A DNA stretch of 52,952 bases, the filler included, from Sphacelaria rigidula (Eukaryota): the NCBI GenBank assembly GCA_964200075.2. It is 4 parts of 4 records of this genome, joined end to end, with 100 filler letters (N's around TTAATTAATTAA, not from the genome) between each part and the next. Parts side by side here need not be neighbours in the genome. Positions count along the whole stretch, not along the records: positions 13,265 to 26,428 come from CAXNAA020003105.1; 3 more parts are not named here. The stretch is one strand, 5' to 3'. Both the position numbers and the translations under genes were made by a program. This document shows positions 1 to 52,952 of this stretch, one piece after another (the first letter of the stretch is position 1; every line of letters begins with the position of its first letter). The notes under the pieces are model-generated. The model was not told where the DNA came from and made no database searches. It saw only the letters and a program-made list of their open reading frames with translations.

Positions 1-65
1 TCTCGAAAAGGATGCGTGGTCAATGGTCAAACGACTAAGGCAAGCAACAAATGAGTACGCCCCCC
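1..65 (+). repeat. Short sequence nearly identical to the reverse complement of 51371-51434
   Basis: GATGCGTGGTCAATGGTCAAACGACTAAGGCAAGCAACAAA.GAGTACGCCCCC is shared. Confidence 0.85.
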
Positions 66-900
66 CCCTAATTTGGGCTTCCGAAAAGTGTCTGTGATGC
101 CTGGACTGAGAGATACGGAATCCCTTGACGAGAAGCGGGGGGTAAGTACTGCAGTTTACCTCGCGCGTTAACGCCATGGGATTTAGCATCACAACATCCT
201 ACTCCAGTAGATTCAAGAAACCGAAAGCGCGCTTCAAAGCCAACACCTCACACCAGCCTCACTAGCAGGTGCCGAACTTGTTGAGACATCCGTCGATCTT
301 TTCGTCCGTCTTGCAGAAGTGGTAAAATGATTGTTTGTTCACCGTGTGCCGCGGCACGGGATGCGTGAAACACTGGCAGTAGAACTGCCCCCCAATATCC
401 AACGTCACCTAAGAGCGCGAAGCAAGCGCGGACACGCAACATACAAGAACGTGGAAACACATTATCAACATGCGCGCATTAAATACCCGGGAGTGCTCCT
501 GTTATTCTCTGTGCCAACACCTGACGAGAAATCACAACTACACGAGTGTACACATTGGCGGCGGCGGGCCAAAGCGGCATTCAGCAGCCGTCGATGTTCC
601 ACCTCGGTAAAAAAAGACGTCTACACGAATGTACGGTCATTAATTCTGCGTCACTTCTACATTCGGCCCGTACCCATTGTCTTAGGGCATGCGCACCGTC
701 CAACCCAGAACACCGTGCGGCAACCACCGATTGGAATGGTGGCACTACACTATGTACACCGCATGGTGAGACACCCACGAGGCAGTGCATAAGCCGTGGC
801 TGTCTCTGGAAGTGACGATACCAGAAAATGAAGCAATTCATTGTAGGCTGTCATTCCAATGCAAGATGGTTCGTAGGCTTCGGGCCCAACAATCTTAGCA

Positions 901-1090
901 GGATGCAGTTCACCCTTCATGCGACTCCCGCAAAACACCACAGCGCTCGGCGCTTGGTGGTTGAGTGCGAGCCTGGTCCGGCGAAAACCCGGCGTGCTCC
1001 GTCCCGACTTTATGTGGGTGCGAGGTCAATGGTTTCATGACTACGGCATGCATGATCGTGAGTACAGACGGGACGACAACACACACACGC
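901..1090 (+). repeat. Dispersed repeat (retroposon-like 3' end with CA tail), copy 1
   Basis: GATGCAG..TCACCCTTCATGCGAC...GTCCGGCGAAAAC.CGGCGTGCTCCGTCCCGA...CGAGGTCAATG followed by (CA)n. Homologous to 2535-2810. Confidence 0.8.
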
Positions 1091-2534
1091 TATGTAGACC
1101 GCAAAGTACGCACCTTGTCTATCCCCAAGAGCCATATTCCCACCATCGCGTCCTCCACGGACATGATTGTCAACAGCTCGCGGTTGAGATAGAGGTACCG
1201 CACAATTTCGTAACCCAGCAAGTAGAAAGCTCCCTGATACAGGCGGTAAAACAGAAAACAAATCGAGGATGAAGAAGGATGACAACGCAACCCAACAGTT
1301 GCCAGACGGATTTCCTGACTCTTACGACATGGCACTCCTTTTTTGCTCTTTTACTTTCCTCTTCTCCTTGTTTTGTTTTACGTCGGCCATTTTTTTCTGT
1401 GTTTGTTTTTGTTAACGTTTTAAATAAGTAGTATTCTTTTTTGTTCCATCTTCGTCCACTACGTCGTTCTGTTCGATTTTCTTCTCCTTCTTCTGTTCCT
1501 TCTTGTCTTTGTCTTCAGCGAATGTTTTTGTTTTGTTTCGTCTTGGGTACGTCTATTGTGAGACCACGGCTGGACCCCTGGGGGTCAGTTCAAGTGCGAC
1601 AACCAATCAATCAATCACTCCGTACGGTACCCGTCATGCGCACTTCGCGTGACGGGGGCACGCTCAAGACTATCAAGGATGAAGGCGAAATCCGGTTGTG
1701 GCAGGCGAAGCTCCTGGTGAGAAAAAATGTCCGTGGTTGTAGGCACAGCAAAATGCGATGTAGTCACCACCGAGCAGAATAACCACTATCGCTGGCAAGG
1801 CTGCCCCTTTTCAACTCAAAAACCGAGCGATTGGTGAACAACATGGCTACAGAATTTGTCCCTCCTCTGGGATATTCCTACCCGTTTTGTACAATGTAAG
1901 AAAAACTCCTGAACGTGCGTGCATAGAAGAAGTGTTGCGAGCAAACGCTTCTGGGACGCGGACAGAGAGGGCAAATGATGTGAGGAGAACGAGGACGGCA
2001 GACATCCACAACCCGTGTCAAAGCTCTTCTGGGGTCAGTTTCGGCATCGACTCCAGCGCTACCGCACACCTGGTCAAAACACTCACAACACTCACAGCCT
2101 AAACGTAAAACGCAGTTGAACCACCTGTCGACACACTATACATGCAAGGTAAAATCATACAACACATATCGCTGAGGACTTTGATCCATCTCTCACCTGG
2201 TGATACATGGGGTGACAAGGGAGAACGCCTCCAGTGGCTTTCAAAAACTCCGGATCATGCAGCTTATGCCCTGGTGGAAACACTTTGCCACACCTGTGAA
2301 CCTCGGGTGTTAGGTGTGCGGGCAATTGTTCGGCCAGGGCGTAGGCTTCAGTCGAAGAACCACGACGGGAATCTCTAGGGCGGTGATCGACCAGCCAATA
2401 TAGCATTGCATCACTTCACCAGTATGTCGATCCAAGCATAATACCAGCATACGACCGATACGTAGCAGGGTCAGCTGTTGGCTTATGTGTCTTCCTCTAC
2501 TATAGTGATGATGTCCGTGCTACGCATCCCCCAA

Positions 2535-2810
2535 GATGCAGGTCACCCTTCATGCGACACGCCGAGCACATCACGGCACACGAACTCGCTAGCGACCGCC
2601 TGCGATCGCTTGCGGGGTAATTGTTGGCTTGGGTTTCCTCCTTCCATCAAGGAAGAAAAAAATCACGGCGCTTCGCGCTTGGTGATTGATTACGAGCCCA
2701 GTCCGGCGAAAACTCGGCGTGCTCCGTCCCGATTTGAAAAGGACGCGAGGTCAATGATCATGTGACTAAAGCATGCAAGATCATAAGCACACACACACAC
2801 CCCACACACA
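2535..2810 (+). repeat. Dispersed repeat, copy 2 of the 901-1090 family
   Basis: Shares the same motifs (translation EPSPAKTRRAPSR in both copies) and a (CA)n tail. Confidence 0.8.
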
Positions 2811-2954
2811 CGAGAGTTTAGGCACTGCACCACGGTACTACAGTACAAGTAGTGCAATACATGATTAACACAGGTAATATCGCCGCAAAGGTTACAGTGA
2901 CTGTTTACATACACCATGGAATTAAGCTTGTTTCCCAGCACCAGTATATTGCCG

Positions 2955-3255
2955 CCCCCCGGTAGTATTATGGCCCGACTGTCGCCGCTAGGGTGGAAAG
3001 AACGAGGGTTCGATCCCCAATGAGTTGAGTTTCTTCTTCGTAATATCTTATTTCCACCGCGGAAAGTGTGAGAAAGTGAGTAAACAAAATAGTCGACTGC
3101 GTTTCTTCGACGTGAGTTGACGCGGTGCGGGAGTGCTGACCCAATCTGCGAGTCCAAAATGCAAGGCGTGTACCGGGGGAGAGATAGGTTGATCCCTTGA
3201 GACCACGGACTCAGCCCGAGGAAGGGGAGGGGTTCGAAGTGCGACAAAAAAAAAG
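2955..3255 (+). mobile_element. Probable SINE (Pol III B-box, A-rich tail)
   Basis: GGTTCGATCCCC B-box at ~3007. The 3' part (CCCTTGAGACCACGGAC...GAGGAAGGGGAGGGGTTCGAAGTGCGAC-A9) is homologous to 6160-6280 and partly to 1555-1620. Confidence 0.6.
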
Positions 3256-3411
3256 GGACGCGTTAGCTGCAGTAGGACGTGCAATCTGTAATTGAAAATC
3301 GAGAGTGAACCGAGCTAGCGATTTCTGATGCTCGCTAATGACTTTTACTTCGTGCCCTGATTGGATTGTTGTGCGAGCTGGGCCAGCCTATAAGCAAATT
3401 CATAGTGTGCA

Positions 3412-3691
3412 GGCCCATTCGCCGGCCATTATTTAGAGTTGAACCCTAAAATTTGGAATGGTCCATTGACAGGGCATGATGAAAAAAATAACCCAGGCAC
3501 ACAATTTTTTTCTCTTCATTTCATGATTCAAGGGTATTTTACTGATACCTGAACGTTGATTTTTGCCCTTGACTCATGAAAAAAAAACTTCGCGTGCACC
3601 TTGTGTGCACAGGTATTTTTTTTGTATGCCCTATTCATTGTCCATACCAAATTTTAGGGTTCAACTTTGAATATTGGTCGGTGAATGGGCC
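3412..3691. mobile_element. Foldback MITE (long terminal inverted repeats)
   Basis: GGCCCATTCGCCGGCCA...AGTTGAACCCTAAAATTTGG pairs with CCAAATTTTAGGGTTCAACT...TGGTCGGTGAATGGGCC. The element is AT-rich and non-coding. Confidence 0.75.
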
Positions 3692-4971
3692 GTTTAGTAA
3701 CCGGGTCGGTAGAGTTTCGGAACAGTATTTTGCAGGCCATTTACCGGCCCACGTTTGGTGTTTGTGTACCGAAGTCTTGTGTTGGACCTCGCTAGGGCAT
3801 AATGAACCAAAAAATAGGATCAGGTTGGTATTTACATATATATTTATTGGTTTAGGGCGTTTTAGTATGATAGCGACAATTGTTTTACAGGCACGCCCGA
3901 ATCTCTTCCAAATATAAATATATATTGAAGGCCCATTTTGTTTTCAATTCAGCATACCTCTGTGGTTGTCATGCCAAGTTTCGAATTACATTTACAAAAT
4001 TGAGCTGAGAAATTGAGATAAGGTCAAAGAGCAATGTTCATTTCTCCTCAGAACTCCCCTAAAAACACGAAAAAATGGAAGAAAAAAAAACGGAAAAAAA
4101 CGAAAAAAAACATGTGTTATGTTTATTTTATCATGCACTAGCGGTTCTCCATACAAAATTTCATAGCACAAATCTCAAAAACTGAGACGCGATATCCAGA
4201 TTTAGGTCATCCAGTGCCTCTGCCCGTAATATATTGTGTTTCGTATGGAACCTTATGTGTGCCATATCTCGAGATAGATAACGAATTAGGTGCAAGTGAG
4301 GGTGTATTTATCGTCTGTCCGTGCGCCAGGGAATGTCGACAAAAATCATCGTCATCCCCTGAATGTATCGTTCGGGGTTTCATATAAAATTTAATATGGA
4401 CGCTATCTCCGTGCGGTATAGGAATCACTAGACATGAGGTTTAATCAACGGGAAAATATAGGCCCAAACTTTTGAGTAGATGGGCACCTTTGCCTTGATT
4501 AGACGATTAATACGATATGCGGATCACGGCCCCACTCATCTGTGTCCATGAGATATTGCTTTGAAAGCTCAGTTCCGTTTTTAGGCTGGCCCAGCTGGTA
4601 TTCTCGTAGCGTGATAATTAGCGTAATAATTAATCAACCGAGCGAGCGTGGCCTCGGGCATGTGATTGATACCAAAGCCGTCAATCGTAGGTATAAAACA
4701 AGTCTGGGATTGGACACACCGGTTGTCGTAGGCTCGAATCTTGAAAAACAGCGTACCAGACGTGGGGTTAGATTATTCTCGGGTTCCCGACGGGGTCGAA
4801 AGTGCGTCCGCGCGCATTGGTGAAATCCTACAGGCCTCTTGTCTTTCTTCTCTACATGTCCTTCCCCCGTGTACGCTAATGTTGAGAGCAAAACATTTCC
4901 AGGCCTGCTGTCGTTGGTCTCGACGAACTACTTTCCCGCGTACGCTACGCCACCGTAATTGATGTCCTCAC

Positions 4972-5091
4972 GTTGCCAACAATCCCGCGTAAACACGAGG
5001 CTGATCCTTGACGGGCATTTCCATCAACTGCTGTGTCACTCGGCCTAGGCAAGGGAAGGTATCCCCGTCCGTCTTCGCCAAAAACTTGAAG
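4972..5091 (-). CDS. Internal exon of a glycosyltransferase family 31 (beta-1,3-galactosyltransferase)-like gene, possibly a remnant
   Basis: Bounded by CACAG| and |GTGAGG. Reads FKFLAKTDGDTFPCLGRVTQQLMEMPVKDQPRVYAGLLA, resembling the GT31 'F..K.DDD.F' DxD region. Confidence 0.5.
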
Positions 5092-6159
5092 CTGTGGGCA
5101 ATATCAACACATCAACATATGCAGTGGGGCAACGATCGAACCGAGTGAGGGTTGAGCCGGACAGGTAAAAACACACACATGCTGGGGCGTGACGATGAGC
5201 AGCTGGTGATTGGCATCCACGTTGCTACGCTGTGCTGCGAAAAAATGTTCATGTCAAAACGTGAAGCGGTACAGCACGGGGATCAAGTCGCGAACGGCGC
5301 ATGTCGTGAAGGACACAGTGACAGCACGACATGATATGATGCACGTTTGACATGGGAAGCACCATGCAGACTTAGCCAGAAGCACCACAAACAACAAATA
5401 CATACAGCATCCTCCTTAGAAACATCGGTGACGGAGTACAGTACAGTATACGGATCATGCACCTTGAACAAAGAGTCATCTTCGACTTGGTCGACGCGGA
5501 CGACCCTGCGAGCCAGGAGTGATATTCATGGAGATCTCAATGAAGCTTTCGTAGCGCATAGGTTCGCGAGGCGTAGTAACTGCATGTTCCGACGGAACTG
5601 AGTGTGGGAAAAAACCGCCATCTGGGGTGGTACACTACTGCTTAGGTGAATAGTCAGTAGCCTCATTACATCACTGTTGGGGCTCTGGGGCTTCCATCGC
5701 GGAGTGTTCGCTGCGTGTGGGTTGTGCCATCACCTCGTGCCTTTCTCAGGTGGAAAGTATTGTGCTCTTTCTCTGATTAAATGACATGGGCAAATCGTGC
5801 GAAAATCTAGTTTTGGGAACAGACCCTTTCGAGTTTCTCTGGGCATGCAATTTCACTTGAAATACACCTTCAACTGGTACCATTGATTGTACTACAGCCT
5901 GCTTCCGAGGTGTCACATCAAGCCAGTAGTTCGGCATAAATGAATACACTGCGGTGCGGTATAGCGCAATGCAGTACAGTCCAACACCACAGGTAACGTG
6001 CGATAAAAACCGTCAGGTGAATGCTCCAAGCTTTTCTACATCGTTCCTTTGTAAACCTCCTGCAGCCATGCTACCACGTGTGTTCGCTGCAAATATCTTC
6101 CCGATCTCACAAACCAAATCTTCGAGGGACTTTAGCGAATGGATGAATGAAAGGTCATG

Positions 6160-6280
6160 ATCCAATCCGCGAGACCACAATGTAAAGCATGTGCCGGGGG
6201 ATAGATGGGTCGACCCCTTGACATCACGGACGCGCCTCGAGGAAGGGGAGGGGTTTGAAAGTGTGACTAACAACAAAACT
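6160..6280 (+). repeat. Partial copy of the SINE-like 3' end at 3140-3255
   Basis: CCGGGGGATAGATGGGTCGACCCCTTGACATCACGGAC...GAGGAAGGGGAGGG aligns to ~3170-3245. Confidence 0.7.
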
Positions 6281-8011
6281 GGAGTCTTGTCCCAATATTT
6301 GAAGTGATCAAAAATTGTGACATGTTCGCAAACTCGAAATAAGAAGTAAGTGCTTAGGGCAACTCTCCCCCCGAAGAAGACATGACATCGCTTTCTTGCA
6401 GGGGGTGTGGGGGGGGGGGAAGCAGCCATGTATCCTCTACGGTCTTGAAAAAGTAACATGAACATATTGTGACTGTCATGAGAGAAGAAAGAATATGGGC
6501 GTGAGTCGAGACTCCCAGAAAGTGCAGCCACTGTTAGCATCGGGTCCATCAAAGCAATGGGCAGCATCAACGTGCCACCAACGACGAAAATCGGCACACA
6601 CATCTACAGTATTATGTTCGTCAAACCACCCTGCTAGTCGAAGAAGTATTGAGGTCTCTCGACTCAATTTCAAGCTAGAACAAGTGCGTGTCTGTATCAC
6701 ACCAAGCAAATCGGACCCACCGCTACAAGTCGTGCGGTCGTTGCCGCCGTGCCGCCGATATCCGGTGACTTCAATAAATAAGGATAGTGATCAAGACAAA
6801 TTTTTGTATCTGAATTCTTGCCTGTTTGCTGGGTTGTGAACCCGTTTTTACCACTTTCCACCACACCCATACATGAGGGATCATATGCTCAAGTGGATCC
6901 AACATGGCGACCACTTGTGTTGCATGACATACAACTGAAAAAAGGACGATATATAAACAAAACAAAAATGGCGTTTTTGTCGATCGCGGGTCGGGGGTAG
7001 AACATTTCCACATGACGTATCAATTTTGGAGGGTGACGCGAGACCGTACGGCGCGCTGATTCTAGGGCAGATCTTTGCAGGTAGAATATCTAGAGCGTAC
7101 TGAAGGGCTGTAGAGGTGGATGATTTTTATTCAGGGAAGATTGCAGAGAAAACGACGGCAATACATCGCCGGAAAGTACAACACAAGCACATGTAACAGC
7201 TGTCGTACCACCACGCACGAATCTGGTTCTGCCTGCACCCATGGACAACATAAGGCTCGCGAGTGAATACGAGTCGATTGACCAAGCAACAGGGACTGTA
7301 CCGCACTGGAGCTTGAAAGCAAACGCGACAGCCACAGCATACCCGCACATACCCGCATATAGGAGCGGTTCATTTTCTTGCCATAGCATTATAGTCCGTA
7401 CCGTGCCGTCCAGTTTGGAAATCCTACGAATTATTACTGCGTACCACCAGAGCATATCGTTTCGATCGAAAGTGATTTACAAGCCGCGCCGGCGGACAAG
7501 AGACGTATCGGGTGCCCATAACTTGAGTCTAATACCCGAGCACTTTTAGTAGATTCAGGTGACTCATGGTCACACATGTATCACGTAAAATAACGCGTGC
7601 TCTGCATGTCATGGCCTCAGCCACTTCGATCGAAAACATGGGGCAGAAAGGCACGAGCAGGAACTTTACTCCACGCCAGATTCCACCCGACTACGAACCA
7701 CGGAGACTCCAACAATTCTCGCTCAGCTACCACCTCAACCCTGCAGTAGTTGGGAACCGGCACGATCACCCTCTTCCCGTGATGTTTTTTTTGTTGGCGG
7801 AAATTTGAGCATATTTTGTTATGGTAGGGGTCGGCGAAGGACTTGCACAGTATAGTGTGAGCGACCGAGTTGCGTCGAAGCTCATGCACAGTACAGACAG
7901 TACGAATCTGCATATGCAGAGGGTACTGATAGTACTGCACTGTCTGTACTGACTCCAAGTGATCAAGTACCGCTTCGCAAATTCTGACATTCGTTTTGCT
8001 TCTGCGCTTGC

Positions 8012-8398
8012 AAATTCGTTCGGACCGTAGCTATGCAAACAAACGAATTCGATCGAAGCGATCCTGCTGCACGTTTCGTTCGATTAATCTGTATTTTGAC
8101 TAGACACCCCCGTAGGGCCGTGTCTTACGCAGTGTTTTGGAAAATTATTTTCCGATCGACAAGGTGCGGCGGAACAGAAAATTCCGATCTGATAGGTCGC
8201 CATTCATGTCCACGTCATTAATGTTGAAATAACGTCCTATCAGATGGAAAAAATTATTTCCCACCGCACTTTTTCTTCGGAAAAAGCAATGTGCTAAGAC
8301 ATGCCCTTGTCAAATTTGTTTCGCATCGAACAAATAATTACTGCGGAATTGAATCGATCGAAGTGGTTCGTTTTGCGCGGTTTGGGTCCGAGCGAATG
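8012..8398. mobile_element. Diverged foldback MITE
   Basis: Nested inverted matches: ATTCGTTCGGACC/GGTCCGAGCGAAT, GGGCCGTGTCTTA/TAAGACATGCCC, GTGCGG/CCGCAC and ATCTGATAGG/CCTATCAGAT. Confidence 0.7.
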
Positions 8399-8469
8399 TT
8401 AACGCTTTCGATGTAAAAAACAAGGTTGAACTCTTGAACATGTTTTTGTTCACTTGTAGTCGGCCCGTC

Positions 8470-8832
8470 GCCCCGGTGGCTCAGTTGGTAACTTCGACAC
8501 CTTCTGACGGTTGGGTCGTGGGTTCGAATCTCGGGGCGATCTAGGTTGTTTTCTCATACAATGCCCAACAGTGGAGTGCGACCATGACGTGGGTACACAA
8601 AATTTGTCTCAACGGTGGACGAGGGAAATGAACTGCTCGACTCCTCTCGCGATAAAACACGAAGGGAAGCACCGCAGAAGGAAGGTGGAGAACTAAAAAC
8701 ATCTAAAAGATTTTAAAAAATCCAGTGTTGGCCTTCCTCCCGTGTGACCCCGGCTGGTGCGCCCACATATACCGAAATGTGTAGACTTACGTCCAGATTA
8801 AGTGGGATGACAACACACACACAAGCACACAC
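8470..8832 (+). mobile_element. tRNA-derived SINE
   Basis: A-box TGGCTCAGTTGG (8477-8488) and B-box GGTTCGAATC (8521-8530), then a non-tRNA body and a (CA)n tail. Confidence 0.7.
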
Positions 8833-9719
8833 AGTCAGTGCAGACAGTTGTGGGTAGGAATGGGGGCCGATTTTGGGCACTATCTTCATGGAAAGTGCAA
8901 GCTAAACGCTACATGCGTCAGAAGTGGTTCGTAGTCCAACGAATCATATCAATGAAAAATACACGCGTCACCTACAAATGACGATTCGGCTAATAAGAAA
9001 TGAACTATATTTCTAGTACACTTATTCAAGCCTGGGAGTGATCGGTGTTGAGGAAATTTTGTTCCTCCGGAAAGCTCGCTCCACATCAGTAGATGTACAA
9101 TCTTGTTGCACTAGCTACAGTAGTGTCCTGCTTCTGTCTGTACCGGTCGGGAAGCACACGCCCGCGAGCTGCCACCCCACGTTTACCGTCATTGCAAAGA
9201 TAACAAAACAAGAGCACGAACAGCAGCTGTTGTGGCCGCTACACACCAACGTAACCGCAGTGAAAGGCGTGCCTGGCATAGTGCTAGAATGAGAAAGTAC
9301 GGAAATTTGGAGATAATAAGCAGCAGCGTCGGGCATCCGAAAACTACTAAGATCGATGCTAATGATGTTGACGATCAAGAGGTTCATGCTGTGCGGATTG
9401 GCTACGCGCTGCATGTCCTACACACAGCTATGACTGCGGGATTGGAGAGTGAAATCCTCATGGGCCCCATGGGGTCAGGGTCATGGCATGAGTGGAAGGA
9501 ATCTCATCTTGTCAGTCGCTTGGGCACAGTCTGGTTCTCTCTGTCCAGACCAACATCTTTGACGTCATTTCCCCCCTTTTTTTAGTATGTACAGGCACTC
9601 ACTTGAAACATCGTGGCTCTGCCGACCTAGGGATACATGGTGCGCAGTCTGAAATCAAAATGACTCTTCGCGCCTTGGCTTCTCCGCTGGAACCCTCAGA
9701 CACAACAGCCGAAGTTCAT

Positions 9720-10260
9720 GTGTGACCTTGCTCTCTGCAACTCAACACATGAAGGGTACTCGCTGTTGAAAGGCGAATTTGCCCTTCGTGCACAGCCGTA
9801 CAGAACAAAGCAGCACTTGGTGGCATGCCACAAAGTAAAATGCCAGCCGTCACACACTGCTCGCCGCAACAAAAAAAACACGCAGCCCAAAACTAAGCTT
9901 GTTGAACATCGCATAGTTTGCATCTCATGCTGATACTATTAATAGTATATACAGACAGTTACTAAATACATGACCGCGGTCACCAGCAGATGTAACGCAC
10001 ATACTCGCACTAAAACCGCTCTCGACGCCTTGGCTTCTTAACTAGAGCCCTGACATGAAGCAGCCGCCAGCTTCGTCTTTCTTCTGTCAACTCTCCCTCT
10101 GTGATTCGACACTTCAAAGGATATTCGCCGTTGAAAGGTGGATTTGCCCTTTGTGCACAGCCGCTCAGAAAAAAGCAGCGCCTGGGGGCACGCAACCCAA
10201 GTGCATGTCATCACAACTTGCTTGCGGCAGGAAAACTAGTATGCGCACCATTTTTTTTTA
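9720..10260 (+). repeat. Two diverged direct copies of a ~180-bp repeat (about 9720-9920 and 10085-10260)
   Basis: Shared core TCGC.GTTGAAAGG.G.ATTTGCCCTT.GTGCACAGCCG..CAGAA.AAAGCAGC. Confidence 0.7.
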
Positions 10261-12399
10261 ATTTGCCATCTTCGACCTCGAAAGACGCTACTGATCCTCA
10301 ACCCAAAAGTGCCGATCGCGCAACGCTTACAACTCGGCAACCAAGCGGGGAATTGGACTGCGGTTTCTTGCGTGCGCTTCTCACACACCCAAGCTATGTC
10401 GCCTAGTTCGGTTTTTGTGTTTGCGCGTGATGCTGACTCGCAAATGACCTAAACATACTAAAATGAGGTGTTTTCTGCTCTGGGAGGGGGTTTCCGTGCC
10501 GCTGACGCGACGCCAGCAAAATATCAAGCTAGGTCCCCTAGATTTTGTGTGTATGCGGGGGGCTGTCAAGTGCCGTGGACCGACTTGCTTCCTGTGTCGA
10601 GAACCGCGCGATCTCCAGTGCTACAGCTTTCCCATACTACACCAACTTAATAAGGAGGGATGAAGCGTGTGTTCTGTTTGTGAGGGCCTCGGTACAGGTC
10701 CGACCACCTACTGACGTGTTCATTATTCCTCCGCGTATTTTCTTACTTTGAATCTTGTGCCGATTTTTGGTCGTTAGGGCCCCCATTCTTACCCATGACA
10801 ATATAGTACTGTCTGTACTGTCTGCGCTGACTGTGTGTGTTTCGTACAGTAGCACGGGAACAAGAGTCGGGCAACGTGCAGTACAGGCAGGACAGGACTG
10901 TCCGTACTCTCTTCATACATAAGGATGTGATTTCTATTTGGACAACATCCAGTTCTACTTCCTGCACTGTTCATAAAGCGTGTACGCAATTCGGTCGCCC
11001 GCCTCACCACGCAATTCTGTTGCCGACCCCTAGCATAAGAGAAGATCGTCAACTTTTCGCCAACAGAAGAAAAAAAATCATGCGAAGAGGGTGATAGTGT
11101 CGGTTTCCGATTACTGCAGTGTATTTATCTCTGTGCTCAACTCGTGATCTATGCTGCAGGATTGCGTTGGTAGTTGAGTCTGAATTGTGTAGGGCTTGCA
11201 TGGTTTTGTGGACGAGTGGGATCTGGCGTGGTTGTCTGCAACATAGCAGTCAAGTGCCTCCTCGTTCTTCCCGCCGCATGTCTTCGAATAATAATTACGA
11301 ACAGAACTCGGAGCTATCAGTGAACATAAATGACATGGACGTGTGAGATACAAGTTATTTTACGCCGCACTTCTTCGATCGAAGAAAAGATTGGTAAGAC
11401 ACGACGTAAGGTTCCGTATTAACTCTCAGACAGCAACTCTCCCGCAGGTGGATTGAGATGGACTATGCCACATGAGGGGTTCAGAACAGCTCTCTTCTCG
11501 CTACACAACACGCCTTTTTACATGAGCATGTGGATGTTGGGCATTTATATGGGAACCAGTCCCGAAGAACCCCCGACAGGTTTTGACCCTGCAGCCTATT
11601 GCGTGCAGAGTCAGTACATGTGCTGTATGTCTTCGCTCGATACAACGGCAAGAAACAGTCAGCGTACCATTGCTCTCCACTGAACACAATCTACTGCATG
11701 TTGCTGATGTTTATGCTAAAGTGTTCCACAACAACCTACAGACAGCGTGAAGCTATGCTGGCAACACATGAGGGATCAGGCAGGCGGCATATACCCGAAG
11801 CAATGTGAAAGCATCTCATTTGTGCCCATGCAGTCTGTGGTTGATTTGTCAGGATCAAAATGAGGGATACCGCTAGACAGCGAAGTAGTCCATCTGTAGG
11901 GGAACAAAGTGACCATTTTAACAGCCGTGATTGGTCAGAATGGTCACTCCGCTCCTCTCTAGGCTTTCGTTCCGTGTGAGAGCATAAACTTTAGCTTGAT
12001 TTGGGCTTTACGAGCTTAGAGAAGCATTGTTTTTCAAAAGCTTCTAATGAGCTTAATGGGCTTGAACCACACATAAAGTTGCGATATTGTTTTTTGCGCC
12101 TCCTGCAGCCACCCTAGCTCCTACCCGCAAGCGCTCCATGTGGCGTGACTCGTCACCAGACAGGCCGACAGGCTTCAGGCTTCAATACTTCAAATTTCGA
12201 TGGTCGTGTTACGTGTTTCTATTTTGCTGCGGGTCTGACCAGCAAAAAGTCCCATTTTCTTTTCTATATACGTGGTACTTTGTTTTCAATAAAAAAAATG
12301 TGATTGAGACTAGTGCACTCGTCCATTCGTGAAGCGTACAGCGGTAGCAGCAGCAACAATGAGAAGTGATGATAAGTGAAGCAGCCAAGCTCATCGACT

Positions 12400-12745
12400 T
12401 CGTTTATATGAAGTGGCACGCAGGCTACACCGGGAATGAGGTCCGCCAGCTTGCTGTTTTCCCTTTTGTAACGCCCAAAGCCATGGCGGGTCTACTGTCC
12501 GGGAAGGACGACTTTTTGGTCGCGGCTTCAGGCGCGCACTCTGAGTACGGGCTGTTGTTATTTTGGGACGACAACGAGAACAGGCTTCCTAGTTGATGTT
12601 TCGCGGCGATGGATTTTGTACTTATCCAGCCATCATCCACGTCTATCGAGCGAGTGTTTTCGATTTTGAGGGGGCGCTTGTACTCCCGGCAGGAGAAAGC
12701 GTTAGGTGACCGCACCAAACCCGCGGTTATGATCAAGCATAAATC
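12400..12745 (+). pseudogene. hAT transposase C-terminal dimerisation-domain remnant
   Basis: Reads LLLFWDDNENRLPS*CFAAMDFVLIQPSSTSIERVFSIL...RQEKALGD. The W...P...PSS..ERVFS motif is present with an in-frame stop. Confidence 0.75.
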
Positions 12746-13164
12746 GGTACCGGTAGTTCGACACGATTTTCAATGTCGACTGACGGTAGATTATGGGGGG
12801 GGCGGTAGCTTGTAGCTTGCCGGGCGAAAGACCAGAGGCTGCAATGCCCTATTGCTGTACCATGTATCATAAGTGTAGTGGCATTTGTTGTTTCCGTCGG
12901 TGGGTTAGGGTGTAGGTGTGCAGGTTGTGGCCTTCAGACTAAATGACTGAAGAAAAGTTCAATTTTTTAATTTAAAACAAACATCAAACTTCGAATGCCC
13001 AACTTGTTGTCTTGTCCTCATGTTGGAAGGTCTTCATGCTAGAAGGCGCGCCTCGAGAGGGGATACTGCAACGACGCCACAACAGGGACGTGAATAAACC
13101 GTTTTGGGACTGAAGCTCACTAACACCACGTTCACGACGTGTTAGTAAAATAATAGTAAACGAG

Positions 13165-13264
13165 NNNNNNNNNNNNNNNNNNNNNNNNNNNNNNNNNNNN
13201 NNNNNNNNTTAATTAATTAANNNNNNNNNNNNNNNNNNNNNNNNNNNNNNNNNNNNNNNNNNNN
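13165..13264. other. Artificial contig-joining linker (N44-TTAATTAATTAA-N44)
   Basis: 100-nt N run with a central TTAATTAATTAA (stops in all six frames). An identical linker recurs twice more. Confidence 0.98.
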
Positions 13265-13592
13265 CTTGGAAGCCTGCAACTCATCAGCTTCAGCCCCAAC
13301 AAACTCAGCGGCGAGATCCCATCGTGGCTCCGACAGTTCGGGAACTTCCGAGAGCTTCACCTTGGCGTAAACCAGCTCATCGGCGAGATCTTACCGTCGC
13401 TCGGACAGCTTGGGAGTCTGCGAAACTCTACCTATTCTCCAACAAGCTTAGACGAGATCCAATCGTCGCTTGGACAGCTTGGCAGTCTGCAAGAGCTGTC
13501 CCTCTTCTCCAATAAGCTCAGCGGCGGGGTCCCATCGTCGCTCGGACAACTCAAGAGTCTGCAAAAGCGCGGCGATGCAGCGCTCCACTCAG
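13265..13592 (+). pseudogene. Degenerate intronless LRR-coding fragment (~4 plant-specific-type 24-aa LRRs)
   Basis: Reads LGSLQLISFSPNKLSGEIPSWLRQFGNFRELHLGVNQLIGEILPSLGQLGSLR, then frameshifts, and ends ...LSGGVPSSLGQLKSLQK. Confidence 0.8.
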
Positions 13593-14145
13593 GTACGTCG
13601 TCTGCTCGAGCCATCAAGGTCTCTTATGGCAATTGCCTTGCTCCGTCATAAAACGATGCATTGCGAGGAAGCGCGCAACGACCCCACCGAACACCTCACA
13701 AGTGCACAGTTCGTCAGCCTCGAGGAGTATTGACGCAGACCCACGTGGGTTGGCAGTCTTAGCGGGCGCTGCGCACGTGTGAGGTGTTTGATGAGACCGT
13801 GGCGCGCTTCCTCGCAGCGCACCATCCTATAGTGGAGCAAGGCAAGTATCATCAGAGGTTTTGACGGGTTGGGCACACGATGAACCCAGGTGGGGCGCTG
13901 CATCGCCGTGCTTCTGCAAACTCTCGAGCTGTCCGAGCGCCGATGGGATCTTGCCGCCAAGCTTGTCGGAGACAACAGAAAGCTCTCGCGGATCTCAAGC
14001 TGCCCAAGCGCCGATGGGGCCTCGCCGCTGAGCTTGTTTACACAGAGGTGTAGCTCTCTTGGGATCCCAAGCTGTCTGGGTGACGAAAAGAACTCTCCGC
14101 CCGGCTTATTGGAGCCGAAGTTGGCGAGTTGCAGTCTCCCAAGCA
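13265..14145. repeat. Large imperfect palindrome at the start of the LRR array, centred near 13739-13750
   Basis: 13560-13710 is a diverged reverse complement of 13770-13920 (e.g. ACACCTCACAAGTGCACAG versus CTGCGCACGTGTGAGGTGT). There is a perfect 12-bp palindrome ACCCACGTGGGT at 13739-13750, and LRR tracts continue outward on both arms. Confidence 0.85.
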
Positions 14146-17100
14146 CAGCGGCGAGATCCCATCGTCACGCTCAGATACCTTGAGAACCTACAAGAGCTTC
14201 ACCTCGGCGTGAACCAGCCCAGCTTGGGAGTCTGCAACTTCTCAACTTCGGCTTCAACAAGCTGAGCAGCAAAATGTGGCAAACGTCTCGCACACCGCCA
14301 AGCTGTCTGGGCGCCGATGGAATCTCGCCGCTGAGCTGGTTCACCACGAGGTGAAGCTCTCCCAGGCTCCCAGGCTGTCTGACCGAAGATGGAATCTCGC
14401 CGCTGAGCTTGTTGGGGCCGAAGCTGGCAAGTTGCAGTCTCCCGAGGTGAGCGGCGACCGCTTGGGAGTCTGCAACTTGCCAACTTTGGCTCCAACAAGC
14501 TGAGCGGCGCAATTCCATCGTCGCTCGGATATCTTGAGAGCCCACAAAAGTTTCACCTTGGCATAAATCAGCTCAGCTTGGGGGTCTGCCACTTCTAAAC
14601 TTCGGCTCCAACAAGCTGTGCGGCAAAACGTGGCAAAGCTCTCGCACATCGCCAAGCTGTCCAGGCGACGACGAGACCTCGCCGCTGAGCTGGTTCACCC
14701 CGAGGTGAGGTTGTCGGAGGCACCCAAGCGGTCTGAGCGACGATGGGATCTCGCAGCTGAGTCTGTTGGGGCCGAATTTGGCGAGTTGCAGTTTCCCAAG
14801 TTGAGCGGCGACAGCTTGGGAGTCCGCATCTTGCCAACTTCGTATCCAACAAGCTGAGTGGCGAGATCCCATCGTCTCGCTCAAACACCTTGAGAGCACA
14901 CAGGAGCTTCACCTCGGCGTGAACCAGCGAAGCTTGTGAGTCTGCAACTTCAACCTTCGGCTCCAACGAGCAGAGCGACAAAATGCGGCAAAGCTCTCGC
15001 ACACTGCCAAGCTGTCTGGGCGCCGATGGAATATCGCCGCTGAGCTAGTTGACGCCGAGGTGGAGCTCTCCGACGCTCCCAAGCGACGATCGGATCTCGC
15101 CGCTGAGGTTGTTGGGGCCGAAGTTGGCGAGTTATAGTTTCCCAAGCTGAGCGGCGACAGCTCGAGGATCTGCAACTTGCCAACTTCGGCTGCAACAAGC
15201 TAAACGGCGAGATCCCATCGTCTCGCCCAGATACCTTGAGAACCTACAAGAGTTTCACCTCGGCGAGAACCAGCGAAGCTTGGGAGTCTGCAACTTCTCA
15301 CATACGGCTCCAACAAGCTGAGCGGCAAAATGCGGCAAAGCTTCCTCACACAGCCAAGCTGTCCAGGCGACGACGGATCCACGCCGCTGAGCTGGTTCAC
15401 CCCGAGGTGAAGTTGTCGGAGGCACCCAAGCTGTCCGAGCGACGATGGGATCTCGCAGCTGAGCGTGTTCGAACCGAAGTTGGTGAGTTGCAGTCTCCTG
15501 AACTGAGCGGCGACAGCTTGGGAGTCTGCAACTTCTGGCGATATCCCATCGTCGCTCACATATCTCGTGAGTCTAACATAGTGTCACCTCGGAATCAATC
15601 AGCTCAGCTCGGCTCTAACAAGCTGAGCGGCAAAATATGGCAAACGTCTAGCACACCGCCAAGCTGGTTAGACTACGACGGGACCTCGCCACTAAGCTGG
15701 TTCACCCCGAGGTGAGGTTGTCGGAGGCACCCAAGCTGTCTGAGCCACGGTGGGATCTCGCCGCTGAGTCTGTCGGGGCCGAAGTTAACGGGTTGCAGTC
15801 TCCCGAGCTGAGCGGCGACAGCTTGGGAGTCCGCAACTCGCCAACTTCGTATCCAACAAGCTGAGCGGCGCAATCCCATCGTCACGCTCAAACACCTCGA
15901 GAGCACACAGGAGCTTCACCTCGGCGTGAACCAGCGAAGCTTGGGAGTCTGCAACTTTAACCTTCGGCTCCAAGGAGCAGAGCGACAAAATGCGGCAAAG
16001 CTCTCGCACACTGCCAAGCTGTCTGGGCGCCGATGGGATATCGCCGCTGAGCTGGTTCACGCCGACGTGGAACTCTCCGACGTTCCTAAGCGGTCTGAGC
16101 GACGATGGAATCTCGCCGCTGAGGTCGTTGGGGCCGAAGTTGGCGAGTTGCAGTCTCCCGAGCTGAGCGGCGACAGCTCGGGGGTCTGGAACTTGCCAAC
16201 TTCGGCTTCAACAAGCTGAGCGGCGCAATTCCATCGTCTCGCCCAGATACCTTGAGAACCTACAAGAGTTTCACCTCGGCTTGATTCAGCTCGGCTCGGG
16301 AGTTTGCAACTTCTCAACTTCGGCTCCACCAAGCTAAGCGGCAAAATGTGGCAAACGTCTCGCACACCGCCGAGCTGTCCGGGCGCCGATGGGACCTTGC
16401 CGCTGAGCTGGTTGACCCCGAGGTGAAGTTGTCGGAGGCACCCATGCTGTCCGAGCGACGATGAGATCTCGCCGCTGAGCTTGTTGGAGCCGAAGTTGGC
16501 GAGTTGCAGTCTCCCAAGCGGAGCGGCGACAGCTTGGAAGTCTGCAACTTGTCAACTTTGGCTCCAACAAGCTCAGCGGCGAGATACCATCGTCTCGATA
16601 AGACACCTTGAGAGCCTACAAGAGATTCACCTCGGCAAACACCAGCTCAGCTCGGGAGTCTGCAACTCCTCACCCACGGCTCCAACAAGCAGAGTGGCAA
16701 AATGTGGCGAAGCTTTTGCAGATTCCCGAGCCGTCTGTGCGCCGATCGGACCTTACCGCTGAGCTAGTTTACGCCGAGGTGAAGCTCTTGGGGCTCCCAA
16801 GCTGTCTCAGCAACGATGGGATCTCGCCGCTGAGTTTGTTGGGGCCGAGGTTGGCGGGTTGCAGTCTCCCGAAATGGGCGGCGACAGCTCGAGAGTCTGC
16901 AACTTGTCAACTTCGGCTCCATCAAGCTCAGCGGCGAGATCCCATCGCCATTCAGATACCTTGAGAGCCCGCGAGAGTTTTACCTCGGCAAATGCCAGCT
17001 CATCTTGGGGGTCTTCATCTCCCCACCTTTGGCTCAAACAATCTAAGCGGCAAATTGTGATGAAGCTTTTGCAGACTGCCGAGCCGTCTGTGTGCCGATG

Positions 17101-20100
17101 GGATGTCGCCGCTAAGCTGGTTCACGCCGAGGTGAGGTTCTTGCAGGCTTTCAAGCTGTCTGAGCGACGATGGGAGTCTGCAACTTGTCCAATTCGGCTG
17201 CAACACGCTCAGCGGCGAGATCCTATTGTCCCTTAAACATTTTGAGAGCCTACGAGAGTTTCACCTCGGATAAAAACAGCTCAGCTTGGGAGTCTGCAAC
17301 TCCTCAACATCGCCTCCAACAAGCTGAGCGGCGAAATGTGGCTAAGCTCTTGCGGATTCCCGGGCTGTCCAGGCGACGACGGGACCTCGTCGCTGAGCTG
17401 GTGTCCACCGAGGTCAAGCTCTCGGAGGCTCCCAAGCTGTCCATGCGACGATGGGATCTCGCCGCGGAGTTTATTGAAGCCGAAGTTGGCGAGTTGTAGT
17501 TTTCCAACCTCAGCGGCGCGGCTCGGGAGTCTGCAACTGGTCAACATCGGCTCCAACAAGCTGAGCGGCAAGATCTCGCCGTGGCTCAGACACATTGAGA
17601 GGCTACACAAGTAATACCCCGGCGTAAACCAGCTCAGCTTGGGAGTCTGCAACCTGTCAACATCGGCTCAAAAAGCTCAGCGGCATGATGTTGGGGAACT
17701 TTTGCAGACTGCCGAGCTGTCTGTGCGCGGATAGGATCTCGCCGCTGAGCTGGTTGGAGCCCAAGTTGGCGAGTTGCTGTCTCCCAAGCTGAGCGGCGAC
17801 AGCTTCGGAGTCTGAAACGTGTCGAATTTGGCCCCAACAAGCTCAGCGGCTAGATACCATCGTCGCTCAGAAACCTTAAGAGCCAATGAGGCGTCACCTC
17901 GGCGTGAGCCAACTGAGCTTGGAAGTCTGCAACATCTCAACTTCGATCCAACGAGCACCGCGAAAAAACGGGGCGAACCTTTTGCAGACTGCCGAGCTGT
18001 CTGTGCGCCGATGGGATCTCGCCGCTAAGCTCGTTGGAGCCGAAGTTGGCGAGTTACAGTCTCTCAAGCTGAGCGACGACAGCTTGAGAGTATGCAACTT
18101 GTCAACTTTGGCTTCAAGCAGCTCAGCGGCGAGATACCATCGTCGCTCAGATAACTTGAGAGCCTACAAGAACTCCACCGTGGCGTAAACCAGCTCAGCT
18201 TCAGGGTCTGCAACTTCTCAACTTCGGCTCAAACAAGCCATGCTGCATAATGTGACGAAGCTCTTGCAGACTGCCGAGCGGTCCGAGCGAAGGTGGGACC
18301 TTGCCGCTGAGCTGGTTTACCCCGAGGTGAAGCTCCCCGAGGCTCCCAGGCTGTCTGAGCGGCCATGGGATCCCGCCACTGAGTTCGTTGAAGCCGAAGT
18401 TGGCGAGTTGCAGTCTCTCAAGCTGAGCGGCGACAGCTTGGGAGCCTGCAACTTGCGAAATTTGGCTGCAACAAGCTCAGCGGCGGGATACTGTCGTCTC
18501 GTTCAAAAACCTTGAAGGCCCACAAGAGTCCCACCTCGGCAAATACCAGCTCAGCTTGGGAGTCTGCAACTTCTCAACTTCGGCTCCGACAAGGTGAGCA
18601 GGAGAATGTGGCAAACCTCTCGCACACTCCCAAGCTGTCCAAGCGACGACGGGACCTCGCCGCTGAGCTGGTTTACACCGAGGTGAAGCTCTCCGATGCT
18701 ACCAAGCTGTCTGTGCGACGATGGGATCTCGCCGCTGAGTTTGTCAGAGCCGGAGTTGGCGAGTTGCAGTCTCCCAAGCTGAGCGGCGACGGCTTGAGGG
18801 TCTGCAACTTGTCAACTTTGGCTCCAACAAGCTCAGCGGCGAGATACCATCGTCGCTCAGATACCTCGAGAGCCCCCAAGAGCTTCACCTTCGCCAAAAC
18901 CAGCTCAGGTTGGGAGTATGCAACTTCTCACCATCGACTCAAACAAGCTGGACAGCAAAATTTGGCGAAGCTCTTGCAGACTGCCGAGACGTCTAGGCGA
19001 AGATGGGATCTCCACGACGGGTTTGTCGGAGCCGAAGTTGGCGAGTTGAAGTCTCCCAAGCTGAGCGGTGACAGCTTGAGGGTCTGCAACTTATCGACTT
19101 TGGCTCCAACAAACTCAGCGGCGAAGTACCATCGTCGCTTCGAAATCTCGAGAACCTAAAAGAGCTTCACCTCGGCATAAACCAGCTCAGCTTGGGAGTC
19201 TGCAACTCGCCAACTTCGGCTCAAACAAGCTAGAATGCGGAATATGACGAAGCTTTTGCAGACTGCCGAGCCGTCTGGGCGAAGATGGGATCTCGCCGCT
19301 GAGCTCGTTCACCCCGAGGTGAGACTCTCCGAGGCTCCCCAGCTGTCTGTGCGACGATGGGATCCCGCCGCTGAGTTTGTTGGAGCCGAAGTTGGCGAGT
19401 TGCAGTCTCCCAAGCTGAGCGGCGACAGCTTGGGAGCCTGCGACTTATCCAATATTTATGCAACAAGCTCAGCGGCGAGATACTATCGTCTCGTTCAGAG
19501 ACCTTGAGCGCCCACAAGAGTTCCACCTCGGCAAATACCAGCTCACCTTGGGAGTCTGCACCTCGCCAACTTCGGCTCCAACAAGCTGAGCGGAAAAAAT
19601 GTGGCAAAGCTCTTGCGGACTCCCACACTGTCCAAGCGACGACGGGACCTCGCCGGTGAGCTGGTCCAAGCCGAGGTAAAGCTCTTGGAGGCTCCCAAGC
19701 TGTCTGAGCGACGATGGGATTTCGCCGCTGAGTTTGTTGGAGCCGTAGTTGGCGAGTTGCAGTCTCCCAAGCTGAGCGGCGACAGCTTGGGAATCTGCGA
19801 CTCGTGGACATCCGCTCCAACAAGCTGAGCGGCGATATCCCATTGTCGCTCACACACCTTTGAGAGCCTACAAGGGCTTTACCCCGGCGTGAACCACCTC
19901 ACTTCGGGAGTCTGCAACTTCTCAACTTCGGCTCAAACATGCTAGGCTGCAAAATATGGGGAAGCTTTTGCATACTGCCGAGCTGTCTGGGTGGGGATGG
20001 GATCTCGCCGCTGAGCTGGTCGACGCCGAGGTCAAGCTCTCCGAAGCTCCCAAGCTGTCTGAGCGACGATGGAATCTCGCCGCTGAGTTTGTTGGAGCCG

Positions 20101-23100
20101 AAGTTGGCAAGTTGCAGTCTCCCAAACTGAGCGGCGACAGCTTGGAAGTCTGCGACTCGTTAACTTCGGCTCCAACAAGCTGAGCGGCGATATCCCATTG
20201 TCGCTCAGACACCTTGAGAGCCTACAAGGGCTTCACCCCGGCGTGAACCAGCTCAGTTTCGGAGCCTGCTACTTGTCCAATTTGAATGCAACAAGCTCAG
20301 CGGCGAGATCCCATCGTCCCGTTCAGAAACCTCGGGAGTCCGCAACTTGCCAACTTCGGCTCCAACAAGCTGAGCGGTAAAATGTCGCAGAGCTCTTGCG
20401 GACTACCAAAAGCTGTCCAAACGACGACGGGACCTCGCCGCTGAGCTGGTTTGCGAGGAGGTAAAGCTCTCCGAGGCTCCCAACTTGTCTGAGCGACGAT
20501 GGGATCTCGCAGCTCAGTTTGTTGAAGCCGAAGTTGGCGGGTTGTAGTCTACCAAGCTGAGCGGCGACAGCTTGGGAGTCTACGACTCGTCAACTTTGGC
20601 TTCAACAAGCTGAGGGGTGATATCCCATCGTCACTCCGACACCTTGAGAGCCTACAAGGGCTTCACCCCGGCGTGAACCAGCTCAGCTTGGGAGTCTGCA
20701 ACTTCTCAACTTCGGCTCCAACAAGCTGGGCTGCAGAATGTGCCAAAGCTCTTGCAGACTGCCGGGTCGTCTGGGCGGAGATGGGATCTCGCCGCTGAGC
20801 TCTTTCACCCCGGGGTAAAGCTCTTCGAAGCTCCCCAGCTGTCTGTGCAACGATGGGATCCCGCCGCTGAGTTTGTTGGAGCCGAAGTTGGCGAGTTGCA
20901 GTCTCCCAAGCTGAGCGGTAACTGCTCGGGAGCCTGCGACTTGTTCAATATTCATGCGACAAGCTTAGCGGCGAAATTCCATCGTTCCCTCCCGAAACCC
21001 CGAGAGCCCACAAGAGATTCACCTTGGCAAAAACCAGCTCAACTCGGGAGTCTGCAACTCGCCAACTTCGGCTCAAACATGCTCCCACACTGTCCAAGCG
21101 ACAACGGGACCTAGCCGTTGAGCTGGTTTGCGACGAGGTAAAGCTCTCCGAGGCTCCCAAGCTGTCTGAGCGACGATGGGATCTCGCAGCTCAGTTTGTT
21201 GAAGCCGAAGTTGGCGGGTTGTAGTCTCCCAAGCTGAGCGGCGACAGCTTGGGAGTCTACGACTCGTCAACATGGGCTCCAACAAGCTGAGGGGTGATAT
21301 CCCATTGTCACTCAGACACCTTGAGAGCCTACAAGGGCTTTACTCCGGCATGAACCAGCTCAGCTTGGGAGTCTGCAACTTCTCAACTTCGGCTCAAACA
21401 AGCTGGGCTGCAGAATGTGCCAAAGCTTTTGCAGACTGCCGAGCCGTCTGGGCGGAGATGGGATCTCGCCGCTGAGCTGGTTCACCCCGGGGTAAAGCTC
21501 TTCGAAGCTCCCCAGCTGTCTGTGCGACGATGGGATCCCGCCGCTGTGTCTGTTGGAGCCGAAGTTGGCGAGTTGCAGTCTCCCAAGCTGAGCGGCGACA
21601 GCTCGGGAGCCTGCGACTTGTTCAATATTCATGCGACAAGCTTAGCGGCGAAATTCCATCTTTCCCTTCCGAAACCCTGAGAGCCCACAAGAGTTTCACC
21701 TTGGCAAAAACCAGCTCAACTCGGGAGTCTGCACCTCGCCAACTTCGGCTCAAACATGCTCCCACACTGTCCAAGCGACAACAGGACCTCGTCGATGAGC
21801 TGGTTCACGCCGAGATAAAGCTCTCCGAAGCTCCCAAGCTGTCTGAGCGACGATGAGATCTCGCAGCTCAGTTTATTGGAGTCGAACTTGGCGGGTTGCA
21901 GTCTCCCGAGCTGAGCGGCGACAGCTTGGGAGTCTACGACTCGTCAACTTTGGCTCCAACAAGCTGAGGGGCGATATCCCATTGTCGCTCACACACCTCG
22001 AGAGCCCACAAGGGCTTCATCCTAACGTGAACCAGCTCACCTTGGGCGTCTGCAACTTCTCAACTTCGGCTTCAACGAGCTGGGCAGCAAAATGTGGCGA
22101 AGCTCTTGCGGACTCCCGAGCTGTCCAAGCGACGACGGGACCTCGCCGCTGAGCTGGTTCACGCCGAGGTGACGCTCATCGAGGCTCCCCAGCTGTCTGT
22201 GCGACGATGGGATCCCGCCGCTGAGTTTGTTGGAGCCGAAGGTGGCGAGTTGCAGTTTCCCAAGCCAAGCGGCGACAGCTTGGAAGTCTGCGACTCGTCA
22301 ACATCGGCTCCAACAAGCTGAACGGCGATATCCCTTTGTCGCTCAGACACCTTGAGAGCCTACGACGGCTTCACCCCGGCATGAACCAGCTCACCTTGGG
22401 AGTCTGCAACCTGCCAACTTCGGCTCGAACAAGCTGGGCGGCGAAATTTGGCGAAGCTCTTGTAGACTGCCAAGCTATCTGTGCGCCGATGGGATCTTGC
22501 CGCTAAGCTGGTTCAAGCCGAGGTGAAGCTCTCAGAGGCTCCCAAGCTGTCTGAGCGACGACCGGATCTCGCAGCTCAGTTTGTTGAAGCCGAGGTTGGC
22601 GAGTTGCATTCTCCCAAGCTGAGCGGCGACAGCTTGTGAGTCTGCGACTCGTCAACTCCGGCTCCAACAAGCTGAGCGGCGATATCCCATTGTCGCTCAC
22701 ACACCTCGAGAGCCTACAAGGGCTTTACCCCGGCGTGAACCAGCTCAGTTTGGGAGCCTGCGACTTATCCAATATTTATGCAGCAAGCTCAGCGGCGTGA
22801 TCCCATCGTCCCGTTCAGAAACCTCGAGAGCCCACAAGAGGTTCACCTCGACAAATACCAGCTCACCTTGGGAGTCTGCAACTCGCCAACTTCGGCTCCA
22901 ACAAGCTGAGCGGAAATGTGCCAAAGCTCTTGCGGACTCCCACACTGTCCAATCGACGACGGGACCTCGCCGCTGAGCTGGTTTACGCCGAGGTAAAGCT
23001 CTTGGAGGCTCCCAAGCTGTCTGAGCGATGATGGGATCTCGCACCTCAGTTTGTCGGAGCCGAAGTTGGCGAGTTATAGTCTCTCGAGCTGAGCGGCGAC

Positions 23101-25955
23101 AGCTTGGGAGTCTACGACTCGTCAACTTCGGCTCCAACAAGCTGAGGGGTGATATCCCATTGTCGCTCAGACACCTTGAGAGCCTACAAGGGCTTTACCC
23201 CGGCGTGAACCAGCTCAGCTTGGGAGTCTGCAACTTCTCAACTTTGGCTCAAACAAGCTGGGCGGCAAAATGTGGCGAAGCTTTTGCAGACTGCCAAGCT
23301 GTCTGTGCGCCGATGCGATCTCGCCGCTGAGCTGGTTCACGCCGAGGTGAAGCTTTCGGAGGCTCCCAAGCTGTCTGAGCGACGATGGGATCTCGCCGCT
23401 GAGTTTGTTGGAGCCGAAGGTGGCGAGTTGCAGTCTCCCAAGTTGAGCGGCGACAGCTTGGAAGTCTACGACTCAACATGGGCTCCAACAAGCTGAGGGG
23501 CGATATCCGATTGTCGCTCAGACACCTAGAAAGTTTGAAAGAGCGTCACCCCAGCTTGGGAGTCTGCAACTTCTCAACTTCGGCTCCAACAAGCTGGGCG
23601 ACAAAATTTGGCGAAGCTCTTGCAGACAGCCGAGCCGTCTGTGCGCTGATGCGATCTCGCCGCTGAGCTGATTCAAGCCGAGGTGAAGCTCTCGGAGGCT
23701 CCCAAGCTGTCTGTGCGACGATCGGTTCTCGCCGCTGAGTTTGTTGGAGCTGAAGTTGGCGGGTTGCATTCTCCCAAGCTGAGCGGCGACAGCTTGGAAG
23801 TCTGCACCTCGTCAACATGGGCTACAACAAGCTGAGCGGCGATATCCCACTGTCGCTCAGACACCTCTGAGAGTCTACAAGAGCTTCACCCCGGCGTGAA
23901 CCAGCTCAGCTCGGGAGTCTGCAACTCGCCAACTTCGGCTCCAAAAAGCTGAGCGGCAAAATGTGGCAAAGCTCTCGCGGATTTTTAAGCTATCCAAGCG
24001 ACGACAGGACCTCGCCGCTGAGCTGGTTTACACCGAGTTGAAGCTCTTGGAGGCGCCCAAGTTGTCTGAGCGACGATGGGATTTCGCCGCTAAGTTTGTT
24101 GGAGTCGAAATTGGCGAGTTGCAGAATCGCCGGCTGAGCGGCGACAGCTTGGGAGTCTGCGACTCGTCAACATCGGCTTCAACAAGGTCGGCGGCGAGCA
24201 CCCATCATCTCGCTCAGACACCTTGACAGCCCAGAAGAACTTCAGCTCGGCATGAACCAGCTCAGCGGAGGAATACCATCGTCGCTTGGACAGCATGGGA
24301 GTCTACGGAACTCTTACCTCTTCTCCACCGAGCTCGGCGGCATGATCATATCGTCGCTCAGACGGCTTGGGAGTCTGCAACTTGTCGAATTTGGGTCAAA
24401 GAAACTGAGGGGCGGTATCCCATCGTCGCTTACATACCTCGAGAGTCTGCAAGAGTTTCACCCAGGTGTGAATCAGCTCAGCTCGGGAGTCTGCAACTTC
24501 TCAACTTCGGCTTCAACAAGCTGAGCGGCAGGATGTGGCAAAGCTTTTGCAGATTGCCGAGCTGTCCGTGCGCCGATGGGACCTCGCCGCTGAGCTGGTT
24601 CACCCCGAGGTGAAGTTCTCGGGGGCTCCAAGGTTGTCCGAGCGACGATGGGATCTCGCCGCCGAGCTTGTTGAAGCCGAAGTTGGCGAGTTGCAGTCTC
24701 CCGAGCTCAGCAACGACAGCTTGGGAGCCTGCAACTTGTCAACTTTGACTCCATTAAGCTGAGCGGCGAAATCCCATCGTCGCTCAGATACCTTGAGAGC
24801 CTACGGGGCTTTCACCTCGGCAAAAACCAGCTCAGCTTGGGAGTTTGTAACTTCTCAACTTCGACTCCAACAAGCTGAGCGTCAACTTGCGGCTAGGCTC
24901 TTGCGGATTCCCAAGCTGTCCAAGCGACGACGGGACCTTGCCGCTGAGCTGGTTCACATCAACCTGATGTTCTTGACGGCTCCTAAGCTGTCTGAGCGAC
25001 AATGTGATCTCGCCGTTGAGTTTGTCGGAGCCGAAGTTGGCGAGTTGCAGAATCGCCAGCTGAGCGGCGACAGCTCGGGAGTCTGCGACCTAACATCATC
25101 GGCGCCAACAAGCTGAGCGGCGAGATCCCATCGTCTCGCTCAGACACCTCGAGAACCCACAAAGGCTCCAGCTCGGCGTAAACCAGCTCAGCGGAGAGAT
25201 ACCATCGTCGCTTGGACAGCTCGGGAGTATGCGAAACTTTACCCCTCCTTCAACAAGCTCAGCGGCGAGATCCCACCGTCTCCCCCAGATACCACGAGAG
25301 CCTACAAGAGCTTCACCCAGACGTGAGCCAGCTCAGCTTGAGAGTTTGCAACTTCTCAACTTCGGCTCCAACAAGCTGAGCGGCAAAATGTGGCAAACCT
25401 CTCGCACACCGCCAAGCTGTGTGTGCGCCGATGGAACCTCGCCGCTGAGCTGGTAGCACTGAGGTGAAGCTCTCGGACGCTCCCAAGCTGTCTGTGCGAC
25501 GATGAGATCTCTCCGCCGAGCTTATTGGAGCCGAAGTTGGCGAGTTGCAGTCTGCCGAGCTGAGCGACGACAGCTTGGGAGTCTGCAACTCGCCAACTTC
25601 GGCGCCAACAAGCTCAGCGGCGAGATACCATCGTCTCGCTCAGACATCTTGAGAACCTACAAGAGCTTCAACTCGGCGTAAACCAGCTCAGCTTGGGAGT
25701 CTGCAACTTTTAACTTCGGCTCCAACCAAGTAGAGCGGCAAAATGTGGCAATGCTACTGCAGACTACCGAGCTGTCTGAGCGCCGCTGAGCTGGTTCACC
25801 CCGAGGTGAAGCTCTCGGAGGCTCCCAAGCTGTCTGAGCGACGATGGGATTTCTCCGCCGAGCTTATTGGAGCCGAAGTTGGCGAGTTGCTGTTTCCCAA
25901 GCTGAGCGGCGACAGTTGGGAAGTCTGCAATTTGCCAACTTCGGCTCCAACAAGC
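13920..25955. repeat. Tandem array of ~34 LRR-derived inverted-repeat (hairpin) units, ~355-bp period
   Basis: The junction GTTGCAGTCTCCCAAGCTG-AGCGGCGA-CAGCTTGGGAGTCTGCAAC recurs with loops at about 14450, 14804, 15150, 15506, 15811, 16166, 16522, 16877, 17512, 17792, 18072, 18426, 18782, 19064, 19418, 19775, 20130, 20560, 20914, 21237, 21591, 21914, 22268, 22622, 23092, 23446, 23782, 24137, 24709, 25063, 25563 and 25905. Two further units have deletions near 14146 and 17170. Both strands translate into broken LxxLxLxxNxLSGEIPSSLGQL repeats. Confidence 0.95.
13920..25955 (+). ncRNA. Candidate polycistronic hairpin-RNA / miRNA-precursor cluster antisense to LRR genes
   Basis: Stems of ~120 bp with an 8-nt loop. 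Compensatory pairs are seen (G16160:C16179, T18064:A18087, A20525:T20602, T20545:A20582). Loop-proximal mismatches are mostly G:U on the + strand. There is no long ORF. Transcription itself is not shown. Confidence 0.6.
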
Positions 25956-26000
25956 TCTCGATGGTAATGTTGTATCGCAATAAATTTTGCGTTGTGTATA

Positions 26001-26175
26001 TCGATAGCCATCGCTGTAATCAATAGGTTTGGTGAGCCATCCATCGGTAGTCATTGCCGTTATCAATAGGCTTGGTGAGCCATCCATCGATAGCCATTGT
26101 CGACATCAATAGATGAAGTGAGTCATCGATCAATAGCTATTACCGCCATCAATAGATGAAGTGAGCCGTCTATCC
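26001..26175. repeat. 42-bp minisatellite, ~4 copies
   Basis: The unit GATAGCCATTG...ATCAATAG...GTGAGCCATCCATC is repeated just after the last LRR hairpin. Confidence 0.85.
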
Positions 26176-26428
26176 GTAGCATCTGCGGCCAAAAAAAAGC
26201 CTTTTCATTTTTCGGTTTTCACCAATATGGGCATTGCCGTGGGCAATCGCCAAAAACCGGTATACCGACGGTATTTTCGCCAACATCCGGTATAGCTCAC
26301 CCCCCCCCCTCAGAAAAGCTACTAATGCAGCCGCCTGATTGGCCACATCACTCCGCGTGCGCATTCTGGCGAAAACACACACGGTATACCTGTTTTGGGA
26401 AACTCAATTTGGCTTTCACCAGGTTTTC

Positions 26429-26528
26429 NNNNNNNNNNNNNNNNNNNNNNNNNNNNNNNNNNNNNNNNNNNNTTAATTAATTAANNNNNNNNNNNNNNNN
26501 NNNNNNNNNNNNNNNNNNNNNNNNNNNN
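26429..26528. other. Artificial contig-joining linker
   Basis: Same N44-TTAATTAATTAA-N44 structure. Confidence 0.98.
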
Positions 26529-28058
26529 CTTGAAGCGAATGATCAAAGCCACTCTCAATCGTATCATCTACTCTCAATCTCACGAAAACACTGTTTGTTT
26601 TAGCCTTGAACCTCATCTCGGAGTTGAACCTCAATTCGCACAATTGTTGTTATTTCGGTGATCGAAATCCAAATTTCTATGGCGTGTAGCAGTTGTCAAT
26701 AGCTATCAGTAGGTGAGCAAATGGAACCATATTTCGAAGAATTAGTGTGGATACGAAGAGTTTAATTCTCCGGGTTTCTCATCCCCAACATAAGATCGAT
26801 CCCCAATTTGTAAGATCCCGTGTTACGACGAGCGCCTCCCCGACATCGTCATGCGTGGAGAAATGGTCGGAGGGGAGAAAAAGACAGGCTAATTCAGGAA
26901 ACGCTTGCAACACCGTATTCCTGGGTACTACTTTATCTTCGGAATAGGCGCAACACGATGGACGCAAATTGCGCATAATGGTACCGGGTCGTAGTGGAAG
27001 GAGCTAAGAAGCGCATGGCGGATTGGACCAACGCGCGCCATGCAAATGAACTTTTTGCTGTGCCACTAGATTCCCACCGTGTCTATCGAATATCGCCGAA
27101 ACATGACGAGTAGCCCATCAAGTAGTATACTCGCTCGTGTGTCTGCCGTCTTCCTGAAAACTTTCGTGTTTCTCTCCTTGGGTACCTGGGGATCTTGTTT
27201 GATCTTCGCTCGGTCTCCATTCCGTTTCTTTACTCCTTCGATAGACCTGATTTGTTTGTTTAACCACACCCCGCCCAACCCGGGAGGGGGGGGGGGTGAT
27301 CTTTCGTTTCCTTGATGCCCATCTCTTCTTATTGATTTATATTTTTTTCGCGTTTTTCCCGAAGTCTCAGACGAAGCCGCTCGATGGTCGCTTCTATCTC
27401 ATGCAAAGGAGAGTGGTTAGGGTACTGGAAAGGCGAGAGCCTATGTCTGTGGCCACGGATTCGAGAGATCTCTTTGTTGTCTACTTGCGAGTATCCGGAG
27501 AACCTGGTTTCCAATGAGAACCAGGAAGGTTCAAAGGTTCTCAATTGTGCCGCACGCCTTCTGTGTTGCGCCGCTTTATGCCGTCAAGGTGTCAAATGCT
27601 CGGTGACAGGAGACGCCATACCTGCGTATCACTGGACGTCTGCGACACCTTTACATTCGCATGAGGTTTCTCCGTATCTAGCTGTGAGGTGAAAGCTAGA
27701 AACACTATTTATGACATTGCAATGCACGCCTTGGAACTGGACTGGTAGCGCACAGCACAGGCAGCAGTTGCACTCGCCGCCCAGCAGAGCAAGAAGTCCA
27801 GTACAGTACCCCAGTGGACCGACAAACTAGGACAGCAGTAGCGCCAAACGGCACCCAATAGTAGGGCAAGGGACAGCAGCACACTGCATTGTATTGAACC
27901 AGTGCGCACCTTCGAATAGAGCGTGGAAAGATACTCTCATCATGGTGAAACCAGCGCGGCGACTAAAAGGCGAGGTTCGCTTTCATGCACCCATCACAGA
28001 GTTTCAGCACAAGCCTCGCCGCGAAGCAGACTCGCGGTGTAGATCTGAAGGCATCAAG

Positions 28059-29530
28059 ATGCAAAATCCGTGGTCGCGCACGCTAAACCGATGGGTGATA
28101 TTCACGACAGTTTCTTATCTAGCGTTATTGACGGCGATGCTGGCGTGGATAAGCACTTGGGCACTGGAATCAGCGCAGCAAGATAGTCGTGGGGCGGAGT
28201 ACGACCGCAGGGCGCAGCTAGGACTTGTGAAAGAGTCGGGCCCATTGAACCGGTACTTCGACACGCCGGGTGATTGTGTGAGCGGTACGCCGGCAGAGGT
28301 GAGACAGCAAGTACGGGGGAGTAAATCACGCACACTAGTGTGATGTTCACATACGATGATACGGTAGAATCTGGTTGCTTCGTTGTGGGACATAGCTACA
28401 ATTGAACGTAGTGGGGTAAATTGTCCCGAAACGACCATTGTCACCTTGCTTCTTGTGCACCACAGTAGTCAACGTTTGAAAGCTGGATTTACCTCCCCGT
28501 TTTTTTGTGCAGACGACTTCTCATCTTCGTTCGATAGTTCAAGGATCGGTAGACATGAGTAGGGCACGTAGATTCTTCACAATATACATTTCCCAATTTC
28601 GTGTTGTCAAGGCAATTCTGAGCAAAGGCTCATATTTCTGAGGCTGGTGTTGTTGACCGTAATTTGGTCCGATGAAAACGATTTTCTGGCTGTAGCGCGA
28701 TGAACAGTAATACTTGAAAAAACTAGCAAGAGTTGGAAGAACTATATCACAGAATTGTTCATCGGAACGATTGAGATTGGTTTGGACATGCGAAAATATC
28801 TCAGAACGAGAGCCTGGGGCTACATCGGATGCTTGCAGATCTACCGCTGACCTGTTAGCATTGGAGTGCCTAAAAATGACCATCGAAACGATTTGCACGT
28901 CTATTACACCATCTCTTCCGGGAGCCGTTCAAAATATTATTTCTGAGAACTTTGAACGCGTTTTTTTGCTCGCCATGATTCGAAGGGAGACAAAAAAAAA
29001 CACTCTTATGGCAAGAAATTGAAGTTGCACATGCATTAAGTTGGCGCGATCTAGGAGTTGTGCACCTGTACCACAGCACCCAAAGAAGGCATAGTAGAGG
29101 TGGGCACCTGTGAAAAGAAAACCGGTTAAAACCGGTTTTTGGAAACCCCAGTAGACGTCAACCGGTTACGGTTCTGAAAAAAAACGGAGTTTTTTTTGCC
29201 GGTTAAATCGGATTCCCGGTGAACCGGTTCGTGAACCGGTTCAACCGGCAAAAGGAGGTGTTATTATGACGGTTAAACCTGTTTTTAAGGTAGAAATCAC
29301 CGCAAATCGTTACGGTAGGCAGCTTACGCTGACCTTGGGACGCAGGTCATCCTGGAGATCAGCAACGGTATTTCCGTAGCCGCAATGAACAGGTACGTAT
29401 ACTTGAGGATTGAGGGGGGGGGGGGGGGGGGGGGGGGGGGAAAAAAAGTGGGACGAGCCGGGGGAAGGTTTGATGGGGTTTTAGTGGAAAAGAGACAGAA
29501 CACAATACNNNNNNNNNNGGGGGGGGGGGT

Positions 29531-29578
<48 letters not shown>

Positions 29579-32500
29579 CGTGGTGTAAAGATCATGCGAT
29601 CGACCGCGGTGAAGGTTCATGTGTCTGCTGCTGAAATTCAACTGAACAGACTTCACGATCCAGAACCAACACTATTAGCGGGCTGGATAAGTTGGAAATG
29701 TCTTGAAAACGTGGTGCATTCACGTCCTCCGTAATCTCAAGTTGAGCAATCCAAAATCGGCATTTGTGGTACAACGTAGGCTACCTGTGCGGAGGTGGTC
29801 ATGCGTCCGGCAACACGTGTATGTCCTTTTTGTTTAGTACTACCATTGGAGCTTTTTTTTCAAGGCTGAATGCTAGATGCAGCAGAGTACGCCCAGTTGG
29901 GTTATCATATATTGAAAAAATAAGGGTTCTCGGCAATGATCGCTGATACGCTTGTCAGGCTACTGAACAGCTATAATCGCCATTTCAACGGCAGTGTACT
30001 TACTGTACAGTGCCGTGCTGTGTCTACTGCACTGTGCTGTACGCGTTGCGCAGACTATGCGGTGCTGCGAACTTCCAAGTACATGTGGTGTTGCAGACCA
30101 CGAAGCAGCCACGCTGCGTCGGTTCTTCTCACAATAGGAAGTGCTTTTTTTTTGTCTGTTTGGCTCGAAGAATAGGAGCGTCAATGACGGAAATTTCTTG
30201 AGCAACGTACTCGTACTCCCAGACGTGTTTATCTTCAAGTTGCGTTGCGAGGTAGGTCGAGTACATTTTGGGAGCTTACAGGTTACTCCATCATACTAAC
30301 ACAGGGCTTGTTTCATAAATAAAAAATTGCTGTGTCTGTAAAAATCATTTTAGCAAAAAACCCAACAATCGTACGAAGCTTGTTTACCTGTTTGAGCCCA
30401 AGGACACCTGATGACAGAAACCGGTCTTTGCTGGCTCGTCGTTAGCCGAGAGACGACGAAGAAAACCAAGATCAACCACGCACAATATCGAACCGTGCAG
30501 TCCATGTAAGTCAGTACTACAGGAGCAAATCACAGTAGCAAATCACAGCACAGCACGGCACGGCATAGCAGCGCAAGGCATAATTGAGTGCAGTCCTTTT
30601 TTTTGTCCACCTGTAGCTAAGCCTGTATCCGACAGGCGTGACCCCCAGCTTGATTTCAGTACGGCAGCCACGTGTCTTGAAAAGGTACTCGTGAGTCAAG
30701 CCAGTAACAACGGTACAAAATAGCACAGTACAGTACAGTCAGAATGTATGCGGAGAGATGTGCTGCTCCCCAATCCACGTTCACATCCATTTTGTGTGCG
30801 GCAGTTGCTGGCGGCTTGTTCCCCCGATCACGCTGCTGCCAGCCGTTGCTGGAGAGGGTGCGGGGGAGTGGCTGACTCTGCCATTACTTTGCAGTGAAGC
30901 CGTTGCGCGATGGCGGTCACCCTGATCTCCCAGCTGCTTGTTTGTGTTTGTACGTGGGACGGATTGGCGTTGATTTATGCCGACGGACAAGGGTTTGTAA
31001 ACGCGGGGTATGTTAGGACTTACCCGTACTCTGAAACCAAATCATTCATCGATACCTCTCCGGAAGTATTATCCGGGTAATCAAATACCCGGAAGGACCC
31101 CGATCGTCTAAACACTACATCCCTGTCTTCCTGGCCTTTGTTACAACTACTTGATTTTCAGTGGAGGATAGGTATTGCAAAGTCATTGCCTCGGCACACT
31201 CTTTCTTCATAAATGGGAAAAGCTTCCACACCTGCAGTGACTACGACTATAAATCGTGGGGCTCGCAGTCGTCGAAATGGTCGTCACCATTTCCCGAATT
31301 CAGTCGTAGGATCCGAATCTTAATCGTCGCCATTTTTTCCGAATGTAGTCGTAGGAGTCGACTCTCGGTCATCGTCATGTTCCGAATGTAGTCGGAGGAG
31401 TCGACTCTTGGTCGTGGTCATATTTCGAATTCAGTCATACGCGTGGCGAATCACGACGGTAGGGTCGGTGAGCATTTGAAACCTCATGGGTCGTAGTCAC
31501 GTTGAAAATGATAGCACCTTGTGCCCAGGGTAACCTTTGATATATATGTTGTTGTACTGTTGCAGTGTGTCTGTCGCATCTACCAATGTATTCGATTTCG
31601 TGGGCTTTCGTGGCGGGCTGTTACATCTGTTTTTTCTTTTTCTTTTTCATCTCGCCCAGAACCACGTCGAACCCTTGGTACTGGTCGCGGTCGTCGGATA
31701 ACATGCTGTCTTTTCGCTGATGTTATGGAACTTCGCGTGTGAACGACTCGTCGCGTCTCCGCCGCAGATCTCGGAGGTGGAAGAAATGCTGAGACCCCTT
31801 TCCGAGAAATGTTTCACCTATCGGTCAGTCCGACGACTCGGAGTCCCCGTACCCCCGACAGTGGGTCAGACGTTCCAGTGGTGCTATAACAACACAGCGA
31901 CCCTGCACTGGCACGAGGCTCCCACGAGGCACGGCAGAGGACACCGGAAGGTACAGGGGAAAGAACCCTTTGACCTCGGGACCCCCGTCACAATACCTTT
32001 CGTTGCTGCCTTGACGATAGAGACCAAATTGCTGTGATCCCTCTCTCGAAATGTCCATTATTGCCTACTTGTTGATGGAGGCTAAGTTACTGCGACATAT
32101 AGCACGCCTTCTTGTTTGAAAGAGGGGATATTTTGAGCGTTGTGCAGAAGTTAGTGTATCAAGGGCCCTTGTTGCAGTCCAATGCTTGATACTCTCGCGG
32201 CAGTGTTAGGGATATACCTAGAGCATGGTTCTGGTGTCACGCTGCACATCTGTCCGTTCTGCCTGTCTCAGCTGTGTTGTGTTGTATTCGTTCAGGGAGC
32301 GTGCCATCGCTATCCACTCCCACATAGTCCGCACTGCCTCTCTATGTGTTCAACGGCAGTCAGTCTTTTTCCGTGTGTACCTTCCTTGCACGTGACAAAG
32401 GGCAGATGGCGGAGGCCGCGCAGCAACATTTTTCTTCTGTGTGCATGAGTGGTCGTTAAAAACTGATAAGATTTAGCATCGCTGCGAGATGCGCAATAAT

Positions 32501-34720
32501 AAGTCATTGGTCGGGAAACATGATATGAGTTTCGACTCGTGGTGTGCTCGCCTCGCTTGTTCCCACGCACCGTTCTGTAGATCCTTTTCGTGTATGCCAT
32601 GTCTCCATCAAAAAGGCACACCCTCCCATGTCCACCCGCGGGACAGTCACCGAAGCAGCTGCTCCGAGACGATGGTCGCGGTCAGAGGGTTGACCTTGGG
32701 ATCACCAAGCCGTTTCGATCTGCTCGTTCGCGATCCTTTTATAATGAGGCATAATTTGTCATACTCAGATGTCCATCTGCGGCCGTTCGAACGCCAAGGT
32801 TCATAAGTGTGAATACTTCGGTGTGGATACAGGCAGTAGCGCGCAAGACGAAATAGCTGTAATCTATCTGTGCGACTCTGTCCCGGCGTGGATGCACTAT
32901 TTCAAGACTAGGGCAAGCAATGCCCTTGATCTGCCGCAACGCTTTGGGTGCGATCTATCGTAGTGGATGACACAGTCTACTGGGGTAACCTCATATCTGT
33001 ACCTATCTCTCTCTCTTTTTCTATTTCGAATCTTGGCGTATTAGGAGCTAGACTTGGGAACGCGAACCAACCTTGCAATCCATCGCTTCGGCTCCAAGGC
33101 ACCAGAGGAGACCTCGAGAACAGGTGGCGGCAGTAATGACGACGATGACTACGCCGACTTCTACGACGACGAAAATTTTGGAGCGCTCGCAGCTGTAACG
33201 GAATACTTTTCCGGGGGCAGTCTATGCGAAGCAGCCGAGGGAGAATCCGAGGGAGGAGGAAGCAGCAATACATGGGGTGTGGTACGTTGCACACTTCTGT
33301 TGAGCCGCGCCACCATACGGGGTTGCACATTTGGGCCTAGATGTTCATCAATTGACGAGGCTCCTACAGTTAAGAGCTACAAAAGAATACGGATCAGAGC
33401 ATGTCCGTTTGAAGATTCATTCGAGATGTTTTTAGCCCATTGGAGTGGTAATCGTCGCGCGCTCTCACGTGTTTTCACGAAGTCGTTTTTGGGATGAGGT
33501 GAAAGGACTCGTGAAAACACAAAGCTGAGAAAGACTTTTGTTCATTCCTACCGGGGCATACTCAAGGTTATAGACTCTGTGTCCGGCCTTGTCGTTTTCG
33601 ATCTATCTATCTATTTATCTATTTATCTATCTACGATCTTGTGTGGTTCACTGCGTTGTTCCGCGTTTGGGGGAGACGCGGCGCATAGTCGACGCCACGT
33701 TGTGAGGCGGTTGATTATACCGTAATGCTCGTTCCGATGGCGGTGTGATTATTTGGCATCCCTGATGTTCCGAGTATAATTCTTACCTAGGTAGGTCTCT
33801 CGTTATTACTGTAGTCCTCACGCAGGGTTTAGTTTTGATTTCTGCGCTTTCGAAATGCAGGGGTGTTGCCGTGTCTGCACGTGGCGATCGTTCTTCGAAT
33901 TCCGGCTAGGGTATGCCTTCGCCAGGCTGCGAGCAGTATACCCCCCCAGCCGTGTGCGCCTTGGTGAGGCGTTGCAGTAAGTGCCTCTCATCACAAGTCA
34001 ATCCTTTTTGTTGCTGCTGTATGCACGCAGCATATTGCACACTCGCCACGCTCGCATGCGCCGTGGCTTCCGTTTTACTGCTCCTGGGTTGCAATGCAAG
34101 TAGCATTTTATCGGAGGCTTAAGCGATGCTACAGTAGGGGTGCACAAATATTTTCTGCGGTTAGAATCGTTAGGAGCCCTTCATCTCGTCCAAACACGAC
34201 TTATGAAATATGTGAGAGTACGCCAGGATCACTATTCCAATGTGTGTTGAGCATATCCCGAATGAATTTGCAAACGGGGATGCCCTGACCCATATTCTTG
34301 TGCATCTACAATCGCTAGGGACCCCTGAATGAACCAGACAAGATATTGGGCAAAAATTGCACCCCTACCGTGGCATTGCTCGTTCAGAATACTCTTCTGA
34401 AAATAGACTCATCGTCAGACGCCATACCCCATGATGCTTCAATGAAGATATCTCTTGGGGTTGCGTCGGCACTCACAACGAGAGCCCCCTTCCGTGTCCC
34501 CACCTTGCTCCACCGGCCACGATGCCGTTCCCGGCCTTCCGCTTCGCCTTCCCATGGAACAAAAAAAGACGGTGAGATTGTGGTCTTGCAAAAAACACAG
34601 TGAGAGGGTGCTGAGAGAAGCCGGCGGTGCAGCAATCGTGAACTTCGAGGAGGATAGGACCGGGCGCGCGTGTAACTATGCCGCTGATGTCTGCACGTAT
34701 CTTCTGAGCCCGACTGAGGT
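28059..34720 (+). CDS. Multi-exon gene with an N-terminal hydrophobic/TM segment and an OS-9/ERLEC1/PRKCSH-type MRH lectin-like domain (approximate model, 3' end uncertain)
   Basis: Splice-bounded exons: 28059-28298 (MQNPWSRTLNRWVIFTTVSYLALLTAMLAWI...), 31768-31950 (ISEVEEMLRPLSEKCFTY...TFQWCYNNTATLHWH), 33045-33281 (ELDLG...TEYFSGGSLCE) and ~34601-34720 (AIVNFEEDRTGRACNYAADVCTYLL). The last three follow the MRH C-F/W-C-Y, G..C and E...C.Y...V pattern. Small candidate exons lie near 28513, 30171 and 30403. Linking exon 1 to the MRH exons is inferred. Confidence 0.5.
29095..29320 (+). mobile_element. Probable DNA-transposon (hAT-like) terminus with AACCGGTT subterminal repeats
   Basis: Starts TAGAGGTGGGC and is followed by many (A)ACCGG(TT) motifs. 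No partner end was found. Confidence 0.45.
29413..29577. repeat. Poly-G tracts with a 10-N gap
   Basis: Homopolymer runs, with N at 29509-29518. Confidence 0.95.
31237..31500. mobile_element. Small MITE-like element
   Basis: 11-bp terminal inverted repeat GTGACTACGAC/GTCGTAGTCAC with internal tandem CGAAT.TAGTCGTAGGAGTCGACTCT units. Confidence 0.5.
33600..33633. repeat. (ATCT)n microsatellite
   Basis: Directly visible. Confidence 0.85.
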
Positions 34721-36654
34721 ATACCCGATGTATGATAAAACAGTTCCATTTTTTTTTTTTCCGCACTGGGTGTGGTTACATTGTTCCGCTCGAGAGGCCT
34801 ATGAAGAAATCTGCTGCATATTCGTGGGGGCGTGGCCACCGGGATCACAGTGTGTTATACGCCTCATTTGTTTCGTCCCGTAGCTGAATCGTTCCGTGCC
34901 TCAAAATGTAAGCTGTAGCACTCCGACGGAGGAGACGGGAAGGGAGGTGGGAGCGGTACTGCCGTTGATGCGATTGAGGGTGACGTTTTGATGTAGTGCG
35001 CGTTGCCCGTCTACTCGAGCAAGTGCGCCTCCAGTGGATGGGCGTCTAGGGCGAAGCCTGCAGCTAGCTAGCGGAAGATCATCTCCACCGCATGGACGTC
35101 GAGTGCGCACATTTTTTTTTTGTTGTTGCGTGTGATTGAGAGGATCCGATCCAGTGCAACATAGCACGGTTTGGACAAATCAAGATTTATACGAGTTGAC
35201 TCCCGATGAACGTTCGAGGACAAGTCGTGGACGTTTGGTCATCCGTAAAGTCACGGGGGTATGGAGTTGTATACTCAAGGTCATGCACGAGTAACGAGCT
35301 GGACATCTTTCCTCGACTGCGTTGTGTAATGCGACCGAGAGTTGGAAAGCATATACGGGTCATGGTTCATGTACGCGTGATGACTGATTGAAAACGCATA
35401 CTCCTTCTACACCCCGCATGAAGCAAAGGGTGAGTTACATGTATCCATTGAGTGGCGTTTATCGAAGGATGAGTCATATTCATCCCTAACTTCATCTCAC
35501 ACGCACCGAAGGGGGACAATCTCCATGACTTTGTCATCGAATCTGTCATCTCGCACGAATCAAAGAGTAACTATTGTGTACCCAGGAGTCTCTGGCATAC
35601 ACTCTGAAGGGAAATAGTTATAGTGATAGTAACATACTCACGATGGAAAGCATGCATAGTCACGCGCCCACGACTCTCGCGTTGCGGATAGTCTATCTGG
35701 ATTACTCATAGATGAGTCATGAATCACGGGTGGGGAGCGAGAACAAGTCGCCGCCCACGGCGGGACCGGGGGATTCGTTTCGTGTGAAGAGCCGAGAAGT
35801 CACTACGCGCATGGTGCATGTTCCAAAAAACAAAAACACACCTCAAGCCGCACAACCGGGAGGACGATACTAGTTCGCGTGCCCCACCCCCCCCATCCCT
35901 TCCCCCGCAATCTTTGAATGTTTCATGATATCGTCCACGACGAGGTATCCCAGGGTACCCCTACAAGTTATAATATTTCCCTCTAAACCTTGAGCTGTGG
36001 TTCATAATTTCGAGCACCGTGAGACGTACCCCCGGTGCAACTGTTTCTTCATCGAGGCGAACCCGATTATCGTTGCTACGCGACGTGATGCGATCTCCAT
36101 TCAAGTGAAAACGACCTCCCACCATTCACAGTGAACGAAAAAGCAGTACACTGACGTATATTTATGTATACACTTTTCGGTGAATATCAATGGAATATCC
36201 GAAATATCGAGTCACTGAACTATCGACGAATCGCTCATCGTAATCCAGAGTTCACGCAAGTAATCACCGTCCACTTCACCTTCCATCTCACCCCAGTTCA
36301 TTCATCAACAGCTTCACACCTTCGCCAGAAAAAAAAAGAACTCTTCCCCCTTCACGGTAGTGAAAGTATAATATTGATAGTGCAGAAACCTTCAGATTTG
36401 GTTGCGGGATTTGGGAAAAGGCTTCCCCCGCTGCCTCTTGCCTCAACATACGCACGAATATGACCAACTATCATGGCGTGGCAGCTGCAGAACCCTCCTC
36501 ACTAAACACCACTCCCGAGCCGTCGACGGAGTTCTCATTGTCCTCCAACAGCAGCAACCCAACAACGAGGGATATTGAGACCGCTCCAACTGCGTCAATA
36601 TCGCGTACGAACAGCAAACAAATGGACATCCCGCTCATCCCGGTGCCTATCTAT

Positions 36655-39201
36655 CTATCCGTCAGCCCCGTGACCGTCTCCTTCCTCGTATCCCCTCTGC
36701 TCGGCGATGAAGTCGTCGACATCGCTTTCATCATCCCCCTCTTCGGGCCCCTCGGAGAGCTTGCTGGCGCTCTCCGAGGGGTTGCTCAGCCGCTCAGGCA
36801 CGGCGGCCAACGCTTGAGCGTCCGACAGCATCGGCACCTCTTTGGGGATGCTGTCGTAGCTGCCGTTGAGAAACATAACCATTTCGTTCTGCGCGGCATC
36901 CAAGCGGTTGCGGCACCCGGTGATCAGTTGACCGGCGGTGCTGAAGCCGCGCTCCAAGACGGCCGCAGATGCCGGGGTTGACAGCAGCACTCGGGCTGCG
37001 CGCGCCATAAGCGGGTATAGACGTGAGCCCTCCGAGGACCAGTAGCGGAGCATGCCCTCGATGGGCTTCGTCTCCAGGGTCTCCTCCCGTCCAGCAAGCA
37101 CGAAGCGGTCGAATTCCTCCGCGCACAGCTGTCGTTGTGTCTTCGGTGCCGATCCCACTGCTCTGCCCCTGACGATGTTCCCGAACATGCCGCTTTCAAA
37201 TACGCGCGCGGCCCCCTTTGATGCTTTGACGGGGTGCTTGAGCGGCCCCGCCCCCCGCTGGGGCGCTTTTTCTTCTTGGGCCGAGCATCGTTCGCGTTGG
37301 CACCACTGGCCCTGGGGCTCCCCACGGTAGTGGGCTCGCTTGATTCGCACTCTTCTGCCATCTTCGTCATAAGGTCAATGACCTTATCCCTAACAAACGC
37401 CGGTACGCGGACAACCATCTCCTTGCTCTTGCAGATTGAAGGAAGGAAGTTCAGGTCGGCGAGGAATGGATGCATGCAGGCTGCCATCTCGAAGAGGAAG
37501 TCAGGTTTAGCGCCCGGGGCATCCAAGCCGTAACGCTTGAAGAAGCGCTTGTCGACCGCCGCGGCCAGCATTTTCTCGGTCTTCGTCACGTCCTGAAGAG
37601 CCGTCTCCTCGCGCAAGACGGGTTGCGCCGTCTCGGTGCGAACCTCGACGGCGGCAGTCACGTGTCGCTTGGGAGTCAGAATGCGGAGGGGCTTGCCTTC
37701 CTTCAACAGAGACACCCTGATGGCCACGAGGTCGAGGAGCGTCTGGACCCCTATCGGCACCTTAGTGCTCTGAGTTTCCTTTATCAGAATCGCAATGGGC
37801 TTCACCAAGGAATATAGCTCCTCGATGCTCGCCTTTGAGGCGGACAGGGGGAAGGTCACTGACTCATTCTCCGAGTAGTGGACCTCCAGTGCCGACCACT
37901 TCGAGAGCACTGTTTGGAGCACGCCGCACGTTGATATCCACCGCTGAGGCACCGCATTGACCAGCTTGTTGCTCTTGCCGTAGAGCATTGCCTGAACGTC
38001 TTCGAATTTGACCTGTTTGTTTTTGAGGTGAGTTGGGGGGTGGCAGCGAGGGGGGGAGGGGAAAGGGGGCAGGCACTTGTGCGTCCATCATGCTCCGCGT
38101 TTTTTACCGGAATGAAGGATTCCTGTTTATACTGACCAACCAAGCGCCAACAGCGGACTGTGTCGGCAAAAATATGAGGAGTATCGCGAATGATGAAACA
38201 CAGTCGTCCACGTGTACAGCATGGGCATGTACTTCCCGTGTCATAAGTCTGTGCAGTTATGTTTATATGAGCCCTCAACGAAGTCCGATTTGATTTTCGA
38301 TTTTTCGGCTGCATTCGTTGGCGTTTTTTGAACGAAAAATAATACTCTTTCTGCAAGATGGGTGCTTGACTCGTGCAGACTCGCGACCGAGAAAAAGTGA
38401 GCCGGTCAAAAATTGGGCATTTTTCGCTTTTTTTTCCCAGTGAAGCACAGCAGAGCCGGAAATTGCGAAAAATCGTGAAAGAAAAATTCAAAAATGTAAA
38501 AACCCCAAAACCACCCCTGATTTGGATATCTCCGTGACGTTAACATACGCACGCCCCATCTGACAATTTTTCAGCATGTGATCGCTAGTGCTCGTTGTAA
38601 AAACATCCGAAATCGGTCAACATTGGGGTATAAGTGGACCAAAAGGACCAAAATGGGGTATATGTAGACCTAAAATTAGTACTGGAAACAAGCTTTTTTC
38701 CCCTCCTTTTTTGTTTTTTTTTGTCAGCTTTGTCTGCGCGTTATCTCTCCAACGAACCCAACTACGGGATGATCGTCAGCATTGAAATACCCAAACAATC
38801 AAACGTCCATAACTGCACAGACTCATGACACAGAGAAAGCTTACCGCCAGCAACTCGTTTTGTCGAGATATCAATACCGACGAAACAAGGACATATTTCC
38901 ACTCTTGCCAAATTCAAACCTTTTGAAGCAATCACCGCCGAGAATGACATCAGCAGCTCAACAATTTCATGACGAAAATGATGGCATCTGCACGAAATGC
39001 CAGCAAAATGCCGGCTGCCAAAGACCAGATCATATACAAATAAAGCTCCCATTCTTCAGCAAATCGGCACACGACCAACAACGTGCCCCACCTTCGAGTT
39101 GGCAGACTTGTTCAGGTGCTCGACCACCTTTTTCACGGCGTCGATGACCTCCCGGGCTTCGTTGTTCTTGCAGGATGCCTTGGAAGCATTCGTTCCAAAA
39201 G
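36655..39201 (-). mobile_element. Intron-containing hAT-superfamily transposase (ZBED-like), 5'-incomplete, with one frameshift
   Basis: Exon 39201-39092 (FGTNASKASCKNNEAREVIDAVKKVVEHLNKSANSK) splices in frame to exon 38012-36655 (VKFEDVQ...VPQRWIS, the hAT RW motif). After a frameshift near 37210-37265 it gives the dimerisation domain YWSSEGSRLYPLMARAARVLLSTPASAAVLERGFSTAG...RNRL. Confidence 0.85.
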
Positions 39202-39690
39202 CTTGTCAAGGAAAGCAGAGGGTGGATATTCAGTCATGGCGTTACTCATTGAAGACACGTGCACATTTGCATGTTCATATCATCAGTATTTTGTATACTT
39301 TTTGTCCACCATAAAGGCGTTTCATGACTGGTATGAATGATTTATGCTCACCGCATATTCCCAAAAATATGTCGCGAACATGAAATGGATAACATTAGTG
39401 ACACTGTTTCCACCATGGTTCCCCCCCCCGCCCCCCCGAAACCATCCCAAAGGCGTTGCGAAGAAAATGGTCCTACAGCGCCTAACATGAAGTTCCAGCC
39501 CGCATGAAACGTTGAGCGATCCATACGGGCGGCATTGGGGGGGGACGAAATTGAGGGGGGGAGTTCCCGGCTTGTTGTGCTCTACTTCTTTCATCCCCGT
39601 TCATGTGTGCATCCCCCCCCCCCCCCCCATCTTCTCACCCCTCTCGTAGGTGAGTGCTGGTGACTAGGTTTTAGCGATATGAAGCCTCCA

Positions 39691-39790
39691 NNNNNNNNNN
39701 NNNNNNNNNNNNNNNNNNNNNNNNNNNNNNNNNNTTAATTAATTAANNNNNNNNNNNNNNNNNNNNNNNNNNNNNNNNNNNNNNNNNNNN
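39691..39790. other. Artificial contig-joining linker
   Basis: Same N44-TTAATTAATTAA-N44 structure. Confidence 0.98.
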
Positions 39791-39906
39791 CTTGTAACCT
39801 GAACGCGCCCAACACCCCTTTGCTCCGCCCACCTTACCCCCCTCCCCCCCCCTACTCGTGGCGTTCCCCCCCCCCCCCCTCCCCTAACTCCGACCGATCA
39901 AACCAG

Positions 39907-40339
39907 CGTTCGGGAAACACAAGGAGAGATCCGATGCTACCTAGAGCAGGGCCTCCAAGTACTCCTGGCGGGGCCGGACATATCCCCTCGAGTTAAGCTA
40001 CAGCTGGCTATGCGTATTGATGAAATAGCCATCCGACGCCGTATCCAAGGCTCGTTGCGCTTCCGATCGGCCCAGGAGCTGGCCGAGAGGCTAGTGCGGA
40101 GCGGGCTGGACAGCGGGAGCACGGCCGACCTGCGGTTCACGATGCACCGCGAGGCGCTCCGGTGGGCGCAGGATGCCAGACTGGAGGGGAGCTATCGACG
40201 GGCTGAGCAGATGACGAGGGCGTCTCGCGACAGCCTGGAGGAAGCCATCAAAGTAGCCGTTGTGTGCCTCGGGGAGGCGCATCCCAAAACCGTGGCGTTG
40301 ATCGAGTGTCTCCGGCGATTTTCTCCTTTGCAATTGTGA
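39907..40339 (+). CDS. Terminal exon of a gene with a TPR-like (kinesin-light-chain-type) C-terminal motif
   Basis: A pyrimidine tract and CCAG| acceptor are followed by an open, GC-rich frame VRETQGEIRCYLEQG...LEEAIKVAVVCLGEAHPKTVALIECL...stop. Confidence 0.6.
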
Positions 40340-42609
40340 TACACGAAGTTAGGGATAGGCCTCGGAATTTAAGGACAGGTGACAACGGTGTGCGGGTGGC
40401 AGGGTTGTCAGTGGTTGCGGGAGAGCGGCGGAGCGGGAGCGAGTGTTGTGTCCTTTGGTTTTGTGTGCTCCAGCCAATCACATACACGGTGTAGGACGGG
40501 CCACTTTTGTTGTGAAGTCTTGATTCGAAAGATTCTACTGTATACAACGTGCTCTCCAAGGTGTGTTTCGTGATGTACGATTTTGTGCTTGTGCTTGCTA
40601 AAAAGTGATTCCGCGTTATCGCGAAGTATTTCTGGTGCAGCTCTTGCAGCGAAAGCTTCGTACGGACGATAGTTTCGTCTGTTGGCAAGGGTTGCAAATG
40701 GTAGGTTTCACCGCACGTGGTTTATGCGTATGGCTGGAGTAATGAAGCTGCGCTTCAGCGTGCGTGCGTGGGTCAGGCAGACGTGAAACTGCGTGGCGTG
40801 CGGAATCCTGCCCGCGATCATACCCTAGGTGATGCCCTGCTTGTGCGGTCTCGTGCAAATCAAATAGCCGCTGTGCGTGTTGAGACCTTTAATTTTGCTG
40901 AGTTGCGACGCTTTCATTTTGAATGACGCCGTGCTGTGTGGTAGAAGTGGTGATACTTCGGTGAGGTGGTACTGCTGTGAACATGAAACAACTTGTGCAT
41001 GTGATTGCTGCTATCGTAGCAGTACAAATATCAAGTGCTTTGATCTGGTGATGCCTTGTATGATTTTGCGGGCGACCTGGGCGCGCTCCCTCGACGCAAT
41101 CAAAACGCTTCTGCTTGCTTGTGCCTTTCCCAGTCAGTGTGCTCTTTGTAGTCTGCCGGCACGTGAAGGCGTTCGCATTTTCGTCCTTCAGTCGTCGTTC
41201 CAGTTTCTGCACGTGACGTGGCCGCTGCGTTACACAGATGGTGCCCGGTGATCTGCAAACTCCTGCTCCAAGTCCTTCGGGTCGCTCTCAAAACTACATG
41301 ATGTTGGCTATAGGTGAAAACTGATATTATTGTCACTTCTCACAGCCGCACCCCCGTTGGTGTCGATGTTGCCTACGCATCGTACGCAATAGGTCATGCA
41401 GTCCATCGCACGCATGGATAGAAAGGAATCCCTGCTTAGTTCGGATTCCTTACCTCGTATTTCTTCGATTTCGACCCACAAGTTTCATGCAGCTCAGTCT
41501 TCGCCACGCAGTCTAACGAATACACGGGGCGTATATGGTAGTGTGGAGGTGCTAATTAATCTAGGAAACACTGAGATGGCGGAGGTTCATGCGGATGTCT
41601 AACGAGCGACAGGCGTAATTCCAACTTTCGAATTGTACTAGCAGCTTTGGCGTCCTTGTCTGCAACGCGACCGATCAATCGCAAGCACATGATTACGTGC
41701 TTGCATGCCTCCAGCCAACATAGCTCATGTCCAAGTTGCCTAAGACGCCTTTTTTTACAAAAGCTATGCCAAGTCCAGTCCAGCGCAGAAACATGTATTT
41801 TTTGTCCCTGTGTGTAGCAGGCGCCGTACTCTTACGCTACCAGGCCGCTTGCACCCCATGATGGCTTGAACGATGGCTACGGGCCGATTAGCTCTTTTTC
41901 CATCATAACAAAGGAGAAGGAAATTGGAAGCGCTATGCAAAGCAGAGCAATCTATAATTGCACACGCAAACCCATCCAGGCACTCGCTGTCTGTTCTGTT
42001 CCGTCGTGGGGAAGTTGCCCTCGTTGTGGTGTATACTGACCTCATAAACACCAGGAAGTACAGAAAAAGACTAAAAATACAAGTGGTTGAGATTCTCTAC
42101 AAGCCCCCCTAGTGTAACATCGAGCGCTCTGACCACAGGCAAGCACCCGACAGGTCCTATAGAGCTTCCCCCCCCCTGGTGACTACAGACTACTACCGCG
42201 GCCAGCAAAGAGGTTTCACAAGGAGTAACCTCAACACGCGTTACTCCACCGGAAACCAAAATATGTTCCCGTCGGGCTCGTTCAGTTTTACAAGCTATCC
42301 TCAGAGATTAAGTATTGTGGCCAGCCATCCAAAACTTCGTGATTTGCCTACAACACACACATAGAACAATGATCAACACCCTCCTCCACGTGAGTGGGCT
42401 GAATATGAGTCTGTACAGAACAGTTACCGCGTATGCATCATCATTGTACTCCGAATGGAGCGAGACGTACACTCATCTGGTGAATCCAACTGCCACATTC
42501 ATATACATCTATCACTGCAGCCACCCAGCCGCATAAAAAAAATGTCGCCCTCGGATGTCCTCCAAGTCGGGGGAGAGAGCAAAAAAAAGGTGGAAGGGCC
42601 ACTTGAGCT

Positions 42610-45600
42610 TTATGGCGACAGCCTCTCGATCAGGGTCTTCACGTCCGAACGCGAAATACCGGAAACACTTGCTAGACGGCTGTCACCGCGTGAGGTCGCT
42701 GAGCAACGTGAGACGAGACACGAGCGCGACATCGTTTGCCACAGTTCGTGCTGGACTACCAAGACTCCCCCATACGATGTGATGCACCCCACCACCGCGT
42801 CATTGGCGCAGTTATCAAAATATGTCCCCGTCGATAGCGTCGCGGACGTTCCTGTCACGCCAACGCTTTTGTCGCTTTTCCAGGGCTCCACAGGATATAA
42901 CTCGGACATTTGATCATGGAGCGCCAAGAGTGCCTTCGCAGCAGCGTGTCTAGCTACCATTACGTGCCCATCGCCATACCCTTCTCCTCGCGTATCGTTT
43001 CCAACAACAGAAGGAGATGCCTGCTGCTTCTGTTCTGTCGGTCGTGAGAGCAAGAGCATTCGAATAAGCTGCCCAATTGCGTTCCAAAGATGTACCCCCG
43101 CCGTTCCCGCCGCCATGTGACCGTGTTCACTGAGGTCATCGCTCCCGGCGCGTGAAACGCCAACCGGTGCCCCATCCGCTCGTTTTCTTTGACCAACGCT
43201 ATCTTCATTGGTGTGCACGACGACTGAGCACGCGTCCTCTGCCAGGAGAGCCAGGCACTCGTACACACACGCGGTTGACGTAGCCGATAGAAGTCCTGCG
43301 ACCCCGCCGCCCGAATATCCAGAAGACCAGGCCAAGGAACTTCGGAGCCGGGGTTGGCTACAACTGGTGGTTTGTCGTAGCCGGTACCTGTGACCTGCAA
43401 GCTCCGCGGCATGGGAGATAAGAATACATGGTTCAACTTCGACACCGTTTGGTACTTCTCGTCGATAGGTCGTGTCGTGCATGGAATATCTTGCCGTGAC
43501 CACCCCATATTTACCGCCGCCGCGACAAACACTATCACCAACGCCGCCAATATCACTTCGCATCGTAGAGTCGCCGTTACCGCCGTTCACCAACAGCCAG
43601 CGCGCGTTTTCGAAGCAACACTCCAACGTGAACTCGTTCCAGGGCTGCTGGAAGAGATCAATCGGAGATAAGACGCCGGTATATCTTTCCCAGAGAGCCC
43701 CCATGGCTGCGAGGGCAGCGGACGCCGACCTTGCGTCACCTTCGCACGCGATACCTTGGAGAGCGAGTTGTAAAGAAAGGACTTGTTTCCGGGAAAACGG
43801 TCGACGAGGAGCAGCGCACTCGATGCAGCGTGCGGCGAGAATATGGAGGACCGTCCACCGAGCCTTTGCTTGCATCAGCGACATCGACCACCCCCATGTT
43901 GCGCGGCAACCTCCGTCACTGTTGACGATTCTCATTGTCATGATCCTGTCCAGCACGTCAAAGGGAACTTCAACGCTTCCGCAACCGCCCCAACTACGGT
44001 GAGGGGTCAGGTTGGCCTGCGAACACAACAAATTCCACAGGAGGCAGAACTGTAGATAGGCTGCGAGTGCATTGGGGCCGCGATCGAGAAAGTTGCAACC
44101 CCTTTCGGTCATGGAAAACATTCCTTCCTCCACGAGGGCCGCGCGAGCTTCTCCGAGGGCATTTTCTAGACTCTCGGCGTGAAATGCTGCTGGTAGGTGA
44201 GTCGCGTCTGCTGCGAGAAGCACTAGAAGGGCGTTGAGGAGATTCAACGCATCCACAGCAGCCCTGTTGATCATGAGGTCGTCTTGTTCGGCGCCACCGA
44301 CAAGGCCCCTTCGTCGAGAATCAAACATTCCTTGCAGTAACCCAGCACAAGCGCGCACGAGGGTCTCTCCTGTAGAGGGTTGCCTGGGGTCGGAGGTCCA
44401 GCTAGCGGGTTGAAAAGTTGTGTCCATACTGGCAGAAGGTGCGCAGTGAAACGCGTGGGCGCAGCGGGCATGGAGAAAGGCAGAGGCCAGCCGCAGGACC
44501 CGCGAAGTGCAGGCTAAAAGCATCGCCTCCTGGCCGGTCCCTCCTGTCTCACTGCCGGCCCGCAGGACCGCATAGTGGCCGATACTCGTGGACAACTTCG
44601 TCAAAGTACTTGTGATGACAGCCTCGAGGATATCGACCACTGTGGTCGCTGTTCTGCGCTCGTCGTCTCCGCTCGAATCAACGCTGTTTTCTCCCTGGCT
44701 ATAGCCGGCCGAATCGAACGCAAGGAGCAGGAAATCGTCCGGTGCCAGAAGCAAAACGGAAGATAGTCTAGATATGGTTCCGTCAGAATCCCCCTCTTGT
44801 AATTTGCCTGTACTGCCGTCAATGCTGAGAACACGCCCCCAACGGCGAACCGCAGCTTCTAGGATCCCATTCAAGGCGGGTACATCACAGTGGTGACCTT
44901 CTCGTCCTCCCATGTCCCCGCCGTCGCCAGATATGGTGTTCAAACCGCCATCGGGAACCCATTCGTCGGTATCCATGCTCGTATCCATGTCGATGCCGGC
45001 GTCGTTGTCCGCAGAAATATCCTTGTCGACGCGTTCGTGTGGACGATCGTTCAGAGATAGACCTAGATCGAGAAGAACGCACTTGATATGATCGAGCGTC
45101 GCCGTGATCAACCAATCCCCCGCGAAAGCCAAGCAGCCGGCACTGAGTGCCAGCGATATGGCCGCTGCAGACAGCGGTACTGCGGTGAAGGCCATCTCTG
45201 CAACCGAAAACCTCAACAATACATCTTCTACGGCTGCCGCCAAGTCTTCGCCCAATGGAAGCGCTCCAATAAACGCACTGCTACCGCTATCACCTGTCGT
45301 CGTGATCATCTGAGCTAGACGGTTGAGACAAAACACGGCATCTGGAACGTTCTTGATGTAGCGGAGAATCGTGATGGCGGAGTCGACACGGCAGCTTAGA
45401 TGAGGGTGGAGTATGCCCAAGTTCGAAGCGCTCAGGCTCATGAGGAGCAACTGGGGCGCGTTGTGTTGAACGGCAGGAGGAGCGGGAGGCAATTGCGTTA
45501 AGACGGTGGGTTTCAGTTACCGGGTTAAAGGTGGCTTGCATCATGTGGGTGCAATGCTGTTGTGCAATCGAAGTACGTGAAGCAGGCGGAAGTGGGAGAC

Positions 45601-48600
45601 GACTTCCGACGACGGGAACTTAACCCCGCGTTGACCAACTCGTTTTTGCGTGTGCATGCGGGCTTTGGACTCCTTCAGAACCTCTCGGTTTACCACGGGT
45701 CATGTGAGAAAAAAAGTACGATATGCAACGGCGAGGAAGGGAAATCGGTTAGAGTGGCGACAATTCGGCAGATTTCAGCGAGAGCCCTGTGCGATGAAGT
45801 TGGACCGAGGAGGTAATAACTGACGCTACTAACCACGGCACGTTTCAAGGATATATAGCATGCGCTCTATTTAGGCGACGGTTGTACTGGCGCTTCATCT
45901 ACGGCAACCCCCTTCCAACAACAAGCGTACATAGGAGCAACTCTTCGGCAACCTATGGGTGCCCGGAATAACGTGTTGTGACATGCACTCTGCTACAACC
46001 GAAATTCTCTCGTATAACCCTCGGACGCTTCCTTGAGAGATCTACGTCTAGGCTCACCATGAGTTTGCACAGACTACCGTTGTCCGCGTCTGTGCCCAGA
46101 AGCGATATGACATGATGATCAAACGGTACGGCATGCTGATCGCGTCGAGAGTCCCATAACGGTAGGACATGCCGTAAAGTTTCGGATAAACCGGGAAACG
46201 ACCCCTTCTCGGTACTGCTTGCCCCGCCGGCGCCGGCGCCGCTGCTACCGTCCGACGCAAAGTTCACTGACACGTTGTTCTCAGCACTTCCTCGCGCATG
46301 CAGCGGGCGATCAGCGTCGTTTGAGCACAGACCATTCACCCAGCCCTGCACGAACAACAGACTCTGCAGAACTTCCGTCAGCAGTTTTCTTGCCGCCGTG
46401 GAGTAGTGGCCTGGGCCTCCCTCATCGTCAGATTCCTGGGGCGCTGATTGCTGGGTTAGTCTCGTCACCCCCACCGATGTCATCGCTATTCGCGTACCAG
46501 TGTCCACGTCTTGAGCTCCGTAGTTGCCTCCGCACCTCATGTACAGATCTAGGAGGTAAACAATGAGATCGGAAGCGATAGCAGTTGCTAAGATTGACTC
46601 CAAACATGAGGAAGCTGTTGCTGCCGCTGCGGAATATTCACTCTCGACATCCGTTTCATTTTCCCCGAACACTTTTTCATCTTTGCTGCAGTGTTCGCCG
46701 TCGTCCCCATGCTCATCCCCACCGCGCCCAATATTCCGCTCTCGGTGAGCTGTCGCGAGATACGCACGGCGTACGTTGCCGCCTGAACACGAGCTCCTGG
46801 TACCTATGAACCGAGCGTGGACATCTTTGCTTTCCAGCACTGCCGAGATGCAGTCGATGGCACCCCCGATGCACGACGCAAAAGCGATGCTGTGCCCGAT
46901 ACTATCCGACCGGACTGTCAGCTCGTGCTGGTTCACCAGGATACGCTCGTACGACCCAAAAACGAGATCTGCCAATGAAATTCCCGGCTCCCCCAAAGTA
47001 ATGTCTTTGTTTGTGGAACTACGACGACCAACGCCGCTTCTGTGGTTTCCTCTTGAGAACCCAGGGTACCCTGAAAGCACCCAACGCTCCACCATTCGCA
47101 GCAGGCTTTCCACAGCGCGAGCTGCATGAAGCAGGAGCGCATCGCTACGGCTAGTGTGCTCTACGGCACTAGCAGTCCTTCCATCGTCGTCGGCGCCATG
47201 ACCCTGTACGTTCGATGGTGAAGGTGTGCAAGGCCTCCGCGGTGAGATACCCCTGGCTGCGAGTGACGACACTGGCACGACACATCCACCCACATCTTGG
47301 ACGGTGCACTGTAGCGCTTGTTCAATGCTACGGAGGAGCTGGGCCACGGCGTCGAGGAGGGGTCCTGGGTCCTGTTGAGAGGACCAGCAGAGTGATATTT
47401 AGTCCCATCATGTAAGTGCCGCACGAAGGAGGAACTGCTACAACCCGTAAGATAAGGAACGCGTACTATGTGCCGGGCGAACGCAATTTACCCTCGTCCA
47501 CGCATCCATTTATCCAGAAAGTGTTAAGGAGAAGCGCGTTTTCACTGTTTTATATTCGCCGGTTCGACCAACCTGTGGGAGCAAAGCATCCCCGGACGCC
47601 ACGAGGTTGAGTACGTCGGCAGCAACTCCTATCGCCCTAGTCTGTGCCGTCAATGATCTGTGGGAGGCCGCGGCAGCACCAAGGATTTTTTCCACAAATC
47701 CAGCGGTCGAAGTCGGCGGCACGATAACCAATGCCTGCAAAAGGAGACGAGACGAGATCGCGAACACGCGCGACTACCCAGCAATGGCCGACCGGAACAA
47801 GAGCGCCGAAGCACACCGGGGACGGTTCAAAGGATTTTCATACGATCAGCCGAGGAAAGTAGTCCGGAAGCAAGAGAAGTTACTGCCACGTTATTCCGCG
47901 TCGACGTCTGAGACATACCAGTGGTGTAAAGTATGGTGACTCTCGCCATCATGAGTTGGATTTGGAGGGGATTTTTATCATGTGTTTCACTTACAGCAAG
48001 CGCCGAAAGAGTTTTTTTAGATGTTTGCGGTCCATTGGGAACCCCCAGCATATCGTCGGCTGCTATGAAGCAAGAAAAAACGTGAGCGCACCTCCTCTTG
48101 TTCGTCGTTCGAGACGCCTACGTCATCTCCATGATCCATCTGCCAGCGCTCACGGCCTTCGTCTCGAGCGCAGTTTAACAGGATGGGTGCCACAAACTTC
48201 ATCGAGAAATTTCGAGAGTGGAAAAACTCAACAGGGGAAAGGGATAACACCTCGACCGCTTCCAGGTAGTGACGGGGTGTGCCTTCTCGCTCCTTGTTCA
48301 TAGCTTCAAAAAGAAAGTCTGGGGTCAATGAGACACGAAAAATAGCACGTATCGGTGTGCCGACATTCATGACAACCGGCGACGATGTAACATAATTTTA
48401 ACCACTCAGCGGTCATCTGGAATATTGACATGTTTCAAACTCCGCCACCGCTAGTCGTCGCGACTATTCCTGACGTACCAGAGGCAGTCAAGTGGAGCTG
48501 TCTTCCGAGATTTTGGTATAGTTGGAGTTGCTACCCCATAGCCCAGCATAAATCAATGCGTGCTTGGTACCCGGAGTACAGTACGCACCGGTCACACCCG

Positions 48601-51600
48601 CGGCTATTAGCTTCTCCCTGAAGAAGGCGCCGAACAACTGTGAGCGTTCGGCGACGCCCCTATCAGCGCCAGTACTCGCAGCAGGGTTGTACGACAAGTG
48701 TTGGTCACCGCTGTTGCCGCCGCCGTTGTTGCACACGGTGGTGATTAGTCGAGAGGTGGCCACTCGCACACGGTAAGAAGAGGACATCAGCAGCGCCTTG
48801 AGCACGCCGCCAAGGCCGCCTGACCACTGCGCATTGATGCTGGCGATGCCGTCACGTGAAAGCCGTTCGCTGCATTTGCCACCGTCAAAAAGCGCGACGA
48901 GAACCTCGGGTACGCCTGGAGCATTGTCGTTGAACCATCGACAGACACGAGCGGAAGGGGGCGGGAGGTGGAGAGGTATTTGTGTATTTCGTGAGAGTGA
49001 GGACTAAACATGCTAATTTGGTTTATTCTGCGGCGCAAATGAAGTTTTTACCTGCGGGGGGGGGCGGGGGTCGTTTTTCACAGAGCACACTACAGCCGAA
49101 ACAACCGTATAACTACAGTACAGAGGAAACGACGCATAGTAAGACATACATAATAAGTGCATTCACTTGCCGCTGAAGTATCTTTCTCGCTCTCCACACA
49201 AAATATGGCCACTACAAGATGAATTAAAAAAAGTGGCGTGCAGAGCTGCTGCTGCTGCAATATCACATGATAGGTAGACAGGTAATGAAGGAAAGCAAAG
49301 AAAGCATTCAAGAAGAGGAGACCTGAGAAATGTCGTCCGCGTTGTGGTTTTCATTCGTACCAGCGACGTTATTCGCAGGCCATCCCGGCACACCGCTGTC
49401 GGCACGATGTCGGCAATAGGCCGCCGCCGTAGCAACATAGGTAACGCTGTGGAGTTGAAGGGGTTCGTCGCTCGATGATCGGCGAGCCAGCAATCGTGGC
49501 ACCGCCAGCATCACACTGACGAAAGGGTCGTCGGTCGCCGGTGGCGACGGACGGTAGCGATAGGCGCCCTGCAAGATTGATGTCATTTGTTGAAGGAGGG
49601 CAACGGCGAATCCGGCAAGACGCACAGTAAACACCAGGAGGGAAGCGATCGGGTGCGTTTTTCCGGTATTTGGTAAGACCACAGCTGTTCATTGCCTGGA
49701 GGGAGAGGCGGGGTCAGAAATCAGAAGAATGTGAGTTTCACTGGTACCGTGCGCAGCTCTCACCTGATGCTCTTAGTTCTTTTCTCATTGAGGGAAAAAC
49801 GAGGTCGGGTAGTACGGTATCGCGACTGAACATTTGGGTCGAGAAACTGCTACCACGATGTGTTGATCGTCCAAGGGCAGGTCGAGTAGAGTATGTACTT
49901 TTGAGTACTCGAGTAAAATACCCAAGTATTTACTCTACTCAAATTTTGAGTAGGTCGAGTATGGCCTCAAATATTCTACCCAAATCTTAGGTATATATTG
50001 AGTACGACCTCAAATACCCTACTCAATTTTTGAGTAGCTCGACTACGATTTCTAGTACTCTACTCAAATATTGAGTAAGCACTCTCAATAATACTTGAGT
50101 CCAGAGTGTCACTTGGGTATGACCTCAATACTCAAATTTTGGGTAGATTGAATTTAGCTTCAACTACTCTACACCAATTTTGAGTAGATCGAGTACGACC
50201 TCCAATACTCTACTCAAATTTTGAGTGAGCGCTTTCAGTAATAGTTGAGTGTAGAGTATCACTTGGGTATGGCCTCAATACTCTACTCAAATTATAGGTA
50301 GATTGAGCATGACTTCAATTACTCTACTCAAATTTTGGGTACCAAAAGTACGACTCTTCGAAAATACGAAGTATTCAGTATACTCTACTCGACCTGCCCT
50401 TGTAATCGTCGCAAATCTGTCGCTCGAGAATCAAACATTATTAGCAGCCCGTTGAACTCGAATTCAGGAGGAGGGTCACGTAAAGGCCAACCATTAAACG
50501 GCCAAGGCTCATTTCACGATCGACGGTTTTAAAGAACGCGACTTGAACCTCACTTCGAGACTGGTTTACCCACGTCAACGCCGGTCAGCCAATGAGGTCG
50601 GTGTTTTCCACTGATGTGTTCCAGTCGTGAAGCGGGACATCTGATGTACGAAAGCCGCGTGTCTGGGGAGCCCGGGAATCCTCAACGAATGAAACCAAGG
50701 ATCAAACGGATTAATGATTCGTCTGGAATGGCGTGAAAGTTGCGTGAAGGCCTTTTTGACCAGCGGTCAACTTTCATCTCTCTTTCGAGCACTCAATCGT
50801 GGATTTGGTGATTCGAATCGGCGATGATTCGTTCGAACCGTGAATGAAACCCACGCTACCGGCGCAACGTGTGCGTGCTGTACATGAAAAGGTAAGCGTA
50901 CCTGGGGAGCCGCCGCGCTGCTGCGGGGGTCGTACTCCGAAGCTCCCGCGGTAAGGCAACACTGCAGCAACTCCATGGCGACGAACACGACATCGGACTT
51001 GACCTGATCTGAAAGGGAAGAGGAAGACGCGGCGTGCGCCAAAAACGCCGCGAATTCACTGAACGCCGTCGTTACAACCCTGCCGTCGACACCCCTTTCC
51101 CCCCCCGCTACCCCCCCTCCCCGGGCGCTACCACCAGGAGCCGCCGCAGCAGCAGTGACGGCAGAAGCATCGGCCATACAAGCGTCCGCAAGGAAAGTAG
51201 CAAGCGGAGGATCTTGCCAGGCATCCGACAGGAGCTTGCCGATTGCGAGTAGGTGCCCCGAAGCTCTAGGGAGTCCCAGAGACAGCGTGCGAGAGACGAG
51301 AGATACCAGCGTGCCGATCGGATCCGGCAGTTCGTCTTTCAGGCTCTGCACATGATATAGCCGGGCGGGAGGGGGCGTACTCGTTTGTTGCTTGCCTTAG
51401 TCGTTTGACCATTGACCACGCATCGCTTTCAAGACGGAGCATGAGGGGGGGAGGGGGGAGACTCGTCGACGGCGGGATGCCGTTGGTGGTGCAAGCGCTT
51501 ATTTCGATATCTTCAGGAGCGTGAATGACACAAGTGGTATTTTCCGTGTACATAAAAATTACTATTCTCAATGGTTGCGTGTGTATGTAGAAAGAGAAGG

Positions 51601-52033
51601 CTTATTTAAACAAAAATACCAGAACGTGAAGGCACTATGCCCCCAGCCTGCGCTCTGAGACGGCATTTAGTACCTCCTCGCATACTGGGCAAGAATTCGC
51701 TTTCTAGGAGAACGCCAAGCTTTCTTCATGCGCGCACAACTACACTGCATCCTCTTGTCCCTCGATTGGAACCTGTACTTCTCGGACATTGAGGAAAGTA
51801 TGCGACATCAAGATCAATCACCACAGCACCATGCAGATCGATAATCAAGCCCCACCAAAAGAACATCTATCGCCGCCTGGGCGATGCTGATCTCGGCGCT
51901 ATCCATCCCATGAAGCAGCATAGGCAGACACGCATCGATGCTGTCTCGGAGGCAGTGCGGGCCGTGAGCGCGGACGATGCGTTGAACCCCATCCAAAATC
52001 GATAATCGCCGGAAATCGGGCGCGTTGTCGTAC
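42610..52033 (-). CDS. MEI1: Large multi-exon ARM-like gene, MEI1/PRD1-like meiotic double-strand-break factor (5' end unresolved)
   Basis: Phase-compatible GT-AG exons: 52033-51856, 51345-50902, 49568-49394, 48915-48589, 48318-48092, 47773-47573, 47371-46058 and 45450-42610. Segments such as VLKALLMSSSYRVRVATSRLITTV, AAGVTDFLFEAM, LLAIGKLL and LLHGMDSAEISIAQAAIDVL resemble, in order, the conserved N-terminal blocks of MEI1/PRD1 as I recall them. This was not verified by a search. Confidence 0.65.
49872..50402. mobile_element. Non-autonomous hAT MITE inside an intron
   Basis: Perfect 23-bp TIRs (CAAGGGCAGGTCGAGTAGAGTAT / ATACTCTACTCGACCTGCCCTTG). An 8-bp TSD TGATCGTC / TAATCGTC with one mismatch. 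The interior is made of TACTCTACTCAAATTTTGAGTAG repeats. Confidence 0.9.
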
Positions 52034-52952
52034 CTGCCAAGTGTTTTTTTGTGTATGTAATTGCGTCAGGCGATAACCACCCCATAGTAGGGACAAATTC
52101 CTACAAGCGTCTGTCAAGGAATCACCTCTTCACATTGGCGACACCATGAGATAGCTCGTACGCTCCACGAACAGAAGGTTCCGGGTTCAAGTCCCGGATC
52201 TCACCAAAATGGTGGGAGCAAAACAAATGGAGGATATCCTCTGTAGCAGAGTTCAAAATGCACGGAAAAATAACTGCGGCAACTGTTGGTAGAGAGACCC
52301 AACACACACACGTGAAAGATAATATGTGAATGAAAAGGCAAGATTGCAACCGCTAGCAGACGTGAAAGGGTACTCCTACGAAACCTCCAAGAGGACCATG
52401 AAGGGGGGGGAAGATGTGTGGGTACCACCACCAAGGATAGAAATTTCCCACAAATGTGTGTCAAGGAATAACCTTACCACAATATATGGGGACTGTGCAT
52501 TACAGACGTGCTACCGTGGAAAAATGTGACCCGTCTTTTTCACTAGAAAGAACGGCCTTGAGTGCCGATAGCGTCATGACAAAAAAAACTCGTGGCGCAC
52601 ATTATTGCTCGAAGGTCGGGCGCTTCCTCTTCTTGGGACGGAAGTACTTGCCGTATTCTGTGCCAGCTTCTTCGGTGCTTGCTTGGGCGGATGCTCTCAT
52701 TTATGGTGAAAGTAGAGCGTAAGCGACGGTCCTTTGATGTGAAAACTAGTGCGTCTTTCTTTATTGATGCCTCTGAGCATCGACGCCACTGTTTTGGGGG
52801 TGAATGGGGCCCGATTTTGGGCACTATATATCTGTAAAATCGACCGACCACTATCCACTGCAGAAAAATGACCCGTAATCGAGCCAATTGTATCAATTAC
52901 AGATACAGACGTCATCTCCGAATGACAATCTCGCTCATAGGGAATGAACTCT

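Follow-up and report, generated by a model that had tools for sequence, protein, structure and literature searches.

Tandem clusters of hairpin RNA (hpRNA) loci have been described in Drosophila, where hp-CG4068 forms 20 tandem copies with a common transcript in D. melanogaster, and where the hp-tHMG-cluster of D. simulans comprises 13 hairpin RNAs in ~27 kb, with the target paralogues alongside (PMC10317233). According to the same report, these clusters are transcribed and diced, and their siRNAs are lost in dcr-2 mutants. An earlier note on the DNA studied here knew of no description of a tandem hairpin library; the Drosophila clusters, however, are already in print (PMC10317233). In plants, microRNAs aimed at NBS-LRR genes have been reported (PMC5026261). 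In brown algae, the LRR loci of Ectocarpus have been called hot spots of recombination, and non-coding LRRs are reported there on the non-coding strand (PMC3341825), and each LRR of the brown-algal ROCO genes lies on its own 72-nt exon, with introns in between (PMC3341825, PMC11378527). Cock et al. 2010 suggested that LRR exons of brown algae may be small-RNA targets, an idea taken up by Zambounis et al. 2012, who also discuss a 'reservoir' of LRR sequences and raise the lamprey VLR system as an analogy for LRR loci (PMC3341825). The parts of that paper cited here do not mention a tandem hairpin array for the Ectocarpus LRR loci.

We analyzed a stretch of 52,952 nucleotides, filler included, from the alga Sphacelaria rigidula (assembly GCA_964200075.2), which we call the window. 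The linker listed in Table 1 occurs again, identically, at 26429-26528 and 39691-39790, so that the window consists of four unplaced scaffolds joined end to end. One of them, 13.2 kb long with N-linkers at both ends, is occupied nearly completely by an array at 13916-25957, which is made up of 34 tandem inverted-repeat units that derive from LRR modules and are non-coding. The earlier note had placed the array at 13920-25955; its existence and the ~34 copies stand, whereas the bounds have moved. Likewise, the unit length given there, ~355 bp, applies to most units (~354-357 bp), but not to all of them. Tandem Repeats Finder reported periods of 354-356 bp over 14140-25192, together with variant periods of 280-282, 470, 118 and 72 bp.

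We mapped the modules with a 72-bp LRR module profile made from the array scaffold itself. The profile gave 158 module matches in 69 strand runs, with two antisense modules regularly followed by two to three sense modules, and the map bore out the unit layout proposed earlier (~2.5 LRR modules in antisense, an 8-nt centre and ~2.3 modules in sense). Junctions number 34 from antisense to sense and 34 from sense to antisense, and the large outer palindrome described below is the first sense-to-antisense one. Spacings between antisense-to-sense junctions (n = 33) are 350-357 bp in 18 cases, and 280-346, 430, 470, 504 or 576 bp in the other 15. The octamer AGCGGCGA is exact at the centre of 25 of the 34 junctions and carries one or two changes in the others. 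The other junction of every unit is an inversion too, and in a long transcript an arm could therefore pair with the arm on either side of it. Within the unit, the junction between modules b and c is a frame-shifting 28-nt deletion, by our reading of the sequence. One irregular unit with five consecutive sense modules includes a 128-aa LRR-like open frame (ORF 24138-24524). The 34 units stand head-to-tail, with a constant length and non-coding content, as in a tandem (satellite-type) repeat.

Table 1. Features of the array scaffold, with positions counted along the whole window.
Feature	Position	Strand	Basis or detail
Scaffold-joining linker (44 N, TTAATTAATTAA, 44 N)	13165..13264		array scaffold begins 13265
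LRR exon-like piece, four contiguous ~72-bp modules in sense	13265..13591	+	module matches 13266-13546
Outer palindrome core, arms 13486-13709 and 13769-13992, 59-nt spacer	13486..13992		224 nt, 75% complementary
First antisense-to-sense junction, ancestral-looking	14140..14173	+	sequence reading; overlapping module matches
Three-unit higher-order block, present twice	14632..16700		unit identities
Representative 355-bp unit	15990..16344	+	module matches, folding
Representative unit, first parts in order: junction B filler, partial antisense module 3'			
Representative unit, antisense module 2'	16022-16071		as matched
Representative unit, antisense module 1'	16094-16161		
Representative unit, centre	16166-16173		
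Representative unit, sense module a	16178-16240		
Representative unit, sense module b	16252-16295		cut after 44-48 nt
Representative unit, sense module c	16296-16347		
Two-unit higher-order block, spacings 354 + 323 bp, ~2.5 repeats	20387..22090		offset-2 identities 0.90-0.955
Irregular unit, five consecutive sense modules, 576-bp spacing	24149..24534	+	module map
Scaffold end: 43-bp tandem repeat (26000-26174), then very high-copy dispersed repeat	25996..26428		TRF and contig depth

The scaffold begins with an LRR exon-like piece whose 5' end is cut by the scaffold end and after which comes a donor-like CAG/GTACGT. Its translation (P0001, 109 aa) is open and passes the Pfam LRR_1 cut-off (34.9 bits against 20.6). 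Because its third module is scrambled by internal frameshifts and reads as an LRR only in another frame, the piece may be a pseudogene itself. The modules of the array are 77-80% identical to the modules of this piece, and the source of the array is this piece or a close paralogue. The most identical database protein (P0082, 55% identity) is an LRR-Roc-COR protein with LRRs of the 23-residue type. The modules had earlier been assigned to the type found in brown-algal ROCO genes, but in the array scaffold they are contiguous and do not occupy one 72-nt exon each; they abut, with gaps of 4-6 nt between profile matches that cover 68 of the 72 nt.

The exon-like piece is also one arm of an outer palindrome of ~440 bp. 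Beyond the core, which includes non-LRR, intron-like sequence, the pairing extends from 13265-13415 to 13993-14143 (151 nt, 72% complementary), and the segment 13265-14150 folds into a single hairpin (-517.4 kcal/mol; z = -23, 20 shuffles). At the first antisense-to-sense junction, the start of an antisense module leads directly into a sense ...SGEIPSS, the module matches on the two strands overlap (14075-14142 on the - strand, 14140-14173 on the + strand), and 19 nt that are missing from the canonical centre are retained. At the other end of the scaffold, the summed contig depth of the dispersed repeat reaches 34,888 in run X1 and 16,367 in run X4, against ~50 and ~25 for the array; it is probably because of this repeat that the scaffold stops at 26428. 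No further copy of it was found elsewhere in the window.

Each unit had been expected to fold into a stem of ~120 bp, and all 34 did form a single hairpin, far more stable than shuffled sequences, as in the long inverted repeats of hpRNA loci. Folding energies range from -108 to -204 kcal/mol per 250 nt (mean -148, against an average of -86 for shuffles), with z-scores from -4 to -49 (12 shuffles for each of the 34 units); for one unit compared with 200 shuffles (-163.8 kcal/mol, z = -14.7), no shuffle was equally stable. An inverted-repeat search recovered nine arm pairs. In eight of them the arms are 45-118 nt long, separated by 8 nt and complementary at 78-86%; in the ninth they are 117 nt long, separated by 14 nt and complementary at 77%. 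The consensus unit is a near-perfect 120-bp hairpin in which 111 of the 120 arm positions match (92.5%; -237 kcal/mol). Present-day units have imperfect stems: their longest continuous helix has a median length of 16 bp when G-U pairs are allowed and 11 bp with Watson-Crick pairs only, and a helix of at least 19 bp is found in 11 and 3 of the 34 units, respectively.

No frame stays open across the units, as had been stated before, and no ORF of the array, measured from stop to stop, exceeds 255 aa. We consider it very improbable that the array is part of a protein-coding gene, in which the sense arms of one strand would be exons, the antisense arms introns and the product a spliced LRR protein. 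Read in the LRR frame, about 21 of the 32 antisense arms stay open over 48 codons on the - strand (our count), and donor-like and acceptor-like motifs can be read inside the modules. However, this open fraction is about what neutral decay would leave, by our rough estimate; arms on the + strand are frameshifted in about half of the units; and 2.5-module exons, if joined, would break the 24-residue register. Frame-breaking deletions and frameshifts are common to the units. Variability of the antisense (L) arms by codon position is 0.137, 0.118 and 0.146, with no consistent excess at the third position, and a trend appears in module a only (p = 0.02, 8 units). Two ORFs of the array stayed under the Pfam LRR cut-off of 20.6 bits, one matching 0 families and the other scoring 17.9 bits, and the flanking P0001 alone exceeded it. 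The array showed neither a continuous LRR frame nor a coding pattern of substitution.

We also compared the pairing of each unit's own arms with the pairing of arms taken from different units. Complementarity was the same (0.728 and 0.728, p = 0.62, 32 units); it was 0.755-0.763 against 0.751-0.757 over the inner 30-60 nt (p = 0.06-0.20, 26 units), and duplex energies were -154.6 and -153.3 kcal/mol (p = 0.14, 30 units). Own arms pair no better than arms of different units, so the arms have not evolved in compensation for each other. Between pairing partners, variability per position shows hardly any correlation (rho = 0.08, module 1' against a), and the substitution spectrum is unremarkable (transition/transversion 1.35, no CpG excess). 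The earlier note had stressed that the architecture persists across diverged copies; this is not evidence of selection, because all copies derive from one ancestral unit that already had this architecture. The copies have drifted ~15% from their consensus and are ~76% alike on average, and modules are 80-85% alike within each class.

Units have their best matches 2, 3 or 7 units away, at up to 95.5% identity, so that whole blocks of units have been duplicated, as in satellite-type repeats. In the three-unit block, the units with centres at 14804, 15150 and 15503 have their best matches in those at 15811, 16166 and 16522, with identities of 0.90, 0.89 and 0.83 at offset 3 against 0.78-0.83 for adjacent units; the youngest duplicates of the array lie in the two-unit block. 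Parsimony changes per site increase away from the hairpin centre, from 1.0 in the loop to 2.4 and 2.8 in modules 1' and a, 3.1 and 3.9 in 2' and b, and 4.05-4.4 in the outer parts (stem 2.95 against non-stem 4.05, p = 1e-5). This gradient counts against neutral debris, although part of it may come from misaligned variant units of 280-323 bp; among the eight strictly canonical units, the loop and module 1' alone stand out in conservation. Similarity among units is somewhat higher for antisense arms (L-L 0.81) than for sense arms (R-R 0.75), and antisense arms have 2.68 changes per site against 3.23 in sense arms (p = 0.07). A constraint on guide strands would predict more uniform, exon-matching antisense arms, and this too counts against a neutral reading.

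With the Drosophila hpRNA clusters, as published, the array shares head-to-tail hairpin units, an inverted duplication of a protein-coding gene, adjoining copies of the parent gene and a copy number that shifts by tandem duplication. It differs in lineage and target family, and, unlike those near-identical, young and diced clusters, its units are ~76% alike and have eroded stems. Plant microRNAs directed at NBS-LRR genes mostly target the nucleotide-binding domain, not the LRR repeats. Plant MIRNA genes, as Allen et al. are said to have reported in 2004, are born by inverted duplication of their targets. The array is like them in that part of a target gene, duplicated in inverted orientation, forms a foldback that is complementary to the parent family over a long stretch, and like the NBS-LRR-directed microRNAs in that the target class is immune-receptor-like; plant MIRNA loci are single short foldbacks with one precise miRNA/miRNA* pair, whereas the array has 120-bp stems in 34 tandem copies. 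Satellite and macrosatellite DNA is characterized by a constant unit length, duplications of higher-order blocks, divergence without coding constraint and internal dyad symmetry. The array resembles it in its constant unit, block duplications, non-coding divergence and internal inverted repeats; unlike satellites, it has only 34 copies at one locus and at single-copy depth, and its protein-coding origin can be traced, with the parent alongside. In lampreys and hagfish, VLR cassettes are diverse LRR modules that are copied somatically into the gene. Here, too, incomplete LRR modules of either orientation lie beside an LRR gene, but the cassettes of the array are near-uniform and carry frame-breaking deletions, and two DNA data sets contain only the germline arrangement. 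Finally, as at the Ectocarpus LRR loci, reverse LRR-coding pieces are physically tied to an LRR locus, the module has 24 residues with GxIP, and a link with small RNAs has been discussed (PMC3341825); in the Ectocarpus loci described there, separate 72-nt LRR exons are scattered in introns, whereas the array has a fixed 355-bp inverted unit that was amplified 34 times.

We propose, with a probability of about 0.6, that the array is a non-coding, gene-derived palindromic tandem repeat, that is, debris of an LRR locus without a selected function of its own, its neutrality being inferred from one array in one genome. Its anatomy suggests the following history. The 3' part of the LRR exon and the start of the intron would have been duplicated in inverted orientation, giving the outer palindrome. 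In every LRR module, the sequence CAGCTTG (coding QLG) is accompanied by its reverse complement, CAAGCTG (coding NKL), so that the replication machinery could switch template strands at this 7-nt microhomology; a switch at this motif within a module may have been the second step, and the junction at 14140-14154, read directly from the sequence, still displays the corresponding arrangement. A further loss of 19 nt would have produced the canonical centre AGCGGCGA, and the 28-nt loss between b and c, together with a filler-containing second junction, the 355-bp unit with arms ~92% complementary. Unequal exchange may then have amplified the unit to 34 copies, with 2, 3 or 7 units often copied together. 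Since the amplification, the two arms have drifted independently of each other, and the ability to form hairpins is therefore inherited and eroding rather than maintained. If the region is transcribed, the hairpins and any small RNAs would be a by-product. A point against this reading is that any organism with Dicer would probably process such hairpins once they are transcribed.

It is doubtful, though conceivable, that the array is instead a selected hairpin-RNA cluster. Its + strand transcript, perhaps a read-through or an intron of the upstream LRR gene, would contain imperfect 120-bp hairpins that are cut by Dicer and act in trans, small RNAs from the antisense arms tuning LRR paralogues. 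That all 34 units fold far better than shuffles, that the array derives from and adjoins an LRR gene, and that conservation is higher in the antisense arm and in the stem close to the loop is consistent with such a cluster. The units are inverted duplications of LRR coding sequence, as the earlier note had held and as the module map and the identity with the exon show, and the arms of a + strand transcript would be complementary to the flanking exon-like piece: of 12,022 + strand 21-mers, 906 are antisense to it at no more than two mismatches (34 perfect, 223 with one mismatch and 649 with two), and the perfect matches number 34 for the antisense arms against 3 for the sense arms. The Drosophila tandem clusters (PMC10317233) and the Ectocarpus small-RNA candidates with LRR exons as predicted targets (PMC3341825, PMC3874173) offer precedents. 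Nevertheless, the Drosophila copies are far more alike, the arms here lack compensatory evolution, the stems have fallen from -237 to a mean of -148 kcal/mol, and few units keep a helix of at least 19 bp. The early Ectocarpus candidates were mostly dropped as microRNAs, only six families of Cock et al. being kept (PMC4513859). The criteria quoted in that paper for a microRNA include a precise miRNA/miRNA* pair, 2-nt overhangs and homogeneous 5' ends. In a fuller version, slightly more doubtful still, a single + strand transcript would run through the array, driven either by the LRR gene with which the scaffold begins or by a promoter close to the outer palindrome. The 34 diverged hairpins and the 440-bp outer hairpin, with the gene's own exon, would then be diced into a mixture of antisense small RNAs that damp many members of an expanded LRR receptor-like family at once.

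The array might also serve as a recombination reservoir, from which gene conversion or exon shuffling would draw partial modules, as donor cassettes, to diversify LRR receptors. We regard this as improbable. The 158 module variants do occur in both orientations and adjoin an LRR exon, and for the Ectocarpus LRR loci both this hypothesis and LRRs on the non-coding strand have been described (PMC3341825, PMC11378527). However, modules so alike within their classes have little diversity to offer, the deletions common to the units break the frame, variable positions follow no common LRR pattern across module classes (rho 0.01-0.35), the modules are not separate exons with splice sites, and in the two DNA data sets only the germline arrangement is seen, the few joints resembling repeat-graph joins. 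An array of foldback or MITE-like mobile elements is more improbable again: every unit is an inverted repeat and the scaffold terminates in a very high-copy repeat, but the units are strictly head-to-tail, with neither spacers nor visible target-site duplications, the depth of every unit variant is that of single-copy sequence, and no copy of the array was found in the other three scaffolds of the window. Least credible of all is an assembly artefact, which the position of the array, alone on a short unplaced scaffold with a repeat at its end, might suggest. Contigs of run X1, which may be the source sample, and of run X4, from a different study, cover 30 of 30 scaffold bins, differ from the scaffold at 6 and ~30 places, respectively, and include pieces of up to 834-903 nt that cross both junction types. 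On the array, contig depth is 31-53 in X1 and 19-28 in X4, which equals the depth of the flank contig (53 and 24.8, respectively); this is the depth of single-copy sequence and not the high copy number of a satellite. Since the array is recovered, at single-copy depth, in the short-read contigs of two studies, it is not an artefact, which the earlier note had named as a way for its reading to fail.

If the small-RNA scenario is true, the conservation of the loop-proximal stem and the antisense arm would reflect guide-strand constraint, and the locus would rank as the first cluster of tandem hairpin RNAs outside animals and, in an alga, as the first small-RNA system directed against the repeats, the recognition part, of an immune-receptor-like family. 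If expressed and diced, it would provide a concrete precursor for the old suggestion of small RNAs that target LRR exons in brown algae, and would extend clusters of the Drosophila type, known there from testis conflicts, to a distant lineage and an immune-receptor-like family. Even as debris of an LRR locus, the array is a clean natural record of how a repeat-coding gene makes palindromes and tandem arrays. The 7-nt inverted motif in the LRR module is a ready template-switch site, and the locus preserves, side by side, the parent sequence, a junction of ancestral type, the derived unit and its block amplifications. It thus bears on the question of why algal LRR loci are such active sites of recombination.

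A 72-bp LRR module profile, built from the array scaffold itself, gave 158 module matches on that scaffold, with the strands alternating very regularly (each pair of antisense modules followed by two or three in sense), and it defined 34 antisense-to-sense and 34 sense-to-antisense junctions. Of the antisense-to-sense junctions, 25 of 34 have the exact octamer AGCGGCGA at their centre and the others are one or two letters off; the centre-to-centre spacing is 350-357 bp in 18 of 33 cases. Tandem Repeats Finder reported periods of 354-356 bp across most of 14140-25192, together with local variants of 280-282, 470, 118 and 72 bp. Each of the 34 units forms a single hairpin, and does so far better than dinucleotide shuffles (-108 to -204 kcal/mol per 250 nt, compared with an average of -86 kcal/mol). 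For the unit at 16046-16293 (-163.8 kcal/mol, z = -14.7), none of 200 shuffles was as good. No frame is open throughout, and the longest stop-to-stop ORF within the array is 255 aa. The earlier note's description of tandem units that fold as hairpins, with no frame open across them, was therefore borne out, with refinement on three points. The stems are imperfect (longest uninterrupted helix, median 16 bp with G-U pairs and 11 bp without), some units have gained or lost a module, and both junctions of each unit are inversions. Given this second inversion, either neighbour could pair with each arm in a long transcript.

Two places in the array depart from this pattern. At 24138-24534, one unit contains five consecutive sense LRR modules with a 128-aa open LRR-like frame, the most extended coding-like stretch within the array, which may have come from an LRR gene by a separate insertion or by conversion. 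At 15534-15610, about 75 nt of one unit have no match to the module profile. In run X1, contigs diverge from the scaffold sequence at 15420 and 15456, pointing to a structural variant or to a related sequence at another genomic site.

Ten public sequencing runs were listed, none of them recorded as RNA; eight, from three studies, contain part of the stretch, and four (X1, X4, X6 and X7) were mapped on the array scaffold. X1, possibly the source sample, and X4, from a different study and labelled ‘algae metagenome’, each cover 30 of 30 bins of the scaffold, with differences from it at 6 and about 30 places, respectively. Short-read contigs reaching 834-903 nt in length cross both junction types, and the array has the depth of the flanking contig (31-53 versus 53 in X1; 19-28 versus 24.8 in X4). 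The array is thus neither collapsed nor inflated, and at this scale it is not an artefact of assembly. The earlier note had allowed for such an artefact; since contigs of two studies reproduce the array at flank depth, we consider this explanation barely credible, the least probable of all those weighed here.

The second scaffold (13265-26428; 13,164 bp) consists almost wholly of the array. In two runs, the final ~430 bp of this scaffold show a summed contig depth ~600 times that of the array, and the scaffold probably stops at its present end because of the dispersed repeat located there, of which we found no further copy within the window. Given the three identical linkers listed in the table, the window was put together from four unplaced scaffolds, so that features flanking a linker are not genomic neighbours.

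Coordinates of the array surroundings and of the scaffold joins
Feature	Position	Description
LRR exon-like piece	13265-13546	sense, four contiguous modules, cut by scaffold end
Outer palindrome	arms 13486-13709 / 13769-13992	224 nt, 75% complementary, 59-nt spacer
Outer palindrome extension	13265-13415 vs 13993-14143	
Scaffold end	25996-26428	43-bp tandem repeat (26000-26174), then very high-copy dispersed repeat
Linker (44 N, TTAATTAATTAA, 44 N)	13165-13264, 26429-26528, 39691-39790	three identical copies

We also surveyed the other scaffolds. On the fourth, there are stop-free frames of 968 aa (42610-45516, - strand) and 481 aa (45953-47398, - strand). Neither has a Pfam family, and none was found for the five largest ORFs on the scaffolds other than that of the array; the protein atlas neighbours of the 968-aa frame are of HEAT/TPR-like helical-repeat type, a weak, low-recognition result. 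On the third scaffold, at 29414-29577, a 10-N gap lies between long stretches of G, 27 and 59 nt in length, around which the GC skew is strongly positive (0.28 in 29001-30000). Short tandem repeats occur at 49931-50283 (periods 41 and 150 bp) and 31287-31430 (43 bp), and their sequence is unrelated to the LRR array.

The exon-like piece (P0001), which lies at the start of the array scaffold, has a frame that is open over 109 aa and matches Pfam LRR_1 over the cut-off, and is followed by a donor-like sequence (CAG, then GTACGT) at 13591/13592. Its third module reads as LRR only in another frame, so this flanking ‘exon’ may itself be decaying. The outer palindrome consists of the end of the exon plus about 120 nt of non-LRR sequence as an inverted repeat; 13265-14150 folds entire as one hairpin (-517 kcal/mol, z = -23), and the array starts directly after the palindrome. 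The antisense modules 1' and 2' of the array show identities of 0.77 and 0.79 to exon modules 1 and 2, and the sense modules a and c are nearest exon module 3 (0.80). It follows from this resemblance that the array derives from that locus or a close paralogue.

Two mutually reverse-complementary heptamers occur in each LRR module: CAGCTTG encodes QLG at the start of the module, and CAAGCTG encodes NKL mid-module. In the first junction (14140-14154), the start of an antisense module passes directly into sense ...SGEIPSS, and a template switch at the 7-nt microhomology CAGCTTG/CAAGCTG would leave such a junction. By its appearance, the canonical centre would be a first-type junction minus 19 nt, and in the sense arm a 28-nt loss would have joined module b to module c with a shift of frame. 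About 9-14 nt of filler are found in the second junction. Given that these junction, deletion and filler features are common to the units, the founding unit was presumably already non-coding. The feature is real and striking, and we can reconstruct where it came from.

In the consensus unit, the arms match at 111 of 120 positions with a predicted fold of -237 kcal/mol, compared with an average of -148 kcal/mol for the real units. Units differ from each other by 24% on average and from the consensus by about 15%; the substitution spectrum is ordinary (transition/transversion 1.35), and neither CpG excess nor CpG-driven decay was seen among the array substitutions. As the key test, we compared the pairing of each unit's own arms with pairing with the arms of other units. 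Gapped complementarity was 0.728 in both cases (p = 0.62, n = 32 units), that of the inner 30-60 nt was 0.755-0.763 for own and 0.751-0.757 for cross pairs (p = 0.06-0.20, n = 26 units), and duplexes across units were as stable as those within units (own -154.6 and cross -153.3 kcal/mol; p = 0.14, n = 30 units). Own pairing therefore equals cross pairing by three measures, with no sign of compensatory change or arm-to-arm conversion: the ability to pair is inherited and is now eroding. Nearest relatives lie at offsets of three units (14804-16522), two units (20560-21914, identity up to 95.5%) and seven units (19775-23092), the mark of units duplicated in blocks through unequal exchange.

The distribution of changes along the unit is less even. 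Parsimony changes per site climb symmetrically from the centre, from 1.0 in the loop through 2.4 in module 1' and 2.8 in a to 3.1 in 2' and 3.9 in b, reaching 4.05-4.4 in the outer parts (stem versus non-stem, p = 1e-5). This rise may be partly due to variant-length units misaligned at their outer ends; in the eight strictly canonical units, the loop and module 1' alone stand out. The antisense arms are more alike among themselves than the sense arms are (0.81 versus 0.75; p = 0.07 by parsimony) and hold 34 perfect 21-mer matches to the flanking exon compared with three in the sense arms, mainly because module b has decayed. These trends do not fit a neutral reading neatly and are expected under guide-strand constraint, but they are weak and history is equally able to explain them.

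Regarding transcription, X6-X8 are three small runs of one study that we guessed to be RNA, of which X6 and X7 were mapped. They show low-depth (2-5) patches of uncertain nature at 13685-14198, 14455-14729, 15506-15716, 16277-16370, 18556-18648, 20926-21078, 25285-25435 and 25644-25832. The scaffold-end repeat reaches no more than about 32 in these runs, compared with the ~600-fold excess expected of a DNA library. A loose end of X7 at 25369 is not on an AG acceptor and looks like a repeat-graph join. The array scaffold has no Rfam match at gathering thresholds.

The earlier note had proposed that one long transcript could be diced into small RNAs that silence or tune LRR paralogues, and had pointed to the persistence of the architecture across diverged copies. 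This persistence is explained by descent from a single unit, so its main argument for selection fails. Therefore, we place first the reading that the array is a neutrally decaying, gene-derived palindromic repeat (probability roughly 0.6), with which its sequence evolution is consistent. A selected hairpin-RNA cluster comes second, as a candidate that we regard as doubtful. As far as the sequence can tell, what that model presupposes is in place: the units fold, their source is the family presumed to be targeted, and antisense complementarity to the neighbouring exon, with at most two mismatches, is seen in 906 of 12,022 + strand 21-mers; the lesser change near the centre and in the antisense arms also points this way. 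However, the equality of own and cross pairing and the decay of the stems from the consensus energy argue against it.

The remaining readings are far less probable than either. Ectocarpus LRR loci are described, in the relevant text of PMC3341825, as recombination hot spots whose non-coding LRRs frequently lie on the non-coding strand, and that text puts forward a ‘reservoir’ hypothesis for them; that the array is a recombination reservoir seems improbable to us. The positions that vary in one module class were only weakly correlated with those of the other classes, so that no common LRR-like pattern emerged. Cryptic coding sequence is less probable again, given the lack of an open frame and of a consistent third-position excess in codon-position variability. 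Mobile elements rank slightly lower still.

The earlier note had also tied the modules to brown-algal LRR/ROCO genes. According to the passages concerned, Ectocarpus LRR genes carry each LRR on a separate 72-nt exon (PMC3341825; PMC11378527), whereas the array modules are contiguous, so in gene structure the tie does not hold. The database protein with the highest identity (P0082, 55%) combines LRR, Roc and COR but has repeats of the 23-residue type, and therefore this match is no proof of ROCO family membership. Apart from one ROCO protein, a broader protein search gave only LRR relatives of a generic plant type, found in plants and bacteria, and a close-relative search gave none at E <= 1e-8. 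Of two metagenome-contig scans with the palindrome centre, one gave no matches and the other a single contig (L001) with 66% GC and no LRR modules, which we rejected as a chance match. Ectocarpus LRR exons are stated to be predicted targets of early small-RNA candidates (PMC3341825; PMC3874173), of which just six families were retained as microRNAs in later work, as its relevant text reports (PMC4513859).

None of the papers that we searched in their main text describes a tandem array of LRR-derived hairpins from an alga. The earlier note's view that a tandem hairpin library is undescribed is contradicted by Drosophila precedents. The relevant passages of PMC10317233 describe hp-CG4068 of D. 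melanogaster, with 20 tandem copies in one common transcript and 9-14 copies in sister species, and the hp-tHMG-cluster of D. simulans, with 13 hairpin RNAs in about 27 kb and target paralogues adjoining. A target-derived tandem hairpin library is thus not new as a concept, and the array is a variant of either a gene-derived tandem repeat or a tandem hairpin-RNA cluster, both known kinds. If it is a diced hairpin-RNA cluster, its novelty would lie in the lineage, in the target family, and in how old and diverged its copies are.
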